A stretch of 64,000 bases of DNA from Yuukianura sp. NJ FZ-2021 (GCA_046563655.1 CM102286.1:8122001-8186000); one strand, 5' to 3'; positions 1 through 64,000 are shown, counted from the first letter of the stretch. Program-made: numbers and translations. Notes: generated from the sequence alone by a model not told the origin.

Positions 1-309
1 TCGTACGTTTAATTAAGCTTGTCAGTTTAGTTTATTCAAGGGCAAATTTCATGGCCACGGCTTAGACAAACTGGTCAAGCAAAGTAAGTCTGGCTAATGA
101 ACGAGCAAGGTTGTCTTGGAATTAATTTCTAATTGAAAGTAATCTCTGTCTTGAGTTTGCAATTATAAGAAAGTAAAACCAAACTTCATCTGAAGACGAA
201 CATAGCGGAAAATATTTTCAAAATTTTGTTCATCTTTCTTTTCGTGTCTAAACAGCTTTGGGATTCTGGTTAAGTCTCAATGAATTTGACTTCAATCTTC
301 ATCATATTA

Positions 310-1030
310 ATTTCCTCGACTACAAGACGCACTCGTGTATAAGACGCACCCACAAATTATCAAAAATACATAAATAGTGGGAAAATCTAAAGTTTGAATA
401 AGTTGACAACTCACATTTCACACTGGTTTCATAACTTTGCGGTCAAGTTAATTTCTACATCAGTATAACTTTTAAGTTTTTAACGATGGATGTGACACCG
501 AAGGTCACTCGCAAATCAAAGGGATCCCGGATTTTTCTGCTAGCAACGAGTGATTTCATGAAAAGACACAATTTCTCACTTCGGTGCAGAACGTCCGTTG
601 GTCAGCCAGAAAGTTGGGATTTTTTCGCGCTTATGGGGCTGAAAAGTGTCTGGGTTCAATTTCTCCAAAAAAACATTTATAACAATGTTCAATCTGAAAG
701 GATGTATAAGTGGAGATTTGATGAATTAGATGAACAACGTTTTCTACAAATGCAAGTCGTCATTTTTTTTTTAAACTTTTTAGGAAGAGGCAGACAACTT
801 GCCCAAAAGCATCAAAAAACGTCTGACGACGATTTGCAAGGGGGATCTATTTGATGGATTTGATGAATTCACACTAGATTAGAACAGATTAACGTAGAGT
901 CTAGTACGTTTTCACACAACTCCTACTCTTGATGAAAAAAAAGTCTTTAGTTTTCAGGAAAAAAACAATTTTTTTTCAAAATCTTCCGAAATTTCTTGGA
1001 TAAGACGCGTCTTGTAGTCGAGGAAATACG
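310..1030. mobile_element. Non-autonomous Tc1/mariner-pogo-like TIR element (MITE), left tip eroded
   Basis: ATTTCCTCGACTACAAGACGC at 310 is the inverse of GCGTCTTGTAGTCGAGGAAAT(ACG) ending at 1030, followed by TA. Internal TATAAGACGCACCC sub-repeat resembles pogo/Tigger-like ends. No transposase. Confidence 0.65.
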
Positions 1031-1218
1031 TATTTGAATTTTTCATTTTATTTATATCTATACTCATTCAGTTCATTTAAATAACGGCTATAATTATTAC
1101 ACTAAGTTGATGATATTATATGACTAAGTTGATAGTTAAATTAACGAGATATATGGTTGCTTGCCACGAGCAAGGTATTTTTATATGGAATACTCAAGAA
1201 TATGGAGCACTTACACTA

Positions 1219-2399
1219 GCTATACTTAGTGGCAAGGGAATGGCACTTTTTTCAAAATGGCCGCCGTCCTAATCAGCAATTGCATCTGAATAAGACGTTT
1301 TTTGCTCATGCGCAAAAACGTTTTGCACATGCGCAAAAAAACGTTTTGATGATGACGTCATCACCCCCCCCCCCCACTTCCGCACCCCCCACACCCCCAC
1401 TATATATCCCTCCCCCTATATCCTTTCCCGCCACGTGACCCCTAAGTCACGTGGCCCCGCCCCCAAACCACAATTGAAATTTATTTATTTAAAAAAAAAT
1501 ATTTAAAAAAAAACAATTATTTAAAAAAAAAAACAATTTTTGAAAAAAATCGTTTTTTGAAAAAAAATTTTTTTCTGGAATTTGGAAATTGGAAAATGTT
1601 TTGAAACTCGGAAATTGAAATTAAAAGTTAAATTAAATTTCCCTAGATTACCCCAACCTGAAATGTCAAGGTTACGCCAATTCTTTCAAGGTCACGCCAA
1701 TTTTTCAAGGTCATGCGCGCCCTTTGCATTGGCATATGAATTTGTGTCAGGTCATGCGCGCCCATTTCCAATTTCATGTAAATTCTCAAGGTAATGTAAC
1801 TCTTTTTTTTCAAAGTCAAGCGAGCATTTTGAAATTGTCAAGTCCCGGGAGCCCTTTTCTGGGATCCCGGGACCAAGAGGATCAAGTGTGGTGCATGGGC
1901 AGTATTTTCGGCTGGTCAGAGGATTAGTAGGGTGCCACTCGGCCACTGCCAAAACAAACCGCAAACCACTTCCGGTTAGCCTGCCCAAAGAAACCGCAAA
2001 CCACTTCCGACCAATTTGCCCGTGCATATGCACGTACAATTCCATTTGAATTTTCACTTGTGTTTGCTAAAAACATCAAGGTCAAAAGTCAAATGGAATT
2101 GTCGCCACGCTCGGAGGCGTGGCTAGCCGCCCGACTGTTGAGCCAATCAACGTTGAGCATTTCAAGAGTGGGTGTGGCTCGAGGAAATGGAGACATTTGA
2201 TTGGTCGAGACTTGCCGCTACACTCGGGGGCGTGGCTAGCTCTAGCCAACGAACGTTTACCACTTCAATCGGGGGCGTGGCCTCGGAAAATGGAGACATT
2301 TGATTGGTCGACAAAACTTGCCACCCCTTGGGCCCGCCCTCAAGCCATAGTAGTGTCATTTCCTGCTCAAACTCAGACAAGTCGCCCGGGCGGACTGGT
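1219..2399 (+). repeat. Left terminal inverted repeat
   Basis: Near-identical reverse complement of ~10224-11396; mirrored spurious ORFs appear in the track (2119..2478 + vs 10093..10500 -). Confidence 0.95.
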
Positions 2400-2912
2400 T
2401 AGAGCATCCACTTGGATTAGATCTGATGGTAGTCGCCGTGAGTTCGATTCAATCTGCCTCCAAACAATTTTTATGTAGTTCAAGCGTTTACGGAACAATA
2501 CAAACGCAGGCTTGGCGTTTGTCACTGGTATGCCCGTGTTGCTTACGCTTACACGACTATATTTAATTAAATTACGGAAACGTCTTATCAGAAAAACGTA
2601 CGGCATGGACCTTACTTTGAATAACCGTATAAAACACAACTGGCAAGTTGTGCCGACACCGATAACTTGACAGAAAACCAAAAGCATGAATGCAGTTTTT
2701 GGTTTCTTTTTTCTCCTTTTTTTTTGTTTTTTTTTCGTTTTTTTTTTAATTTTTGTTTTGTTTTTTTTTCAATTTTTTCTACTTTTATTCATAAAAGACA
2801 CGATATTTTTTTTATTTCGATGTGGAGATTAGTTTATTTTTCAAATTTAGAAAAATTTACAACAAAAAAGACTTGACACAAGGCTAATGAAGATTAAAAA
2901 ATAAACTTGTTT

Positions 2913-3898
2913 TTAAAAGAATATTTTTTTGTTTGAAGCAAGTCCAGTAATTCCATTTCCGTCAATTTGTAAAGTTTTGTCTTCAATGCCGACGACGAGA
3001 ACCACCAAATCCTTGGTCGTCGGTGTTTCAAAATCAATTTCCAGTCCATACTGTCCAGATCTGCTCGCACTATACCCGTCAGTCCACAAATCCTTGACGT
3101 CAAATGCAAAAATTGCATTTCCGTTTACAAACTTGTCGTAGGAAATGTCATTTCCTCCAGACTGACGAGAAACCAACTTGCACAAATTGTGATAGGCTAG
3201 CATGTAATTTTTGTCTTTGAAAAGCATTTCTTGATAGACCAGCGGTTTTTGTTCAAATTTTAGCAACAGACGGCTAACATCGTGAGGTTGAAAGTTGAAT
3301 GGTGGCTTTTCAACTTTTCTTCCTTCGAAAATTTCTCGTTCCAAAATGCCAACTAAAAGAAGTTTTGGATGCCTCACACTCTGGTAGGCATTTGTCAAAT
3401 CAACCGAGCTGAGATTGCCTGACACATGTTGTAGACACATGGGGGCCTGATCGTATGAATAGTTGGCCACCTTGTTTTTGGCAAACCCTTGGCGGATTTG
3501 GGCAACTAGTTTTTCACTGAGCTTCACTTGGCGAATAAAATACTCGGCCGATTCGACTGTAATTTTGTATTTGGTTGTTGTTGCCGGACCTCGCAGGCAA
3601 AATGTTGCATCGCTCTTTTTAATTTCAAAATTGAATTGAGTGTTGTGTGGGAACACTTTTTTGGTAGTAAATAGGCCGAGGAACGGGCGCCCAATCATTT
3701 CAAACGTTTGACTATTTTTTGCCAAGTTTAATCGCGCCTTGTAACTAGGGTTTGTGTCGTCGTAGTTGTCCATGACATCTCCGGCATAGTAGCCCACTTT
3801 TGACAATGTGCTGCATTTCGTTCCAAAGCCGTTAAAGAGTTGGGTGAGCATCCAGGCTTCATACGAGTATGCATGGTATCCTTGGGCAACTATTTGGC
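2913..3898 (-). pseudogene. Polinton-type major capsid protein (PY-like, double jelly-roll), C-terminal part
   Basis: AYSYEAWMLTQL...FEMIGRPFLGLF...PKLLLVGI...PFNFQPHDV...ISYDKFVNGNAIFAFDV...LEIDFETP resembles Polinton PY motifs. Joins in frame to the N-terminal part once the Sola1 insertion is removed. Confidence 0.88.
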
Positions 3899-4115
3899 AA
3901 TTCTATAGTTCCGACGAAGAATGGCGTACCTCAAAAGTCAACGACGACTTACTTCGCCACGGCAAAAAACTAAACAAAATTTGTCGCGATCGGCACCAAA
4001 ATTAACTAATTTTCAAAACTTTAATTGGGTTTCGCGAAACCGGAGGAACCAAAAACTGAATCTCGGAAATAATACTTGTTTTAGACCTATATGTTATACT
4101 AATTAAGTGTATTAT

Positions 4116-6690
4116 TCATGGTAAATTCTTTTGCTTTTGGATGAAGGTGCTGTACCAGGCAAAGTTTTCTCCATCCAAAAAGGCCAGCATTTTCTCCAAA
4201 TCATCAATCTTTCCTTCCGGCAACTTGATCATTTCTTGTGTAACCATTCGTGGGACGCGAGTTCTGAGAAAAACAGCATCAATTCGCATTAGTTGAGTTT
4301 CCTCTGCTGAATACGGGTCGAAGTCCCTTTTGCATTCCAAATAATTCTCTTCGTCGACATCGTGCTTGTATTGCAAGTGTTGAGTGACACGGAAGCTGGG
4401 AGGAAACTTAATTCCGTTTGAAGCAAGTTTGAAGTCTAAAATGTCGTTCTGTGTTAGCCTGATTGTAGTAAAAGGATTTTCATCACATGCGTCTCTTATG
4501 ATCGTTTCAATGTCTTCCGGCAGCTTAGGAGCGGATTTACGTAATTTCTTTTCGATCAATCCAAAACCTCGGTCACACTGGTTGTAACTGTGTCCTGTCA
4601 CAAAAAACTTCTGCTCCACTGTTGTAAAGTATCCTAGCCTTGCTAATTTGATGAGAGCAGACAGTACACTCCGGTTGTTGTTTTGACCTTTACAAAATAT
4701 CATCGATTTAAGACATTCATGGACAGAAAACAGTTAAGCTAAGTTCTCACCAACACAACGATCCATCCAAAGGACGAGAGTCCTCTGCTCATTCGTGGGT
4801 TGGTAATGGGAAGTGATGTACTTCCAAATACCCGATGAAATTTCGTTCGACCCTCGCTTCCCGTCATATTCTGTGCAAAGGTAATTCCACATACCAGCAT
4901 TGCTGGCGCGCGAGATGGAGAAGTTAAAGTTAGACAGTTTTCTAAGGTAGAAACGTGCCAAACTAGAAAGTTTCGGAGTGAAAATAATCTGTTACATATC
5001 ACAGGTCAAGAGAACAAATGTAGGATCAGCATTAGCAGCAACGGCGTCAGCTTTGTAGGCCTCCATTGCTGCTTCCCCTAGTCAAACGAATCAAATGTTA
5101 AATTACATCAATGGTCGATTTGATCCAATAGCGCCATTTTGCATTATATGGCGACATTCTCATCGAAATGTCGCTAAAAAGTCACTATCCAAAAAACAAG
5201 TCAACTACACTAGGCGATTATTGCTGGGGACTTAGATTTGGCGAAAAAGCGATATTTTGCATAATATGGCGACATTTTCATCGAAATGTCGCTAAAAAGT
5301 CACTATCCAAAAAACAAGTCAACTACACTAAGCGATTATTGCCGGGGACTTAGATTTGGCGAAAAGGCGATATTTTGCATTATATGGCGACATTTTCATC
5401 GAAATGTCGCTAAAAAGTCTCTATCCAAAAAACAAGTCAATTACACTAGGCGATTATTGCTGATGACTTAGATTTGGCGAAAAGGCGATATTTTGCATTA
5501 TATGGCGACATTTTCATCAAAATGTCGCTAAAAAGTCATTATCCAAAAAACAAGTCAACTACACTAAGGGATTCTTGCAATGTACTCAGATTTGGTCTAA
5601 TTGCGACATTTTGGTACAGGAAGGTGTTTCCACTACATAAACCACAGCACAGACAGAGACATACTTACATTGAGCGTGGTGAGAGTCCCTCTCGGCTATT
5701 ATGGCAGGTCTCTCCAAGGCTGTGCAGTCAGCTAATTTAGCCTTTAAGTTATCACATTTGTCGCAGGTATCCGCTTTTGGTTGTGATAGGCGCAAGTGTT
5801 TGAACTCACGTTTGAAGATATCCCGGTACACCCACTCTGCACATTCTGGCAAATTCTGTTGTCTTTGACGCTCAAGAAACAATGCATACATTTTGGCAAC
5901 AGTGAGCTCGGACTCCAAGTACATTGCGTTTGCGTTTTGGTTCCTAGTGTAGTGCGATTCAATGACTGGAAAAGCCGCAATATGGGCCCGAACTTCCTGT
6001 CGTATTTGGGGGTCGAGTGTCGGATGATTGGCATGCTTGCCGCGTTGATCAGAAATAGCGATGTTCCCATTTTCCATCTTTTTGATTACACAGCGCAACC
6101 TCTTGTCCGTAATTTGAAAAATGTCTAAAAATGTTGCTCGGCAGACTTCTAAGCGAGCTCCCATATCCAATACACTGTACTTGTACGTCTACTTCTGTTC
6201 CAAAAAAAAAATATGTCAATGTCGGACATATAAAACTAATATAGTTTCAGCCTTTCAGCTTAGCATCCAGACTACCTTTCTTGAGTTTACAACAGCTTGT
6301 TCTTTTGGTAACTGGATGTCAATAGATGATATAAGGAGCGCACTTTGACCATCAGTGTCTAATTCACGAAACTGCTGATACAGCCTTTGTTTTTCCAACA
6401 TATTCAAGTCACATCCCTTTTTGTTGCACCTTGTACATACTTTGTGCTAAGAGAAAGGTTAAGTTTAGTTTGTATTTACCCAATCTTAAGTTTTAAAGCG
6501 GAAGTCAAGTACTGCATACCCCTTGTGGCGGTTGTAGAGCTATGTGTTGAACTCCTGACCTTGACTCGTAAGCATCCCCACTCTCTCTTCTTCGTTTTGC
6601 AAGTTTATCCTTTGTGGCACCAGGATTTTGAGGTCGTTTTTTCTGGATGTTGACCCGACCAACATCCGCAGCAGTCATCTTAAATGACAT
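4116..6690 (-). pseudogene. Intron-containing Sola1-like DDD/E transposase with premature stops
   Basis: Spliced reading gives VCRATFLDIFQI, DQRGKH, ESHYTR, PKADTCDKCD, TCDM*QIIFTPKL...FYLRKL, RGSNEISS, WMDRCVGQNNN, FFVTGHSYNQCDRGFGLIEK. GT-AG introns at 4688-4750 and 5078-5668, with probably two more near 6200-6275 and 6450-6520. In-frame TAA near 4993. Confidence 0.85.
5119..5613. repeat. 118-bp tandem repeat (~4 copies) inside a transposase intron
   Basis: Unit containing TTTTGCATTATATGGCGACATTTTCATCGAAATGTCGCTAAAAAGTCACTATCC recurs every 118 bp (ORFs at 5168 and 5286). Confidence 0.95.
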
Positions 6691-7069
6691 ATTGTATAAC
6701 TAAAGTAAGACGACAAAAGACTCAGTTATTCTTTACTTTACTTGGCCATTGTCATTAACTTTTGCGTGTTGATAATCCCAACTTACCACACAATATGATT
6801 GGATTAACAAGGTGAATAACTTTGTACTTGTTCTTATTGCTGATTCACAAATTGAGTGAACTGGAGGATTCGTTTATAACATTTAAATCAAAACGAAATG
6901 AACTCTTAACTCGACTTTGACGCTTTAAAATTCCCTCATTTTTCGAACAAGCATTTTTTTTGGAATGAGATTTTTTGTCGACAGTGAATGAAATTTGTTT
7001 ACATTTTTGGTCTCCAAGGGAGAAAAAATTTCAACATTCGAGTTACGCCCTTCTTCGTTGGGACTACAC

Positions 7070-7396
7070 AATTGTTGACCGTAAGTGTAAAATCTTCAAT
7101 GAACGCATGAAAGAATAAATTTTCCGGCGCAATTTTGTCTGCATCGGTGGGCGGAGTTCCATCACTTTTTTTAATTGAAAATACTAGTTTTAAAAAAGAA
7201 TCGGACAGGTCCAAGTAACCATGCGCTGGTTGTTCCACTCGAAAGTAGATTGGATTTGGGTCTGTCGATGGTGAAAATGGTGTCACTACTAGATAATTGC
7301 CCAAAATGGACGACACATCCATAGCGGTTTTGAAAATAGGTCAAATTTCGCACTTGTGGTGACCAATTTTGAATTCACAGGCACATTAACCTCCAT
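7070..7396 (-). pseudogene. Polinton-type major capsid protein, N-terminal part
   Basis: ATG at 7396 gives MEVNVPVNSKLVTTSAKFDLFSKP, then a 1-bp frameshift near 7324 into MDVSSI...PIYFRV...YLDLSDSFLKL...APENLFFHAFIEDFTLTVNN, matching the PY N-terminus pattern (LDLF..P, PIEF, YLDL, PVNLFLHSLF). Confidence 0.85.
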
Positions 7397-7535
7397 TTTA
7401 GCACAAAAACACGCACAAGATGTTGCTCCGACGACTGCTAATTGACGACTGAGCACAGTTTTGAAGGTTTAACGTGTAAATTTTACGTAACACTGCACAC
7501 TAGACACGTGTTTACTCGTCGAAGTTCAGACGCAG

Positions 7536-7571
7536 ACTGACTAACGGTAGTAAAAAAGGCTCCCTTTTATA
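7536..7571 (-). promoter_or_regulatory. TATA + initiator promoter of the major capsid gene
   Basis: Minus-strand TATAAAAG starting at 7571 with TTAGTCAGT about 29-33 nt downstream; AAAATGG start at 7396. Confidence 0.7.
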
Positions 7572-7652
7572 GCTTTTTGCGCCAAATTTTGCAATTTTGC
7601 GACAATTTTACGTCTTTTTCGTGCACTTTTAGCAGATTTCTCTGGTTTTCTG

Positions 7653-7949
7653 CTATTGTCTTGAGAAATTTTCATTTTTTTTGCAATTGTCGCAAAGAAT
7701 TTCGTCTGAATCTGTGCTGCTGGAGCCATTTTTGGGTAAATTGTGCTTCGAATTTGCTACTTTTTTGGGCCGCGATCGCGTCATGGCCCTTTTTTTGGGC
7801 AATTCCGCAGCCATTTTCTGAGCAATAGCGGGCGATGCTATTGTTTTTGTGGCTAAACTTGCCTTGTTGCACTTGTTTTGGCCATTTTCAGGAGTCAAAC
7901 TGCGACTATTGTTGCCAAAATCAGAGTTTCTTGGTTCGTCAACTTCCAT
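7653..7949 (-). CDS. Small Lys/Arg-rich hypothetical protein between penton and major capsid; possibly continues by frameshift to 7541
   Basis: 98-aa ORF with AAAAATGG context and its own TATA/Inr. The overlapping frame ending at 7541 has RKPEKSAKSARKRRK. Confidence 0.55.
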   Translation of the reverse strand: MEVDEPRNSDFGNNSRSLTPENGQNKCNKASLATKTIASPAIAQKMAAELPKKRAMTRSRPKKVANSKHNLPKNGSSSTDSDEILCDNCKKNENFSRQ

Positions 7950-8083
7950 TTTTACACAAAAAATGCACTGGATGTTGCTTCAACGAGCACAAAGTTGATA
8001 CTGACGACGTTTTAAAGGGTTTTGGCGTAAATTTTACACTGTTTCGCACTGTTTTCGTGTTGCTTGGTCGCAGGTCAGACGTC

Positions 8084-8118
8084 AACTGAACACCTTATGT
8101 CTTTTGTGGCCTTTTATA
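8084..8118 (-). promoter_or_regulatory. TATA + initiator promoter of the small basic ORF
   Basis: Minus-strand TATAAAAG at 8118 and TCAGTT with its A at 8087 (31 nt spacing). Confidence 0.7.
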
Positions 8119-8135
8119 ACTGTTTTTTTGAGGAT

Positions 8136-9218
8136 TTATTTGAGGATTTGGGTGGCTTTTCTGACGTGAAGGACAAGTTGGGTTGCGCAGTGTGCTTCAG
8201 GAATTGGTGCCAGGTTTTCGTCCAAAAGTTGAACGTAAATGGAATTGATCATAGACTGTCCTTTTACCGCAAAATAACGCGGCACATTAACTTCCAAGTC
8301 GACTGGTTTGTCATCCTGATCGCCTTGGGGGAATATTCTAATCAACGGCAGCACCTTGTCTCCAAACTGGGTATAGTTGGCAAGATCGCACACGACAAGG
8401 AGATGTTTTGACGTCTCTCCAAGGTCAATTTCGGCCTTGGCTGGATTTGTTTGGCTAAATCCCTTGAATGCGGCTCCCAGTGGCAGTCCAAATATTTTGT
8501 CCAAAAGCGGTGAGAGGGTGGTAATGTAATCGTGTGCAGATTCTCTGGTGTATTTGAGTACAGCTTCTTCCTCAGAGTACTTGAATGTAATTTGGAATGG
8601 AGCCAAGGCGGCGTTCATGGCCTGAATCAGGCCTTCCACCGTTTTTTCTTTTGGTTCTACCACGGTTGCCAAGCTGACATTGTCTTGGAAAATGTGAAGC
8701 GTCATGCCAATTGTTGGATCAATTGCGTCAAAAACAGCTTCGGAATATTCATGGCCATGCGTTACCCCGTTTGGGAACGTGTTGGTATCAAAGCCAAAGG
8801 CTCGAGCATACTCTGCCGTCATGGTAACCAAATGGTCCTTTTCGTCGTTGGTAATTGAAAAGACCTTGTTCGTGTACGATATGACAATTTTTCGGTCAAA
8901 TGTTTTCAATTCCTTGTTGCCATGACCAAAAAACTTTATTATTCCATCCATTTTTGGAATTGTAACCGTCACCTCCAGGTGCTCGGTTACGTTTATGACA
9001 TTGTCACCCTCACTGTGGCCAAAAATGTTACGCTGGGTTTTGGGTGCTGGAGTGTAGTGCATTCCAGCAATGGCAACCTCGAGCGGTTGCTTCCAGCCAT
9101 CAAGCACAGGATCCAAATTGGCACGAAACTCGTTTGGTTTATTTTCTGGGTAAAATCTATTGTTTAAAGCACTGTCCACGATAATGTACCGCGAACTGGG
9201 TTTAACAATGACGGCCAT
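8136..9218 (-). CDS. Polinton-type minor capsid protein / penton (PX-like), apparently intact
   Basis: N-terminal YIIVDS...FYPENKPNEFRANL...LEVAIAGMHY and C-terminal LLVVCDL...QFGDKVLPLIRI...PRYFAV...INSIYVQLLDE...LVLHVRK match the PX pattern. First ATG is at 9218. Confidence 0.88.
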   Translation of the reverse strand: MAVIVKPSSRYIIVDSALNNRFYPENKPNEFRANLDPVLDGWKQPLEVAIAGMHYTPAPKTQRNIFGHSEGDNVINVTEHLEVTVTIPKMDGIIKFFGHGNKELKTFDRKIVISYTNKVFSITNDEKDHLVTMTAEYARAFGFDTNTFPNGVTHGHEYSEAVFDAIDPTIGMTLHIFQDNVSLATVVEPKEKTVEGLIQAMNAALAPFQITFKYSEEEAVLKYTRESAHDYITTLSPLLDKIFGLPLGAAFKGFSQTNPAKAEIDLGETSKHLLVVCDLANYTQFGDKVLPLIRIFPQGDQDDKPVDLEVNVPRYFAVKGQSMINSIYVQLLDENLAPIPEAHCATQLVLHVRKATQILK

Positions 9219-9339
9219 TGTAGACGGTGATTTGGACAAATTCGAATTAACACTTTCACTTAAACTTTTTTAGAAGGTAATGTTACCGACGCAGAAGCTA
9301 GTGAAACACTGAGCCGCTTGCGGCAACGTCACGGCCTTA

Positions 9340-10092
9340 AGTCTGATTCCCAATGACTGCAATCGCATGCGAATTCGCATGCTGCATGCGAATTCGCATC
9401 GAAAGTGTGAGAACCGGTTTGCGTCCACTGCATGCGTCATGCGAAAATCGCTGACGCATGCGATTTCTTGCAGTCAGCAATTGTGAACCGGGATGCGATC
9501 GACGCATGCGAAAATCGGATCCGTCGATCCGTCATGCGATTTTCGCAAGATCGCATGAGTTGAAAAATCTGAACTTTTGCGTCCGTCGACGCATTCGTCC
9601 AGGCGGCAAAACCAAAAATGTAAACAAAGCTTCAAATTACAAAAGTCAAATTCAGATTTACTTTACCAACTAAATCTAATTATTAGTTAATTATTAATTG
9701 ATTACAAGTACTACATTTGTCTGTCTGTCTGTTTAGGCGAAACTCGGTACTTTATAGGTTAGTCAAAGCCACACACTCAATCGTGAACCTATGTTTGGTT
9801 TTCCAGATTAGTTGTAACATTAAAACAGTGAAGCAGAATGGACGATAACAAAAACTGAAATAAAAAAAAATCATCAGCTGTTTCTAGGTTGAGTGCAGCG
9901 TTGCGATTGCATTGAGAACCGGGTTGCAGCAGAAAATCGTACCATCGCACCGACGTACGTCGGGCGATGCAAATGCATGCGTCGGAGCAGCCATTGGGAA
10001 CCACCTTCCGAATTCGCACTGCACGGACGTACGTCCGCGCTGCAATCGCATGCAGCGTCCGTCAGTGCGATGCAGTCATTGGGAATTAGGCA
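9340..10092. mobile_element. PIF/Harbinger-like MITE
   Basis: TTA TSD (9337-9339, 10093-10095); TIR AGTCTGATTCCCAATGACTGCA / TGCAGTCATTGGGAATTAGGCA; many GCATGCG subterminal repeats; non-coding. Confidence 0.82.
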
Positions 10093-10223
10093 TTATATAG
10101 GCACAACCAAGGACGTCACAGTAAAAAACAGCAAAAAAAAATGCAGGGGTCGCGTGGCAAGGGGTACGGACGGGGCAGTTGCAATGTAACTAACGACACG
10201 TAAACATGGCCATTTTGTGTATA

Positions 10224-11396
10224 AACAGTCCGGGCGACTTGTCTGAGTTTGAGCAGGAAATGACACTACTATGGCTTGAGGGCGGGCCCAAGGTGTTTCA
10301 AGTTTTGTCGACCAATCAAATGTCTCCATTTTCCGAGGCCACGCCCCCGATTGAAGTGGTAAACGTTCGTTGGCTAGAGCTAGCCACGCCCCCGAGTGTT
10401 GCGGCAAGTCTCGACCAATCAAATGTCTCCATTTCCTCGAGCCACACCCACTCTTGAAATGCTCAACGTTGATTGGCTCAACAGTCGGGCGGCTAGCCAC
10501 GCCCCCGAGCGTGGTGACAATTCCATTTGACCTTTGACCTTGATGTTTTTAGCAAACACAAGTGAAAATTCAAATGGAATTGTACGTGCATATGCACGGG
10601 CAAATTGGCCGGAAGTGGTTTGCGGTTTCTTTGGGCAGGCTAACCGGAAGTGGTTTGCGGTTTGTTTTGACAGTGGCCGAGTGGCACCCTACTTATCCTC
10701 TGACCAGCCGAAAATACTGCCCATGCACCACACTTCATCCTCTTGGTCCCGGGATCCCAGAAAAGGGCTCTCGGGACTTGACAATTTCAAAATGCTCGCT
10801 TGACTTTGAAAAAAAAAAGAGTTACATGACCTTGACAATTTACATGAAATTGCAAATGGGCGCGCATGACCTGACACAAATTCATATGCCAATGCAAAGG
10901 GCGCGCATGACCTTGAAAAATTGGCGTGACCTTGAAAGAATTGGAGTGACCTTGACATTTCAGGTTGGGGTAATCTGGGGAAATTTAATTTAACTTTTAG
11001 CCGCCATTTCAATTTCCGAGTTTCAAAACATTTTCCAATTTTCAAATTTCAGAAAAAAATTTTTTTTCAAAAAACGATTTTTTTCAAAAATTGTTTTTTT
11101 TAAATAATTGTTCTTTTTTAAATATTTTTTTTTAAATAAATAAATTTCAATTGTGGTTTGGGGGCGGGGCCACGTGACTTAGGGGTCACGTGGGGGGAGG
11201 ATATAGGGGGAGGGATATATAGTGGGGGGTGCGGAAGTGGGGGGGGGGGTGATGACGTCATCATCATAACGTTTTGTGCGCATGTACAAAACGTTTTTGC
11301 GCATGAGCAAAAAACGTCTTATGCAGATGCAATTGCTGATAAGGACGGCGGCCATTTTGAAAAAATAAGTGCCATTCACTTGCCACTAAGTTTAGC
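10224..11396 (-). repeat. Right terminal inverted repeat
   Basis: Reverse complement of 1219-2399 with scattered substitutions and indels. Confidence 0.95.
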
Positions 11397-11812
11397 TTAC
11401 ACTAATTTTGAAGCCTATACTTAAATTGATTTGGGGAAGTCAAAGTACTGATACATTTTTTTGATTTCTTCCAGAGAGTAACGCTCAAAAAATCTTTTAA
11501 ATAAGGACAATTACTCGTGGAAATAATTGGAGAATGAACGTGCTCCCCTTCTAATCTTTTCAACCAGGATACTTCTTAATCAGAATATTCTTGCTCGGGT
11601 TTTGCCACAGAAGCGTTCAACCGTCCGCGTCCTGTTCACAATTTAGACTTTTCGTCCGACGACTTGCTAAGATCAAATCATCCAACGTAACATTTGACCT
11701 CCACCCATGGTGGCATTGCCATGCGGGGATGACTTGTTTTCCCTTTCCGGTCGATGACGAAAAGTAAAGAAAGTTCAACTCCAAAACCATACAATATGGT
11801 TACGTTGTACAC

Positions 11813-12440
11813 TAGGTTCCATGCAATTAGTTCAAATGAATTGGTTCAAAAACAGTTGGTTTTAATTGAAAATGTAGTTCAAAAGACCAATTGGTTCAAG
11901 AGGCAAATTGGTTCAAAAGTTATTAGTTCACGAGATCGATATTGGTCCAAGAACTAAACTAAAAAACCTAAAAAAATGTAGAAGAAACCTAACATAACCT
12001 ACGAGTAATCACTATTGGGAATTTAATAACATCATTTTTTAAATCACACAGAAAAGGTTGCTAATTTGAATTTACCGCTTATTTTATTGCGGTCGCGACT
12101 AGGTGGAGGTATTGCTTCGGATGTGGTGGGGTAAAGTCTGCCCACCCTATAAGTTTACTTCGACCTATTTTTAATTTGATTAGTGTGGCCCACCACCTTG
12201 AACCAATTGGTCCCTTGAACCAATAAGTTTTGAAAAAATTTGCCTCTTGAACTAACCTGTCTATAGAACTAATTGGTCTCTTGAACTAATAAGTTTTAAA
12301 CCAATTTGCCTCTTGAATCAAATTGTCTCTTGAACCATTTGGTTTTGAACCAATTTGCCTCTTGAACCAATTGGATTTGGCTTTTTCATTTTAACAAATC
12401 GTTTTTGGACGAAATCATTTCAACCAATGGCGTGCTCCCG
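11813..12440. mobile_element. Fold-back MITE with arrays of short subterminal repeats
   Basis: AATTGGTTCAA-type ~17-bp repeats at 11825-11955 are mirrored by TTGAACCAATT repeats at 12200-12375; degenerate terminal inverted match. Exact ends and TSD are uncertain. Confidence 0.65.
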
Positions 12441-13072
12441 TACACAAGAACAACTTTCTTCGGAAAACGATTGGAAATGGCTTGAAACGTCGTAAAGAGT
12501 TCCACGTATCAATATGTGAGAATGAGGTTTAAGTGGGTGGTAGCATGTCCTTACATCAGTTCAATTACGTAAGTCATACTCAATGTTCCGAAAAAAGCGC
12601 TATTTGAAAGTCGATGCTTTGTTTTCTGCTGTTTCCGCTTTTTTTGCTGTTTTCGCTTTTTATGCTTTAAAAGCAAAAACTTGCTGTAAATGCCGCTGGA
12701 AAGAAATTCGGCCGAAATCGACTAACTTCGACTTACGGTATTATGGGTCAAAATAAACCGCATACTTGTTCAGTAACGTAAGCAAAGTTAGTTTTAACCG
12801 TTTTACCGTAGTAAAGGTAGAATTTGTACTGTTAATTGATCATTTAAAAACAGCAAGTGCAAAAATCGATGCTTGCTTCTTTTGCTTTTGAAGCAAAACA
12901 AGGTAGGGCGATGCTCAATGGTTGAGCATTGATCTTCTGGAGGAGTGGACAATACATACGACTATTAGACCGCCTGTCCCCTAAATTGCTGAAGAGAAAA
13001 TTTGAGAAACTGTTTACACGAGATTTGTGCAACGGAACGTCGCTCATAATACTCAGTGCGGATACGGGGCTG

Positions 13073-13398
13073 TGCTGAAAGGTCAATCTTGACCTCACTT
13101 CCAAGAGCAACTTTTAGCTTGTACTTTGACAGCGTGAGTCACAATGACTCACATGCTCATGGACTTTTATGAAAAAGTCCATTGTTTCATTTTCCAAAAC
13201 TCAGAAACCAACTTCTAAAACAAAACTGTACTTTGGCTCTTCTTGACTATTTTTACTTAGCATTTTTGTTCTTCTTCTGTAAGAAAATACATTTTATGAA
13301 ATCAGTTCCGTTTTGCATTTCAATAAAATAGCATCTCAATAACCTCTGACCAACAAGCGATCCAAGTCTTTATATTAGCAAAAGACCACTTTACAACA
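13073..13398 (+). repeat. 5' LTR
   Basis: TGCTGAAAGG...CTTTACAACA; about 6 differences from the 3' LTR by eye; contains AATAAA. Confidence 0.96.
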
Positions 13399-13399
13399 G

Positions 13400-13413
13400 T
13401 GGCAGCAGAGGAT
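13400..13413 (+). promoter_or_regulatory. Primer binding site, initiator tRNA-Met type
   Basis: TGGCAGCAGAGGAT immediately after the 5' LTR, one mismatch from TGGTAGCAGAGGA (complement of the animal tRNAiMet 3' end). Confidence 0.75.
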
Positions 13414-16155
13414 CGGTATTTTCTTGTTGTGTCAAGTTTTCAAATTTTCTAAAAAGCAATTAAATTTTAAAGTCAGTCAGCTAAAGCTTGTTAAAAGCAA
13501 AAGTAAGCAAAGAAAAGCCAAAACTACAGCAAAAGAGCAAAAACTTAGCAGCAGCAGCATTCTGAACTTTCCAAATTGAAAAATTGAACATTTGCAGTTA
13601 AAGTGAGTTAAAAATCTTGAAATTTTGAACTCTTTGAACAATATCAGCAGCATTTTGTGTATCAGTGTTGAAAACTAACCTCAGTTTCAGTGAACATTTC
13701 AGCATCAGCAGCAACTTCAGCAGCATCAGCCAATTGCAGCAGCATCAGTCAATTTTTTAGAAGCATCAGCCAATTTTTTAGAAGCATCAGCATACTCAGC
13801 ATCATCAGCAAGTTCAGCAGCATCGCCAAATTTTAGCAGCATCATTAGCAAATTCAGTAGCATCAGCAAGTTCATCAGCAGTATCTTCCGTGACCTCCTT
13901 GGCAGCAGCATCCCTTGGACGGTCTCTTCAGCAACATTCAGCGCCAATCCGCAGCAATTTTTTCGCAGCACTCATCAGCAGTAACTTTAGAGGTACTGAA
14001 TCTTAAAACAATAATTAGCAGCAAACATTCAGCAATTTCAGCAATAACGGTTAGCAGCAGCCTAAGTACTTATTAGCTCAGCAGTAAAATTCTCAGCAGC
14101 AAGTTTTCAGCAGCAAATTTGTTCAGCGCTCAAATTCTAAACAGTTAAATCCTCGTCACAAAACTTCAGCAGCAGAAGCTTTCTACAGCAACTTGTGCAA
14201 CAGCAATTTCCTCAACAGCAATTTCCTCAGCAGCAAAATTTAGCCGGAAAAACAGCATCAGCTAACTCAGTTGTAGCGAAAACCCATCATCCAGCATAAC
14301 TCCAGCCAGCATCACTTCATCAGCAGCAAAATTTGGATTTTTTTGTCAACAATTTGGTAACTAAATGCAGTTTCAGTTCACTCACTCTCTTTTGAACTTT
14401 GACTATCTTTTCTCAAGTCAGTCAGTCACAAATCAAAATTAACGTTTTTTTTTAAAGCAAAAGTTAATTGTCCCAAATTAAAATAACGATTCTGAACAAC
14501 GATAAAATTTAAATTGCCTAATTTTTTTTTCGAAATAGTCGAAAATTTTTTCTAAAAACAGAACCTCTATAAAAACTAAAGCATTTTTTAAAAAAAAAAC
14601 ACAAAACAAAATCAGCAAAGGCAATAAAGTTATTCTCTGTCATTTTTTTCCCTTTCAAAACAGAAAGCAAACTAAAGTTATTAGCGTATAAAATAATTTC
14701 AGCGAAAAATTTACTTTCATTTTTTTTAAAAGAAATATTAAATTAAATCGAAGCAACTGAACAATTAAAGTTTTATTTTAAATTCTTAATTTTGTTTGCT
14801 TGGAACACTAGTATTCCATTTTAAATAGAGTCTGTTTATTTCATTATTTCTGCTTCGCTTAGCTTCCAACTCTACGCATAGAGTAAATTTTTAGCAAAGA
14901 AGAATTCAAGCAGTGTAACGCCCTCCTCGAATTAAAAATTTGTCACTTGGTCACATTTGTCACACTTCTTGTTCACTTCCACTTTTGAATGACTCAACTT
15001 TGTCACATTACACATAGACACTGCTGCCATTTTCTTTGTAACGGCACACTCTGGAACTATGGAGTGAGTTGGTGCCGAAACGAGTTGCATGATTCGCAGG
15101 GCCGAAATCAGCGCCTCTGCCGAATTTGCATCTTCACTTCCACTGGAAGCCGCAGCAGCGACTCCCTCTGTCAATTTCTGAACTACATCCTGCATGCTCT
15201 CCACTACTTTATGCAATACCACATGCACAGTTTTTACTACATCTTCCTGTGTGTAAGTTGCCATGGCCCAATCACCCGCAGGAGACGGCACTGTATCACT
15301 AAACACGGACACTGAGGCGAATTACACAATGAATGAAATGATCCTCCGCAGCAGGAACTAGATCTGTCTTCTGTACCGAAATGGTACTAATAAATCACTT
15401 CTTTATCTCGGGACTTCACAGATTCACTGATTTTTGGTCATTCGTGACCTTTGACATGAGCGGAAGCCACTGCCAGTGACTCCCATATGAATGAAAAGAC
15501 GAAAGCCGCTGTTAGCGACTCTCATTAGGTGATTTGATGCACAATACACTTTTATAGGCACAACTTTATGCAAATTTCACTCACTTTGCCTGTTCTGACC
15601 TTCTGGTGACCTCCAGGTCACTGGATCTGCACGCAAACGGTCGCCATGTGTAACGCCCTCCTGGCGTAAAACAACTGAAAATAAACCCACCAGACTACTC
15701 CTCTGAGTCTGCAGACTCCAGATCCCAATGACCACTGAAATCACCACAACTGGAAAACCACCATCGATGGATAAATAAATATATGTATATATTTATTGAA
15801 TCGATGGAACTGAAAAATATACAACTGATGAAACTAAAACATAACTTGATCTCCCTCCGATCTCTACCAAACACGAAAACCAACTGAACTCTATATACAA
15901 TGCTCATCTCTCTCTCTCTACCACACCGCATCTCAAATCTCCCGCGGCTCATCTCGCCGCATCCTAACCTAACTAATCGGCGGAGTAGCAGACGCCAACA
16001 GCAGAAGTCGGCATCAGAATCCACGCTCCACATCTCAGCTTGTAAAAATTAACTGTGGAAGGAACCAGAATCGGTCCCAACTTGGATACGGATTGGAACC
16101 GGCAGTTAATTGATCAATTTAATTGCGTTTGAGCAACTTCAAATTCTAATTCATC

Positions 16156-19100
16156 ATGGCTGACGACGCCACAATCCCTGAAGAATCAGCAGGTTCAGCA
16201 AAACTTTTTCGCACTAACCATATCAGCAAACTCGGCAAAAGCAATTGGAAACAATGGAGCCCCCACGTTACCGTAGTTCTTCGACATGCGAAAGTATTGG
16301 ACGTTGTAACCGGCACAACTCCAAAACCAGCACCCAACGCCTCAACTTACCAATCTTGGTTTGACAAAGACGCTGAAGCTCAAGCAATAATTGTGCCTCT
16401 GCTAGATGACGACAACACAAACCAAATTTACGATTTAACAACGTCAAAAGAAACTTACGACAAATTGAAAGCAATTCATGCCGACAACAGCACACTCAAC
16501 AAAGTTCACACGCTCAGCTCATTTCTCGGCTACAAATTTCCAGAAAACAAAACGTTGGTTGAAGTCCATTCCGAAGTCGCCGGAATCATTCGCAGTCTAA
16601 GCGACATGAACATTAAAATCGATGAACTTACTACTTACTACTGTCACAAAAATTGTTGATTCACTTCCAGACGAATTTATTCCATTCAAAAAATCATGGG
16701 ATTCAGTTCCAATCGAGCAGCAAACGATGGAACTACTGCACACTCGCTTCAGAAAAAAAGATTTGGAGAAGAAGATGAAATCCAAATCATTCCAGCAAGC
16801 ATCCAGAGCATTTCGCAGCCAAGCGACAGCACAATCTTCAGCCTCCACTTGCACTGCATTTCAAACCCAAGCAACAAGCAACTCAGCCGCAGCTCATTCT
16901 AATTCCAATTACATTCAGCAGCTCAAGCGTCGCACCTTTTGCGGAAAATGCCACAAGTAAGGTCACCGGGCCAAAGAATGCAGAAGTGGCGCCCCACATC
17001 AGCAGAACAGCAATCGCCAGCGATCAGACAATGGCTACCGCCACTCCAACAGCAATTCCAATTGGCAACAAAACAATGGCGGCTCAACTCTACCGTATGG
17101 CAACAATCGACACGGATACAACGGAGGATCAGCCCCACCCCGCGGTGGCTACTATCGAGGTCAATCTCGAGGAAATCAAATGCGGTACAAGTCCCACAAT
17201 CGCCCCACTCGTCATGGCTACTCAGCACAGTTTGAAAATCAAGGCAACTCCTACGAGGCGGACTTTCAGCAGCCAATGGAAAATCAGCAGCATTACCACA
17301 ACGCAGCACCTCAGCAGTACACTTCCGCATCACGCAGCGCCTTCATGGCTGGACAAAACTCAACTAGCAACCGCACTGAATTTTACAGCGACTCTGGAGC
17401 CTCACAGCACTTTTGCGGTAACATCTCACTCTTCAGCGATTACCGAGAATTCAGCACACCTTAACCAATCCATCTCACCGATAATCACGCTGCTTACGCA
17501 CTGGGTCATGGATTAATTCCAATTCGAGTCAAAATTGGAAATGAATGGAGATACTGCACCCTTCAGAACGTTTGGTACATTCCGTCAACTCAGTCAACCT
17601 ATTTTCCGAAATTGTGATGGTCAAACAAGGTTATTCAATTCAGCGTGACATCAAACCGAACTCTCTACATTGATCCAGAAGGAAAACTTGGACCCTCAGC
17701 TACTCTTCGGAACAACATCTACATCATGGACTTTGAATTTGCCTCACCCGAAGACACTCAATCAGCATTCAGCAGCATCTCAGCAACAGCACAATTATGG
17801 CATGAGCGCCTAGCCCACGTTTGCTCACAGTACATCGCCAGCAGCACTGAAAAAGGGCAGTAATTGGAATACCAAAGCTACCTTACAAGCTACCTCATCC
17901 ATGTGAAGTCTGTCCACTCGGAAAAATTTCAATGTCGCCTTACAAATCAATTTCTCAGCCAACCGCATTCCTTCGTGGAGAAATGGCCAGCGTGGATCTA
18001 TGCGGGAAAATGCCAGTCAAAAGCTTATCAGGATCCCAGTATTTTCTCAACATCAAGGACCACGCCACTTCCTTTCGGGTCATTTACTTTCTTACCGCAA
18101 AATCAGAAGCTTGTGGATTTCTCCAGGAGTACATCGCCGTGATTGAAACTCAAACCGGAAATAAAGTAAAAGCAATTCGAAGAGACAACGGTACCGAGTT
18201 CGTCAATTCATCTTTTCTTCAATTTTGCAAAGAAAAGGGAATCATTCTGGAACTTTCCTCGCCTTACTGTCCACAGTCCAATGGAAAACTTGAACGTGAT
18301 CATCGCACCATCAAGGACACCGCAAGAACTCTAATGCAACGCTACAACACTCCAGAATTCTTATGGGAAGAAGCAGTCCGCACAGCAGTTTTCATTCGTA
18401 ATCGAATTCTACACAGATCAGGAGGCGACACGACTCCATTCCAGAAAATATTCCAGCGCAAACCGAACCCAGCTCATCTCAAGTTTTTGGATGCAAAGCC
18501 ATTGTTCATGTTCCAGACGCCAAGCGGACAACTTGGGACGCAAAGGGAATTCCAGCAATCTTTGTTGGCTATGACGGCAGTTCTCACAATTACCACTTCT
18601 ATGATTCAAGCATCATTCGCTCTCACAACGCCGTTTTCTTTGAAACTTCCGGCTTCACCGCTCCCAGCTTGCCAAGGCAATACATTCCAGCAGAGAAATC
18701 ACAGACGAATGACACAGTAGAAGTTCTGATTCCAGCACACAAGCCAACTCCACGTCTCGTTCCAGCAAGTGCTTACGGCACTGGTCAACCACTCGTCGGC
18801 ACACTAGACGCATCCACAGTTGCTCCTCATCCGTCAGCTCCAAAATACGCACTCCGTGATCGCTCCAAGCTCCAGCAGCCACAACGTTATGAATCATCAT
18901 TTACTACTATTGCTGATGACCCAACAAGCTATAAGCAAGCAGTCTCTTCCAGCGACTCCAGCCACTGGCAAGCAGCAATGGAAGAAGAAATGGAGAGTCA
19001 CTCCAAAAATGGAACTTGGATTTTGGTCCCACGCCCTTTTCATCGCAATATTCTGAAAAACCGCTGGGTCTACAAACGGAAACTCAACGCTGATGGATCC

Positions 19101-20411
19101 GTAGCTCGCTACAAAGCCCGCCTCGTTGCCAAAGGCTATTTACAACAGCAAGGAATTGATTACGAAGAAATTTTCTCCAGTGTCTGCCGTTACAAAAGCA
19201 TTCGTATTTTACTCACCATCGCTCTCTCAAGGACACTGCACGTCATCCAGCTCCAGATATCAAAACCGCATTTCTTCATGGAATCCTGGAAGAAGAAATC
19301 TACATGGAACAACCGGAAGGCTTTACAGTTGATTCAAACTCAGTCTGCAAATTAATTAAAAGTCTTTATGGACTGAAGCAGTCACTCAGATGCTGGAGTA
19401 CCAAATTCAACACATTTCTAAAATCCTTTGATTTCATAGCAACTCAGAATGACCCTGCATCTTCGTCGCCACGCGCTCCAATCAAATTGCTTACATCAGT
19501 CTCTACGTTGACGACATGTTGGTGATCTCCACCTCTGAACAATGTCTCAATAAAATAGTAAGCGCCTTTCGAGAGCCTTTGAACTCACTTCCCAGCCGGC
19601 TTCAACATTTCTTGGATTTCAAATTGACTGGACAATAGGTCAAGACTGCCTCATCCACCAATCAGCGTCAATTGACCAGTTACTTGATCGTTTTCCAATG
19701 CAAAATGCCAAACCAGCATCAGTCCCCATGCAGCCCAGCGTCCTATTAGCTCCAGCTCCAGCAGTCGACATCTCACTTCCATACCGCGAGCTCGTTGGTA
19801 GCCTACTATTTATTAGTAGAGTCAGCCGTCCTGACATAACGTTCACAATTGGAAAGCTCTCCAGGTACATGCACGCCTACGACTCCTCCCACTGGGAAGC
19901 CGCAAAAGGAGTTTTACATTACCTCAAAGGAACTTCAAACATTGGAATCCGAATTCAAGCAAACAATAACATGGAACTACACGGCTACTGCTTCTCCGAC
20001 TTTGCCTCTGACGCCGATGCTCGCAAATCAATCACTGGATACGTTTTCTTTCTTGGAGAAACTCCAGTCACTTGGGCCAGCCAGAAACAGCCAATCGTCG
20101 CCACCAGCTCAACAGAAGCCGAATACATCGCCCTGGCAGAAGCATCTTGTGAATGTTTATGGCTCAGATCATTCCTCAAGGACCTTGGACATCAGCAAGC
20201 CTCAGCAACTACAATATTTGTCGACAACAAATGCGCCATTCATCTTGCTGAAAACCCACAATCTCATCGTCGCTCCAAACACATTGACGTCCGCTATCAC
20301 TTCACTCGTGACCTCGTCGAACAGAAGGTCATCAAGGTTCAGCACGTCTCAACTGACAATCAGACAGCCGATGTTTTGACGAAGCCACTTCATGCAACCA
20401 AGCACTCGGAC
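16156..20411 (+). pseudogene. gag-pol: Copia gag-pol polyprotein (gag, zinc knuckle, protease, integrase, RT, RNase H) with multiple frameshifts and stops
   Basis: KLGKSNWKQW...LDVVTGT...WFDKDAEA (gag); CGKCHK*GHRAKEC; FYSDSGASQHF; LWHERLAH; IRRDNGTEF...PQSNGKLER; RWVYKRK...RYKARLVAKGY; KSLYGLKQ; YVDD near 19504; PYRELVGSL; STEAEYIAL; SKHIDVRYHF; ADVLTKPL. Confidence 0.95.
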
Positions 20412-22303
20412 ATGCTCAATCCACTCTGCCTTTGTCTCCGCTCTGCCAGCATTACGCTACTCCTATTCCTCTGCCTCGCAGCTCCAGCAGATTCACAATT
20501 CACGCTCAAGGATCAAACAGTTCTCTGGAGAAGCAGCTCCACTCCAATAACCAACGGGCACCAGTTAATTCATTGGGATATTCGTTTCGTCCAGCCCTGC
20601 TTATTGTTAACAAAGGACGTAGTTCATTCGGATCTTCTGGAACAGTCAAAACAAAAATGCATCGATCTCTACGAAGACATCTTCCTGCGGCCGCTCCATC
20701 AACTTTGCCCAAAGACAACATCCAACCAGGCGTCAAACGAGTCATTGACATACTACTTGGAATTATCGCCTTCGTAATTCTTGCCACTACCGCAGCCTCG
20801 ATCACCAGACATGAGAAAAATATTTAGTAAAAACTGGCGCAATATTTAAATATTAAATATTTTTTGTCAAAAACTGGGAAATATTTACTTATTTAACATT
20901 GAGGGCATGGGAAATTAAATAAATATTTAGTAACAAAAAACCCCAAAATATTTAAATTCTTAACATTACAGGCATGGTGACTAAATATTTTTCTCATGTC
21001 TGTCGATCACTCTCTCTGTCAAGACTTCCAGCAACCTAGCAGCAGTTCAATCAAAAGTCGAAACCGAAGAGCAGAAATTACTACTGGAAATTGAGAACGT
21101 ACACAAAATGGAAAAAGCAATCAACAATTTAACAGAAAAACTTGAGCTACTCACGCACGATCAACAGGATCACCGCCATGATTAGGACTGAAAGAAAAAT
21201 CCGTAGACTACACGTTCCTGACTTCCTACATAGTTTCTCGTATGCTTGTCGCTCAATCCATTTTCTTGGATGCCTCCCACCAATGGAAACAAGGTCGAGT
21301 ATCACAGCAATTTCTGGATTACTTCAACATCAGTTTACCATGCGGAGATGCCTGCCCAATCAAATTTGCAAAAGCCGAAACATGCGTCTACCACTCAAAA
21401 ACTCAAGGCTTAGAACTACAATTAACAGTTCCAGTCGTCAACTCGTCTCTTCAGCTCGCAGTCGCAGATCAATTTACCTTCCTCTATCGTCATGACCAAC
21501 ATCTCTGCAGCATTTCATACAATGGCCCTCAAAACGCAATCATTTACGCCGATCATCACTGCATCTACGCTGTCAATGTCCGCCACTCTGATCTAGTTCT
21601 AACTCCTAACAGCGAATGCCAGAAGGGAATCCAGCTTCCCGAATCTTCAAGCTTCTTCAAAGTCGACAAATGCGTACCGTTCCAGGAAACCGCCGCACAG
21701 GATTATGTTCAAATTAAAATCTACGACAACAATTACTACGTTTATTGCTACCTCAACAACATGACGATTGGACCCACCACAAAAGCCTGCCCAAATCACA
21801 CTTTCATCATTCCTGTCAACACAAACTTTTCGGTCAACGGCAACTTTATTAAAGCTGGAGAATTTCGCATCAATCATCAGAAAGAAATAGATCCCGCGCT
21901 CACAACAAAAACGAACTGGCATCTGCAACCCCACCTCAACATTGATGACATTGTTCGCCAAATCGACTCAATTCCGAAGCTTAATTTACTCACCGAACCC
22001 CCTGGCTTCCTCCTTGGCACAAACCCCTGGCTCACCATCAGTCCTGTCGCCGTGTGTGTCATCATCATCATCGCCATGCTGATCTACTACTTTTGCTGCC
22101 GCCGATCGTGAACCACCGCTTCCCTACTTCCAGCCGCGCCTGCACAACCACAGCTTCCGTCTCGAGTTTCAGAGGGGGAAAATATGCCTAACCCACGCCC
22201 AATGGTATTGGTCCCACTCCAGTCCCTTGGATCCAACTTCAGTCAACTCGCTCTGCCTTCCCCGCCATCTAACCAACAGCAGCAATTCACTCTTCAATTT
22301 TGA
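20412..22303 (+). pseudogene. env: Envelope-like glycoprotein with class I fusion protein architecture, fused to pol
   Basis: Signal-like ITLLLFLCLAAPADS; VKR followed by hydrophobic VIDILLGIIAFVILATTAASITL; heptad-like segment; Cys-rich ectodomain with NIS/NSS/NMT/NHT/NFS sequons; TM PVAVCVIIIIAMLIYYF-CCRRS; Pro-rich tail in frame after TGA 22109-22111. Confidence 0.8.
20806..21002. mobile_element. hAT-like MITE inserted in env
   Basis: 23-bp TIR CAGACATGAGAAAAATATTTAGT and 8-bp TSD TCGATCAC (20798-20805, 21003-21010). Removal restores the reading frame. Confidence 0.92.
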
Positions 22304-22489
22304 TTCTTGGAAACTCGATACAGAAGAATAACGTTGCAAAATACTAATTTTTGTTTGTATATTTTATGCTTATCATTTATATCTTGATTTATTTTGTTTT
22401 CAGCAATGTTTCAGTTAGCATTTCAAATTATTCAAATATTATTCAAATTATTATTTCATTAGCATTTCCAAATTATTTAGCATGTCAAG

Positions 22490-22501
22490 ATTGAGAGGGG
22501 G
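22490..22501 (+). promoter_or_regulatory. Polypurine tract
   Basis: TTGAGAGGGGG directly abutting the 3' LTR. Confidence 0.9.
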
Positions 22502-22827
22502 TGTTGAAAGGTCAATCTTAACCTCACTTCCAAGAGCAACTTTTAGCTTGTACTTTGACAGCGTGAGTCACAATGACTTACATGCTCATCGACTTTTATG
22601 AAAAAGTCCATTGTTTCATTTTCCAAAACTCAGAAACCAACTTCTAAAACAAAACTGGACTTTGGCTCTTCTTCACTATTTTTACTTAGCATTTTTGTTC
22701 TTCTTCTGTAAGAAAATACATTTTATGAAATCAGTTCCGTTTTGCATTTCAATAAAATAGCATCTCAATAACCTCTGACCAACAAGCGATCCAAGTCTTT
22801 ATATTAGCAAAAGACCACTTTACAACA
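22502..22827 (+). repeat. 3' LTR
   Basis: TGTTGAAAGG...CTTTACAACA followed by TSD GGCTG. Confidence 0.96.
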
Positions 22828-23754
22828 GGCTGTTTGTGCACAAATAGCACCAAACTGTTGAGAAGCGGTTTGCATCATAGAGTTACCAAGACAATTTCGA
22901 TTTTTTTTCTTTTAACTAGAGCGGACGTTAGGCATTTTTTCAACAAAATTTTTGAAGCATTTTCAAAGTGGAGTGGAGTGGAAAAAAAACCGCTTTCATC
23001 CCCAGGTTAAGCCCGCTTCACACAACAATCAAATTTGAATGTTCATTGCGCAAAATTTCTAAAATTATACAGAAAAATGTGAAAAGTAGGTTTTTGAGAC
23101 AAAATATCTGCCCATATCTGTTATGATAGAAGTGGTGACTAGTGGTGTACCTAGAGGATGTGACACCAACACCAAAATTTCTTCTCCAAGATAACATCCA
23201 AAGTAAAGTGTTTTTGCTAAAACTAAAATTAGTTGATCCTAATTACTTAATCTACATTTAACGGAATTGAACAAATTACCTAATCGTCATATGTATTAGT
23301 AATGGTAATTGTGTTATAACGATTACTTTTCACAACGTGGAGATACTGTTGGCGTAAAATGAGTGTAATTTTCTGAGAAATGTAGGGTATTTATGGGAAT
23401 GTTGGCTTAAACCGAAAAAACCAAATAAACCATAGTTTAAACCAAAAACTGTTCTTTTTAAACGAAAAAACCAGCCACCCTTTAGGAGTACATATTTAGA
23501 CAGGGCTTGACCAAGTTCATTTGTAATAATGACCCACTAATTTGTAATAATGACTACAAAACTTATTTTCAGACAGTAGTATTATCTCCAGTGTATATCG
23601 AATTCGCGAATTTACACTCTGACGTGAAGTAAAATTTTGTGTGAACCAGGCTTAACTTTCGTGAAATTGAGTCAGTTGCCAGGAGAAACGTCACAAAACA
23701 TTTGCTTCAAAAATTTTGTTCAAAATTTTAACCGTGCCCTAACCGTGCCCGAGT

Positions 23755-24066
23755 TCATCTTTCCAGCGTTGGCTCGAACATTGATAGCACTTTTTGTTTT
23801 AAAATGTGGAGGTTCTTGATAAATGTGATGTCTTTGGAATGTGAACTGACCCAGACAATTGGACATTGGTGCGGTGGGATGTGCAAATGGTTTCGGGGTG
23901 TATTAGTCTGTGGGCAGGTCCATATAGCATGGTAGTATGATAGTTGGTCCCCACAGAAACTGCAGTACTTTTCCTTGAACTGGCCGAGATCAAGCCATTT
24001 TCCGTTGTGGTAAATCTGGTTCATGTTCAGTCGGATTTGGATAACTGTTCTGGTAAGGTAGGCTGG
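23755..24066 (-). pseudogene. 3' remnant of a non-LTR retrotransposon ORF2 (C-terminal CCHC finger)
   Basis: PAYLTRTVIQIRLNMNQ...CSFCGDQLSYYHAIWTCP, a C-x2-C-x7-H-x4-C motif near the end of the ORF; truncated at the satellite boundary. Confidence 0.6.
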
Positions 24067-27000
24067 AGATGTTTAATGAAATCAAATTTTTTGGCTGAAA
24101 GTTGTAACCGAAACCGTGACCACTTACACGTCAAGCGTTGCGTACAGTCAAGTCACAGTATCGTCAATGCCTAGCTAAGCAATGTGGATTTGCATATTAA
24201 GGTTAGGGCCAAGTTACAATGATAAATACATTGATACCAAACAAATCTTACACCGGTACAAAATATAAATTTTTCAGCCTTCCCATGAGCTTCCACAGTT
24301 GTTTAATGAAATGAAATTTTTTAGCTGAAAGTTTTAACCGACAACGTAACCACTTACACGTCAAGCGTTGCGTACAGTGAAGTTACAGTATCGTCAATGC
24401 CTAGCTGGGCAATGTGGATTTGCATATTAAGGTTAGGGCCAAGTTACAATGATAAATACATTGATACCAAACAAATTTTACACCGGTACAAAATATAAAT
24501 TTTTCAGCCTTCCCATGAGCTTCCACAGTTGTTTAATGAAATGAAATTTTTTAGCTGAAAGTTTTAACCGACAACGTAACCACTTACACGTCAAGCGTTG
24601 CGTACAGTGAAGTTACAGTATCGTCAAAGCCTAGCTGGGCAATGTGGATTTGCATATTAAGGTTAGAGCCAAGTTACAATGATAAATACATTGATACCAA
24701 ACAAATATTACACAGGTACAAAATTTAAATTTTGCAGCCTTCCCATGAGCTTCCACAGATGTTTAATGAAATCAAATTTTTTGGCTGAAAGTTTTAACCG
24801 AAACCGTGACCACTTACATGTCAAGCGTTGCGTACAGTCAAGTTACAATATCGTCAATGCCTAACCAAGCAATGTGGATTTGCATATTAAGGTTAGGGCC
24901 AAGTTACAGTGATAAATACATTGATATCAAACAAATATTACACCGCTACAAAGCGTAAACTTTTCAGCCTTCCCATGAGCTTCCACAGATGTTTAATGAA
25001 ATCAAATTTTTTGGCTGAAAGTTTTAACCGAAACCGTGACCACTTACATGTCAAGCGTTGCGTACAGTCAAGTTACAATATCGTCAATGCCTAGCTAAGC
25101 AATGTGGATTTGCATATTAAGGTTAGGGCCAAGTTACAATGATAAATACATTGATACCAAACAAATCTTACACCGGTACAAAATATAAATTTTTCAGCCT
25201 TCCCATGAGCTTCCACAGTTGTTTAATGAAATGAAATTTTTTAGCTGAAAGTTTTAACCGACAACGTAACCACTTACAAGTCAAGCGTTGCGTACAGTGA
25301 AGTTACAGTATCGTCAATGCCTAGCTGGGCAATGTGGATTTGCATATTAAGGTTAGAGCCAAGTTACAATGATAAATACATTGATACCAAACAAATATTA
25401 CACCGGTACAAAATTTAAATTTTGCAGCCTTCCCATGAGCTTCCACAGATGTTTAATGAAATGAAATTTTTTGGCTGAAAATTTTAACCGAAACCGTGAC
25501 CACTTACATGTCAAGCGTTGCGTACAGTCAAGTTACAGTAGCGTCAATGCCTTGCTAAGCAATGTGGATTTGCATATTAAGGTTAGTGCCAAGTTACAGT
25601 GATAAATACATTGATATCAAACAAATATTACACCGCTACAAAGTATAAACTTTTCAGCCTTCCCATGAGCTTCCACAGATATTTAATGAAATGAAATTTT
25701 TTAGCTGAAAGTTTTAACCGACAACGTAACCACTTACACGTCAAGCGTTGCTTACTGTGAAGTTACCGTATCGTCAATGCCTAGCTAAGCAATGTGGATT
25801 TGCATATTAAGGTTAGGGCCAAGTTACAGTGATAAATACATTGATATCAAACAAATATTACACCGCTACAAAGCGAAAACTTTTCAGCCTTCCCATGAGC
25901 TTCCACAGATGTTTAATGAAATCAAATTTTTTGGCTGAAAGTTTTAACCGAAACCGTGACCACTTACATGTCAAGCGTTGCGTACAGTCAAGTTACAATA
26001 TCGTCAATGCCTAGCTAAGCAATGTGGATTTGCATATTAAGGTTAGGGCCAAGTTACAGTGATAAATACATTGATATCAAACAAATATTACACCGCTACA
26101 AAGCGAAAACTTTTCAGCCTTCCCATGAGCTTCCACAGATGTTTAATGAAATCAAATTTTTTGGCTGAAAGTTTTAACCGAAACCGTGACCACTTACATG
26201 TCAAGCGTTGCGTACAGTCAAGTTACAATATCGTCAATGCCTAACCAAGCAATGTGGATTTGCATATTAAGGTTAGGGCCAAGTTACAGTGATAAATACA
26301 TTGATATCAAACAAATATTACACCGCTACAAAGCGTAAACTTTTCAGCCTTCCCATGAGCTTCCACAGATGTTTAATGAAATCAAATTTTTTGGCTGAAA
26401 GTTTTAACCGAAACCGTGACCACTTACATGTCAAGCGTTGCGTACAGTCAAGTTACAATATCGTCAATGCCTAGCTAAGCAATGTGGATTTGCATATTAA
26501 GGTTAGGGCCAAGTTACAATGATAAATACATTGATACCAAACAAATCTTACACCGGTACAAAATATAAAATTTTCAGCCTTCCCATGAGCTTCCACAGTT
26601 GTTTAATGAAATGAAATTTTTTAGCTGAAAGTTTTAACCGACACCGTGACCACTTACACGTCAAGCGTTGCGTACAGTGAAGTTACAGTATCGTCAATGC
26701 CTAGCTGGGCAATGTGGATTTGCATATTAAGGTTAGAGCCAAGTTACAATGATAAATACATTGATACCAAACAAATATTACACCGGTACAAAATTTAAAT
26801 TTTGCAGCCTTCCCATGAGCTTCCACAGATGTTTAATGAAATGAAATTTTTTGGCTGAAAATTTTAACCGAAACCGTGACCACTTACATGTCAAGCGTTG
26901 CGTACAGTCAAGTTACAATATCGTCAATGCCTAGCTAAGCAATGTGGATTTGCATATTAAGGTTAGGGCCAAGTTACAATGATAAATACATTGATACCAA

Positions 27001-30000
27001 ACAAATCTTACACCGGTACAAAATATAAATTTTTCAGCCTTCCCATGAGCTTCCACAGTTGTTTAATGAAATGAAATTTTTTAGCTGAAAGTTTTAACCG
27101 ACAACGTAACCACTTACACGTCAAGCGTTGCGTACAGTGAAGTTACAGTATCGTCAATGCCTAGCTGGGCAATGTGGATTTGCATATTAAGGTTAGAGCC
27201 AAGTTACAATGATAAATACATTGATACCAAACAAATATTACACCGGTACAAAATTTAAATTTTGCAGCCTTCCCATGAGCTTCCACAGATGTTTAATGAA
27301 ATGAAATTTTTTGGCTGAAAATTTTAACCGAAACCGTGACCACTTACATGTCAAGCGTTGCGTACAGTCAAGTTACAGTAGCGTCAATGCCTTGCTAAGC
27401 AATGTGGATTTGCATATTAAGGTTAGTGCCAAGTTACAGTGATAAATACATTGATATCAAACAAATATTACACCGCTACAAAGTATAAACTTTTCAGCCT
27501 TCCCATGAGCTTCCACAGATATTTAATGAAATGAAATTTTTTAGCTGAAAGTTTTAACCGACAACGTAACCACTTACACGTCAAGCGTTGCTTACGGTGA
27601 AGTTACAGTATCGTCAATGCCTAGCTAAGCAATGTGGATTTGCATATTAAGGTTAGGGCCAAGTTACAGTGATAAATACATTGATATCAAACAAATATTA
27701 CACCGCTACAAAGCGAAAACTTTTCAGCCTTCCCATGAGCTTCCACAGATGTTTAATGAAATCAAATTTTTTGGCTGAAAGTTTTAACCGAAACCGTGAC
27801 CACTTACATGTCAAGCGTTGCGTACAGTCAAGTTACAATATCGTCAATGCCTAACCAAGCAATGTGGATTTGCATATTAAGGTTAGGGCCAAGTTACAGT
27901 GATAAATACATTGATATCAAACAAATATTACACCGCTACAAAGCGTAAACTTTTCAGCCTTCCCATGAGCTTCCACAGATGTTTAATGAAATCAAATTTT
28001 TTGGCTGAAAGTTTTAACCGAAACCGTGACCACTTACATGTGAAGCGTTGCGTACAGTCAAGTTACAATATCGTCAATGCCTAGCTAAGCAATGTGGATT
28101 TGCATATTAAGGTTAGGGCCAAGTTACAATGATAAATACATTGATACCAAACAAATCTTACACCGGTACAAAATATAAATTTTTCAGCCTTCCCATGAGC
28201 TTCCACAGTTGTTTAATGAAATGAAATTTTTTAGCTGAAAGTTTTAACCGACACCGTGACCACTTACACGTCAAGCGTTGCGTACAGTGAAGTTACAGTA
28301 TCGTCAATGCCTAGCTGGGCAATGTGGATTTGCATATTAAGGTTAGAGCCAAGTTACAATGATAAATACATTGATACCAAACAAATATTACACCGGTACA
28401 AAATTTAAATTTTGCAGCCTTCCCATGAGCTTCCACAGATGTTTAATGAAATGAAATTTTTTGGCTGAAAATTTTAACCGAAACCGTGACCACTTACATG
28501 TCAAGCGTTGCGTACAGTCAAGTTACAGTAGCGTCAATGCCTTGCTAAGCAATGTGGATTTGCATATTAAGGTTAGTGCCAAGTTACAGTGATAAATACA
28601 TTGATATCAAACAAATATTACACCGCTACAAAGTATAAACTTTTCAGCCTTCCCATGAGCTTCCACAGATATTTAATGAAATGAAATTTTTTAGCTGAAA
28701 GTTTTAACCGACAACGTAACCACTTACACGTCAAGCGTTGCTTACGGTGAAGTTACAGTATCGTCAATGCCTAGCTAAGCAATGTGGATTTGCATATTAA
28801 GGTTAGGGCCAAGTTACAGTGATAAATACATTGATATCAAACAAATATTACACCGCTACAAAGCGAAAACTTTTCAGCCTTCCCATGAGCTTCCACAGAT
28901 GTTTAATGAAATCAAATTTTTTGGCTGAAAGTTTTAACCGAAACCGTGACCACTTACATGTCAAGCGTTGCGTACAGTCAAGTTACAATATCGTCAATGC
29001 CTAACCAAGCAATGTGGATTTGCATATTAAGGTTAGGGCCAAGTTACAGTGATAAATACATTGATATCAAACAAATATTACACCGCTACAAAGCGTAAAC
29101 TTTTCAGCCTTCCCATGAGCTTCCACAGATGTTTAATGAAATCAAATTTTTTGGCTGAAAGTTTTAACCGAAACCGTGACCACTTACATGTCAAGCGTTG
29201 CGTACAGTCAAGTTACAATATCGTCAATGCCTAGCTAAGCAATGTGGATTTGCATATTAAGGTTAGGGCCAAGTTACAATGATAAATACATTGATACCAA
29301 ACAAATCTTACACCGGTACAAAATATAAATTTTTCAGCCTTCCCATGAGCTTCCACAGTTGTTTAATGAAATGAAATTTTTTAGCTGAAAGTTTTAACCG
29401 ACACCGTGACCACTTACACGTCAAGCGTTGCGTACAGTGAAGTTACAGTATCGTCAATGCCTAGCTGGGCAATGTGGATTTGCATATTAAGGTTAGAGCC
29501 AAGTTACAATGATAAATATTACACCGGTACAAAATTTAAATTTTGCAGCCTTCCCATGAGCTTCCACAGATGTTTAATGAAATGAAATTTTTTGGCTGAA
29601 AATTTTAACCGAAACCGTGACCACTTACATGTCAAGCGTTGCGTACAGTCAAGTTACAGTAGCGTCAATGCCTTGCTAAGCAATGTGGATTTGCATATTA
29701 AGGTTAGTGCCAAGTTACAGTGATAAATACATTGATATCAAACAAATATTACACCGCTACAAAGTATAAACTTTTCAGCCTTCCCATGAGCTTCCACAGA
29801 TATTTAATGAAATGAAATTTTTTAGCTGAAAGTTTTAACCGACAACGTAACCACTTACACGTCAAGCGTTGCTTACTGTGAAGTTACCGTATCGTCAATG
29901 CCTAGCAAAGCAATGTGGATTTGCATATTAAGGTTAGGGCCAAGTTACAGTGATAAATACATTGATATCAAACAAATATTACACCGCTACAAAGCGAAAA

Positions 30001-33000
30001 CTTTTCAGCCTTCCCATGAGCTTCCACAGATGTTTAATGAAATCAAATTTTTTGGCTGAAAGTTTTAACCGAAACCGTGACCACTTACATGTCAAGCGTT
30101 GCGTACAGTCAAGTTACAATATCGTCAATGCCTAACCAAGCAATGTGGATTTGCATATTAAGGTTAGGGCCAAGTTACAGTGATAAATACATTGATATCA
30201 AACAAATATTACACCGCTACAAAGCGTAAACTTTTCAGCCTTCCCATGAGCTTCCACAGATGTTTAATGAAATCAAATTTTTTGGCTGAAAGTTTTAACC
30301 GAAACCGTGACCACTTACATGTCAAGCGTTGCGTACAGTCAAGTTACAATATCGTCAATGCCTAGCTAAGCAATGTGGATTTGCATATTAAGGTTAGGGC
30401 CAAGTTAAAATGATAAATACATTGATACCAAACAAATCTTACACCGGTACAAAATATAAATTTTTCAGCCTTCCCATGAGCTTCCACAGTTGTTTAATGA
30501 AATGAAATTTTTTAGCTGAAAGTTTTAACCGACACCGTGACCACTTACACGTCAAGCGTTGCGTACAGTGAAGTTACAGTATCGTCAATGCCTAGCTGGG
30601 CAATGTGGATTTGCATATTAAGGTTAGAGCCAAGTTACAATGATAAATACATTGATACCAAACAAATATTACACGGGTACAAAATTTAAATTTTGCAGCC
30701 TTCCCATGAGCTTCCACAGATGTTTAATGAAATGAAATTTTTTGGATGAAAATTTTAACCGAAACCGTGACCACTTACATGTCAAGCGTTGCGTACAGTC
30801 AAGTTACAGTAGCGTCAATGCCTTGCTAAGCAATGTGGATTTGCATATTAAGGTTAGTGCCAAGTTACAGTGATAAATACATTGATATCAAACAAATATT
30901 ACACCGCTACAAAGTATAAACTTTTCAGCCTTCCCATGAGCTTCCACAGATATTTAATGAAATGAAATTTTTTAGCTGAAAGTTTTAACCGACAACCGTA
31001 ACCACTTACACGTCAAGCGTTGCTTACTGTGAAGTTACCGTATCGTCAATGCCTAGCAAAGCAATGTGGATTTGCATATTAAGGTTAGGGCCAAGTTACA
31101 GTGATAAATACATTGATATCAAACAAATATCACACCGCTACAAAGCGAAAACTTTTCAGCCTTCCCATGAGCTTCCACAGATGTTTAATGAAATCAAATT
31201 TTTTGGCTGAAAGTTTTAACCGAAACCGTGACCACTTACATGTCAAGCGTTGCGTACAGTCAAGTTACAATATCGTCAATGCCTAACCAAGCAATGTGGA
31301 TTTGCATATTAAGGTTAGGGCCAAGTTACAGTGATAAATACATTGATATCAAACAAATATTACACCGCTACAAAGCGTAAACTTTTCAGCCTTCCCATGA
31401 GCTTCCACAGATGTTTAATGAAATCAAATTTTTTGGCTGAAAGTTTTAACCGAAACCGTGACCACTTACATGTCAAGCGTTGCGTACAGTCAAGTTACAA
31501 TATCGTCAATGCCTAGCTAAGCAATGTGGATTTGCATATTAAGGTTAGGGCCAAGTTAAAATGATAAATACATTGATACCAAACAAATCTTACACCGGTA
31601 CAAAATATAAATTTTTCAGCCTTCCCATGAGCTTCCACAGTTGTTTAATGAAATGAAATTTTTTAGGCTGAAAGTTTTAACCGACACCGTGACCACTTAC
31701 ACGTCAAGCGTTGCGTACAGTGAAGTTACAGTATCGTCAATGCCTAGCTGGGCAATGTGGATTTGCATATTAAGGTTAGAGCCAAGTTACAATGATAAAT
31801 ACATTGATACCAAACAAATATTACACCGGTACAAAATTTAAATTTTGCAGCCTTCCCATGAGCTTCCACAGATGTTTAATGAAATCAAATTTTTTGGCTG
31901 AAAATTTTAACCGAAACCGTGACCACTTACATGTCAAGCGTTGCGTACAGTCAAGTTACAATATCGTCAATGCCTAGCTAAGCAATGTGGATTTGCATAT
32001 TAAGGTTAGGGCCAAGTTACAATGATAAATACATTGATACCAAACAAATCTTACACCGGTACAAAATATAAATTTTTCAGCCTTCCCATGAGCTTCCACA
32101 GTTGTTTAATGAAATGAAATTTTTTAGCTGAAAGTTTTAACCGACACCGTGACCACTTACACGTCAAGCGTTGCGTACAGTGAAGTTACAGTATCGTCAA
32201 TGCCTAGCTGGGCAATGTGGATTTGCATATTAAGGTTAGAGCCAAGTTACAATGATAAATATTACACCGGTACAAAATTTAAATTTTGCAGCCTTCCCAT
32301 GAGCTTCCACAGATGTTTAATGAAATGAAATTTTTTGGCTGAAAATTTTAACCGAAACCGTGACCACTTACATGTCAAGCGTTGCGTACAGTCAAGTTAC
32401 AGTAGCGTCAATGCCTTGCTAAGCAATGTGGATTTGCATATTAAGGTTAGTGCCAAGTTACAGTGATAAATACATTGATATCAAACAAATATTACACCGC
32501 TACAAAGTATAAACTTTTCAGCCTTCCCATGAGCTTCCACAGATATTTAATGAAATGAAATTTTTTAGCTGAAAGTTTTAACCGACAACGTAACCACTTA
32601 CATGTCAAGCGTTGCGTACAGTCAAGTTACAATATCGTCAATGCCTAACCAAGCAATGTGGATTTGCATATTAAGGTTAGGGCCAAGTTACAGTGATAAA
32701 TACATTGATATCAAACAAATATTACACCGCTACAAAGCGTAAACTTTTCAGCCTTCCCATGAGCTTCCACAGATGTTTAATGAAATCAAATTTTTTGGCT
32801 GAAAGTTTTAACCGAAACCGTGACCACTTACATGTCAAGCGTTGCGTACAGTCAAGTTACAATATCGTCAATGCCTAGCTAAGCAATGTGGATTTGCATA
32901 TTAAGGTTAGGGCCAAGTTAAAATGATAAATACATTGATACCAAACAAATCTTACACCGGTACAAAATATAAATTTTTCAGCCTTCCCATGAGCTTCCAC

Positions 33001-36000
33001 AGTTGTTTAATGAAATGAAATTTTTTAGCTGAAAGTTTTAACCGACACCGTGACCACTTACACGTCAAGCGTTGCGTACAGTGAAGTTACAGTATCGTCA
33101 ATGCCTAGCTGGGCAATGTGGATTTGCATATTAAGGTTAGAGCCAAGTTACAATGATAAATACATTGATACCAAACAAATATTACACCGGTACAAAATTT
33201 AAATTTTGCAGCCTTCCCATGAGCTTCCACAGATGTTTAATGAAATCAAATTTTTTGGCTGAAAATTTTAACCGAAACCGTGACCACTTACATGTCAAGC
33301 GTTGCGTACAGTCAAGTTACAATATCGTCAATGCCTAGCTAAGCAATGTGGATTTGCATATTAAGGTTAGGGCCAAGTTACAATGATAAATACATTGATA
33401 CCAAACAAATCTTACACCGGTACAAAATATAAATTTTTCAGCCTTCCCATGAGCTTCCACAGTTGTTTAATGAAATGAAATTTTTTAGCTGAAAGTTTTA
33501 ACCGACACCGTGACCACTTACACGTCAAGCGTTGCGTACAGTGAAGTTACAGTATCGTCAATGCCTAGCTGGGCAATGTGGATTTGCATATTAAGGTTAG
33601 AGCCAAGTTACAATGATAAATATTACACCGGTACAAAATTTAAATTTTGCAGCCTTCCCATGAGCTTCCACAGATGTTTAATGAAATGAAATTTTTTGGC
33701 TGAAAATTTTAACCGAAACCGTGACCACTTACATGTCAAGCGTTGCGTACAGTCAAGTTACAGTAGCGTCAATGCCTTGCTAAGCAATGTGGATTTGCAT
33801 ATTAAGGTTAGTGCCAAGTTACAGTGATAAATACATTGATATCAAACAAATATTACACCGCTACAAAGTATAAACTTTTCAGCCTTCCCATGAGCTTCCA
33901 CAGATATTTAATGAAATGAAATTTTTTAGCTGAAAGTTTTAACCGACAACGTAACCACTTACACGTCAAGCGTTGCTTACTGTGAAGTTACCGTATCGTC
34001 AATGCCTAGCAAAGCAATGTGGATTTGCATATTAAGGTTAGGGCCAAGTTACAGTGATAAATACATTGATATCAAACAAATATTACACCGCTACAAAGCG
34101 AAAACTTTTCAGCCTTCCCATGAGCTTCCACAGATGTTTAATGAAATCAAATTTTTTGGCTGAAAGTTTTAACCGAAACCGTGACCACTTACATGTCAAG
34201 CGTTGCGTACAGTCAAGTTACAATATCGTCAATGCCTAACCAAGCAATGTGGATTTGCATATTAAGGTTAGGGCCAAGTTACAGTGATAAATACATTGAT
34301 ATCAAACAAATATTACACCGCTACAAAGCGTAAACTTTTCAGCCTTCCCATGAGCTTCCACAGATGTTTAATGAAATCAAATTTTTTGGCTGAAAGTTTT
34401 AACCGAAACCGTGACCACTTACATGTCAAGCGTTGCGTACAGTCAAGTTACAATATCGTCAATGCCTAGCTAAGCAATGTGGATTTGCATATTAAGGTTA
34501 GGGCCAAGTTAAAATGATAAATACATTGATACCAAACAAATCTTACACCGGTACAAAATATAAATTTTTCAGCCTTCCCATGAGCTTCCACAGTTGTTTA
34601 ATGAAATGAAATTTTTTAGCTGAAAGTTTTAACCGACACCGTGACCACTTACACGTCAAGCGTTGCGTACAGTGAAGTTACAGTATCGTCAATGCCTAGC
34701 TGGGCAATGTGGATTTGCATATTAAGGTTAGAGCCAAGTTACAATGATAAATACATTGATACCAAACAAATATTACACGGGTACAAAATTTAAATTTTTC
34801 AGCCTTCCAAGGAGCTTCCACAGATGTTTAATGAAATTAAATGTTTCAGCTGAAAGTTTTAACCGAAAACGTGACCACTTACATGTCAAGCGTTGCGTGC
34901 AGTCAAGTTACAGTATCGTCAATGCCTAACTAAGCAATGTGGATTTGCATATTAAGGTTAGGGCCAAGTTACAGTGATAAATACATTGATATCAAACAAA
35001 TATTACACCGCTACAAAGTATAAACTTTTCAGCCTTCCCATGAGCTTCCACAGATATTTAATGAAATGAAATTTTTTAGCTGAAAGTTTTAACCGACAAC
35101 CGTAACCACTTACACGTCAAGCGTTGCTTACTGTGAAGTTACCGTATCGTCAATGCCTAGCAAAGCAATGTGGATTTGCATATTAAGGTTAGGGCCAAGT
35201 TACAGTGATAAATACATTGATATCAAACAAATATTACACCGCTACAAAGCGAAAACTTTTCAGCCTTCCCATGAGCTTCCACAGATGTTTAATGAAATCA
35301 AATTTTTTGGCTGAAAGTTTTAACCGAAACCGTGACCACTTACATGTCAAGCGTTGCGTACAGTCAAGTTACAATATCGTCAATGCCTAACCAAGCAATG
35401 TGGATTTGCATATTAAGGTTAGGGCCAAGTTACAGTGATAAATACATTGATATCAAACAAATATTACACCGCTACAAAGCGTAAACTTTTCAGCCTTCCC
35501 ATGAGCTTCCACAGATGTTTAATGAAATCAAATTTTTTGGCTGAAAGTTTTAACCGAAACCGTGACCACTTACATGTCAAGCGTTGCGTACAGTCAAGTT
35601 ACAATATCGTCAATGCCTAGCTAAGCAATGTGGATTTGCATATTAAGGTTAGGGCCAAGTTAAAATGATAAATACATTGATACCAAACAAATCTTACACC
35701 GGTACAAAATATAAATTTTTCAGCCTTCCCATGAGCTTCCACAGTTGTTTAATGAAATGAAATTTTTTAGCTGAAAGTTTTAACCGACACCGTGACCACT
35801 TACACGTCAAGCGTTGCGTACAGTGAAGTTACAGTATCGTCAATGCCTAGCTGGGCAATGTGGATTTGCATATTAAGGTTAGAGCCAAGTTACAATGATA
35901 AATACATTGATACCAAACAAATATTACACCGGTACAAAATTTAAATTTTGCAGCCTTCCCATGAGCTTCCACAGATGTTTAATGAAATGAAATTTTTTGG

Positions 36001-39000
36001 CTGAAAATTTTAACCGAAACCGTGACCACTTACATGTCAAGCGTTGCGTACAGTCAAGTTACAATATCGTCAATGCCTAGCTAAGCAATGTAGATTTGCA
36101 TATTAAGGTTAGGGCCAAGTTACAATGATAAATACATTGATACCAAACAAATCTTACACCGGTAAAAAAAAAATTTTTCAGCCTTCCCATGAGCTTCCAC
36201 AGTTGTTTAATGAAATGAAATTTTTTAGCTGAAAGTTTTAACCGACACCGTGACCACTTACACGTCAAGCGTTGCGTTCAGTGAAGTTATAGTATCGTCA
36301 ATGCCTAGCTGGGCAATGTGGATTTGCATATTAAGGTTAGAGCCAAGTTACAATGATAAATATTACACCGGTACAAAATTTAAATTTTGCAGCCTTCCCA
36401 TGAGCTTCCACAGATGTTTAATGAAATGAAATTTTTTGGCTGAAAATTTTAACCGAAACCGTGACCACTTACATGTCAAGCGTTGCGTACAGTCAAGTTA
36501 CAGTAGCGTCAATGCCTTGCTAAGCAATGTGGATTTGCATATTAAGGTTAGTGCCAAGTTACAGTGATAAATACATTGATATCAAACAAATATTACACCG
36601 CTACAAAGTATAAACTTTTCAGCCTTCCCATGAGCTTCCACAGATATTTAATGAAATGAAATTTTTTAGCTGAAAGTTTTAACCGACAACCGTAACCACT
36701 TACACGTCAAGCGTTGCTTACTGTGAAGTTACCGTATCGTCAATGCCTAGCAAAGCAATGTGGATTTGCATATTAAGGTTAGGGCCAAGTTACAGTGATA
36801 AATACATTGATATCAAACAAATATTACACCGCTACAAAGCGAAAACTTTTCAGCCTTCCCATGAGCTTCCACAGATGTTTAATGAAATCAAATTTTTTGG
36901 CTGAAAGTTTTAACCGAAACCGTGACCACTTACATGTCAAGCGTTGCGTACAGTCAAGTTACAATATCGTCAATGCCTAACCAAGCAATGTGGATTTGCA
37001 TATTAAGGTTAGGGTCAAGTTACAGTGATAAATACATTGATATCAAACAAATATTACACCGCTACAAAGCGTAAACTTTTCAGCCTTCCCATGAGCTTCC
37101 ACAGATGTTTAATGAAATCAAATTTTTTGGCTGAAAGTTTTAACCGAAACCGTGACCACTTACATGTCAAGCGTTGCGTACAGTCAAGTTACAATATCGT
37201 CAATGCCTAGCTAAGCAATGTGGATTTGCATATTAAGGTTAGGGCCAAGTTAAAATGATAAATACATTGATACCAAACAAATCTTACACCGGTACAAAAT
37301 ATAAATTTTTCAGCCTTCCCATGAGCTTCCACAGTTGTTTAATGAAATGAAATTTTTTAGCTGAAAGTTTTAACCGACACCGTGACCACTTACACGTCAA
37401 GCGTTGCGTACAGTGAAGTTACAGTATCGTCAATGCCTAGCTGGGCAATGTGGATTTGCATATTAAGGTTAGAGCCAAGTTACAATGATAAATACATTGA
37501 TACCAAACAAATATTACACCGGTACAAAATTTAAATTTTGCAGCCTTCCCATGAGCTTCCACAGATATTTAATGAAATGAAATTTTTTGGCTGAAAATTT
37601 TAACCGAAACCGTGACCACTTACATGTCAAGCGTTGCGTACAGTCAAGTTACAATATCGTCAATGCCTAGCTAAGCAATGTAGATTTGCATATTAAGGTT
37701 AGGGCCAAGTTACAATGATAAATACATTGATACCAAACAAATCTTACACCGGTAAAAAAAAAATTTTTCAGCCTTCCCATGAGCTTCCACAGTTGTTTAA
37801 TGAAATGAAATTTTTTAGCTGAAAGTTTTAACCGACACCGTGACCACTTACACGTCAAGCGTTGCGTACAGTGAAGTTATAGTATCGTCAATGCCTAGCT
37901 GGACAATGTGGATTTGCATATTAAGGTTAGAGCCAAGTTACAATGATAAATACATTGATACCAAACAAATATTACACCGGTACAAAATTTAAATTTTGCA
38001 GCCTTCCCATGAGCTTCCACAGATGTTTAATGAAATGAAATTTTTTGGCTGAAAATTTTAACCGAAACCGTGACCACTTACATGTCAAGCGTTGCGTACA
38101 GTCAAGTTACAGTAGCGTCAATGCCTTGCTAAGCAATGTGGATTTGCATATTAAGGTTAGTGCCAAGTTACAGTGATAAATACATTGATATCAAACAAAT
38201 ATTACACCGCTACAAAGTATAAACTTTTCAGCCTTCCCATGAGCTTCCACAGATATTTAATGAAATGAAATTTTTTAGCTGAAAGTTTTAACCGACAACG
38301 TAACCACTTACACGTCAAGCGTTGCTTACTGTGAAGTTACCGTATCGTCAATGCCTAGCAAAGCAATGTGGATTTGCATATTAAGGTTAGGGCCAAGTTA
38401 CAGTGATAAATACATTGATATCAAACAAATATTACACCGCTACAAAGCGAAAACTTTTCAGCCTTCCCATGAGCTTCCACAGATGTTTAATGAAATCAAA
38501 TTTTTTGGCTGAAAGTTTTAACCGAAACCGTGACCACTTACATGTCAAGCGTTGCGTACAGTCAAGTTACAATATCGTCAATGCCTAACCAAGCAATGGG
38601 GATTTGCATATTAAGGTTAGGGCCAAGTTACAGTGATAAATACATTGATATCAAACAAATATTACACCGCTACAAAGCGTAAACTTTTCAGCCTTCCCAT
38701 GAGCTTCCACAGATGTTTAATGAAATCAAATTTTTTGGCTGAAAGTTTTAACCGAAACCGTGACCACTTACATGTCAAGCGTTGCGTACAGTCAAGTTAC
38801 AATATCGTCAATGCCTAGCTAAGCAATGTGGATTTGCATATTAAGGTTAGGGCCAAGTTAAAATGATAAATACATTGATACCAAACAAATCTTACACCGG
38901 TACAAAATATAAATTTTTCAGCCTTCCCATGAGCTTCCACAGTTGTTTAATGAAATGAAATTTTTTAGCTGAAAGTTTTAACCGACACCGTGACCACTTA

Positions 39001-42000
39001 CACGTCAAGCGTTGCGTACAGTGAAGTTACAGTATCGTCAATGCCTAGCTGGGCAATGTGGATTTGCATATTAAGGTTAGAGCCAAGTTACAATGATAAA
39101 TACATTGATACCAAACAAATATTACACCGGTACAAAATTTAAATTTTGCAGCCTTCCCATGAGCTTCCACAGATGTTTAATGAAATGAAATTTTTTGGCT
39201 GAAAATTTTAACCGAAACCGTGACCACTTACATGTCAAGCGTTGCGTACAGTCAAGTTACAATATCGCCAATGCCTAGCTAAGCAATGTGGATTTGCATA
39301 TTAAGGTTAGGGCCAAGTTACAATGATAAATACATTGATACCAAACAAATCTTACACCGGTACAAAATATAAATTTTTCAGCCTTCCCATGAGCTTCCAC
39401 AGTTGTTTAATGAAATGAAATTTTTTAGCTGAAAGTTTTAACCGACAACCGTAACCACTTACACGTCAAGCGTTGCGTACAGTGAAGTTACAGTATCGTC
39501 AATGCCTAGCTGGGCAATGTGGATTTGCATATTAAGGTTAGAGCCAAGTTACAATGATAAATACATTGATACCAAACAAATATTACACCGGTACAAAATT
39601 TAAATTTTGCAGCCTTCCCATGAGCTTCCACAGATGTTTAATGAAATGAAATTTTTTGGCTGAAAATTTTAACCGAAACCGTGACCACTTACATGTCAAG
39701 CGTTGCGTACAGTCAAGTTACAGTAGCGTCAATGCCTTGCTAAGCAATGTGGATTTGCATATTAAGGTTAGTGCCAAGTTACAGTGATAAATACATTGAT
39801 ATCAAACAAATATTACACCGCTACAAAGTATAAACTTTTCAGCCTTCCCATGAGCTTCCACAGATATTTAATGAAATGAAATTTTTTAGCTGAAAGTTTT
39901 AACCGACAACGTAACCACTTACACGTCAAGCGTTGCTTACGGTGAAGTTACAGTATCGTCAATGCCTAGCTAAGCAATGTGGATTTGCATATTAAGGTTA
40001 GGGCCAAGTTACAGTGATAAATACATTGATATCAAACAAATATTACACCGCTACAAAGCGAAAACTTTTCAGCCTTCCCATGAGCTTCCACAGATGTTTA
40101 ATGAAATCAAATTTTTTGGCTGAAAGTTTTAACCGAAACCGTGACCACTTACATGTCAAGCGTTGCGTACAGTCAAGTTACAGTAGCGTCAATGCCTTGC
40201 TAAGCAATGTGGATTTGCATATTAAGGTTAGTGCCAAGTTACAGTGATAAATACATTGATATCAAACAAATATTACACCGCTACAAAGTATAAACTTTTC
40301 AGCCTTCCCATGAGCTTCCACAGATGTTTAATGAAATCAAATTTTTTGGCTGAAAGTTTTAACCGACAACGTAACCACTTACACGTCAAGCGTTGCGTAC
40401 AGTGAAGTTACAGTATCGTCAATGCCTAGCTGGGCAATGTGGATTTGCATATTAAGGTTAGAGCCAAGTTACAATGATAAATACATTGATACCAAACAAA
40501 TATTACACCGGTACAAAATTTAAATTTTGCAGCCTTCCCATGAGCTTCCACAGATGTTTAATGAAATGAAACTTTTTGGCTGAAAATTTTAACCGAAACC
40601 GTGACCACTTACATGTCAAGCGTTGCGTACAGTCAAGTTACAATATCGTCAATGCCTAGCTAAGCAATGTGGATTTGCATATTAAGGTTAGGGCCAAGTT
40701 ACAATGATAAATACATTGATACCAAACAAATCTTACACCGGTACAAAATATAAATTTTTCAGCCTTCCCATGAGCTTCCACAGTTGTTTAATGAAATGAA
40801 ATTTTTTAGCTGAAAGTTTTAACCGACAACGTAACCACTTACACGTCAAGCGTTGCGTACAGTGAAGTTACAGTATCGTCAATGCCTAGCTGGGCAATGT
40901 GGATTTGCATATTAAGGTTAGAGCCAAGTTACAATGATAAATACATTGATACCAAACAAATATTACACCGGTACAAAATTTAAATTTTGCAGCCTTCCCA
41001 TGAGCTTCCACAGATGTTTAATGAAATGAAATTTTTTGGCTGAAAATTTTAACCGAAACCGTGACCACTTACATGTCAAGCGTTGCGTACAGTCAAGTTA
41101 CAGTAGCGTCAATGCCTTGCTAAGCAATGTGGATTTGCATATTAAGGTTAGTGCCAAGTTACAGTGATAAATACATTGATATCAAACAAATATTACACCG
41201 CTACAAAGTATAAACTTTTCAGCCTTCCCATGAGCTTCCACAGATATTTAATGAAATGAAATTTTTTAGCTGAAAGTTTTAACCGACAACGTAACCACTT
41301 ACACGTCAAGCGTTGCTTACGGTGAAGTTACAGTATCGTCAATGCCTAGCTAAGCAATGTGGATTTGCATATTAAGGTTAGGGCCAAGTTACAGTGATAA
41401 ATACATTGATATCAAACAAATATTACACCGCTACAAAGCGAAAACTTTTCAGCCTTCCCATGAGCTTCCACAGATGTTTAATGAAATCAAATTTTTTGGC
41501 TGAAAGTTTTAACCGAAACCGTGACCACTTACATGTCAAGCGTTGCGTACAGTCAAGTTACAGTAGCGTCAGTGCCTTGCTAAGCAATGTGGATTTGCAT
41601 ATTAAGGTTAGTGCCAAGTTACAGTGATAAATACATTGATATCAAACAAATATTACACCGCTACAAAGTATAAACTTTTCAGCCTTCCCATGAGCTTCCA
41701 CAGATATTTAATGAAATGAAATTTTTTAGCTGAAAGTTTTAACCGACAACGTAACCACTTACACGTCAAGCGTTGCTTACGGTGAAGTTACAGTATCGTC
41801 AATGCCTAGCTAAGCAATGTGGATTTGCATATTAAGGTTAGGGCCAAGTTACAGTGATAAATACATTGATATCAAACAAATATTACACCGCTACAAAGCG
41901 AAAACTTTTCAGCCTTCCCATGAGCTTCCACAGATGTTTAATGAAATCAAATTTTTTGGCTGAAAGTTTTAACCGAAACCGTGACCACTTACATGTCAAG

Positions 42001-45000
42001 CGTTGCGTACAGTCAAGTTACAGTAGCGTCAATGCCTTGCTAAGCAATGTGGATTTGCATATTAAGGTTAGTGCCAAGTTACAGTGATAAATACATTGAT
42101 ATCAAACAAATATTACACCGCTACAAAGTATAAACTTTTCAGCCTTCCCATGAGCTTCCACAGATATTTAATGAAATGAAATTTTTTAGCTGAAAGTTTT
42201 AACCGACAACGTAACCACTTACACGTCAAGCGTTGCTTACGGTGAAGTTACAGTATCGTCAATGCCTAGCTGGGCAATGTGGATTTGCATATTAAGGTTA
42301 GGGCCAAGTTACAATGATAAATACATTGATACCAAACAAATCTTACACCGGTACAAAATATAAATTTTTCAGCCTTCCCATGAGCTTCCACAGTTGTTTA
42401 ATGAAATGAAATTTTTTAGCTGAAAGTTTTAACCGACAACGTAACCACTTACACGTCAAGCGTTGCGTACAGTGAAGTTACAGTATCGTCAATGCCTAGC
42501 TGGGCAATGTGGATTTGCATATTAAGGTTAGAGCCAAGTTACAATGATAAATACATTGATACCAAACAAATATTACACCGGTACAAAATTTAAATTTTGC
42601 AGCCTTCCCATGAGCTTCCACAGATGTTTAATGAAATGAAATTTTTTGGCTGAAAATTTTAACCGAAACCGTGACCACTTACATGTCAAGCGTTGCGTAC
42701 AGTCAAGTTACAGTAGCGTCAATGCCTTGCTAAGCAATGTGGATTTGCATATTAAGGTTAGTGCCAAGTTACAGTGATAAATACATTGATATCAAACAAA
42801 TATTACACCGCTACAAAGTATAAACTTTTCAGCCTTCCCATGAGCTTCCACAGATATTTAATGAAATGAAATTTTTTAGCTGAAAGTTTTAACCGACAAC
42901 GTAACCACTTACACGTCAAGCGTTGCTTACGGTGAAGTTACAGTATCGTCAATGCCTAGCTAAGCAATGTGGATTTGCATATTAAGGTTAGGGCCAAGTT
43001 ACAGTGATAAATACATTGATATCAAACAAATATTACACCGCTACAAAGTATAAACTTTTCAGCCTTCCCATGAGCTTCCACAGATATTTAATGAAATGAA
43101 ATTTTTTAGCTGAAAGTTTTAACCGACAACGTAACCACTTACACGTCAAGCGTTGCTTACGGTGAAGTTACAGTATCGTCAATGCCTAGCTAAGCAATGT
43201 GGATTTGCATATTAAGGTTAGGGCCAAGTTACAGTGATAAATACATTGATATCAAACAAATATTACACCGCTACAAAGCGAAAACTTTTCAGCCTTCCCA
43301 TGAGCTTCCACAGATGTTTAATGAAATCAAATTTTTTGGCTGAAAGTTTTAACCGACAACGTAACCACTTACACGTCAAGCGTTGCTTACGGTGAAGTTA
43401 CAGTATCGTCAATGCCTAGCTAAGCAATGTGGATTTGCATATTAAGGTTAGGGCCAAGTTACAGTGATAAATACATTGATATCAAACAAATATTACACCG
43501 CTACAAAGCGAAAACTTTTCAGCCTTCCCATGAGCTTCCACAGATGTTTAATGAAATCAAATTTTTTGGCTGAAAGTTTTAACCGAAACCGTGACCACTT
43601 ACATGTCAAGCGTTGCGTACAGTCAAGTTACAATATCGTCAATGCCTAGCTAAGCAATGTGGATTTGCATATTAAGGTTAGGGCCAAGTTACAATGATAA
43701 ATACATTGATACCAAACAAATCTTACACCGGTACAAAATATAAATTTTTCAGCCTTCCCATGAGCTTCCACAGTTGTTTAATGAAATGAAATTTTTTAGC
43801 TGAAAGTTTTAACCGACAACGTAACCACTTACACGTCAAGCGTTGCGTACAGTGAAGTTACAGTATCGTCAATGCCTAGCTGGGCAATGTGGATTTGCAT
43901 ATTAAGGTTAGAGCCAAGTTACAATGATAAATACATTGATACCAAACAAATATTACACCGGTACAAAATTTAAATTTTGCAGCCTTCCCATGAGCTTCCA
44001 CAGATGTTTAATGAAATGAAATTTTTTGGCTGAAAATTTTAACCGAAACCGTGACCACTTACATGTCAAGCGTTGCGTACAGTCAAGTTACAGTAGCGTC
44101 AGTGCCTTGCTAAGCAATGTGGATTTGCATATTAAGGTTAGTGCCAAGTTACAGTGATAAATACATTGATATCAAACAAATATTACACCGCTACAAAGTA
44201 TAAACTTTTCAGCCTTCCCATGAGCTTCCACAGATGTTTAATGAAATCAAATTTTTTGGCTGAAAGTTTTAACCGACAACGTAACCACTTACACGTCAAG
44301 CGTTGCGTACAGTGAAGTTACAGTATCGTCAATGCCTAGCTGGGCAATGTGGATTTGCATATTAAGGTTAGAGCCAAGTTACAATGATAAATACATTGAT
44401 ACCAAACAAATATTACACCGGTACAAAATTTAAATTTTGCAGCCTTCCCATGAGCTTCCACAGATGTTTAATGAAATGAAATTTTTTGGCTGAAAATTTT
44501 AACCGAAACCGTGACCACTTACATGTCAAGCGTTGCGTACAGTCAAGTTACAATATCGTCAATGCCTAGCTAAGCAATGTGGATTTGCATATTAAGGTTA
44601 GGGCCAAGTTACAATGATAAATACATTGATATCAAACAAATATTACACCGCTACAAAGTATAAACTTTTCAGCCTTCCCATGAGCTTCCACAGATATTTA
44701 ATGAAATGAAATTTTTTAGCTGAAAGTTTTAACCGACAACGTAACCACTTACACGTCAAGCGTTGCTTACGGTGAAGTTACAGTATCGTCAATGCCTAGC
44801 TAAGCAATGTGGATTTGCATATTAAGGTTAGGGCCAAGTTACAGTGATAAATACATTGATATCAAACAAATATTACACCGCTACAAAGTATAAACTTTTC
44901 AGCCTTCCCATGAGCTTCCACAGATGTTTAATGAAATCAAATTTTTTGGCTGAAAGTTTTAACCGACAACGTAACCACTTACACGTCAAGCGTTGCGTAC

Positions 45001-48000
45001 AGTGAAGTTACAGTATCGTCAATGCCTAGCTGGGCAATGTGGATTTGCATATTAAGGTTAGAGCCAAGTTACAATGATAAATACATTGATACCAAACAAA
45101 TATTACACCGGTACAAAATTTAAATTTTGCAGCCTTCCCATGAGCTTCCACAGATGTTTAATGAAATGAAATTTTTTGGCTGAAAATTTTAACCGAAACC
45201 GTGACCACTTACATGTCAAGCGTTGCGTACAGTCAAGTTACAGTAGCGTCAATGCCTTGCTAAGCAATGTGGATTTGCATATTAAGGTTAGTGCCAAGTT
45301 ACAGTGATAAATACATTGATATCAAACAAATATTACACCGCTACAAAGTATAAACTTTTCAGCCTTCCCATGAGCTTCCACAGATATTTAATGAAATGAA
45401 ATTTTTTAGCTGAAAGTTTTAACCGACAACGTAACCACTTACACGTCAAGCGTTGCTTACGGTGAAGTTACAGTATCGTCAATGCCTAGCTAAGCAATGT
45501 GGATTTGCATATTAAGGTTAGGGCCAAGTTACAGTGATAAATACATTGATATCAAACAAATATTACACCGCTACAAAGTATAAACTTTTCAGCCTTCCCA
45601 TGAGCTTCCACAGATATTTAATGAAATGAAATTTTTTAGCTGAAAGTTTTAACCGACAACGTAACCACTTACACGTCAAGCGTTGCTTACGGTGAAGTTA
45701 CAGTATCGTCAATGCCTAGCTAAGCAATGTGGATTTGCATATTAAGGTTAGGGCCAAGTTACAGTGATAAATACATTGATATCAAACAAATATTACACCG
45801 CTACAAAGTATAAACTTTTCAGCCTTCCCATGAGCTTCCACAGATATTTAATGAAATGAAATTTTTTAGCTGAAAGTTTTAACCGACAACGTAACCACTT
45901 ACACGTCAAGCGTTGCTTACGGTGAAGTTACAGTATCGTCAATGCCTAGCTAAGCAATGTGGATTTGCATATTAAGGTTAGGGCCAAGTTACAGTGATAA
46001 ATACATTGATATCAAACAAATATTACACCGCTACAAAGCGAAAACTTTTCAGCCTTCCCATGAGCTTCCACAGATGTTTAATGAAATCAAATTTTTTGGC
46101 TGAAAGTTTTAACCGAAACCGTGACCACTTACATGTCAAGCGTTGCGTACAGTCAAGTTACAATATCGTCAATGCCTAGCTAAGCAATGTGGATTTGCAT
46201 ATTAAGGTTAGGGCCAAGTTACAATGATAAATACATTGATACCAAACAAATCTTACACCGGTACAAAATATAAATTTTTCAGCCTTCCCATGAGCTTCCA
46301 CAGTTGTTTAATGAAATGAAATTTTTTAGCTGAAAGTTTTAACCGACAACGTAACCACTTACACGTCAAGCGTTGCGTACAGTGAAGTTACAGTATCGTC
46401 AATGCCTAGCTGGGCAATGTGGATTTGCATATTAAGGTTAGAGCCAAGTTACAATGATAAATACATTGATACCAAACAAATATTACACCGGTACAAAATT
46501 TAAATTTTGCAGCCTTCCCATGAGCTTCCACAGATGTTTAATGAAATGAAATTTTTTGGCTGAAAATTTTAACCGAAACCGTGACCACTTACATGTCAAG
46601 CGTTGCGTACAGTCAAGTTACAGTAGCGTCAGTGCCTTGCTAAGCAATGTGGATTTGCATATTAAGGTTAGTGCCAAGTTACAGTGATAAATACATTGAT
46701 ATCAAACAAATATTACACCGCTACAAAGTATAAACTTTTCAGCCTTCCCATGAGCTTCCACAGATGTTTAATGAAATCAAATTTTTTGGCTGAAAGTTTT
46801 AACCGACAACGTAACCACTTACACGTCAAGCGTTGCGTACAGTGAAGTTACAGTATCGTCAATGCCTAGCTGGGCAATGTGGATTTGCATATTAAGGTTA
46901 GAGCCAAGTTACAATGATAAATACATTGATACCAAACAAATATTACACCGGTACAAAATTTAAATTTTGCAGCCTTCCCATGAGCTTCCACAGATGTTTA
47001 ATGAAATGAAATTTTTTGGCTGAAAATTTTAACCGAAACCGTGACCACTTACATGTCAAGCGTTGCGTACAGTCAAGTTACAGTAGCGTCAATGCCTTGC
47101 TAAGCAATGTGGATTTGCATATTAAGGTTAGTGCCAAGTTACAGTGATAAATACATTGATATCAAACAAATATTACACCGCTACAAAGTATAAACTTTTC
47201 AGCCTTCCCATGAGCTTCCACAGATATTTAATGAAATGAAATTTTTTAGCTGAAAGTTTTAACCGACAACGTAACCACTTACACGTCAAGCCTTGCTTAC
47301 GGTGAAGTTACAGTATCGTCAATGCCTAGCTAAGCAATGTGGATTTGCATATTAAGGTTAGGGCCAAGTTACAGTGATAAATACATTGATATCAAACAAA
47401 TATTACACCGCTACAAAGTATAAACTTTTCAGCCTTCCCATGAGCTTCCACAGATATTTAATGAAATGAAATTTTTTAGCTGAAAGTTTTAACCGACAAC
47501 GTAACCACTTACACGTCAAGCGTTGCTTACGGTGAAGTTACAGTATCGTCAATGCCTAGCTAAGCAATGTGGATTTGCATATTAAGGTTAGGGCCAAGTT
47601 ACAGTGATAAATACATTGATATCAAACAAATATTACACCGCTACAAAGCGAAAACTTTTCAGCCTTCCCATGAGCTTCCACAGATGTTTAATGAAATGAA
47701 ATTTTTTGGCTGAAAATTTTAACCGAAACCGTGACCACTTACATGTCAAGCGTTGCGTACAGTCAAGTTACAGTAGCGTCAGTGCCTTGCTAAGCAATGT
47801 GGATTTGCATATTAAGGTTAGTGCCAAGTTACAGTGATAAATACATTGATATCAAACAAATATTACACCGCTACAAAGTATAAACTTTTCAGCCTTCCCA
47901 TGAGCTTCCACAGATGTTTAATGAAATCAAATTTTTTGGCTGAAAGTTTTAACCGACAACGTAACCACTTACACGTCAAGCGTTGCGTACAGTGAAGTTA

Positions 48001-51000
48001 CAGTATCGTCAATGCCTAGCTGGGCAATGTGGATTTGCATATTAAGGTTAGAGCCAAGTTACAATGATAAATACATTGATACCAAACAAATATTACACCG
48101 GTACAAAATTTAAATTTTGCAGCCTTCCCATGAGCTTCCACAGATGTTTAATGAAATGAAATTTTTTGGCTGAAAATTTTAACCGAAACCGTGACCACTT
48201 ACATGTCAAGCGTTGCGTACAGTCAAGTTACAATATCGTCAATGCCTAGCTAAGCAATGTGGATTTGCATATTAAGGTTAGGGCCAAGTTACAATGATAA
48301 ATACATTGATACCAAACAAATCTTACACCGGTACAAAATATAAATTTTTCAGCCTTCCCATGAGCTTCCACAGTTGTTTAATGAAATGAAATTTTTTAGC
48401 TGAAAGTTTTAACCGACAACGTAACCACTTACACGTCAAGCGTTGCGTACAGTGAAGTTACAGTATCGTCAATGCCTAGCTGGGCAATGTGGATTTGCAT
48501 ATTAAGGTTAGAGCCAAGTTACAATGATAAATACATTGATACCAAACAAATATTACACCGGTACAAAATTTAAATTTTGCAGCCTTCCCATGAGCTTCCA
48601 CAGATGTTTAATGAAATGAAATTTTTTGGCTGAAAATTTTAACCGAAACCGTGACCACTTACATGTCAAGCGTTGCGTACAGTCAAGTTACAGTAGCGTC
48701 AATGCCTTGCTAAGCAATGTGGATTTGCATATTAAGGTTAGTGCCAAGTTACAATGATAAATACATTGATACCAAACAAATCTTACACCGGTACAAAATA
48801 TAAATTTTTCAGCCTTCCCATGAGCTTCCACAGTTGTTTAATGAAATGAAATTTTTTAGCTGAAAGTTTTAACCGACAACGTAACCACTTACACGTCAAG
48901 CGTTGCGTACAGTGAAGTTACAGTATCGTCAATGCCTAGCTGGGCAATGTGGATTTGCATATTAAGGTTAGAGCCAAGTTACAATGATAAATACATTGAT
49001 ACCAAACAAATATTACACCGGTACAAAATTTAAATTTTGCAGCCTTCCCATGAGCTTCCACAGATGTTTAATGAAATGAAATTTTTTGGCTGAAAATTTT
49101 AACCGAAACCGTGACCACTTACATGTCAAGCGTTGCGTACAGTCAAGTTACAGTAGCGTCAGTGCCTTGCTAAGCAATGTGGATTTGCATATTAAGGTTA
49201 GTGCCAAGTTACAGTGATAAATACATTGATATCAAACAAATATTACACCGCTACAAAGTATAAACTTTTCAGCCTTCCCATGAGCTTCCACAGATGTTTA
49301 ATGAAATCAAATTTTTTGGCTGAAAGTTTTAACCGACAACGTAACCACTTACACGTCAAGCGTTGCGTACAGTGAAGTTACAGTATCGTCAATGCCTAGC
49401 TGGGCAATGTGGATTTGCATATTAAGGTTAGAGCCAAGTTACAATGATAAATACATTGATACCAAACAAATATTACACCGGTACAAAATTTAAATTTTGC
49501 AGCCTTCCCATGAGCTTCCACAGATGTTTAATGAAATGAAATTTTTTGGCTGAAAATTTTAACCGAAACCGTGACCACTTACATGTCAAGCGTTGCGTAC
49601 AGTCAAGTTACAGTAGCGTCAATGCCTTGCTAAGCAATGTGGATTTGCATATTAAGGTTAGTGCCAAGTTACAGTGATAAATACATTGATATCAAACAAA
49701 TATTACACCGCTACAAAGTATAAACTTTTCAGCCTTCCCATGAGCTTCCACAGATATTTAATGAAATGAAATTTTTTAGCTGAAAGTTTTAACCGACAAC
49801 GTAACCACTTACACGTCAAGCGTTGCTTACGGTGAAGTTACAGTATCGTCAATGCCTAGCTAAGCAATGTGGATTTGCATATTAAGGTTAGGGCCAAGTT
49901 ACAGTGATAAATACATTGATATCAAACAAATATTACACCGCTACAAAGTATAAACTTTTCAGCCTTCCCATGAGCTTCCACAGATATTTAATGAAATGAA
50001 ATTTTTTAGCTGAAAGTTTTAACCGACAACGTAACCACTTACACGTCAAGCGTTGCTTACGGTGAAGTTACAGTATCGTCAATGCCTAGCTAAGCAATGT
50101 GGATTTGCATATTAAGGTTAGGGCCAAGTTACAGTGATAAATACATTGATATCAAACAAATATTACACCGCTACAAAGCGAAAACTTTTCAGCCTTCCCA
50201 TGAGCTTCCACAGATGTTTAATGAAATCAAATTTTTTGGCTGAAAGTTTTAACCGAAACCGTGACCACTTACATGTCAAGCGTTGCGTACAGTCAAGTTA
50301 CAATATCGTCAATGCCTAGCTAAGCAATGTGGATTTGCATATTAAGGTTAGGGCCAAGTTACAATGATAAATACATTGATACCAAACAAATCTTACACCG
50401 GTACAAAATATAAATTTTTCAGCCTTCCCATGAGCTTCCACAGTTGTTTAATGAAATGAAATTTTTTAGCTGAAAGTTTTAACCGACAACGTAACCACTT
50501 ACACGTCAAGCGTTGCGTACAGTGAAGTTACAGTATCGTCAATGCCTAGCTGGGCAATGTGGATTTGCATATTAAGGTTAGAGCCAAGTTACAATGATAA
50601 ATACATTGATACCAAACAAATATTACACCGGTACAAAATTTAAATTTTGCAGCCTTCCCATGAGCTTCCACAGATGTTTAATGAAATGAAATTTTTTGGC
50701 TGAAAATTTTAACCGAAACCGTGACCACTTACATGTCAAGCGTTGCGTACAGTCAAGTTACAGTAGCGTCAGTGCCTTGCTAAGCAATGTGGATTTGCAT
50801 ATTAAGGTTAGTGCCAAGTTACAGTGATAAATACATTGATATCAAACAAATATTACACCGCTACAAAGTATAAACTTTTCAGCCTTCCCATGAGCTTCCA
50901 CAGATGTTTAATGAAATCAAATTTTTTGGCTGAAAGTTTTAACCGACAACGTAACCACTTACACGTCAAGCGTTGCGTACAGTGAAGTTACAGTATCGTC

Positions 51001-54000
51001 AATGCCTAGCTGGGCAATGTGGATTTGCATATTAAGGTTAGAGCCAAGTTACAATGATAAATACATTGATACCAAACAAATATTACACCGGTACAAAATT
51101 TAAATTTTGCAGCCTTCCCATGAGCTTCCACAGATGTTTAATGAAATGAAATTTTTTGGCTGAAAATTTTAACCGAAACCGTGACCACTTACATGTCAAG
51201 CGTTGCGTACAGTCAAGTTACAATATCGTCAATGCCTAGCTAAGCAATGTGGATTTGCATATTAAGGTTAGGGCCAAGTTACAATGATAAATACATTGAT
51301 ACCAAACAAATCTTACACCGGTACAAAATATAAATTTTTCAGCCTTCCCATGAGCTTCCACAGTTGTTTAATGAAATGAAATTTTTTAGCTGAAAGTTTT
51401 AACCGACAACGTAACCACTTACACGTCAAGCGTTGCGTACAGTGAAGTTACAGTATCGTCAATGCCTAGCTGGGCAATGTGGATTTGCATATTAAGGTTA
51501 GAGCCAAGTTACAATGATAAATACATTGATACCAAACAAATATTACACCGGTACAAAATTTAAATTTTGCAGCCTTCCCATGAGCTTCCACAGATGTTTA
51601 ATGAAATGAAATTTTTTGGCTGAAAATTTTAACCGAAACCGTGACCACTTACATGTCAAGCGTTGCGTACAGTCAAGTTACAGTAGCGTCAATGCCTTGC
51701 TAAGCAATGTGGATTTGCATATTAAGGTTAGTGCCAAGTTACAGTGATAAATACATTGATATCAAACAAATATTACACCGCTACAAAGTATAAACTTTTC
51801 AGCCTTCCCATGAGCTTCCACAGATATTTAATGAAATGAAATTTTTTAGCTGAAAGTTTTAACCGACAACGTAACCACTTACACGTCAAGCGTTGCTTAC
51901 GGTGAAGTTACAGTATCGTCAATGCCTAGCTAAGCAATGTGGATTTGCATATTAAGGTTAGGGCCAAGTTACAGTGATAAATACATTGATATCAAACAAA
52001 TATTACACCGCTACAAAGCGAAAACTTTTCAGCCTTCCCATGAGCTTCCACAGATGTTTAATGAAATCAAATTTTTTGGCTGAAAGTTTTAACCGAAACC
52101 GTGACCACTTACATGTCAAGCGTTGCGTACAGTCAAGTTACAGTAGCGTCAGTGCCTTGCTAAGCAATGTGGATTTGCATATTAAGGTTAGTGCCAAGTT
52201 ACAGTGATAAATACATTGATATCAAACAAATATTACACCGCTACAAAGTATAAACTTTTCAGCCTTCCCATGAGCTTCCACAGATATTTAATGAAATGAA
52301 ATTTTTTAGCTGAAAGTTTTAACCGACAACGTAACCACTTACACGTCAAGCGTTGCTTACGGTGAAGTTACAGTATCGTCAATGCCTAGCTAAGCAATGT
52401 GGATTTGCATATTAAGGTTAGGGCCAAGTTACAGTGATAAATACATTGATATCAAACAAATATTACACCGCTACAAAGCGAAAACTTTTCAGCCTTCCCA
52501 TGAGCTTCCACAGATGTTTAATGAAATCAAATTTTTTGGCTGAAAGTTTTAACCGAAACCGTGACCACTTACATGTCAAGCGTTGCGTACAGTCAAGTTA
52601 CAGTAGCGTCAATGCCTTGCTAAGCAATGTGGATTTGCATATTAAGGTTAGTGCCAAGTTACAGTGATAAATACATTGATATCAAACAAATATTACACCG
52701 CTACAAAGTATAAACTTTTCAGCCTTCCCATGAGCTTCCACAGATATTTAATGAAATGAAATTTTTAGCTGAAAGTTTTAACCGACAACGTAACCACTTA
52801 CACGTCAAGCGTTGCTTACGGTGAAGTTACAGTATCGTCAATGCCTAGCTAAGCAATGTGGATTTGCATATTAAGGTTAGGGCCAAGTTACAGTGATAAA
52901 TACATTGATATCAAACAAATATTACACCGCTACAAAGCGAAAACTTTTCAGCCTTCCCATGAGCTTCCACAGATGTTTAATGAAATCAAATTTTTTGGCT
53001 GAAAGTTTTAACCGAAACCGTGACCACTTACATGTCAAGCGTTGCGTACAGTCAAGTTACAATATCGTCAATGCCTAGCTAAGCAATGTGGATTTGCATA
53101 TTAAGGTTAGGGCCAAGTTACAATGATAAATACATTGATACCAAACAAATCTTACACCGGTACAAAATATAAATTTTTCAGCCTTCCCATGAGCTTCCAC
53201 AGTTGTTTAATGAAATGAAATTTTTTAGCTGAAAGTTTTAACCGACACCGTGGCCACTTACACGTCAAGCGTTGCGTACAGTGAAGTTACAGTATCGTCA
53301 ATGCCTAGCTGGGCAATGTGGATTTGCATATTAAGGTTAGGGCCAAGTTACAATGATAAATACATTGATACCAAACAAATCTTACACCGGTACAAAATAT
53401 AAATTTTTCAGCCTTCCCATGAGCTTCCACAGTTGTTTAATGAAATGAAATTTTTTAGCTGAAAGTTTTAACCGACAACGTAACCACTTACACGTCAAGC
53501 GTTGCGTACAGTGAAGTTACAGTATCGTCAATGCCTAGCTGGGCAATGTGGATTTGCATATTAAGGTTAGAGCCAAGTTACAATGATAAATACATTGATA
53601 CCAAACAAATATTACACCGGTACAAAATTTAAATTTTGCAGCCTTCCCATGAGCTTCCACAGATGTTTAATGAAATGAAATTTTTTGGCTGAAAATTTTA
53701 ACCGAAACCGTGACCACTTACATGTCAAGCGTTGCGTACAGTCAAGTTACAGTAGCGTCAATGCCTTGCTAAGCAATGTGGATTTGCATATTAAGGTTAG
53801 TGCCAAGTTACAGTGATAAATACATTGATATCAAACAAATATTACACCGCTACAAAGTATAAACTTTTCAGCCTTCCCATGAGCTTCCACAGATATTTAA
53901 TGAAATGAAATTTTTTAGCTGAAAGTTTTAACCGACAACGTAACCACTTACACGTCAAGCGTTGCTTACGGTGAAGTTACAGTATCGTCAATGCCTAGCT

Positions 54001-57000
54001 AAGCAATGTGGATTTGCATATTAAGGTTAGGGCCAAGTTACAGTGATAAATACATTGATATCAAACAAATATTACACCGCTACAAAGTATAAACTTTTCA
54101 GCCTTCCCATGAGCTTCCACAGATATTTAATGAAATGAAATTTTTTAGCTGAAAGTTTTAACCGACAACGTAACCACTTACACGTCAAGCGTTGCTTACG
54201 GTGAAGTTACAGTATCGTCAATGCCTAGCTAAGCAATGTGGATTTGCATATTAAGGTTAGGGCCAAGTTACAGTGATAAATACATTGATATCAAACAAAT
54301 ATTACACCGCTACAAAGCGAAAACTTTTCAGCCTTCCCATGAGCTTCCACAGATGTTTAATGAAATCAAATTTTTTGGCTGAAAGTTTTAACCGAAACCG
54401 TGACCACTTACATGTCAAGCGTTGCGTACAGTCAAGTTACAATATCGTCAATGCCTAGCTAAGCAATGTGGATTTGCATATTAAGGTTAGGGCCAAGTTA
54501 CAATGATAAATACATTGATACCAAACAAATCTTACACCGGTACAAAATATAAATTTTTCAGCCTTCCCATGAGCTTCCACAGTTGTTTAATGAAATGAAA
54601 TTTTTTAGCTGAAAGTTTTAACCGACAACGTAACCACTTACACGTCAAGCGTTGCGTACAGTGAAGTTACAGTATCGTCAATGCCTAGCTGGGCAATGTG
54701 GATTTGCATATTAAGGTTAGAGCCAAGTTACAATGATAAATACATTGATACCAAACAAATATTACACCGGTACAAAATTTAAATTTTGCAGCCTTCCCAT
54801 GAGCTTCCACAGATGTTTAATGAAATGAAATTTTTTGGCTGAAAATTTTAACCGAAACCGTGACCACTTACATGTCAAGCGTTGCGTACAGTCAAGTTAC
54901 AGTAGCGTCAATGCCTTGCTAAGCAATGTGGATTTGCATATTAAGGTTAGTGCCAAGTTACAGTGATAAATACATTGATATCAAACAAATATTACACCGC
55001 TACAAAGTATAAACTTTTCAGCCTTCCCATGAGCTTCCACAGATATTTAATGAAATGAAATTTTTTAGCTGAAAGTTTTAACCGACAACGTAACCACTTA
55101 CACGTCAAGCGTTGCTTACGGTGAAGTTACAGTATCGTCAATGCCTAGCTAAGCAATGTGGATTTGCATATTAAGGTTAGGGCCAAGTTACAGTGATAAA
55201 TACATTGATATCAAACAAATATTACACCGCTACAAAGTATAAACTTTTCAGCCTTCCCATGAGCTTCCACAGATATTTAATGAAATGAAATTTTTTAGCT
55301 GAAAGTTTTAACCGACAACGTAACCACTTACACGTCAAGCGTTGCTTACGGTGAAGTTACAGTATCGTCAATGCCTAGCTAAGCAATGTGGATTTGCATA
55401 TTAAGGTTAGGGCCAAGTTACAGTGATAAATACATTGATATCAAACAAATATTACACCGCTACAAAGCGAAAACTTTTCAGCCTTCCCATGAGCTTCCAC
55501 AGATGTTTAATGAAATCAAATTTTTTGGCTGAAAGTTTTAACCGAAACCGTGACCACTTACATGTCAAGCGTTGCGTACAGTCAAGTTACAATATCGTCA
55601 ATGCCTAGCTAAGCAATGTGGATTTGCATATTAAGGTTAGGGCCAAGTTACAATGATAAATACATTGATACCAAACAAATCTTACACCGGTACAAAATAT
55701 AAATTTTTCAGCCTTCCCATGAGCTTCCACAGTTGTTTAATGAAATGAAATTTTTTAGCTGAAAGTTTTAACCGACACCGTGACCACTTACACGTCAAGC
55801 GTTGCGTACAGTCAAGTTACAGTAGCGTCAATGCCTTGCTAAGCAATGTGGATTTGCATATTAAGGTTAGTGCCAAGTTACAGTGATAAATACATTGATA
55901 TCAAACAAATATTACACCGCTACAAAGTATAAACTTTTCAGCCTTCCCATGAGCTTCCACAGATATTTAATGAAATGAAATTTTTTAGCTGAAAGTTTTA
56001 ACCGACAACGTAACCACTTACACGTCAAGCGTTGCTTACGGTGAAGTTACAGTATCGTCAATGCCTAGCTAAGCAATGTGGATTTGCATATTAAGGTTAG
56101 GGCCAAGTTACAGTGATAAATACATTGATATCAAACAAATATTACACCGCTACAAAGCGAAAACTTTTCAGCCTTCCCATGAGCTTCCACAGATGTTTAA
56201 TGAAATCAAATTTTTTGGCTGAAAGTTTTAACCGAAACCGTGACCACTTACATGTCAAGCGTTGCGTACAGTCAAGTTACAATATCGTCAATGCCTAGCT
56301 AAGCAATGTGGATTTGCATATTAAGGTTAGGGCCAAGTTACAATGATAAATACATTGATACCAAACAAATCTTACACCGGTACAAAATATAAATTTTTCA
56401 GCCTTCCCATGAGCTTCCACAGTTGTTTAATGAAATGAAATTTTTTAGCTGAAAGTTTTAACCGACACCGTGGCCACTTACACGTCAAGCGTTGCGTACA
56501 GTGAAGTTACAGTATCGTCAATGCCTAGCTGGGCAATGTGGATTTGCATATTAAGGTTAGGGCCAAGTTACAATGATAAATACATTGATACCAAACAAAT
56601 CTTACACCGGTACAAAATATAAATTTTTCAGCCTTCCCATGAGCTTCCACAGTTGTTTAATGAAATGAAATTTTTTAGCTGAAAGTTTTAACCGACAACG
56701 TAACCACTTACACGTCAAGCGTTGCGTACAGTGAAGTTACAGTATCGTCAATGCCTAGCTGGGCAATGTGGATTTGCATATTAAGGTTAGAGCCAAGTTA
56801 CAATGATAAATACATTGATACCAAACAAATATTACACCGGTACAAAATTTAAATTTTGCAGCCTTCCCATGAGCTTCCACAGATGTTTAATGAAATGAAA
56901 TTTTTTGGCTGAAAATTTTAACCGAAACCGTGACCACTTACATGTCAAGCGTTGCGTACAGTCAAGTTACAGTAGCGTCAATGCCTTGCTAAGCAATGTG

Positions 57001-60000
57001 GATTTGCATATTAAGGTTAGTGCCAAGTTACAGTGATAAATACATTGATATCAAACAAATATTACACCGCTACAAAGTATAAACTTTTCAGCCTTCCCAT
57101 GAGCTTCCACAGATATTTAATGAAATGAAATTTTTTAGCTGAAAGTTTTAACCGACAACGTAACCACTTACACGTCAAGCGTTGCTTACGGTGAAGTTAC
57201 AGTATCGTCAATGCCTAGCTAAGCAATGTGGATGTGCATATTAAGGTTAGGGCCAAGTTACAGTGATAAATACATTGATATCAAACAAATATTACACCGC
57301 TACAAAGCGAAAACTTTTCAGCCTTCCCATGAGCTTCCACAGTTGTTTAATGAAATGAAATTTTTTAGCTGAAAGTTTTAACCGACAACGTAACCACTTA
57401 CACGTCAAGCGTTGCGTACAGTGAAGTTACAGTATCGTCAATGCCTAGCTGGGCAATGTGGATTTGCATATTAAGGTTAGAGCCAAGTTACAATGATAAA
57501 TACATTGATACCAAACAAATATTACACCGGTACAAAATTTAAATTTTGCAGCCTTCCCATGAGCTTCCACAGATGTTTAATGAAATGAAATTTTTTGGCT
57601 GAAAATTTTAACCGAAACCGTGGCCACTTACATGTCAAGCGTTGCGTACAGTCAAGTTACAGTAGCGTCAATGCCTTGCTAAGCAATGTGGATTTGCATA
57701 TTAAGGTTAGGGCCAAGTTACAGTGATAAATACATTGATATCAAACAAATATTACACCGCTACAAAGCGAAAACTTTTCAGCCTTCCCATGAGCTTCCAC
57801 AGATGTATAATGAAATCAAATTTTTTGGCTGAAAGTTTTAACCGAAACCGTGACCACTTACATGTCAAGCGTTGCGTACAGTCAAGTTACAATATCGTCA
57901 ATGCCTAGCTAAGCAATGTGGATTTGCATATTAAGGTTAGGGCCAAGTTACAATGATAAATACATTGATACCAAACAAATCTTACACCGGTACAAAATAT
58001 AAATTTTTCAGCCTTCCCATGAGCTTCCACAGTTGTTTAATGAAATGAAATTTTTTAGCTGAAAGTTTTAACCGACACCGTGGCCACTTACACGTCAAGC
58101 GTTGCGTACAGTGAAGTTACAGTATCGTCAATGCCTAGCTGGGCAATGTGGATTTGCATATTAAGGTTAGGGCCAAGTTACAATGATAAATACATTGATA
58201 CCAAACAAATCTTACACCGGTACAAAATATAAATTTTTCAGCCTTCCCATGAGCTTCCACAGTTGTTTAATGAAATGAAATTTTTTAGCTGAAAGTTTTA
58301 ACCGACAACGTAACCACTTACACGTCAAGCGTTGCGTACAGTGAAGTTACAGTATCGTCAATGCCTAGCTGGGCAATGTGGATTTGCATATTAAGGTTAG
58401 AGCCAAGTTACAATGATAAATACATTGATACCAAACAAATATTACACCGGTACAAAATTTAAATTTTGCAGCCTTCCCATGAGCTTCCACAGATGTTTAA
58501 TGAAATGAAATTTTTGGCTGAAAATTTTAACCGAAACCGTGACCACTTACATGTCAAGCGTTGCGTACAGTCAAGTTACAGTAGCGTCAATGCCTTGCTA
58601 AGCAATGTGGATTTGCATATTAAGGTTAGTGCCAAGTTACAGTGATAAATACATTGATATCAAACAAATATTACACCGCTACAAAGTATAAACTTTTCAG
58701 CCTTCCCATGAGCTTCCACAGATATTTAATGAAATGAAATTTTTTAGCTGAAAGTTTTAACCGACAACGTAACCACTTACACGTCAAGCGTTGCTTACGG
58801 TGAAGTTACAGTATCGTCAATGCCTAGCTAAGCAATGTGGATGTGCATATTAAGGTTAGGGCCAAGTTACAGTGATAAATACATTGATATCAAACAAATA
58901 TTACACCGCTACAAAGCGAAAACTTTTCAGCCTTCCCATGAGCTTCCACAGTTGTTTAATGAAATGAAATTTTTAGCTGAAAGTTTTAACCGACAACGTA
59001 ACCACTTACACGTCAAGCGTTGCGTACAGTGAAGTTACAGTATCGTCAATGCCTAGCTGGGCAATGTGGATTTGCATATTAAGGTTAGAGCCAAGTTACA
59101 ATGATAAATACATTGATACCAAACAAATATTACACCGGTACAAAATTTAAATTTTGCAGCCTTCCCATGAGCTTCCACAGATGTTTAATGAAATGAAATT
59201 TTTTGGCTGAAAATTTTAACCGAAACCGTGGCCACTTACATGTCAAGCGTTGCGTACAGTCAAGTTACAGTAGCGTCAATGCCTTGCTAAGCAATGTGGA
59301 TTTGCATATTAAGGTTAGGGCCAAGTTACAGTGATAAATACATTGATATCAAACAAATATTACACCGCTACAAAGCGAAAACTTTTCAGCCTTCCCATGA
59401 GCTTCCACAGATGTATAATGAAATCAAATTTTTTGGCTGAAAGTTTTAACCGAAACCGTGACCACTTACATGTCAAGCGTTGCGTACAGTCAAGTTACAA
59501 TATCGTCAATGCCTAGCTAAGCAATGTGGATTTGCATATTAAGGTTAGGGCCAAGTTACAATGATAAATACATTGATACCAAACAAATCTTACACCGGTA
59601 CAAAATATAAATTTTTCAGCCTTCCCATGAGCTTCCACAGTTGTTTAATGAAATGAAATTTTTTAGCTGAAAGTTTTAACCGACACCGTGGCCACTTACA
59701 CGTCAAGCGTTGCGTACAGTGAAGTTACAGTATCGTCAATGCCTAGCTGGGCAATGTGGATTTGCATATTAAGGTTAGGGCCAAGTTACAATGATAAATA
59801 CATTGATACCAAACAAATCTTACACCGGTACAAAATATAAATTTTTCAGCCTTCCCATGAGCTTCCACAGTTGTTTAATGAAATGAAATTTTTTAGCTGA
59901 AAGTTTTAACCGACAACGTAACCACTTACACGTCAAGCGTTGCGTACAGTGAAGTTACAGTATCGTCAATGCCTAGCTGGGCAATGTGGATTTGCATATT

Positions 60001-63000
60001 AAGGTTAGAGCCAAGTTACAATGATAAATACATTGATACCAAACAAATATTACACCGGTACAAAATTTAAATTTTGCAGCCTTCCCATGAGCTTCCACAG
60101 ATGTTTAATGAAATGAAATTTTTTGGCTGAAAATTTTAACCGAAACCGTGACCACTTACATGTCAAGCGTTGCGTACAGTCAAGTTACAGTAGCGTCAAT
60201 GCCTTGCTAAGCAATGTGGATTTGCATATTAAGGTTAGTGCCAAGTTACAGTGATAAATACATTGATATCAAACAAATATTACACCGCTACAAAGTATAA
60301 ACTTTTCAGCCTTCCCATGAGCTTCCACAGATATTTAATGAAATGAAATTTTTTAGCTGAAAGTTTTAACCGACAACGTAACCACTTACACGTCAAGCGT
60401 TGCTTACGGTGAAGTTACAGTATCGTCAATGCCTAGCTAAGCAATGTGGATGTGCATATTAAGGTTAGGGCCAAGTTACAGTGATAAATACATTGATATC
60501 AAACAAATATTACACCGCTACAAAGCGAAAACTTTTCAGCCTTCCCATGAGCTTCCACAGTTGTTTAATGAAATGAAATTTTTTAGCTGAAAGTTTTAAC
60601 CGACAACGTAACCACTTACACGTCAAGCGTTGCGTACAGTGAAGTTACAGTATCGTCAATGCCTAGCTGGGCAATGTGGATTTGCATATTAAGGTTAGAG
60701 CCAAGTTACAATGATAAATACATTGATACCAAACAAATATTACACCGGTACAAAATTTAAATTTTGCAGCCTTCCCATGAGCTTCCACAGATGTTTAATG
60801 AAATGAAATTTTTTGGCTGAAAATTTTAACCGAAACCGTGGCCACTTACATGTCAAGCGTTGCGTACAGTCAAGTTACAGTAGCGTCAATGCCTTGCTAA
60901 GCAATGTGGATTTGCATATTAAGGTTAGTGCCAAGTTACAGTGATAAATACATTGATATCAAACAAATATTACACCGCTACAAAGTATAAACTTTTCAGC
61001 CTTCCCATGAGCTTCCACAGATATTTAATGAAATGAAATTTTTTAGCTGAAAGTTTTAACCGACAACGTAACCACTTACACGTCAAGCGTTGCTTACGGT
61101 GAAGTTACAGTATCGTCAATGCCTAGCTAAGCAATGTGGATTTGCATATTAAGGTTAGGGCCAAGTTACAGTGATAAATACATTGATATCAAACAAATAT
61201 TACACCGCTACAAAGCGAAAACTTTTCAGCCTTCCCATGAGCTTCCACAGTTGTTTAATGAAATGAAATTTTTTAGCTGAAAGTTTTAACCGACAACGTA
61301 ACCACTTACACGTCAAGCGTTGCGTACAGTGAAGTTACAGTATCGTCAATGCCTAGCTGGGCAATGTGGATTTGCATATTAAGGTTAGAGCCAAGTTACA
61401 ATGATAAATACATTGATACCAAACAAATATTACACCGGTACAAAATTTAAATTTTGCAGCCTTCCCATGAGCTTCCACAGATGTTTAATGAAATGAAATT
61501 TTTTGGCTGAAAATTTTAACCGAAACCGTGGCCACTTACATGTCAAGCGTTGCGTACAGTCAAGTTACAGTAGCGTCAATGCCTTGCTAAGCAATGTGGA
61601 TTTGCATATTAAGGTTAGTGCCAAGTTACAGTGATAAATACATTGATATCAAACAAATATTACACCGCTACAAAGTATAAACTTTTCAGCCTTCCCATGA
61701 GCTTCCACAGATATTTAATGAAATGAAATTTTTTAGCTGAAAGTTTTAACCGACAACGTAACCACTTACACGTCAAGCGTTGCTTACGGTGAAGTTACAG
61801 TATCGTCAATGCCTAGCTAAGCAATGTGGATTTGCATATTAAGGTTAGGGCCAAGTTACAGTGATAAATACATTGATATCAAACAAATATTACACCGCTA
61901 CAAAGTATAAACTTTTCAGCCTTCCCATGAGCTTCCACAGATATTTAATGAAATGAAATTTTTTAGCTGAAAGTTTTAACCGACAACGTAACCACTTACA
62001 CGTCAAGCGTTGCTTACGGTGAAGTTACAGTATCGTCAATGCCTAGCTAAGCAATGTGGATTTGCATATTAAGGTTAGGGCCAAGTTACAGTGATAAATA
62101 CATTGATATCAAACAAATATTACACCGGTACAAAATTTAAATTTTGCAGCCTTCCCATGAGCTTCCACAGATGTTTAATGAAATGAAATTTTTTGGCTGA
62201 AAATTTTAACCGAAACCGTGACCACTTACATGTCAAGCGTTGCGTACAGTCAAGTTACAGTAGCGTCAATGCCTTGCTAAGCAATGTGGATTTGCATATT
62301 AAGGTTAGTGCCAAGTTACAGTGATAAATACATTGATATCAAACAAATATTACACCGCTACAAAGTATAAACTTTTCAGCCTTCCCATGAGCTTCCACAG
62401 ATATTTAATGAAATGAAATTTTTTAGCTGAAAGTTTTAACCGACAACGTAACCACTTACACGTCAAGCGTTGCTTACGGTGAAGTTACAGTATCGTCAAT
62501 GCCTAGCTAAGCAATGTGGATTTGCATATTAAGGTTAGGGCCAAGTTACAGTGATAAATACATTGATATCAAACAAATATTACACCGCTACAAAGCGAAA
62601 ACTTTTCAGCCTTCCCATGAGCTTCCACAGTTGTTTAATGAAATGAAATTTTTTAGCTGAAAGTTTTAACCGACAACGTAACCACTTACACGTCAAGCGT
62701 TGCGTACAGTGAAGTTACAGTATCGTCAATGCCTAGCTGGGCAATGTGGATTTGCATATTAAGGTTAGAGCCAAGTTACAATGATAAATACATTGATACC
62801 AAACAAATATTACACCGGTACAAAATTTAAATTTTGCAGCCTTCCCATGAGCTTCCACAGATGTTTAATGAAATGAAATTTTTTGGCTGAAAATTTTAAC
62901 CGAAACCGTGACCACTTACATGTCAAGCGTTGCGTACAGTCAAGTTACAGTAGCGTCAATGCCTTGCTAAGCAATGTGGATTTGCATATTAAGGTTAGTG

Positions 63001-64000
63001 CCAAGTTACAGTGATAAATACATTGATATCAAACAAATATTACACCGCTACAAAGTATAAACTTTTCAGCCTTCCCATGAGCTTCCACAGATATTTAATG
63101 AAATGAAATTTTTAGCTGAAAGTTTTAACCGACAACGTAACCACTTACACGTCAAGCGTTGCTTACGGTGAAGTTACAGTATCGTCAATGCCTAGCTAAG
63201 CAATGTGGATTTGCATATTAAGGTTAGGGCCAAGTTACAGTGATAAATACATTGATATCAAACAAATATTACACCGCTACAAAGTATAAACTTTTCAGCC
63301 TTCCCATGAGCTTCCACAGATATTTAATGAAATGAAATTTTTTAGCTGAAAGTTTTAACCGACAACGTAACCACTTACACGTCAAGCGTTGCTTACGGTG
63401 AAGTTACAGTATCGTCAATGCCTAGCTAAGCAATGTGGATTTGCATATTAAGGTTAGGGCCAAGTTACAGTGATAAATACATTGATATCAAACAAATATT
63501 ACACCGCTACAAAGCGAAAACTTTTCAGCCTTCCCATGAGCTTCCACAGATGTTTAATGAAATCAAATTTTTTGGCTGAAAGTTTTAACCGAAACCGTGA
63601 CCACTTACATGTCAAGCGTTGCGTACAGTCAAGTTACAATATCGTCAATGCCTAGCTAAGCAATGTGGATTTGCATATTAAGGTTAGGGCCAAGTTACAA
63701 TGATAAATACATTGATACCAAACAAATCTTACACCGGTACAAAATATAAATTTTTCAGCCTTCCCATGAGCTTCCACAGTTGTTTAATGAAATGAAATTT
63801 TTTAGCTGAAAGTTTTAACCGACACCGTGACCACTTACACGTCAAGCGTTGCGTACAGTGAAGTTACAGTATCGTCAATGCCTAGCTGGGCAATGTGGAT
63901 TTGCATATTAAGGTTAGAGCCAAGTTACAATGATAAATATTACACCGGTACAAAATTTAAATTTTGCAGCCTTCCCATGAGCTTCCACAGATGTTTAATG
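24067..64000. repeat. 230-bp satellite DNA array (~174 monomers, runs off the window) with higher-order repeats
   Basis: Head-to-tail 230-bp unit (e.g. CAGCCTTCCCATGAGCTTCCACAG every 230 bp); highly homogeneous with a few recurring monomer types and no inserted elements seen. Confidence 0.99.

Follow-up and report, generated by a model that had tools for sequence, protein, structure and literature searches.

A unit bounded by terminal inverted repeats (TIRs), located at positions 1218-11397 of the window (the 64,000-nucleotide stretch of DNA analyzed here), is defective and probably derives by internal deletion from an autonomous integrating DNA virus of the Maverick/Polinton type (adintovirus-like). 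Its three genes lie on the minus strand and encode a 360-aa protein, then a 98-aa protein, then a capsid protein. A Polinton/Maverick-type origin, as an earlier note on this DNA had proposed, is supported by a 6-bp target-site duplication (TACACT), TIRs of ~1.18 kb, and a double-jelly-roll (DJR) capsid gene with a structural match to a Cotesia bracovirus protein. The host genome would be eukaryotic, probably that of an invertebrate.

AG...CT ends are the terminal rule for Polintons and Mavericks, and the unit has AGCT at 1218 and AGCT at 11397 (Table 1). The earlier note had recognized the TIR-bounded unit but set its limits at 1219 and 11396, so that each was off by one base. The boundary features of Polintons are present here as TACACT on both sides and long TIRs of ~1.18 kb; PMC3014272 describes a 6-bp duplication and a 584-bp TIR as typical of the class. 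The arms are about 97% identical over ~1.18 kb: of the first 1200 columns of their global alignment, 1138 match, 31 are mismatched, and 31 hold gaps, and similarity peters out at ~2400 and 10219. Inverted-repeat pairing of 1218-2389 with 10230-11397 comprises blocks of 590 nt (98%), 200 nt (95%), and 94 nt (96%), along with low-complexity stretches of lower identity. The 29-nt terminus occurs at two sites in the window, both of them element ends, with 0 expected by chance; it has no match in IMG/VR. The left TIR includes low-complexity A/T runs and C-rich runs, a TGATGACGTCATCA palindrome at 1350-1363, a double CACGTG palindrome at 1430-1455, and sub-repeats spaced 103-113 bp apart at 2096-2311. 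By analogy with the class, the TIRs would be where protein-primed replication takes place and where the integrase acts.

Subtracting two later insertions (10180 - 3171 - 756) leaves 6253 bp, in agreement with the ~6.25 kb claimed before. The spacers next to the TIRs are indeed short, about 120-130 bp on one side (10099 to 10219/10229) and about 510-520 bp on the other (2400 to 2912). The spacer at 2401-2912 contains no ORF with a family match, and it matches neither a tRNA nor any Rfam family. By eye, 2390-2470 had suggested a tRNA-like or SINE head, but this was rejected, as neither ARAGORN nor Rfam supported it.

Table 1. Features of the unit, in window coordinates.
Feature	Position	Strand	Basis or detail
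Left target-site duplication, TACACT	1212-1217		Read directly; same hexamer on right side
Left TIR, ~1.18 kb, begins AGCT	1218-2400	+	Alignment against right arm
3' spacer behind capsid gene	2401-2912	-	AATAAA at ~2840, A-rich run (minus strand)
Capsid gene, C-terminal piece, ~329 codons + stop	2913-3902	-	44% identity, P0001 residues 119-437
Sola1-type DNA transposon, 3167 bp, interrupts capsid gene	3903-7069	-	AATT on both sides
Capsid gene, N-terminal body	7074-7322	-	Frame -3; aligned to P0001 residues 27-114
Capsid gene, first 24 codons (MEV...)	7325-7396	-	Frame -1; P0001 residues 1-24, 50% identity
Capsid-gene promoter and leader	7397-7585	-	TATAAAAGG at 7571, TCAGT at 7540, leader ~144 nt
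98-aa basic ORF, pI 9.6, 18 K+R	7949-7653	-	ORF call
Promoter and leader of 98-aa gene	7950-8135	-	TATAAAAGG at 8118, TCAGT at 8089
360-aa intact ORF, putative penton (vertex) protein	9218-8136	-	Position and language-model features
Leader of 360-aa gene, TCAGT at 9312-9308	9219-9339	-	Contains right TAA of MITE (9337-9339)
MITE, 753 bp, ~20-nt terminal inverted repeats	9340-10092		TAA on both sides (+3 bp)
5' spacer with TATATAA box (10099-10093) of 360-aa gene	10093-10218	-	Read directly
Right TIR, AGCT at end	10219-11397	-	Alignment and terminus search
Right target-site duplication, TACACT	11398-11403		Read directly

The largest gene is, as judged on its modeled homologue P0001, a true double-jelly-roll major capsid protein gene. 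At E<=1e-3, HMMER recovered 1509 relatives, most of them 420-450 aa long, and P0001 is about 44-45% identical to the window's capsid piece over 325 aa. The window's own capsid gene is broken, and the fold comparison was done on P0001, which has a confidently predicted fold (pLDDT 90.5, pTM 0.89). Foldseek matched this model to iridovirus, PBCV-1, mavirus, Sputnik, faustovirus, and ASFV capsids at 4e-17 to 1e-11 (SGIV 4e-17, mavirus 1e-14, Sputnik 3e-14). VIA-align Z scores span 27.2 to 15.5, from the PBCV-1 capsid chain (Z 27.2, rmsd 3.2, 347 aligned) through Sputnik (22.8) and mavirus (21.1) down to adenovirus hexon and PRD1 P3. The best BFVD match, at 21% identity and E 1e-22, is to a protein of a Cotesia bracovirus. 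The predicted P0001 structure is a double jelly roll that matches solved DJR capsids, so both the proposed identity of the gene and the fold check suggested for it hold up; what had been missed is that the first 24 codons lie in another frame, the change falling near codon 25, between 7325 and 7319.

The window's capsid pieces have no Pfam match (DJR-like_dom, Capsid_NCLDV), and one of 30 homologues scanned gave a sub-threshold DJR-like_dom match (E 0.0026, 17.5 bits; cut-off 27); Atlas features point toward clusters with DJR-like_dom. A PDB profile search with an alignment of the family (A1) gave chance-level matches only. IMG/VR yielded nothing for P0001, and neither metagenomes nor IMG/VR yielded anything for a second homologue, P0010. 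Two back-translated motif scans, which at the protein level reached 52/150 and 28/150 of the listed family members, gave 28 loci, 11 of them viral and 17 from metagenomes, of which none encodes a relative (best tblastn E 0.25).

The 360-aa ORF is a putative penton gene, an unproven label drawn from its position and a language-model lead. The Polinton penton gene is placed immediately upstream of, or one gene from, the capsid gene in PMC4028283, and here the ORF lies one gene upstream of the capsid gene on the same strand. Its single-sequence AlphaFold prediction was too poor to use (pLDDT 33), a word-indexed protein search found no relatives of the whole protein or of residues 255-360, and there was no PDB sequence, Pfam, PHROG, or phage-collection match. 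Its nearest clusters by Atlas features are arthropod and viral hypothetical proteins. The 98-aa ORF, for which no relatives or family matches were found, may encode a core or DNA-binding virion protein. The word-indexed search, which returned nothing for the capsid piece either, also missed P0001 (E 1e-81 by HMMER), so its blanks are weak. None of six window ORFs was present in the protein collection by exact look-up, and none of the 150 matches listed joins a capsid-family protein to the 360-aa or the 98-aa protein.

To judge by their motifs, the TATA boxes and TCAGT initiators are RNA-polymerase-II core promoters, one per gene, and the distance between the two elements is a canonical 29-31 nt in all three genes. 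The earlier note had likewise given each gene its own promoter, overlooking that the first gene's is split by the MITE. The leaders of the capsid and 98-aa genes are paralogous, with 138/179 aligned bases identical (score 58 vs 6.4 +/- 2.5 for shuffles, maximum 15.5 in 200), and the duplicated leader that they have in common measures ~190 nt. A sigma-70 promoter scan was set aside as not meaningful for a eukaryote. The three reading frames have no stop codons, bar one frame change and the transposon insertion. Of the words sampled from 7075-9300, fractions of 0.33, 0.29, 0.07, and 0.05 occur in four DNA sequencing runs from two studies; no RNA runs were listed as sharing words of this interval.

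According to PMC5499653, the class-defining genes of Polintons/Mavericks are protein-primed polymerase B and an rve integrase. Among 125 stop-to-stop frames of at least 45 aa at 1100-11500, Pfam detected no remnant of pPolB, integrase, packaging ATPase, or protease: 0/125 frames match a polymerase, and there is no rve, ATPase, or protease match. The single frame with any Pfam match (1/125) is inside the Sola1-type insert. By Pfam, the unit has none of the polymerase, rve integrase, packaging ATPase, and adenain-type protease of an autonomous Polinton, and the description of a unit carrying virion-type genes only, free of detectable enzyme remnants, is upheld. The only rve domain in the window, at 17851-18717, belongs to a copia element and none is inside 1218-11397.

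Two transposons have entered the unit since, and their sizes are as first reported (Sola1 3167+4 bp, MITE 753+3 bp), with duplications read directly. The larger is flanked by AATT at 3899-3902 and 7070-7073 (insert + 4 bp) and has imperfect terminal inverted repeats (41 nt, 80%), a 118-bp tandem repeat at 5117-5588, and a split transposase-like ORF set with DUF7869 (E 3.6e-8, its sole Pfam match). A 4-bp AWWT duplication is given as a Sola1 hallmark in PMC3845634, and AATT is of this type; we call the insertion Sola1-type by this duplication, the link to a transposase being DUF7869 only. The MITE, in which no stop-to-stop frame has a Pfam family match, lies in the promoter of the 360-aa gene, between its TATA box and its initiator.

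Elsewhere in the window, a degenerate copia-type element occupies 16-22 kb, and 174 copies of a 230-bp satellite form an array that begins at 24067 and covers ~40 kb. The neighborhood is repeat-rich and probably heterochromatic.

As a deletion derivative, the unit would have kept both ~1.18-kb TIRs, with their AG...CT ends, as cis parts, together with a contiguous late virion block (the putative 360-aa vertex protein, the basic 98-aa protein, and the DJR capsid), and would have lost the genes for polymerase, integrase, packaging ATPase, and maturation protease. The capsid genes would then have survived by accident of where the deletion fell, without a biology of the unit's own. The 6-bp duplication shows that an rve-type integrase placed either the unit itself or its full-length parent at this site; the deletion may have come before insertion, with mobilization in trans, or afterwards in place, and one copy fits both. 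Subsequent decay would comprise the Sola1-type insertion in the capsid gene, the frame change, and the MITE between TATA box and initiator. The copy as it stands is non-functional. Since its capsid gene is split and frame-changed, its first promoter is split by the MITE, and its neighborhood is one of copia and satellite sequence, its own state leans toward the null hypothesis of the earlier note, a deletion derivative; because the copy itself is broken, a dead deletion remnant is most likely. Class-typical boundaries, a real capsid gene with a DJR fold, and the lack of enzyme remnants fit this reading as well. Partial and remnant Polintons are described as common (10.1101/2024.01.15.575659), and the Methods of PMC4028283 discard elements <10 kb as incomplete. 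The layout is nevertheless tidy for an accident, with complete TIRs, short spacers, canonical promoter spacing, a duplicated leader, and frames that, the frame change and the transposon aside, are free of stops. A parent with its polymerase near one end, as in Polinton-1_CB (10.1101/2024.01.15.575659), may need more than one deletion to lose its enzymes yet spare both TIRs. The frame change counted as decay could be an assembly error (assembly artefacts are reported for endogenous viral elements in PMC10120064), and "one-off" is an assumption about genome copy number.

A sub-case of the deletion-derivative reading, listed apart since it predicts exactly one copy, is that a full-length Maverick was inserted and then lost sequence at this site through ordinary genomic deletion or ectopic recombination, and was never mobile when short. 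We consider this possible, if rather unlikely: the surroundings are rich in transposable elements and satellite, three later events attest to further decay, and C. elegans Polinton remnants of differing sizes are described at one locus (10.1101/2024.01.15.575659), but no deletion scar, microhomology, or filler was recognized, for which the parent sequence is needed as a comparison, and sparing both 1.18-kb TIRs and every promoter is not the commonest outcome. It seems quite improbable that the locus is one old, decayed insertion of a propagating, helper-dependent capsid-only lineage, whether satellite or split-genome segment. We are similarly doubtful that ~6-kb TIR-bounded units form a "virion-module" satellite or segment of an invertebrate Maverick/adintovirus, their own promoters driving capsid expression. 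Such a satellite or segment would be replicated from its 1.18-kb TIRs, integrated, and packaged in trans by an autonomous Maverick with matching TIRs, which would provide the polymerase and integrase, and would itself contribute capsid proteins. Complete TIRs with a clean 6-bp duplication, a compact three-gene block with individual TATA-initiator promoters and a duplicated leader, frames without stops apart from the frame change and insertion, and the whole absence of enzyme remnants in the 125 frames searched with Pfam are all consistent with this, and helper-dependent Polinton-like viruses occur in insects (PMC11296320). However, the present copy is non-functional, an element without ATPase or protease has no obvious gain from supplying capsids that its helper already encodes, and the literature searched held no precedent for a capsid-only Polinton derivative. 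An assembly artefact, in which a full-length element was collapsed or mis-joined and the 6.25-kb layout has no counterpart in the organism, is very improbable. Endogenous virus regions are error-prone in assembly (PMC10120064), yet a collapse must have kept coherent two inner transposons with their duplications as well as the matching outer duplications, and no repeated sequence lies at the candidate junctions.

If the unit is a deletion remnant, its value is mainly for annotation, as a defective Maverick whose limits are cleanly drawn; it would also show that every virion gene in this lineage has a TATA and initiator promoter of host type. In addition, it adds a capsid protein family with >1500 uncharacterized relatives that Pfam does not recognize. 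If capsid-only units proved recurrent, they would be the first sign that Polinton-type viruses can split their genomes or spawn capsid-carrying satellites, and would bear on the origin of bidnaviruses, virophages, and transpovirons from such elements.

Bidnavirus segments and defective or helper-dependent adenovirus genomes offer ~6-kb repeat-bounded units, or terminal-repeat-only genomes for which replication and packaging are supplied in trans. Bidnaviruses, unlike the unit here, carry a polymerase, and their DNA is single-stranded and their capsid of the parvovirus type; defective adenovirus genomes are not, to our knowledge, found as integrated, duplicated units, and the likeness is an analogy only. 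With autonomous Polintons/Mavericks (polintoviruses, adintoviruses), the unit has in common the 6-bp duplication, long TIRs, and AG...CT ends, as well as a DJR capsid gene with a putative vertex gene one gene upstream, the usual arrangement in PMC4028283. Autonomous elements differ in measuring 15-20 kb and encoding pPolB, rve integrase, ATPase, and adenain-type protease, whereas the unit is 6.25 kb and lacks these. The viral structure nearest to the capsid homologue P0001 is a Maverick-like protein in a Cotesia bracovirus. Virophages and Polinton-like viruses (mavirus, Sputnik, and entomopoxvirus-associated viruses) have the same predicted capsid fold, with Z of 21-23 to mavirus and Sputnik for the P0001 model, a penton gene that adjoins the capsid gene (PMC4028283), and a helper-dependent lifestyle in the same realm (PMC11296320). 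These viruses encode an ATPase, a protease, and replication functions of their own in 15-30 kb; the unit has no known helper or free form. Ds-del, derived from Ac, and the Polinton remnants at C. elegans eri-6/7 are comparable too, in that like the unit they retain termini and target-site duplication and have lost their enzyme genes; mobilization of such internally deleted transposons and remnants is helper-dependent or absent (PMC3260210; 10.1101/2024.01.15.575659). Deleted transposons leave non-coding filler or a random fragment and the C. elegans remnants derive from the polymerase end (10.1101/2024.01.15.575659), whereas the unit described here retains a complete block of virion genes with their promoters.

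The unit is bounded by inverted repeats at both limits. With a repeat finder, 1218-2389 paired with 10230-11397 through stretches of 590 nt (98% identity), 200 nt (95%) and 94 nt (96%), plus low-complexity stretches of lower identity. In a global alignment, the first 1200 columns of the two terminal inverted repeat (TIR) arms comprised 1138 matches, 31 mismatches and 31 gap columns, and the likeness stopped near 2400 and 10219. AGCT forms the first and last bases of the element, and TACACT lies directly outside it on both sides (1212-1217 and 11398-11403). The 29-nt terminus has only two sites in the 64-kb window, both at the element ends, where none would be expected by chance. An earlier note, made from the sequence alone, described a TIR-bounded unit with a capsid gene and two nested insertions. 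We recovered all of this anatomy, including the ~6.25 kb length (6253 bp after subtraction of 3171 and 756 bp); its boundaries held in overall description, but each end had been placed one base short. Both TIRs also contain a 14-nt CRE-like palindrome, TGATGACGTCATCA (1350-1363), and a 26-nt near-palindrome that includes two CACGTG boxes (1430-1455), mirrored on the right near 11170-11265, as well as C-rich runs and sub-repeats at 103-113-bp spacing (2096-2311).

Features of the element and its surroundings (window positions)
Feature	Position	Strand or frame	Remarks
Element	1218-11397		10,180 bp
360-aa gene	9218-8136	minus	
98-aa gene	7949-7653	minus	pI 9.6, 18 K+R
Large (capsid) gene, split		minus	third gene of minus-strand block
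P0001 residues 1-24	7396-7325	-1	tblastn
P0001 residues 27-114	7319-7056	-3	tblastn
P0001 residues 119-437	3869-2916	-3	tblastn
Sola1-type insertion	3903-7069		3167 bp; breaks large gene at 7069/3903, read on minus strand
118-bp tandem repeat	5117-5588		~4 copies, between ORF pieces of Sola1-type insertion
MITE	9340-10092		753 bp; upstream of 360-aa gene; ~20-nt terminal repeats, TAA duplication
Repeat cluster	11875-12380		just outside right end of element
Ty1/copia-type retroelement	16150-22111	plus	degenerate
309-aa ORF	21182-22111		after copia domains
230-bp satellite array	24067-63939		~174 copies, 92% matches

The larger insertion has AATT on either side, imperfect 41-nt terminal inverted repeats (80%) and a split ORF set with Pfam DUF7869 (E 3.6e-8). 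The Sola1 label fits by target site, since the AATT duplication matches the AWWT 4-bp duplication given as the Sola1 hallmark in the accessible text of PMC3845634. The copies of the 118-bp repeat within it are 90-92% identical in register, each with a short hairpin.

The large gene had no match in Pfam or PHROGs, and a word-indexed search was also blank. A HMMER scan with the 328-aa C-terminal piece, which covered 1.84 billion representatives in full, returned 1509 relatives at E<=1e-3, 342 at <=1e-10 and 7 at <=1e-30. These are mainly 420-450 aa long; P0001 (437 aa, 45% identity, E 1e-81) ranks first. The 20 relatives whose records were consulted all derive from metagenome or run assemblies; seven bear the source name "hypothetical protein" and 13 are unnamed. 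P0001 was modeled with an alignment of the two window pieces and 80 of the 150 listed relatives, selected as near-full-length (pLDDT 90.5, pTM 0.89). Foldseek gave the model 251 matches in the PDB at E<=0.001, topped by the major capsid proteins of iridovirus, PBCV-1, mavirus, Sputnik, faustovirus and ASFV (4e-17 to 1e-11). VIA-align gave Z 27.2 against a PBCV-1 capsid chain (rmsd 3.2, 347 aligned), 26.4 against faustovirus, 22.8 against Sputnik, 21.1 against mavirus and 15.5 to 17.3 against adenovirus hexons and PRD1 P3. In BFVD, the best match is an uncharacterised Cotesia sesamiae Mombasa bracovirus protein (E 1e-22, 21% identity), followed by capsid proteins of giant viruses, virophages, adomaviruses and adintoviruses. 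The large gene thus encodes a double-jelly-roll capsid protein, in line with the major capsid gene of the earlier note; the evidence for the fold comes from the natural homologue P0001, the window's own gene being broken.

This capsid family escapes Pfam even though over 1500 relatives occur in public assemblies: 28 of 30 scanned relatives had no match, and the sole double-jelly-roll match, in relative P0040, was below threshold. The word-indexed search missed even P0001, which HMMER found.

In addition to the transposon, the capsid gene carries a frame change near codon 25, because P0001 residues 1-24 align in frame -1 and the rest in frame -3. The earlier note overlooked it because an in-frame ATG at 7322 comes after the change. 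The capsid pieces aligned to P0001 by tblastn are free of internal stop codons. An assembly error may underlie this shift in frame; artefacts of that kind in endogenous viral elements are reported in the accessible text of PMC10120064.

Each of the three genes has its own predicted promoter, a TATA box with TCAGT, in agreement with the earlier reading. The 98-aa and large genes each have TATAAAAGG, then TCAGT (29 and 31 nt downstream, respectively) and a ~140-nt leader. These promoter-leaders are paralogous, with 138 of 179 aligned bases identical and an alignment score of 58 vs 6.4 +/- 2.5 in 200 shuffles (maximum 15.5). At the 360-aa gene, the MITE lies between TATATAA (10099-10093) and TCAGT (9312-9308), whose spacing becomes 31 nt once the MITE and one TAA are removed.

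The 360-aa protein had no Pfam or PHROG match, no PDB sequence match and none in the phage collection. Whole or as residues 255-360, it also had no relatives by the word-indexed search, which also missed P0001, and its single-sequence model (pLDDT 33) is too poor for fold assignment. A protein-language-model search placed it, at 0.97, beside arthropod and viral hypothetical-protein clusters, and also beside a giant-virus DUF5901 cluster. A single small gene separates its gene from the capsid gene downstream, an order that the accessible text of PMC4028283 gives as more usual for Polinton pentons. Together, these neighbours and this position suggest that it is probably a penton. No relatives were found for the 98-aa basic protein, which, judging from its composition and position, may have a core or DNA-binding role.

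To look for the enzymes of autonomous elements, we scanned 125 stop-to-stop frames of >=45 aa on both strands of 1100-11500 against Pfam (E<=0.01). One frame matched, the DUF7869 frame inside the Sola1-type insertion; polymerase B, rve integrase, FtsK-type ATPase and adenain all left no trace, in line with the earlier note. Outside the genes, the interior measures only ~125 bp towards one end and ~510 bp towards the other, and therefore has no space for enzyme remnants. Elsewhere in the window, rve occurs once, in the degenerate copia-type element at 16-22 kb.

The element's neighbours in the region are this copia element and a 230-bp satellite, whose 40-kb array occupies the remainder of the window with uniform composition. 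The copia element retains gag, rve, SH3_retrovirus and RVT_2 over several frames; the 309-aa ORF that follows, with a hydrophobic end stretch and no Pfam match, is possibly env-like. The direct and inverted repeats of GAACCAATTGG-type units beside the element's right end are possibly another MITE-like insertion.

Altogether, the evidence supports a Polinton-derived, non-autonomous, capsid-only unit and fits a defective deletion derivative, which would have inserted as such or been shortened in place and later been hit by the MITE, the Sola1-type element and the frame change. How tidy the unit is counts against a purely accidental origin, as does the chance that a single deletion would not have sufficed: in Polinton-1_CB, according to the accessible text of 10.1101/2024.01.15.575659, the polymerase sits at one end. 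The earlier note had suggested that the unit may be one segment of a divided genome or a satellite that donates capsids. Either reading would imply that additional copies, or partner units sharing these TIRs, exist. The TIR terminus had no match in IMG/VR. On the evidence so far, we consider both readings unlikely for this copy. The searched portions of the literature yielded no account of a Polinton derivative that is TIR-bounded and capsid-only. Such units may go unreported because short elements are often discarded as incomplete, as in the Methods of PMC4028283. Under the definition in the accessible text of PMC5499653, a Polinton requires both polymerase and integrase; the element has neither and is therefore not itself a Polinton.
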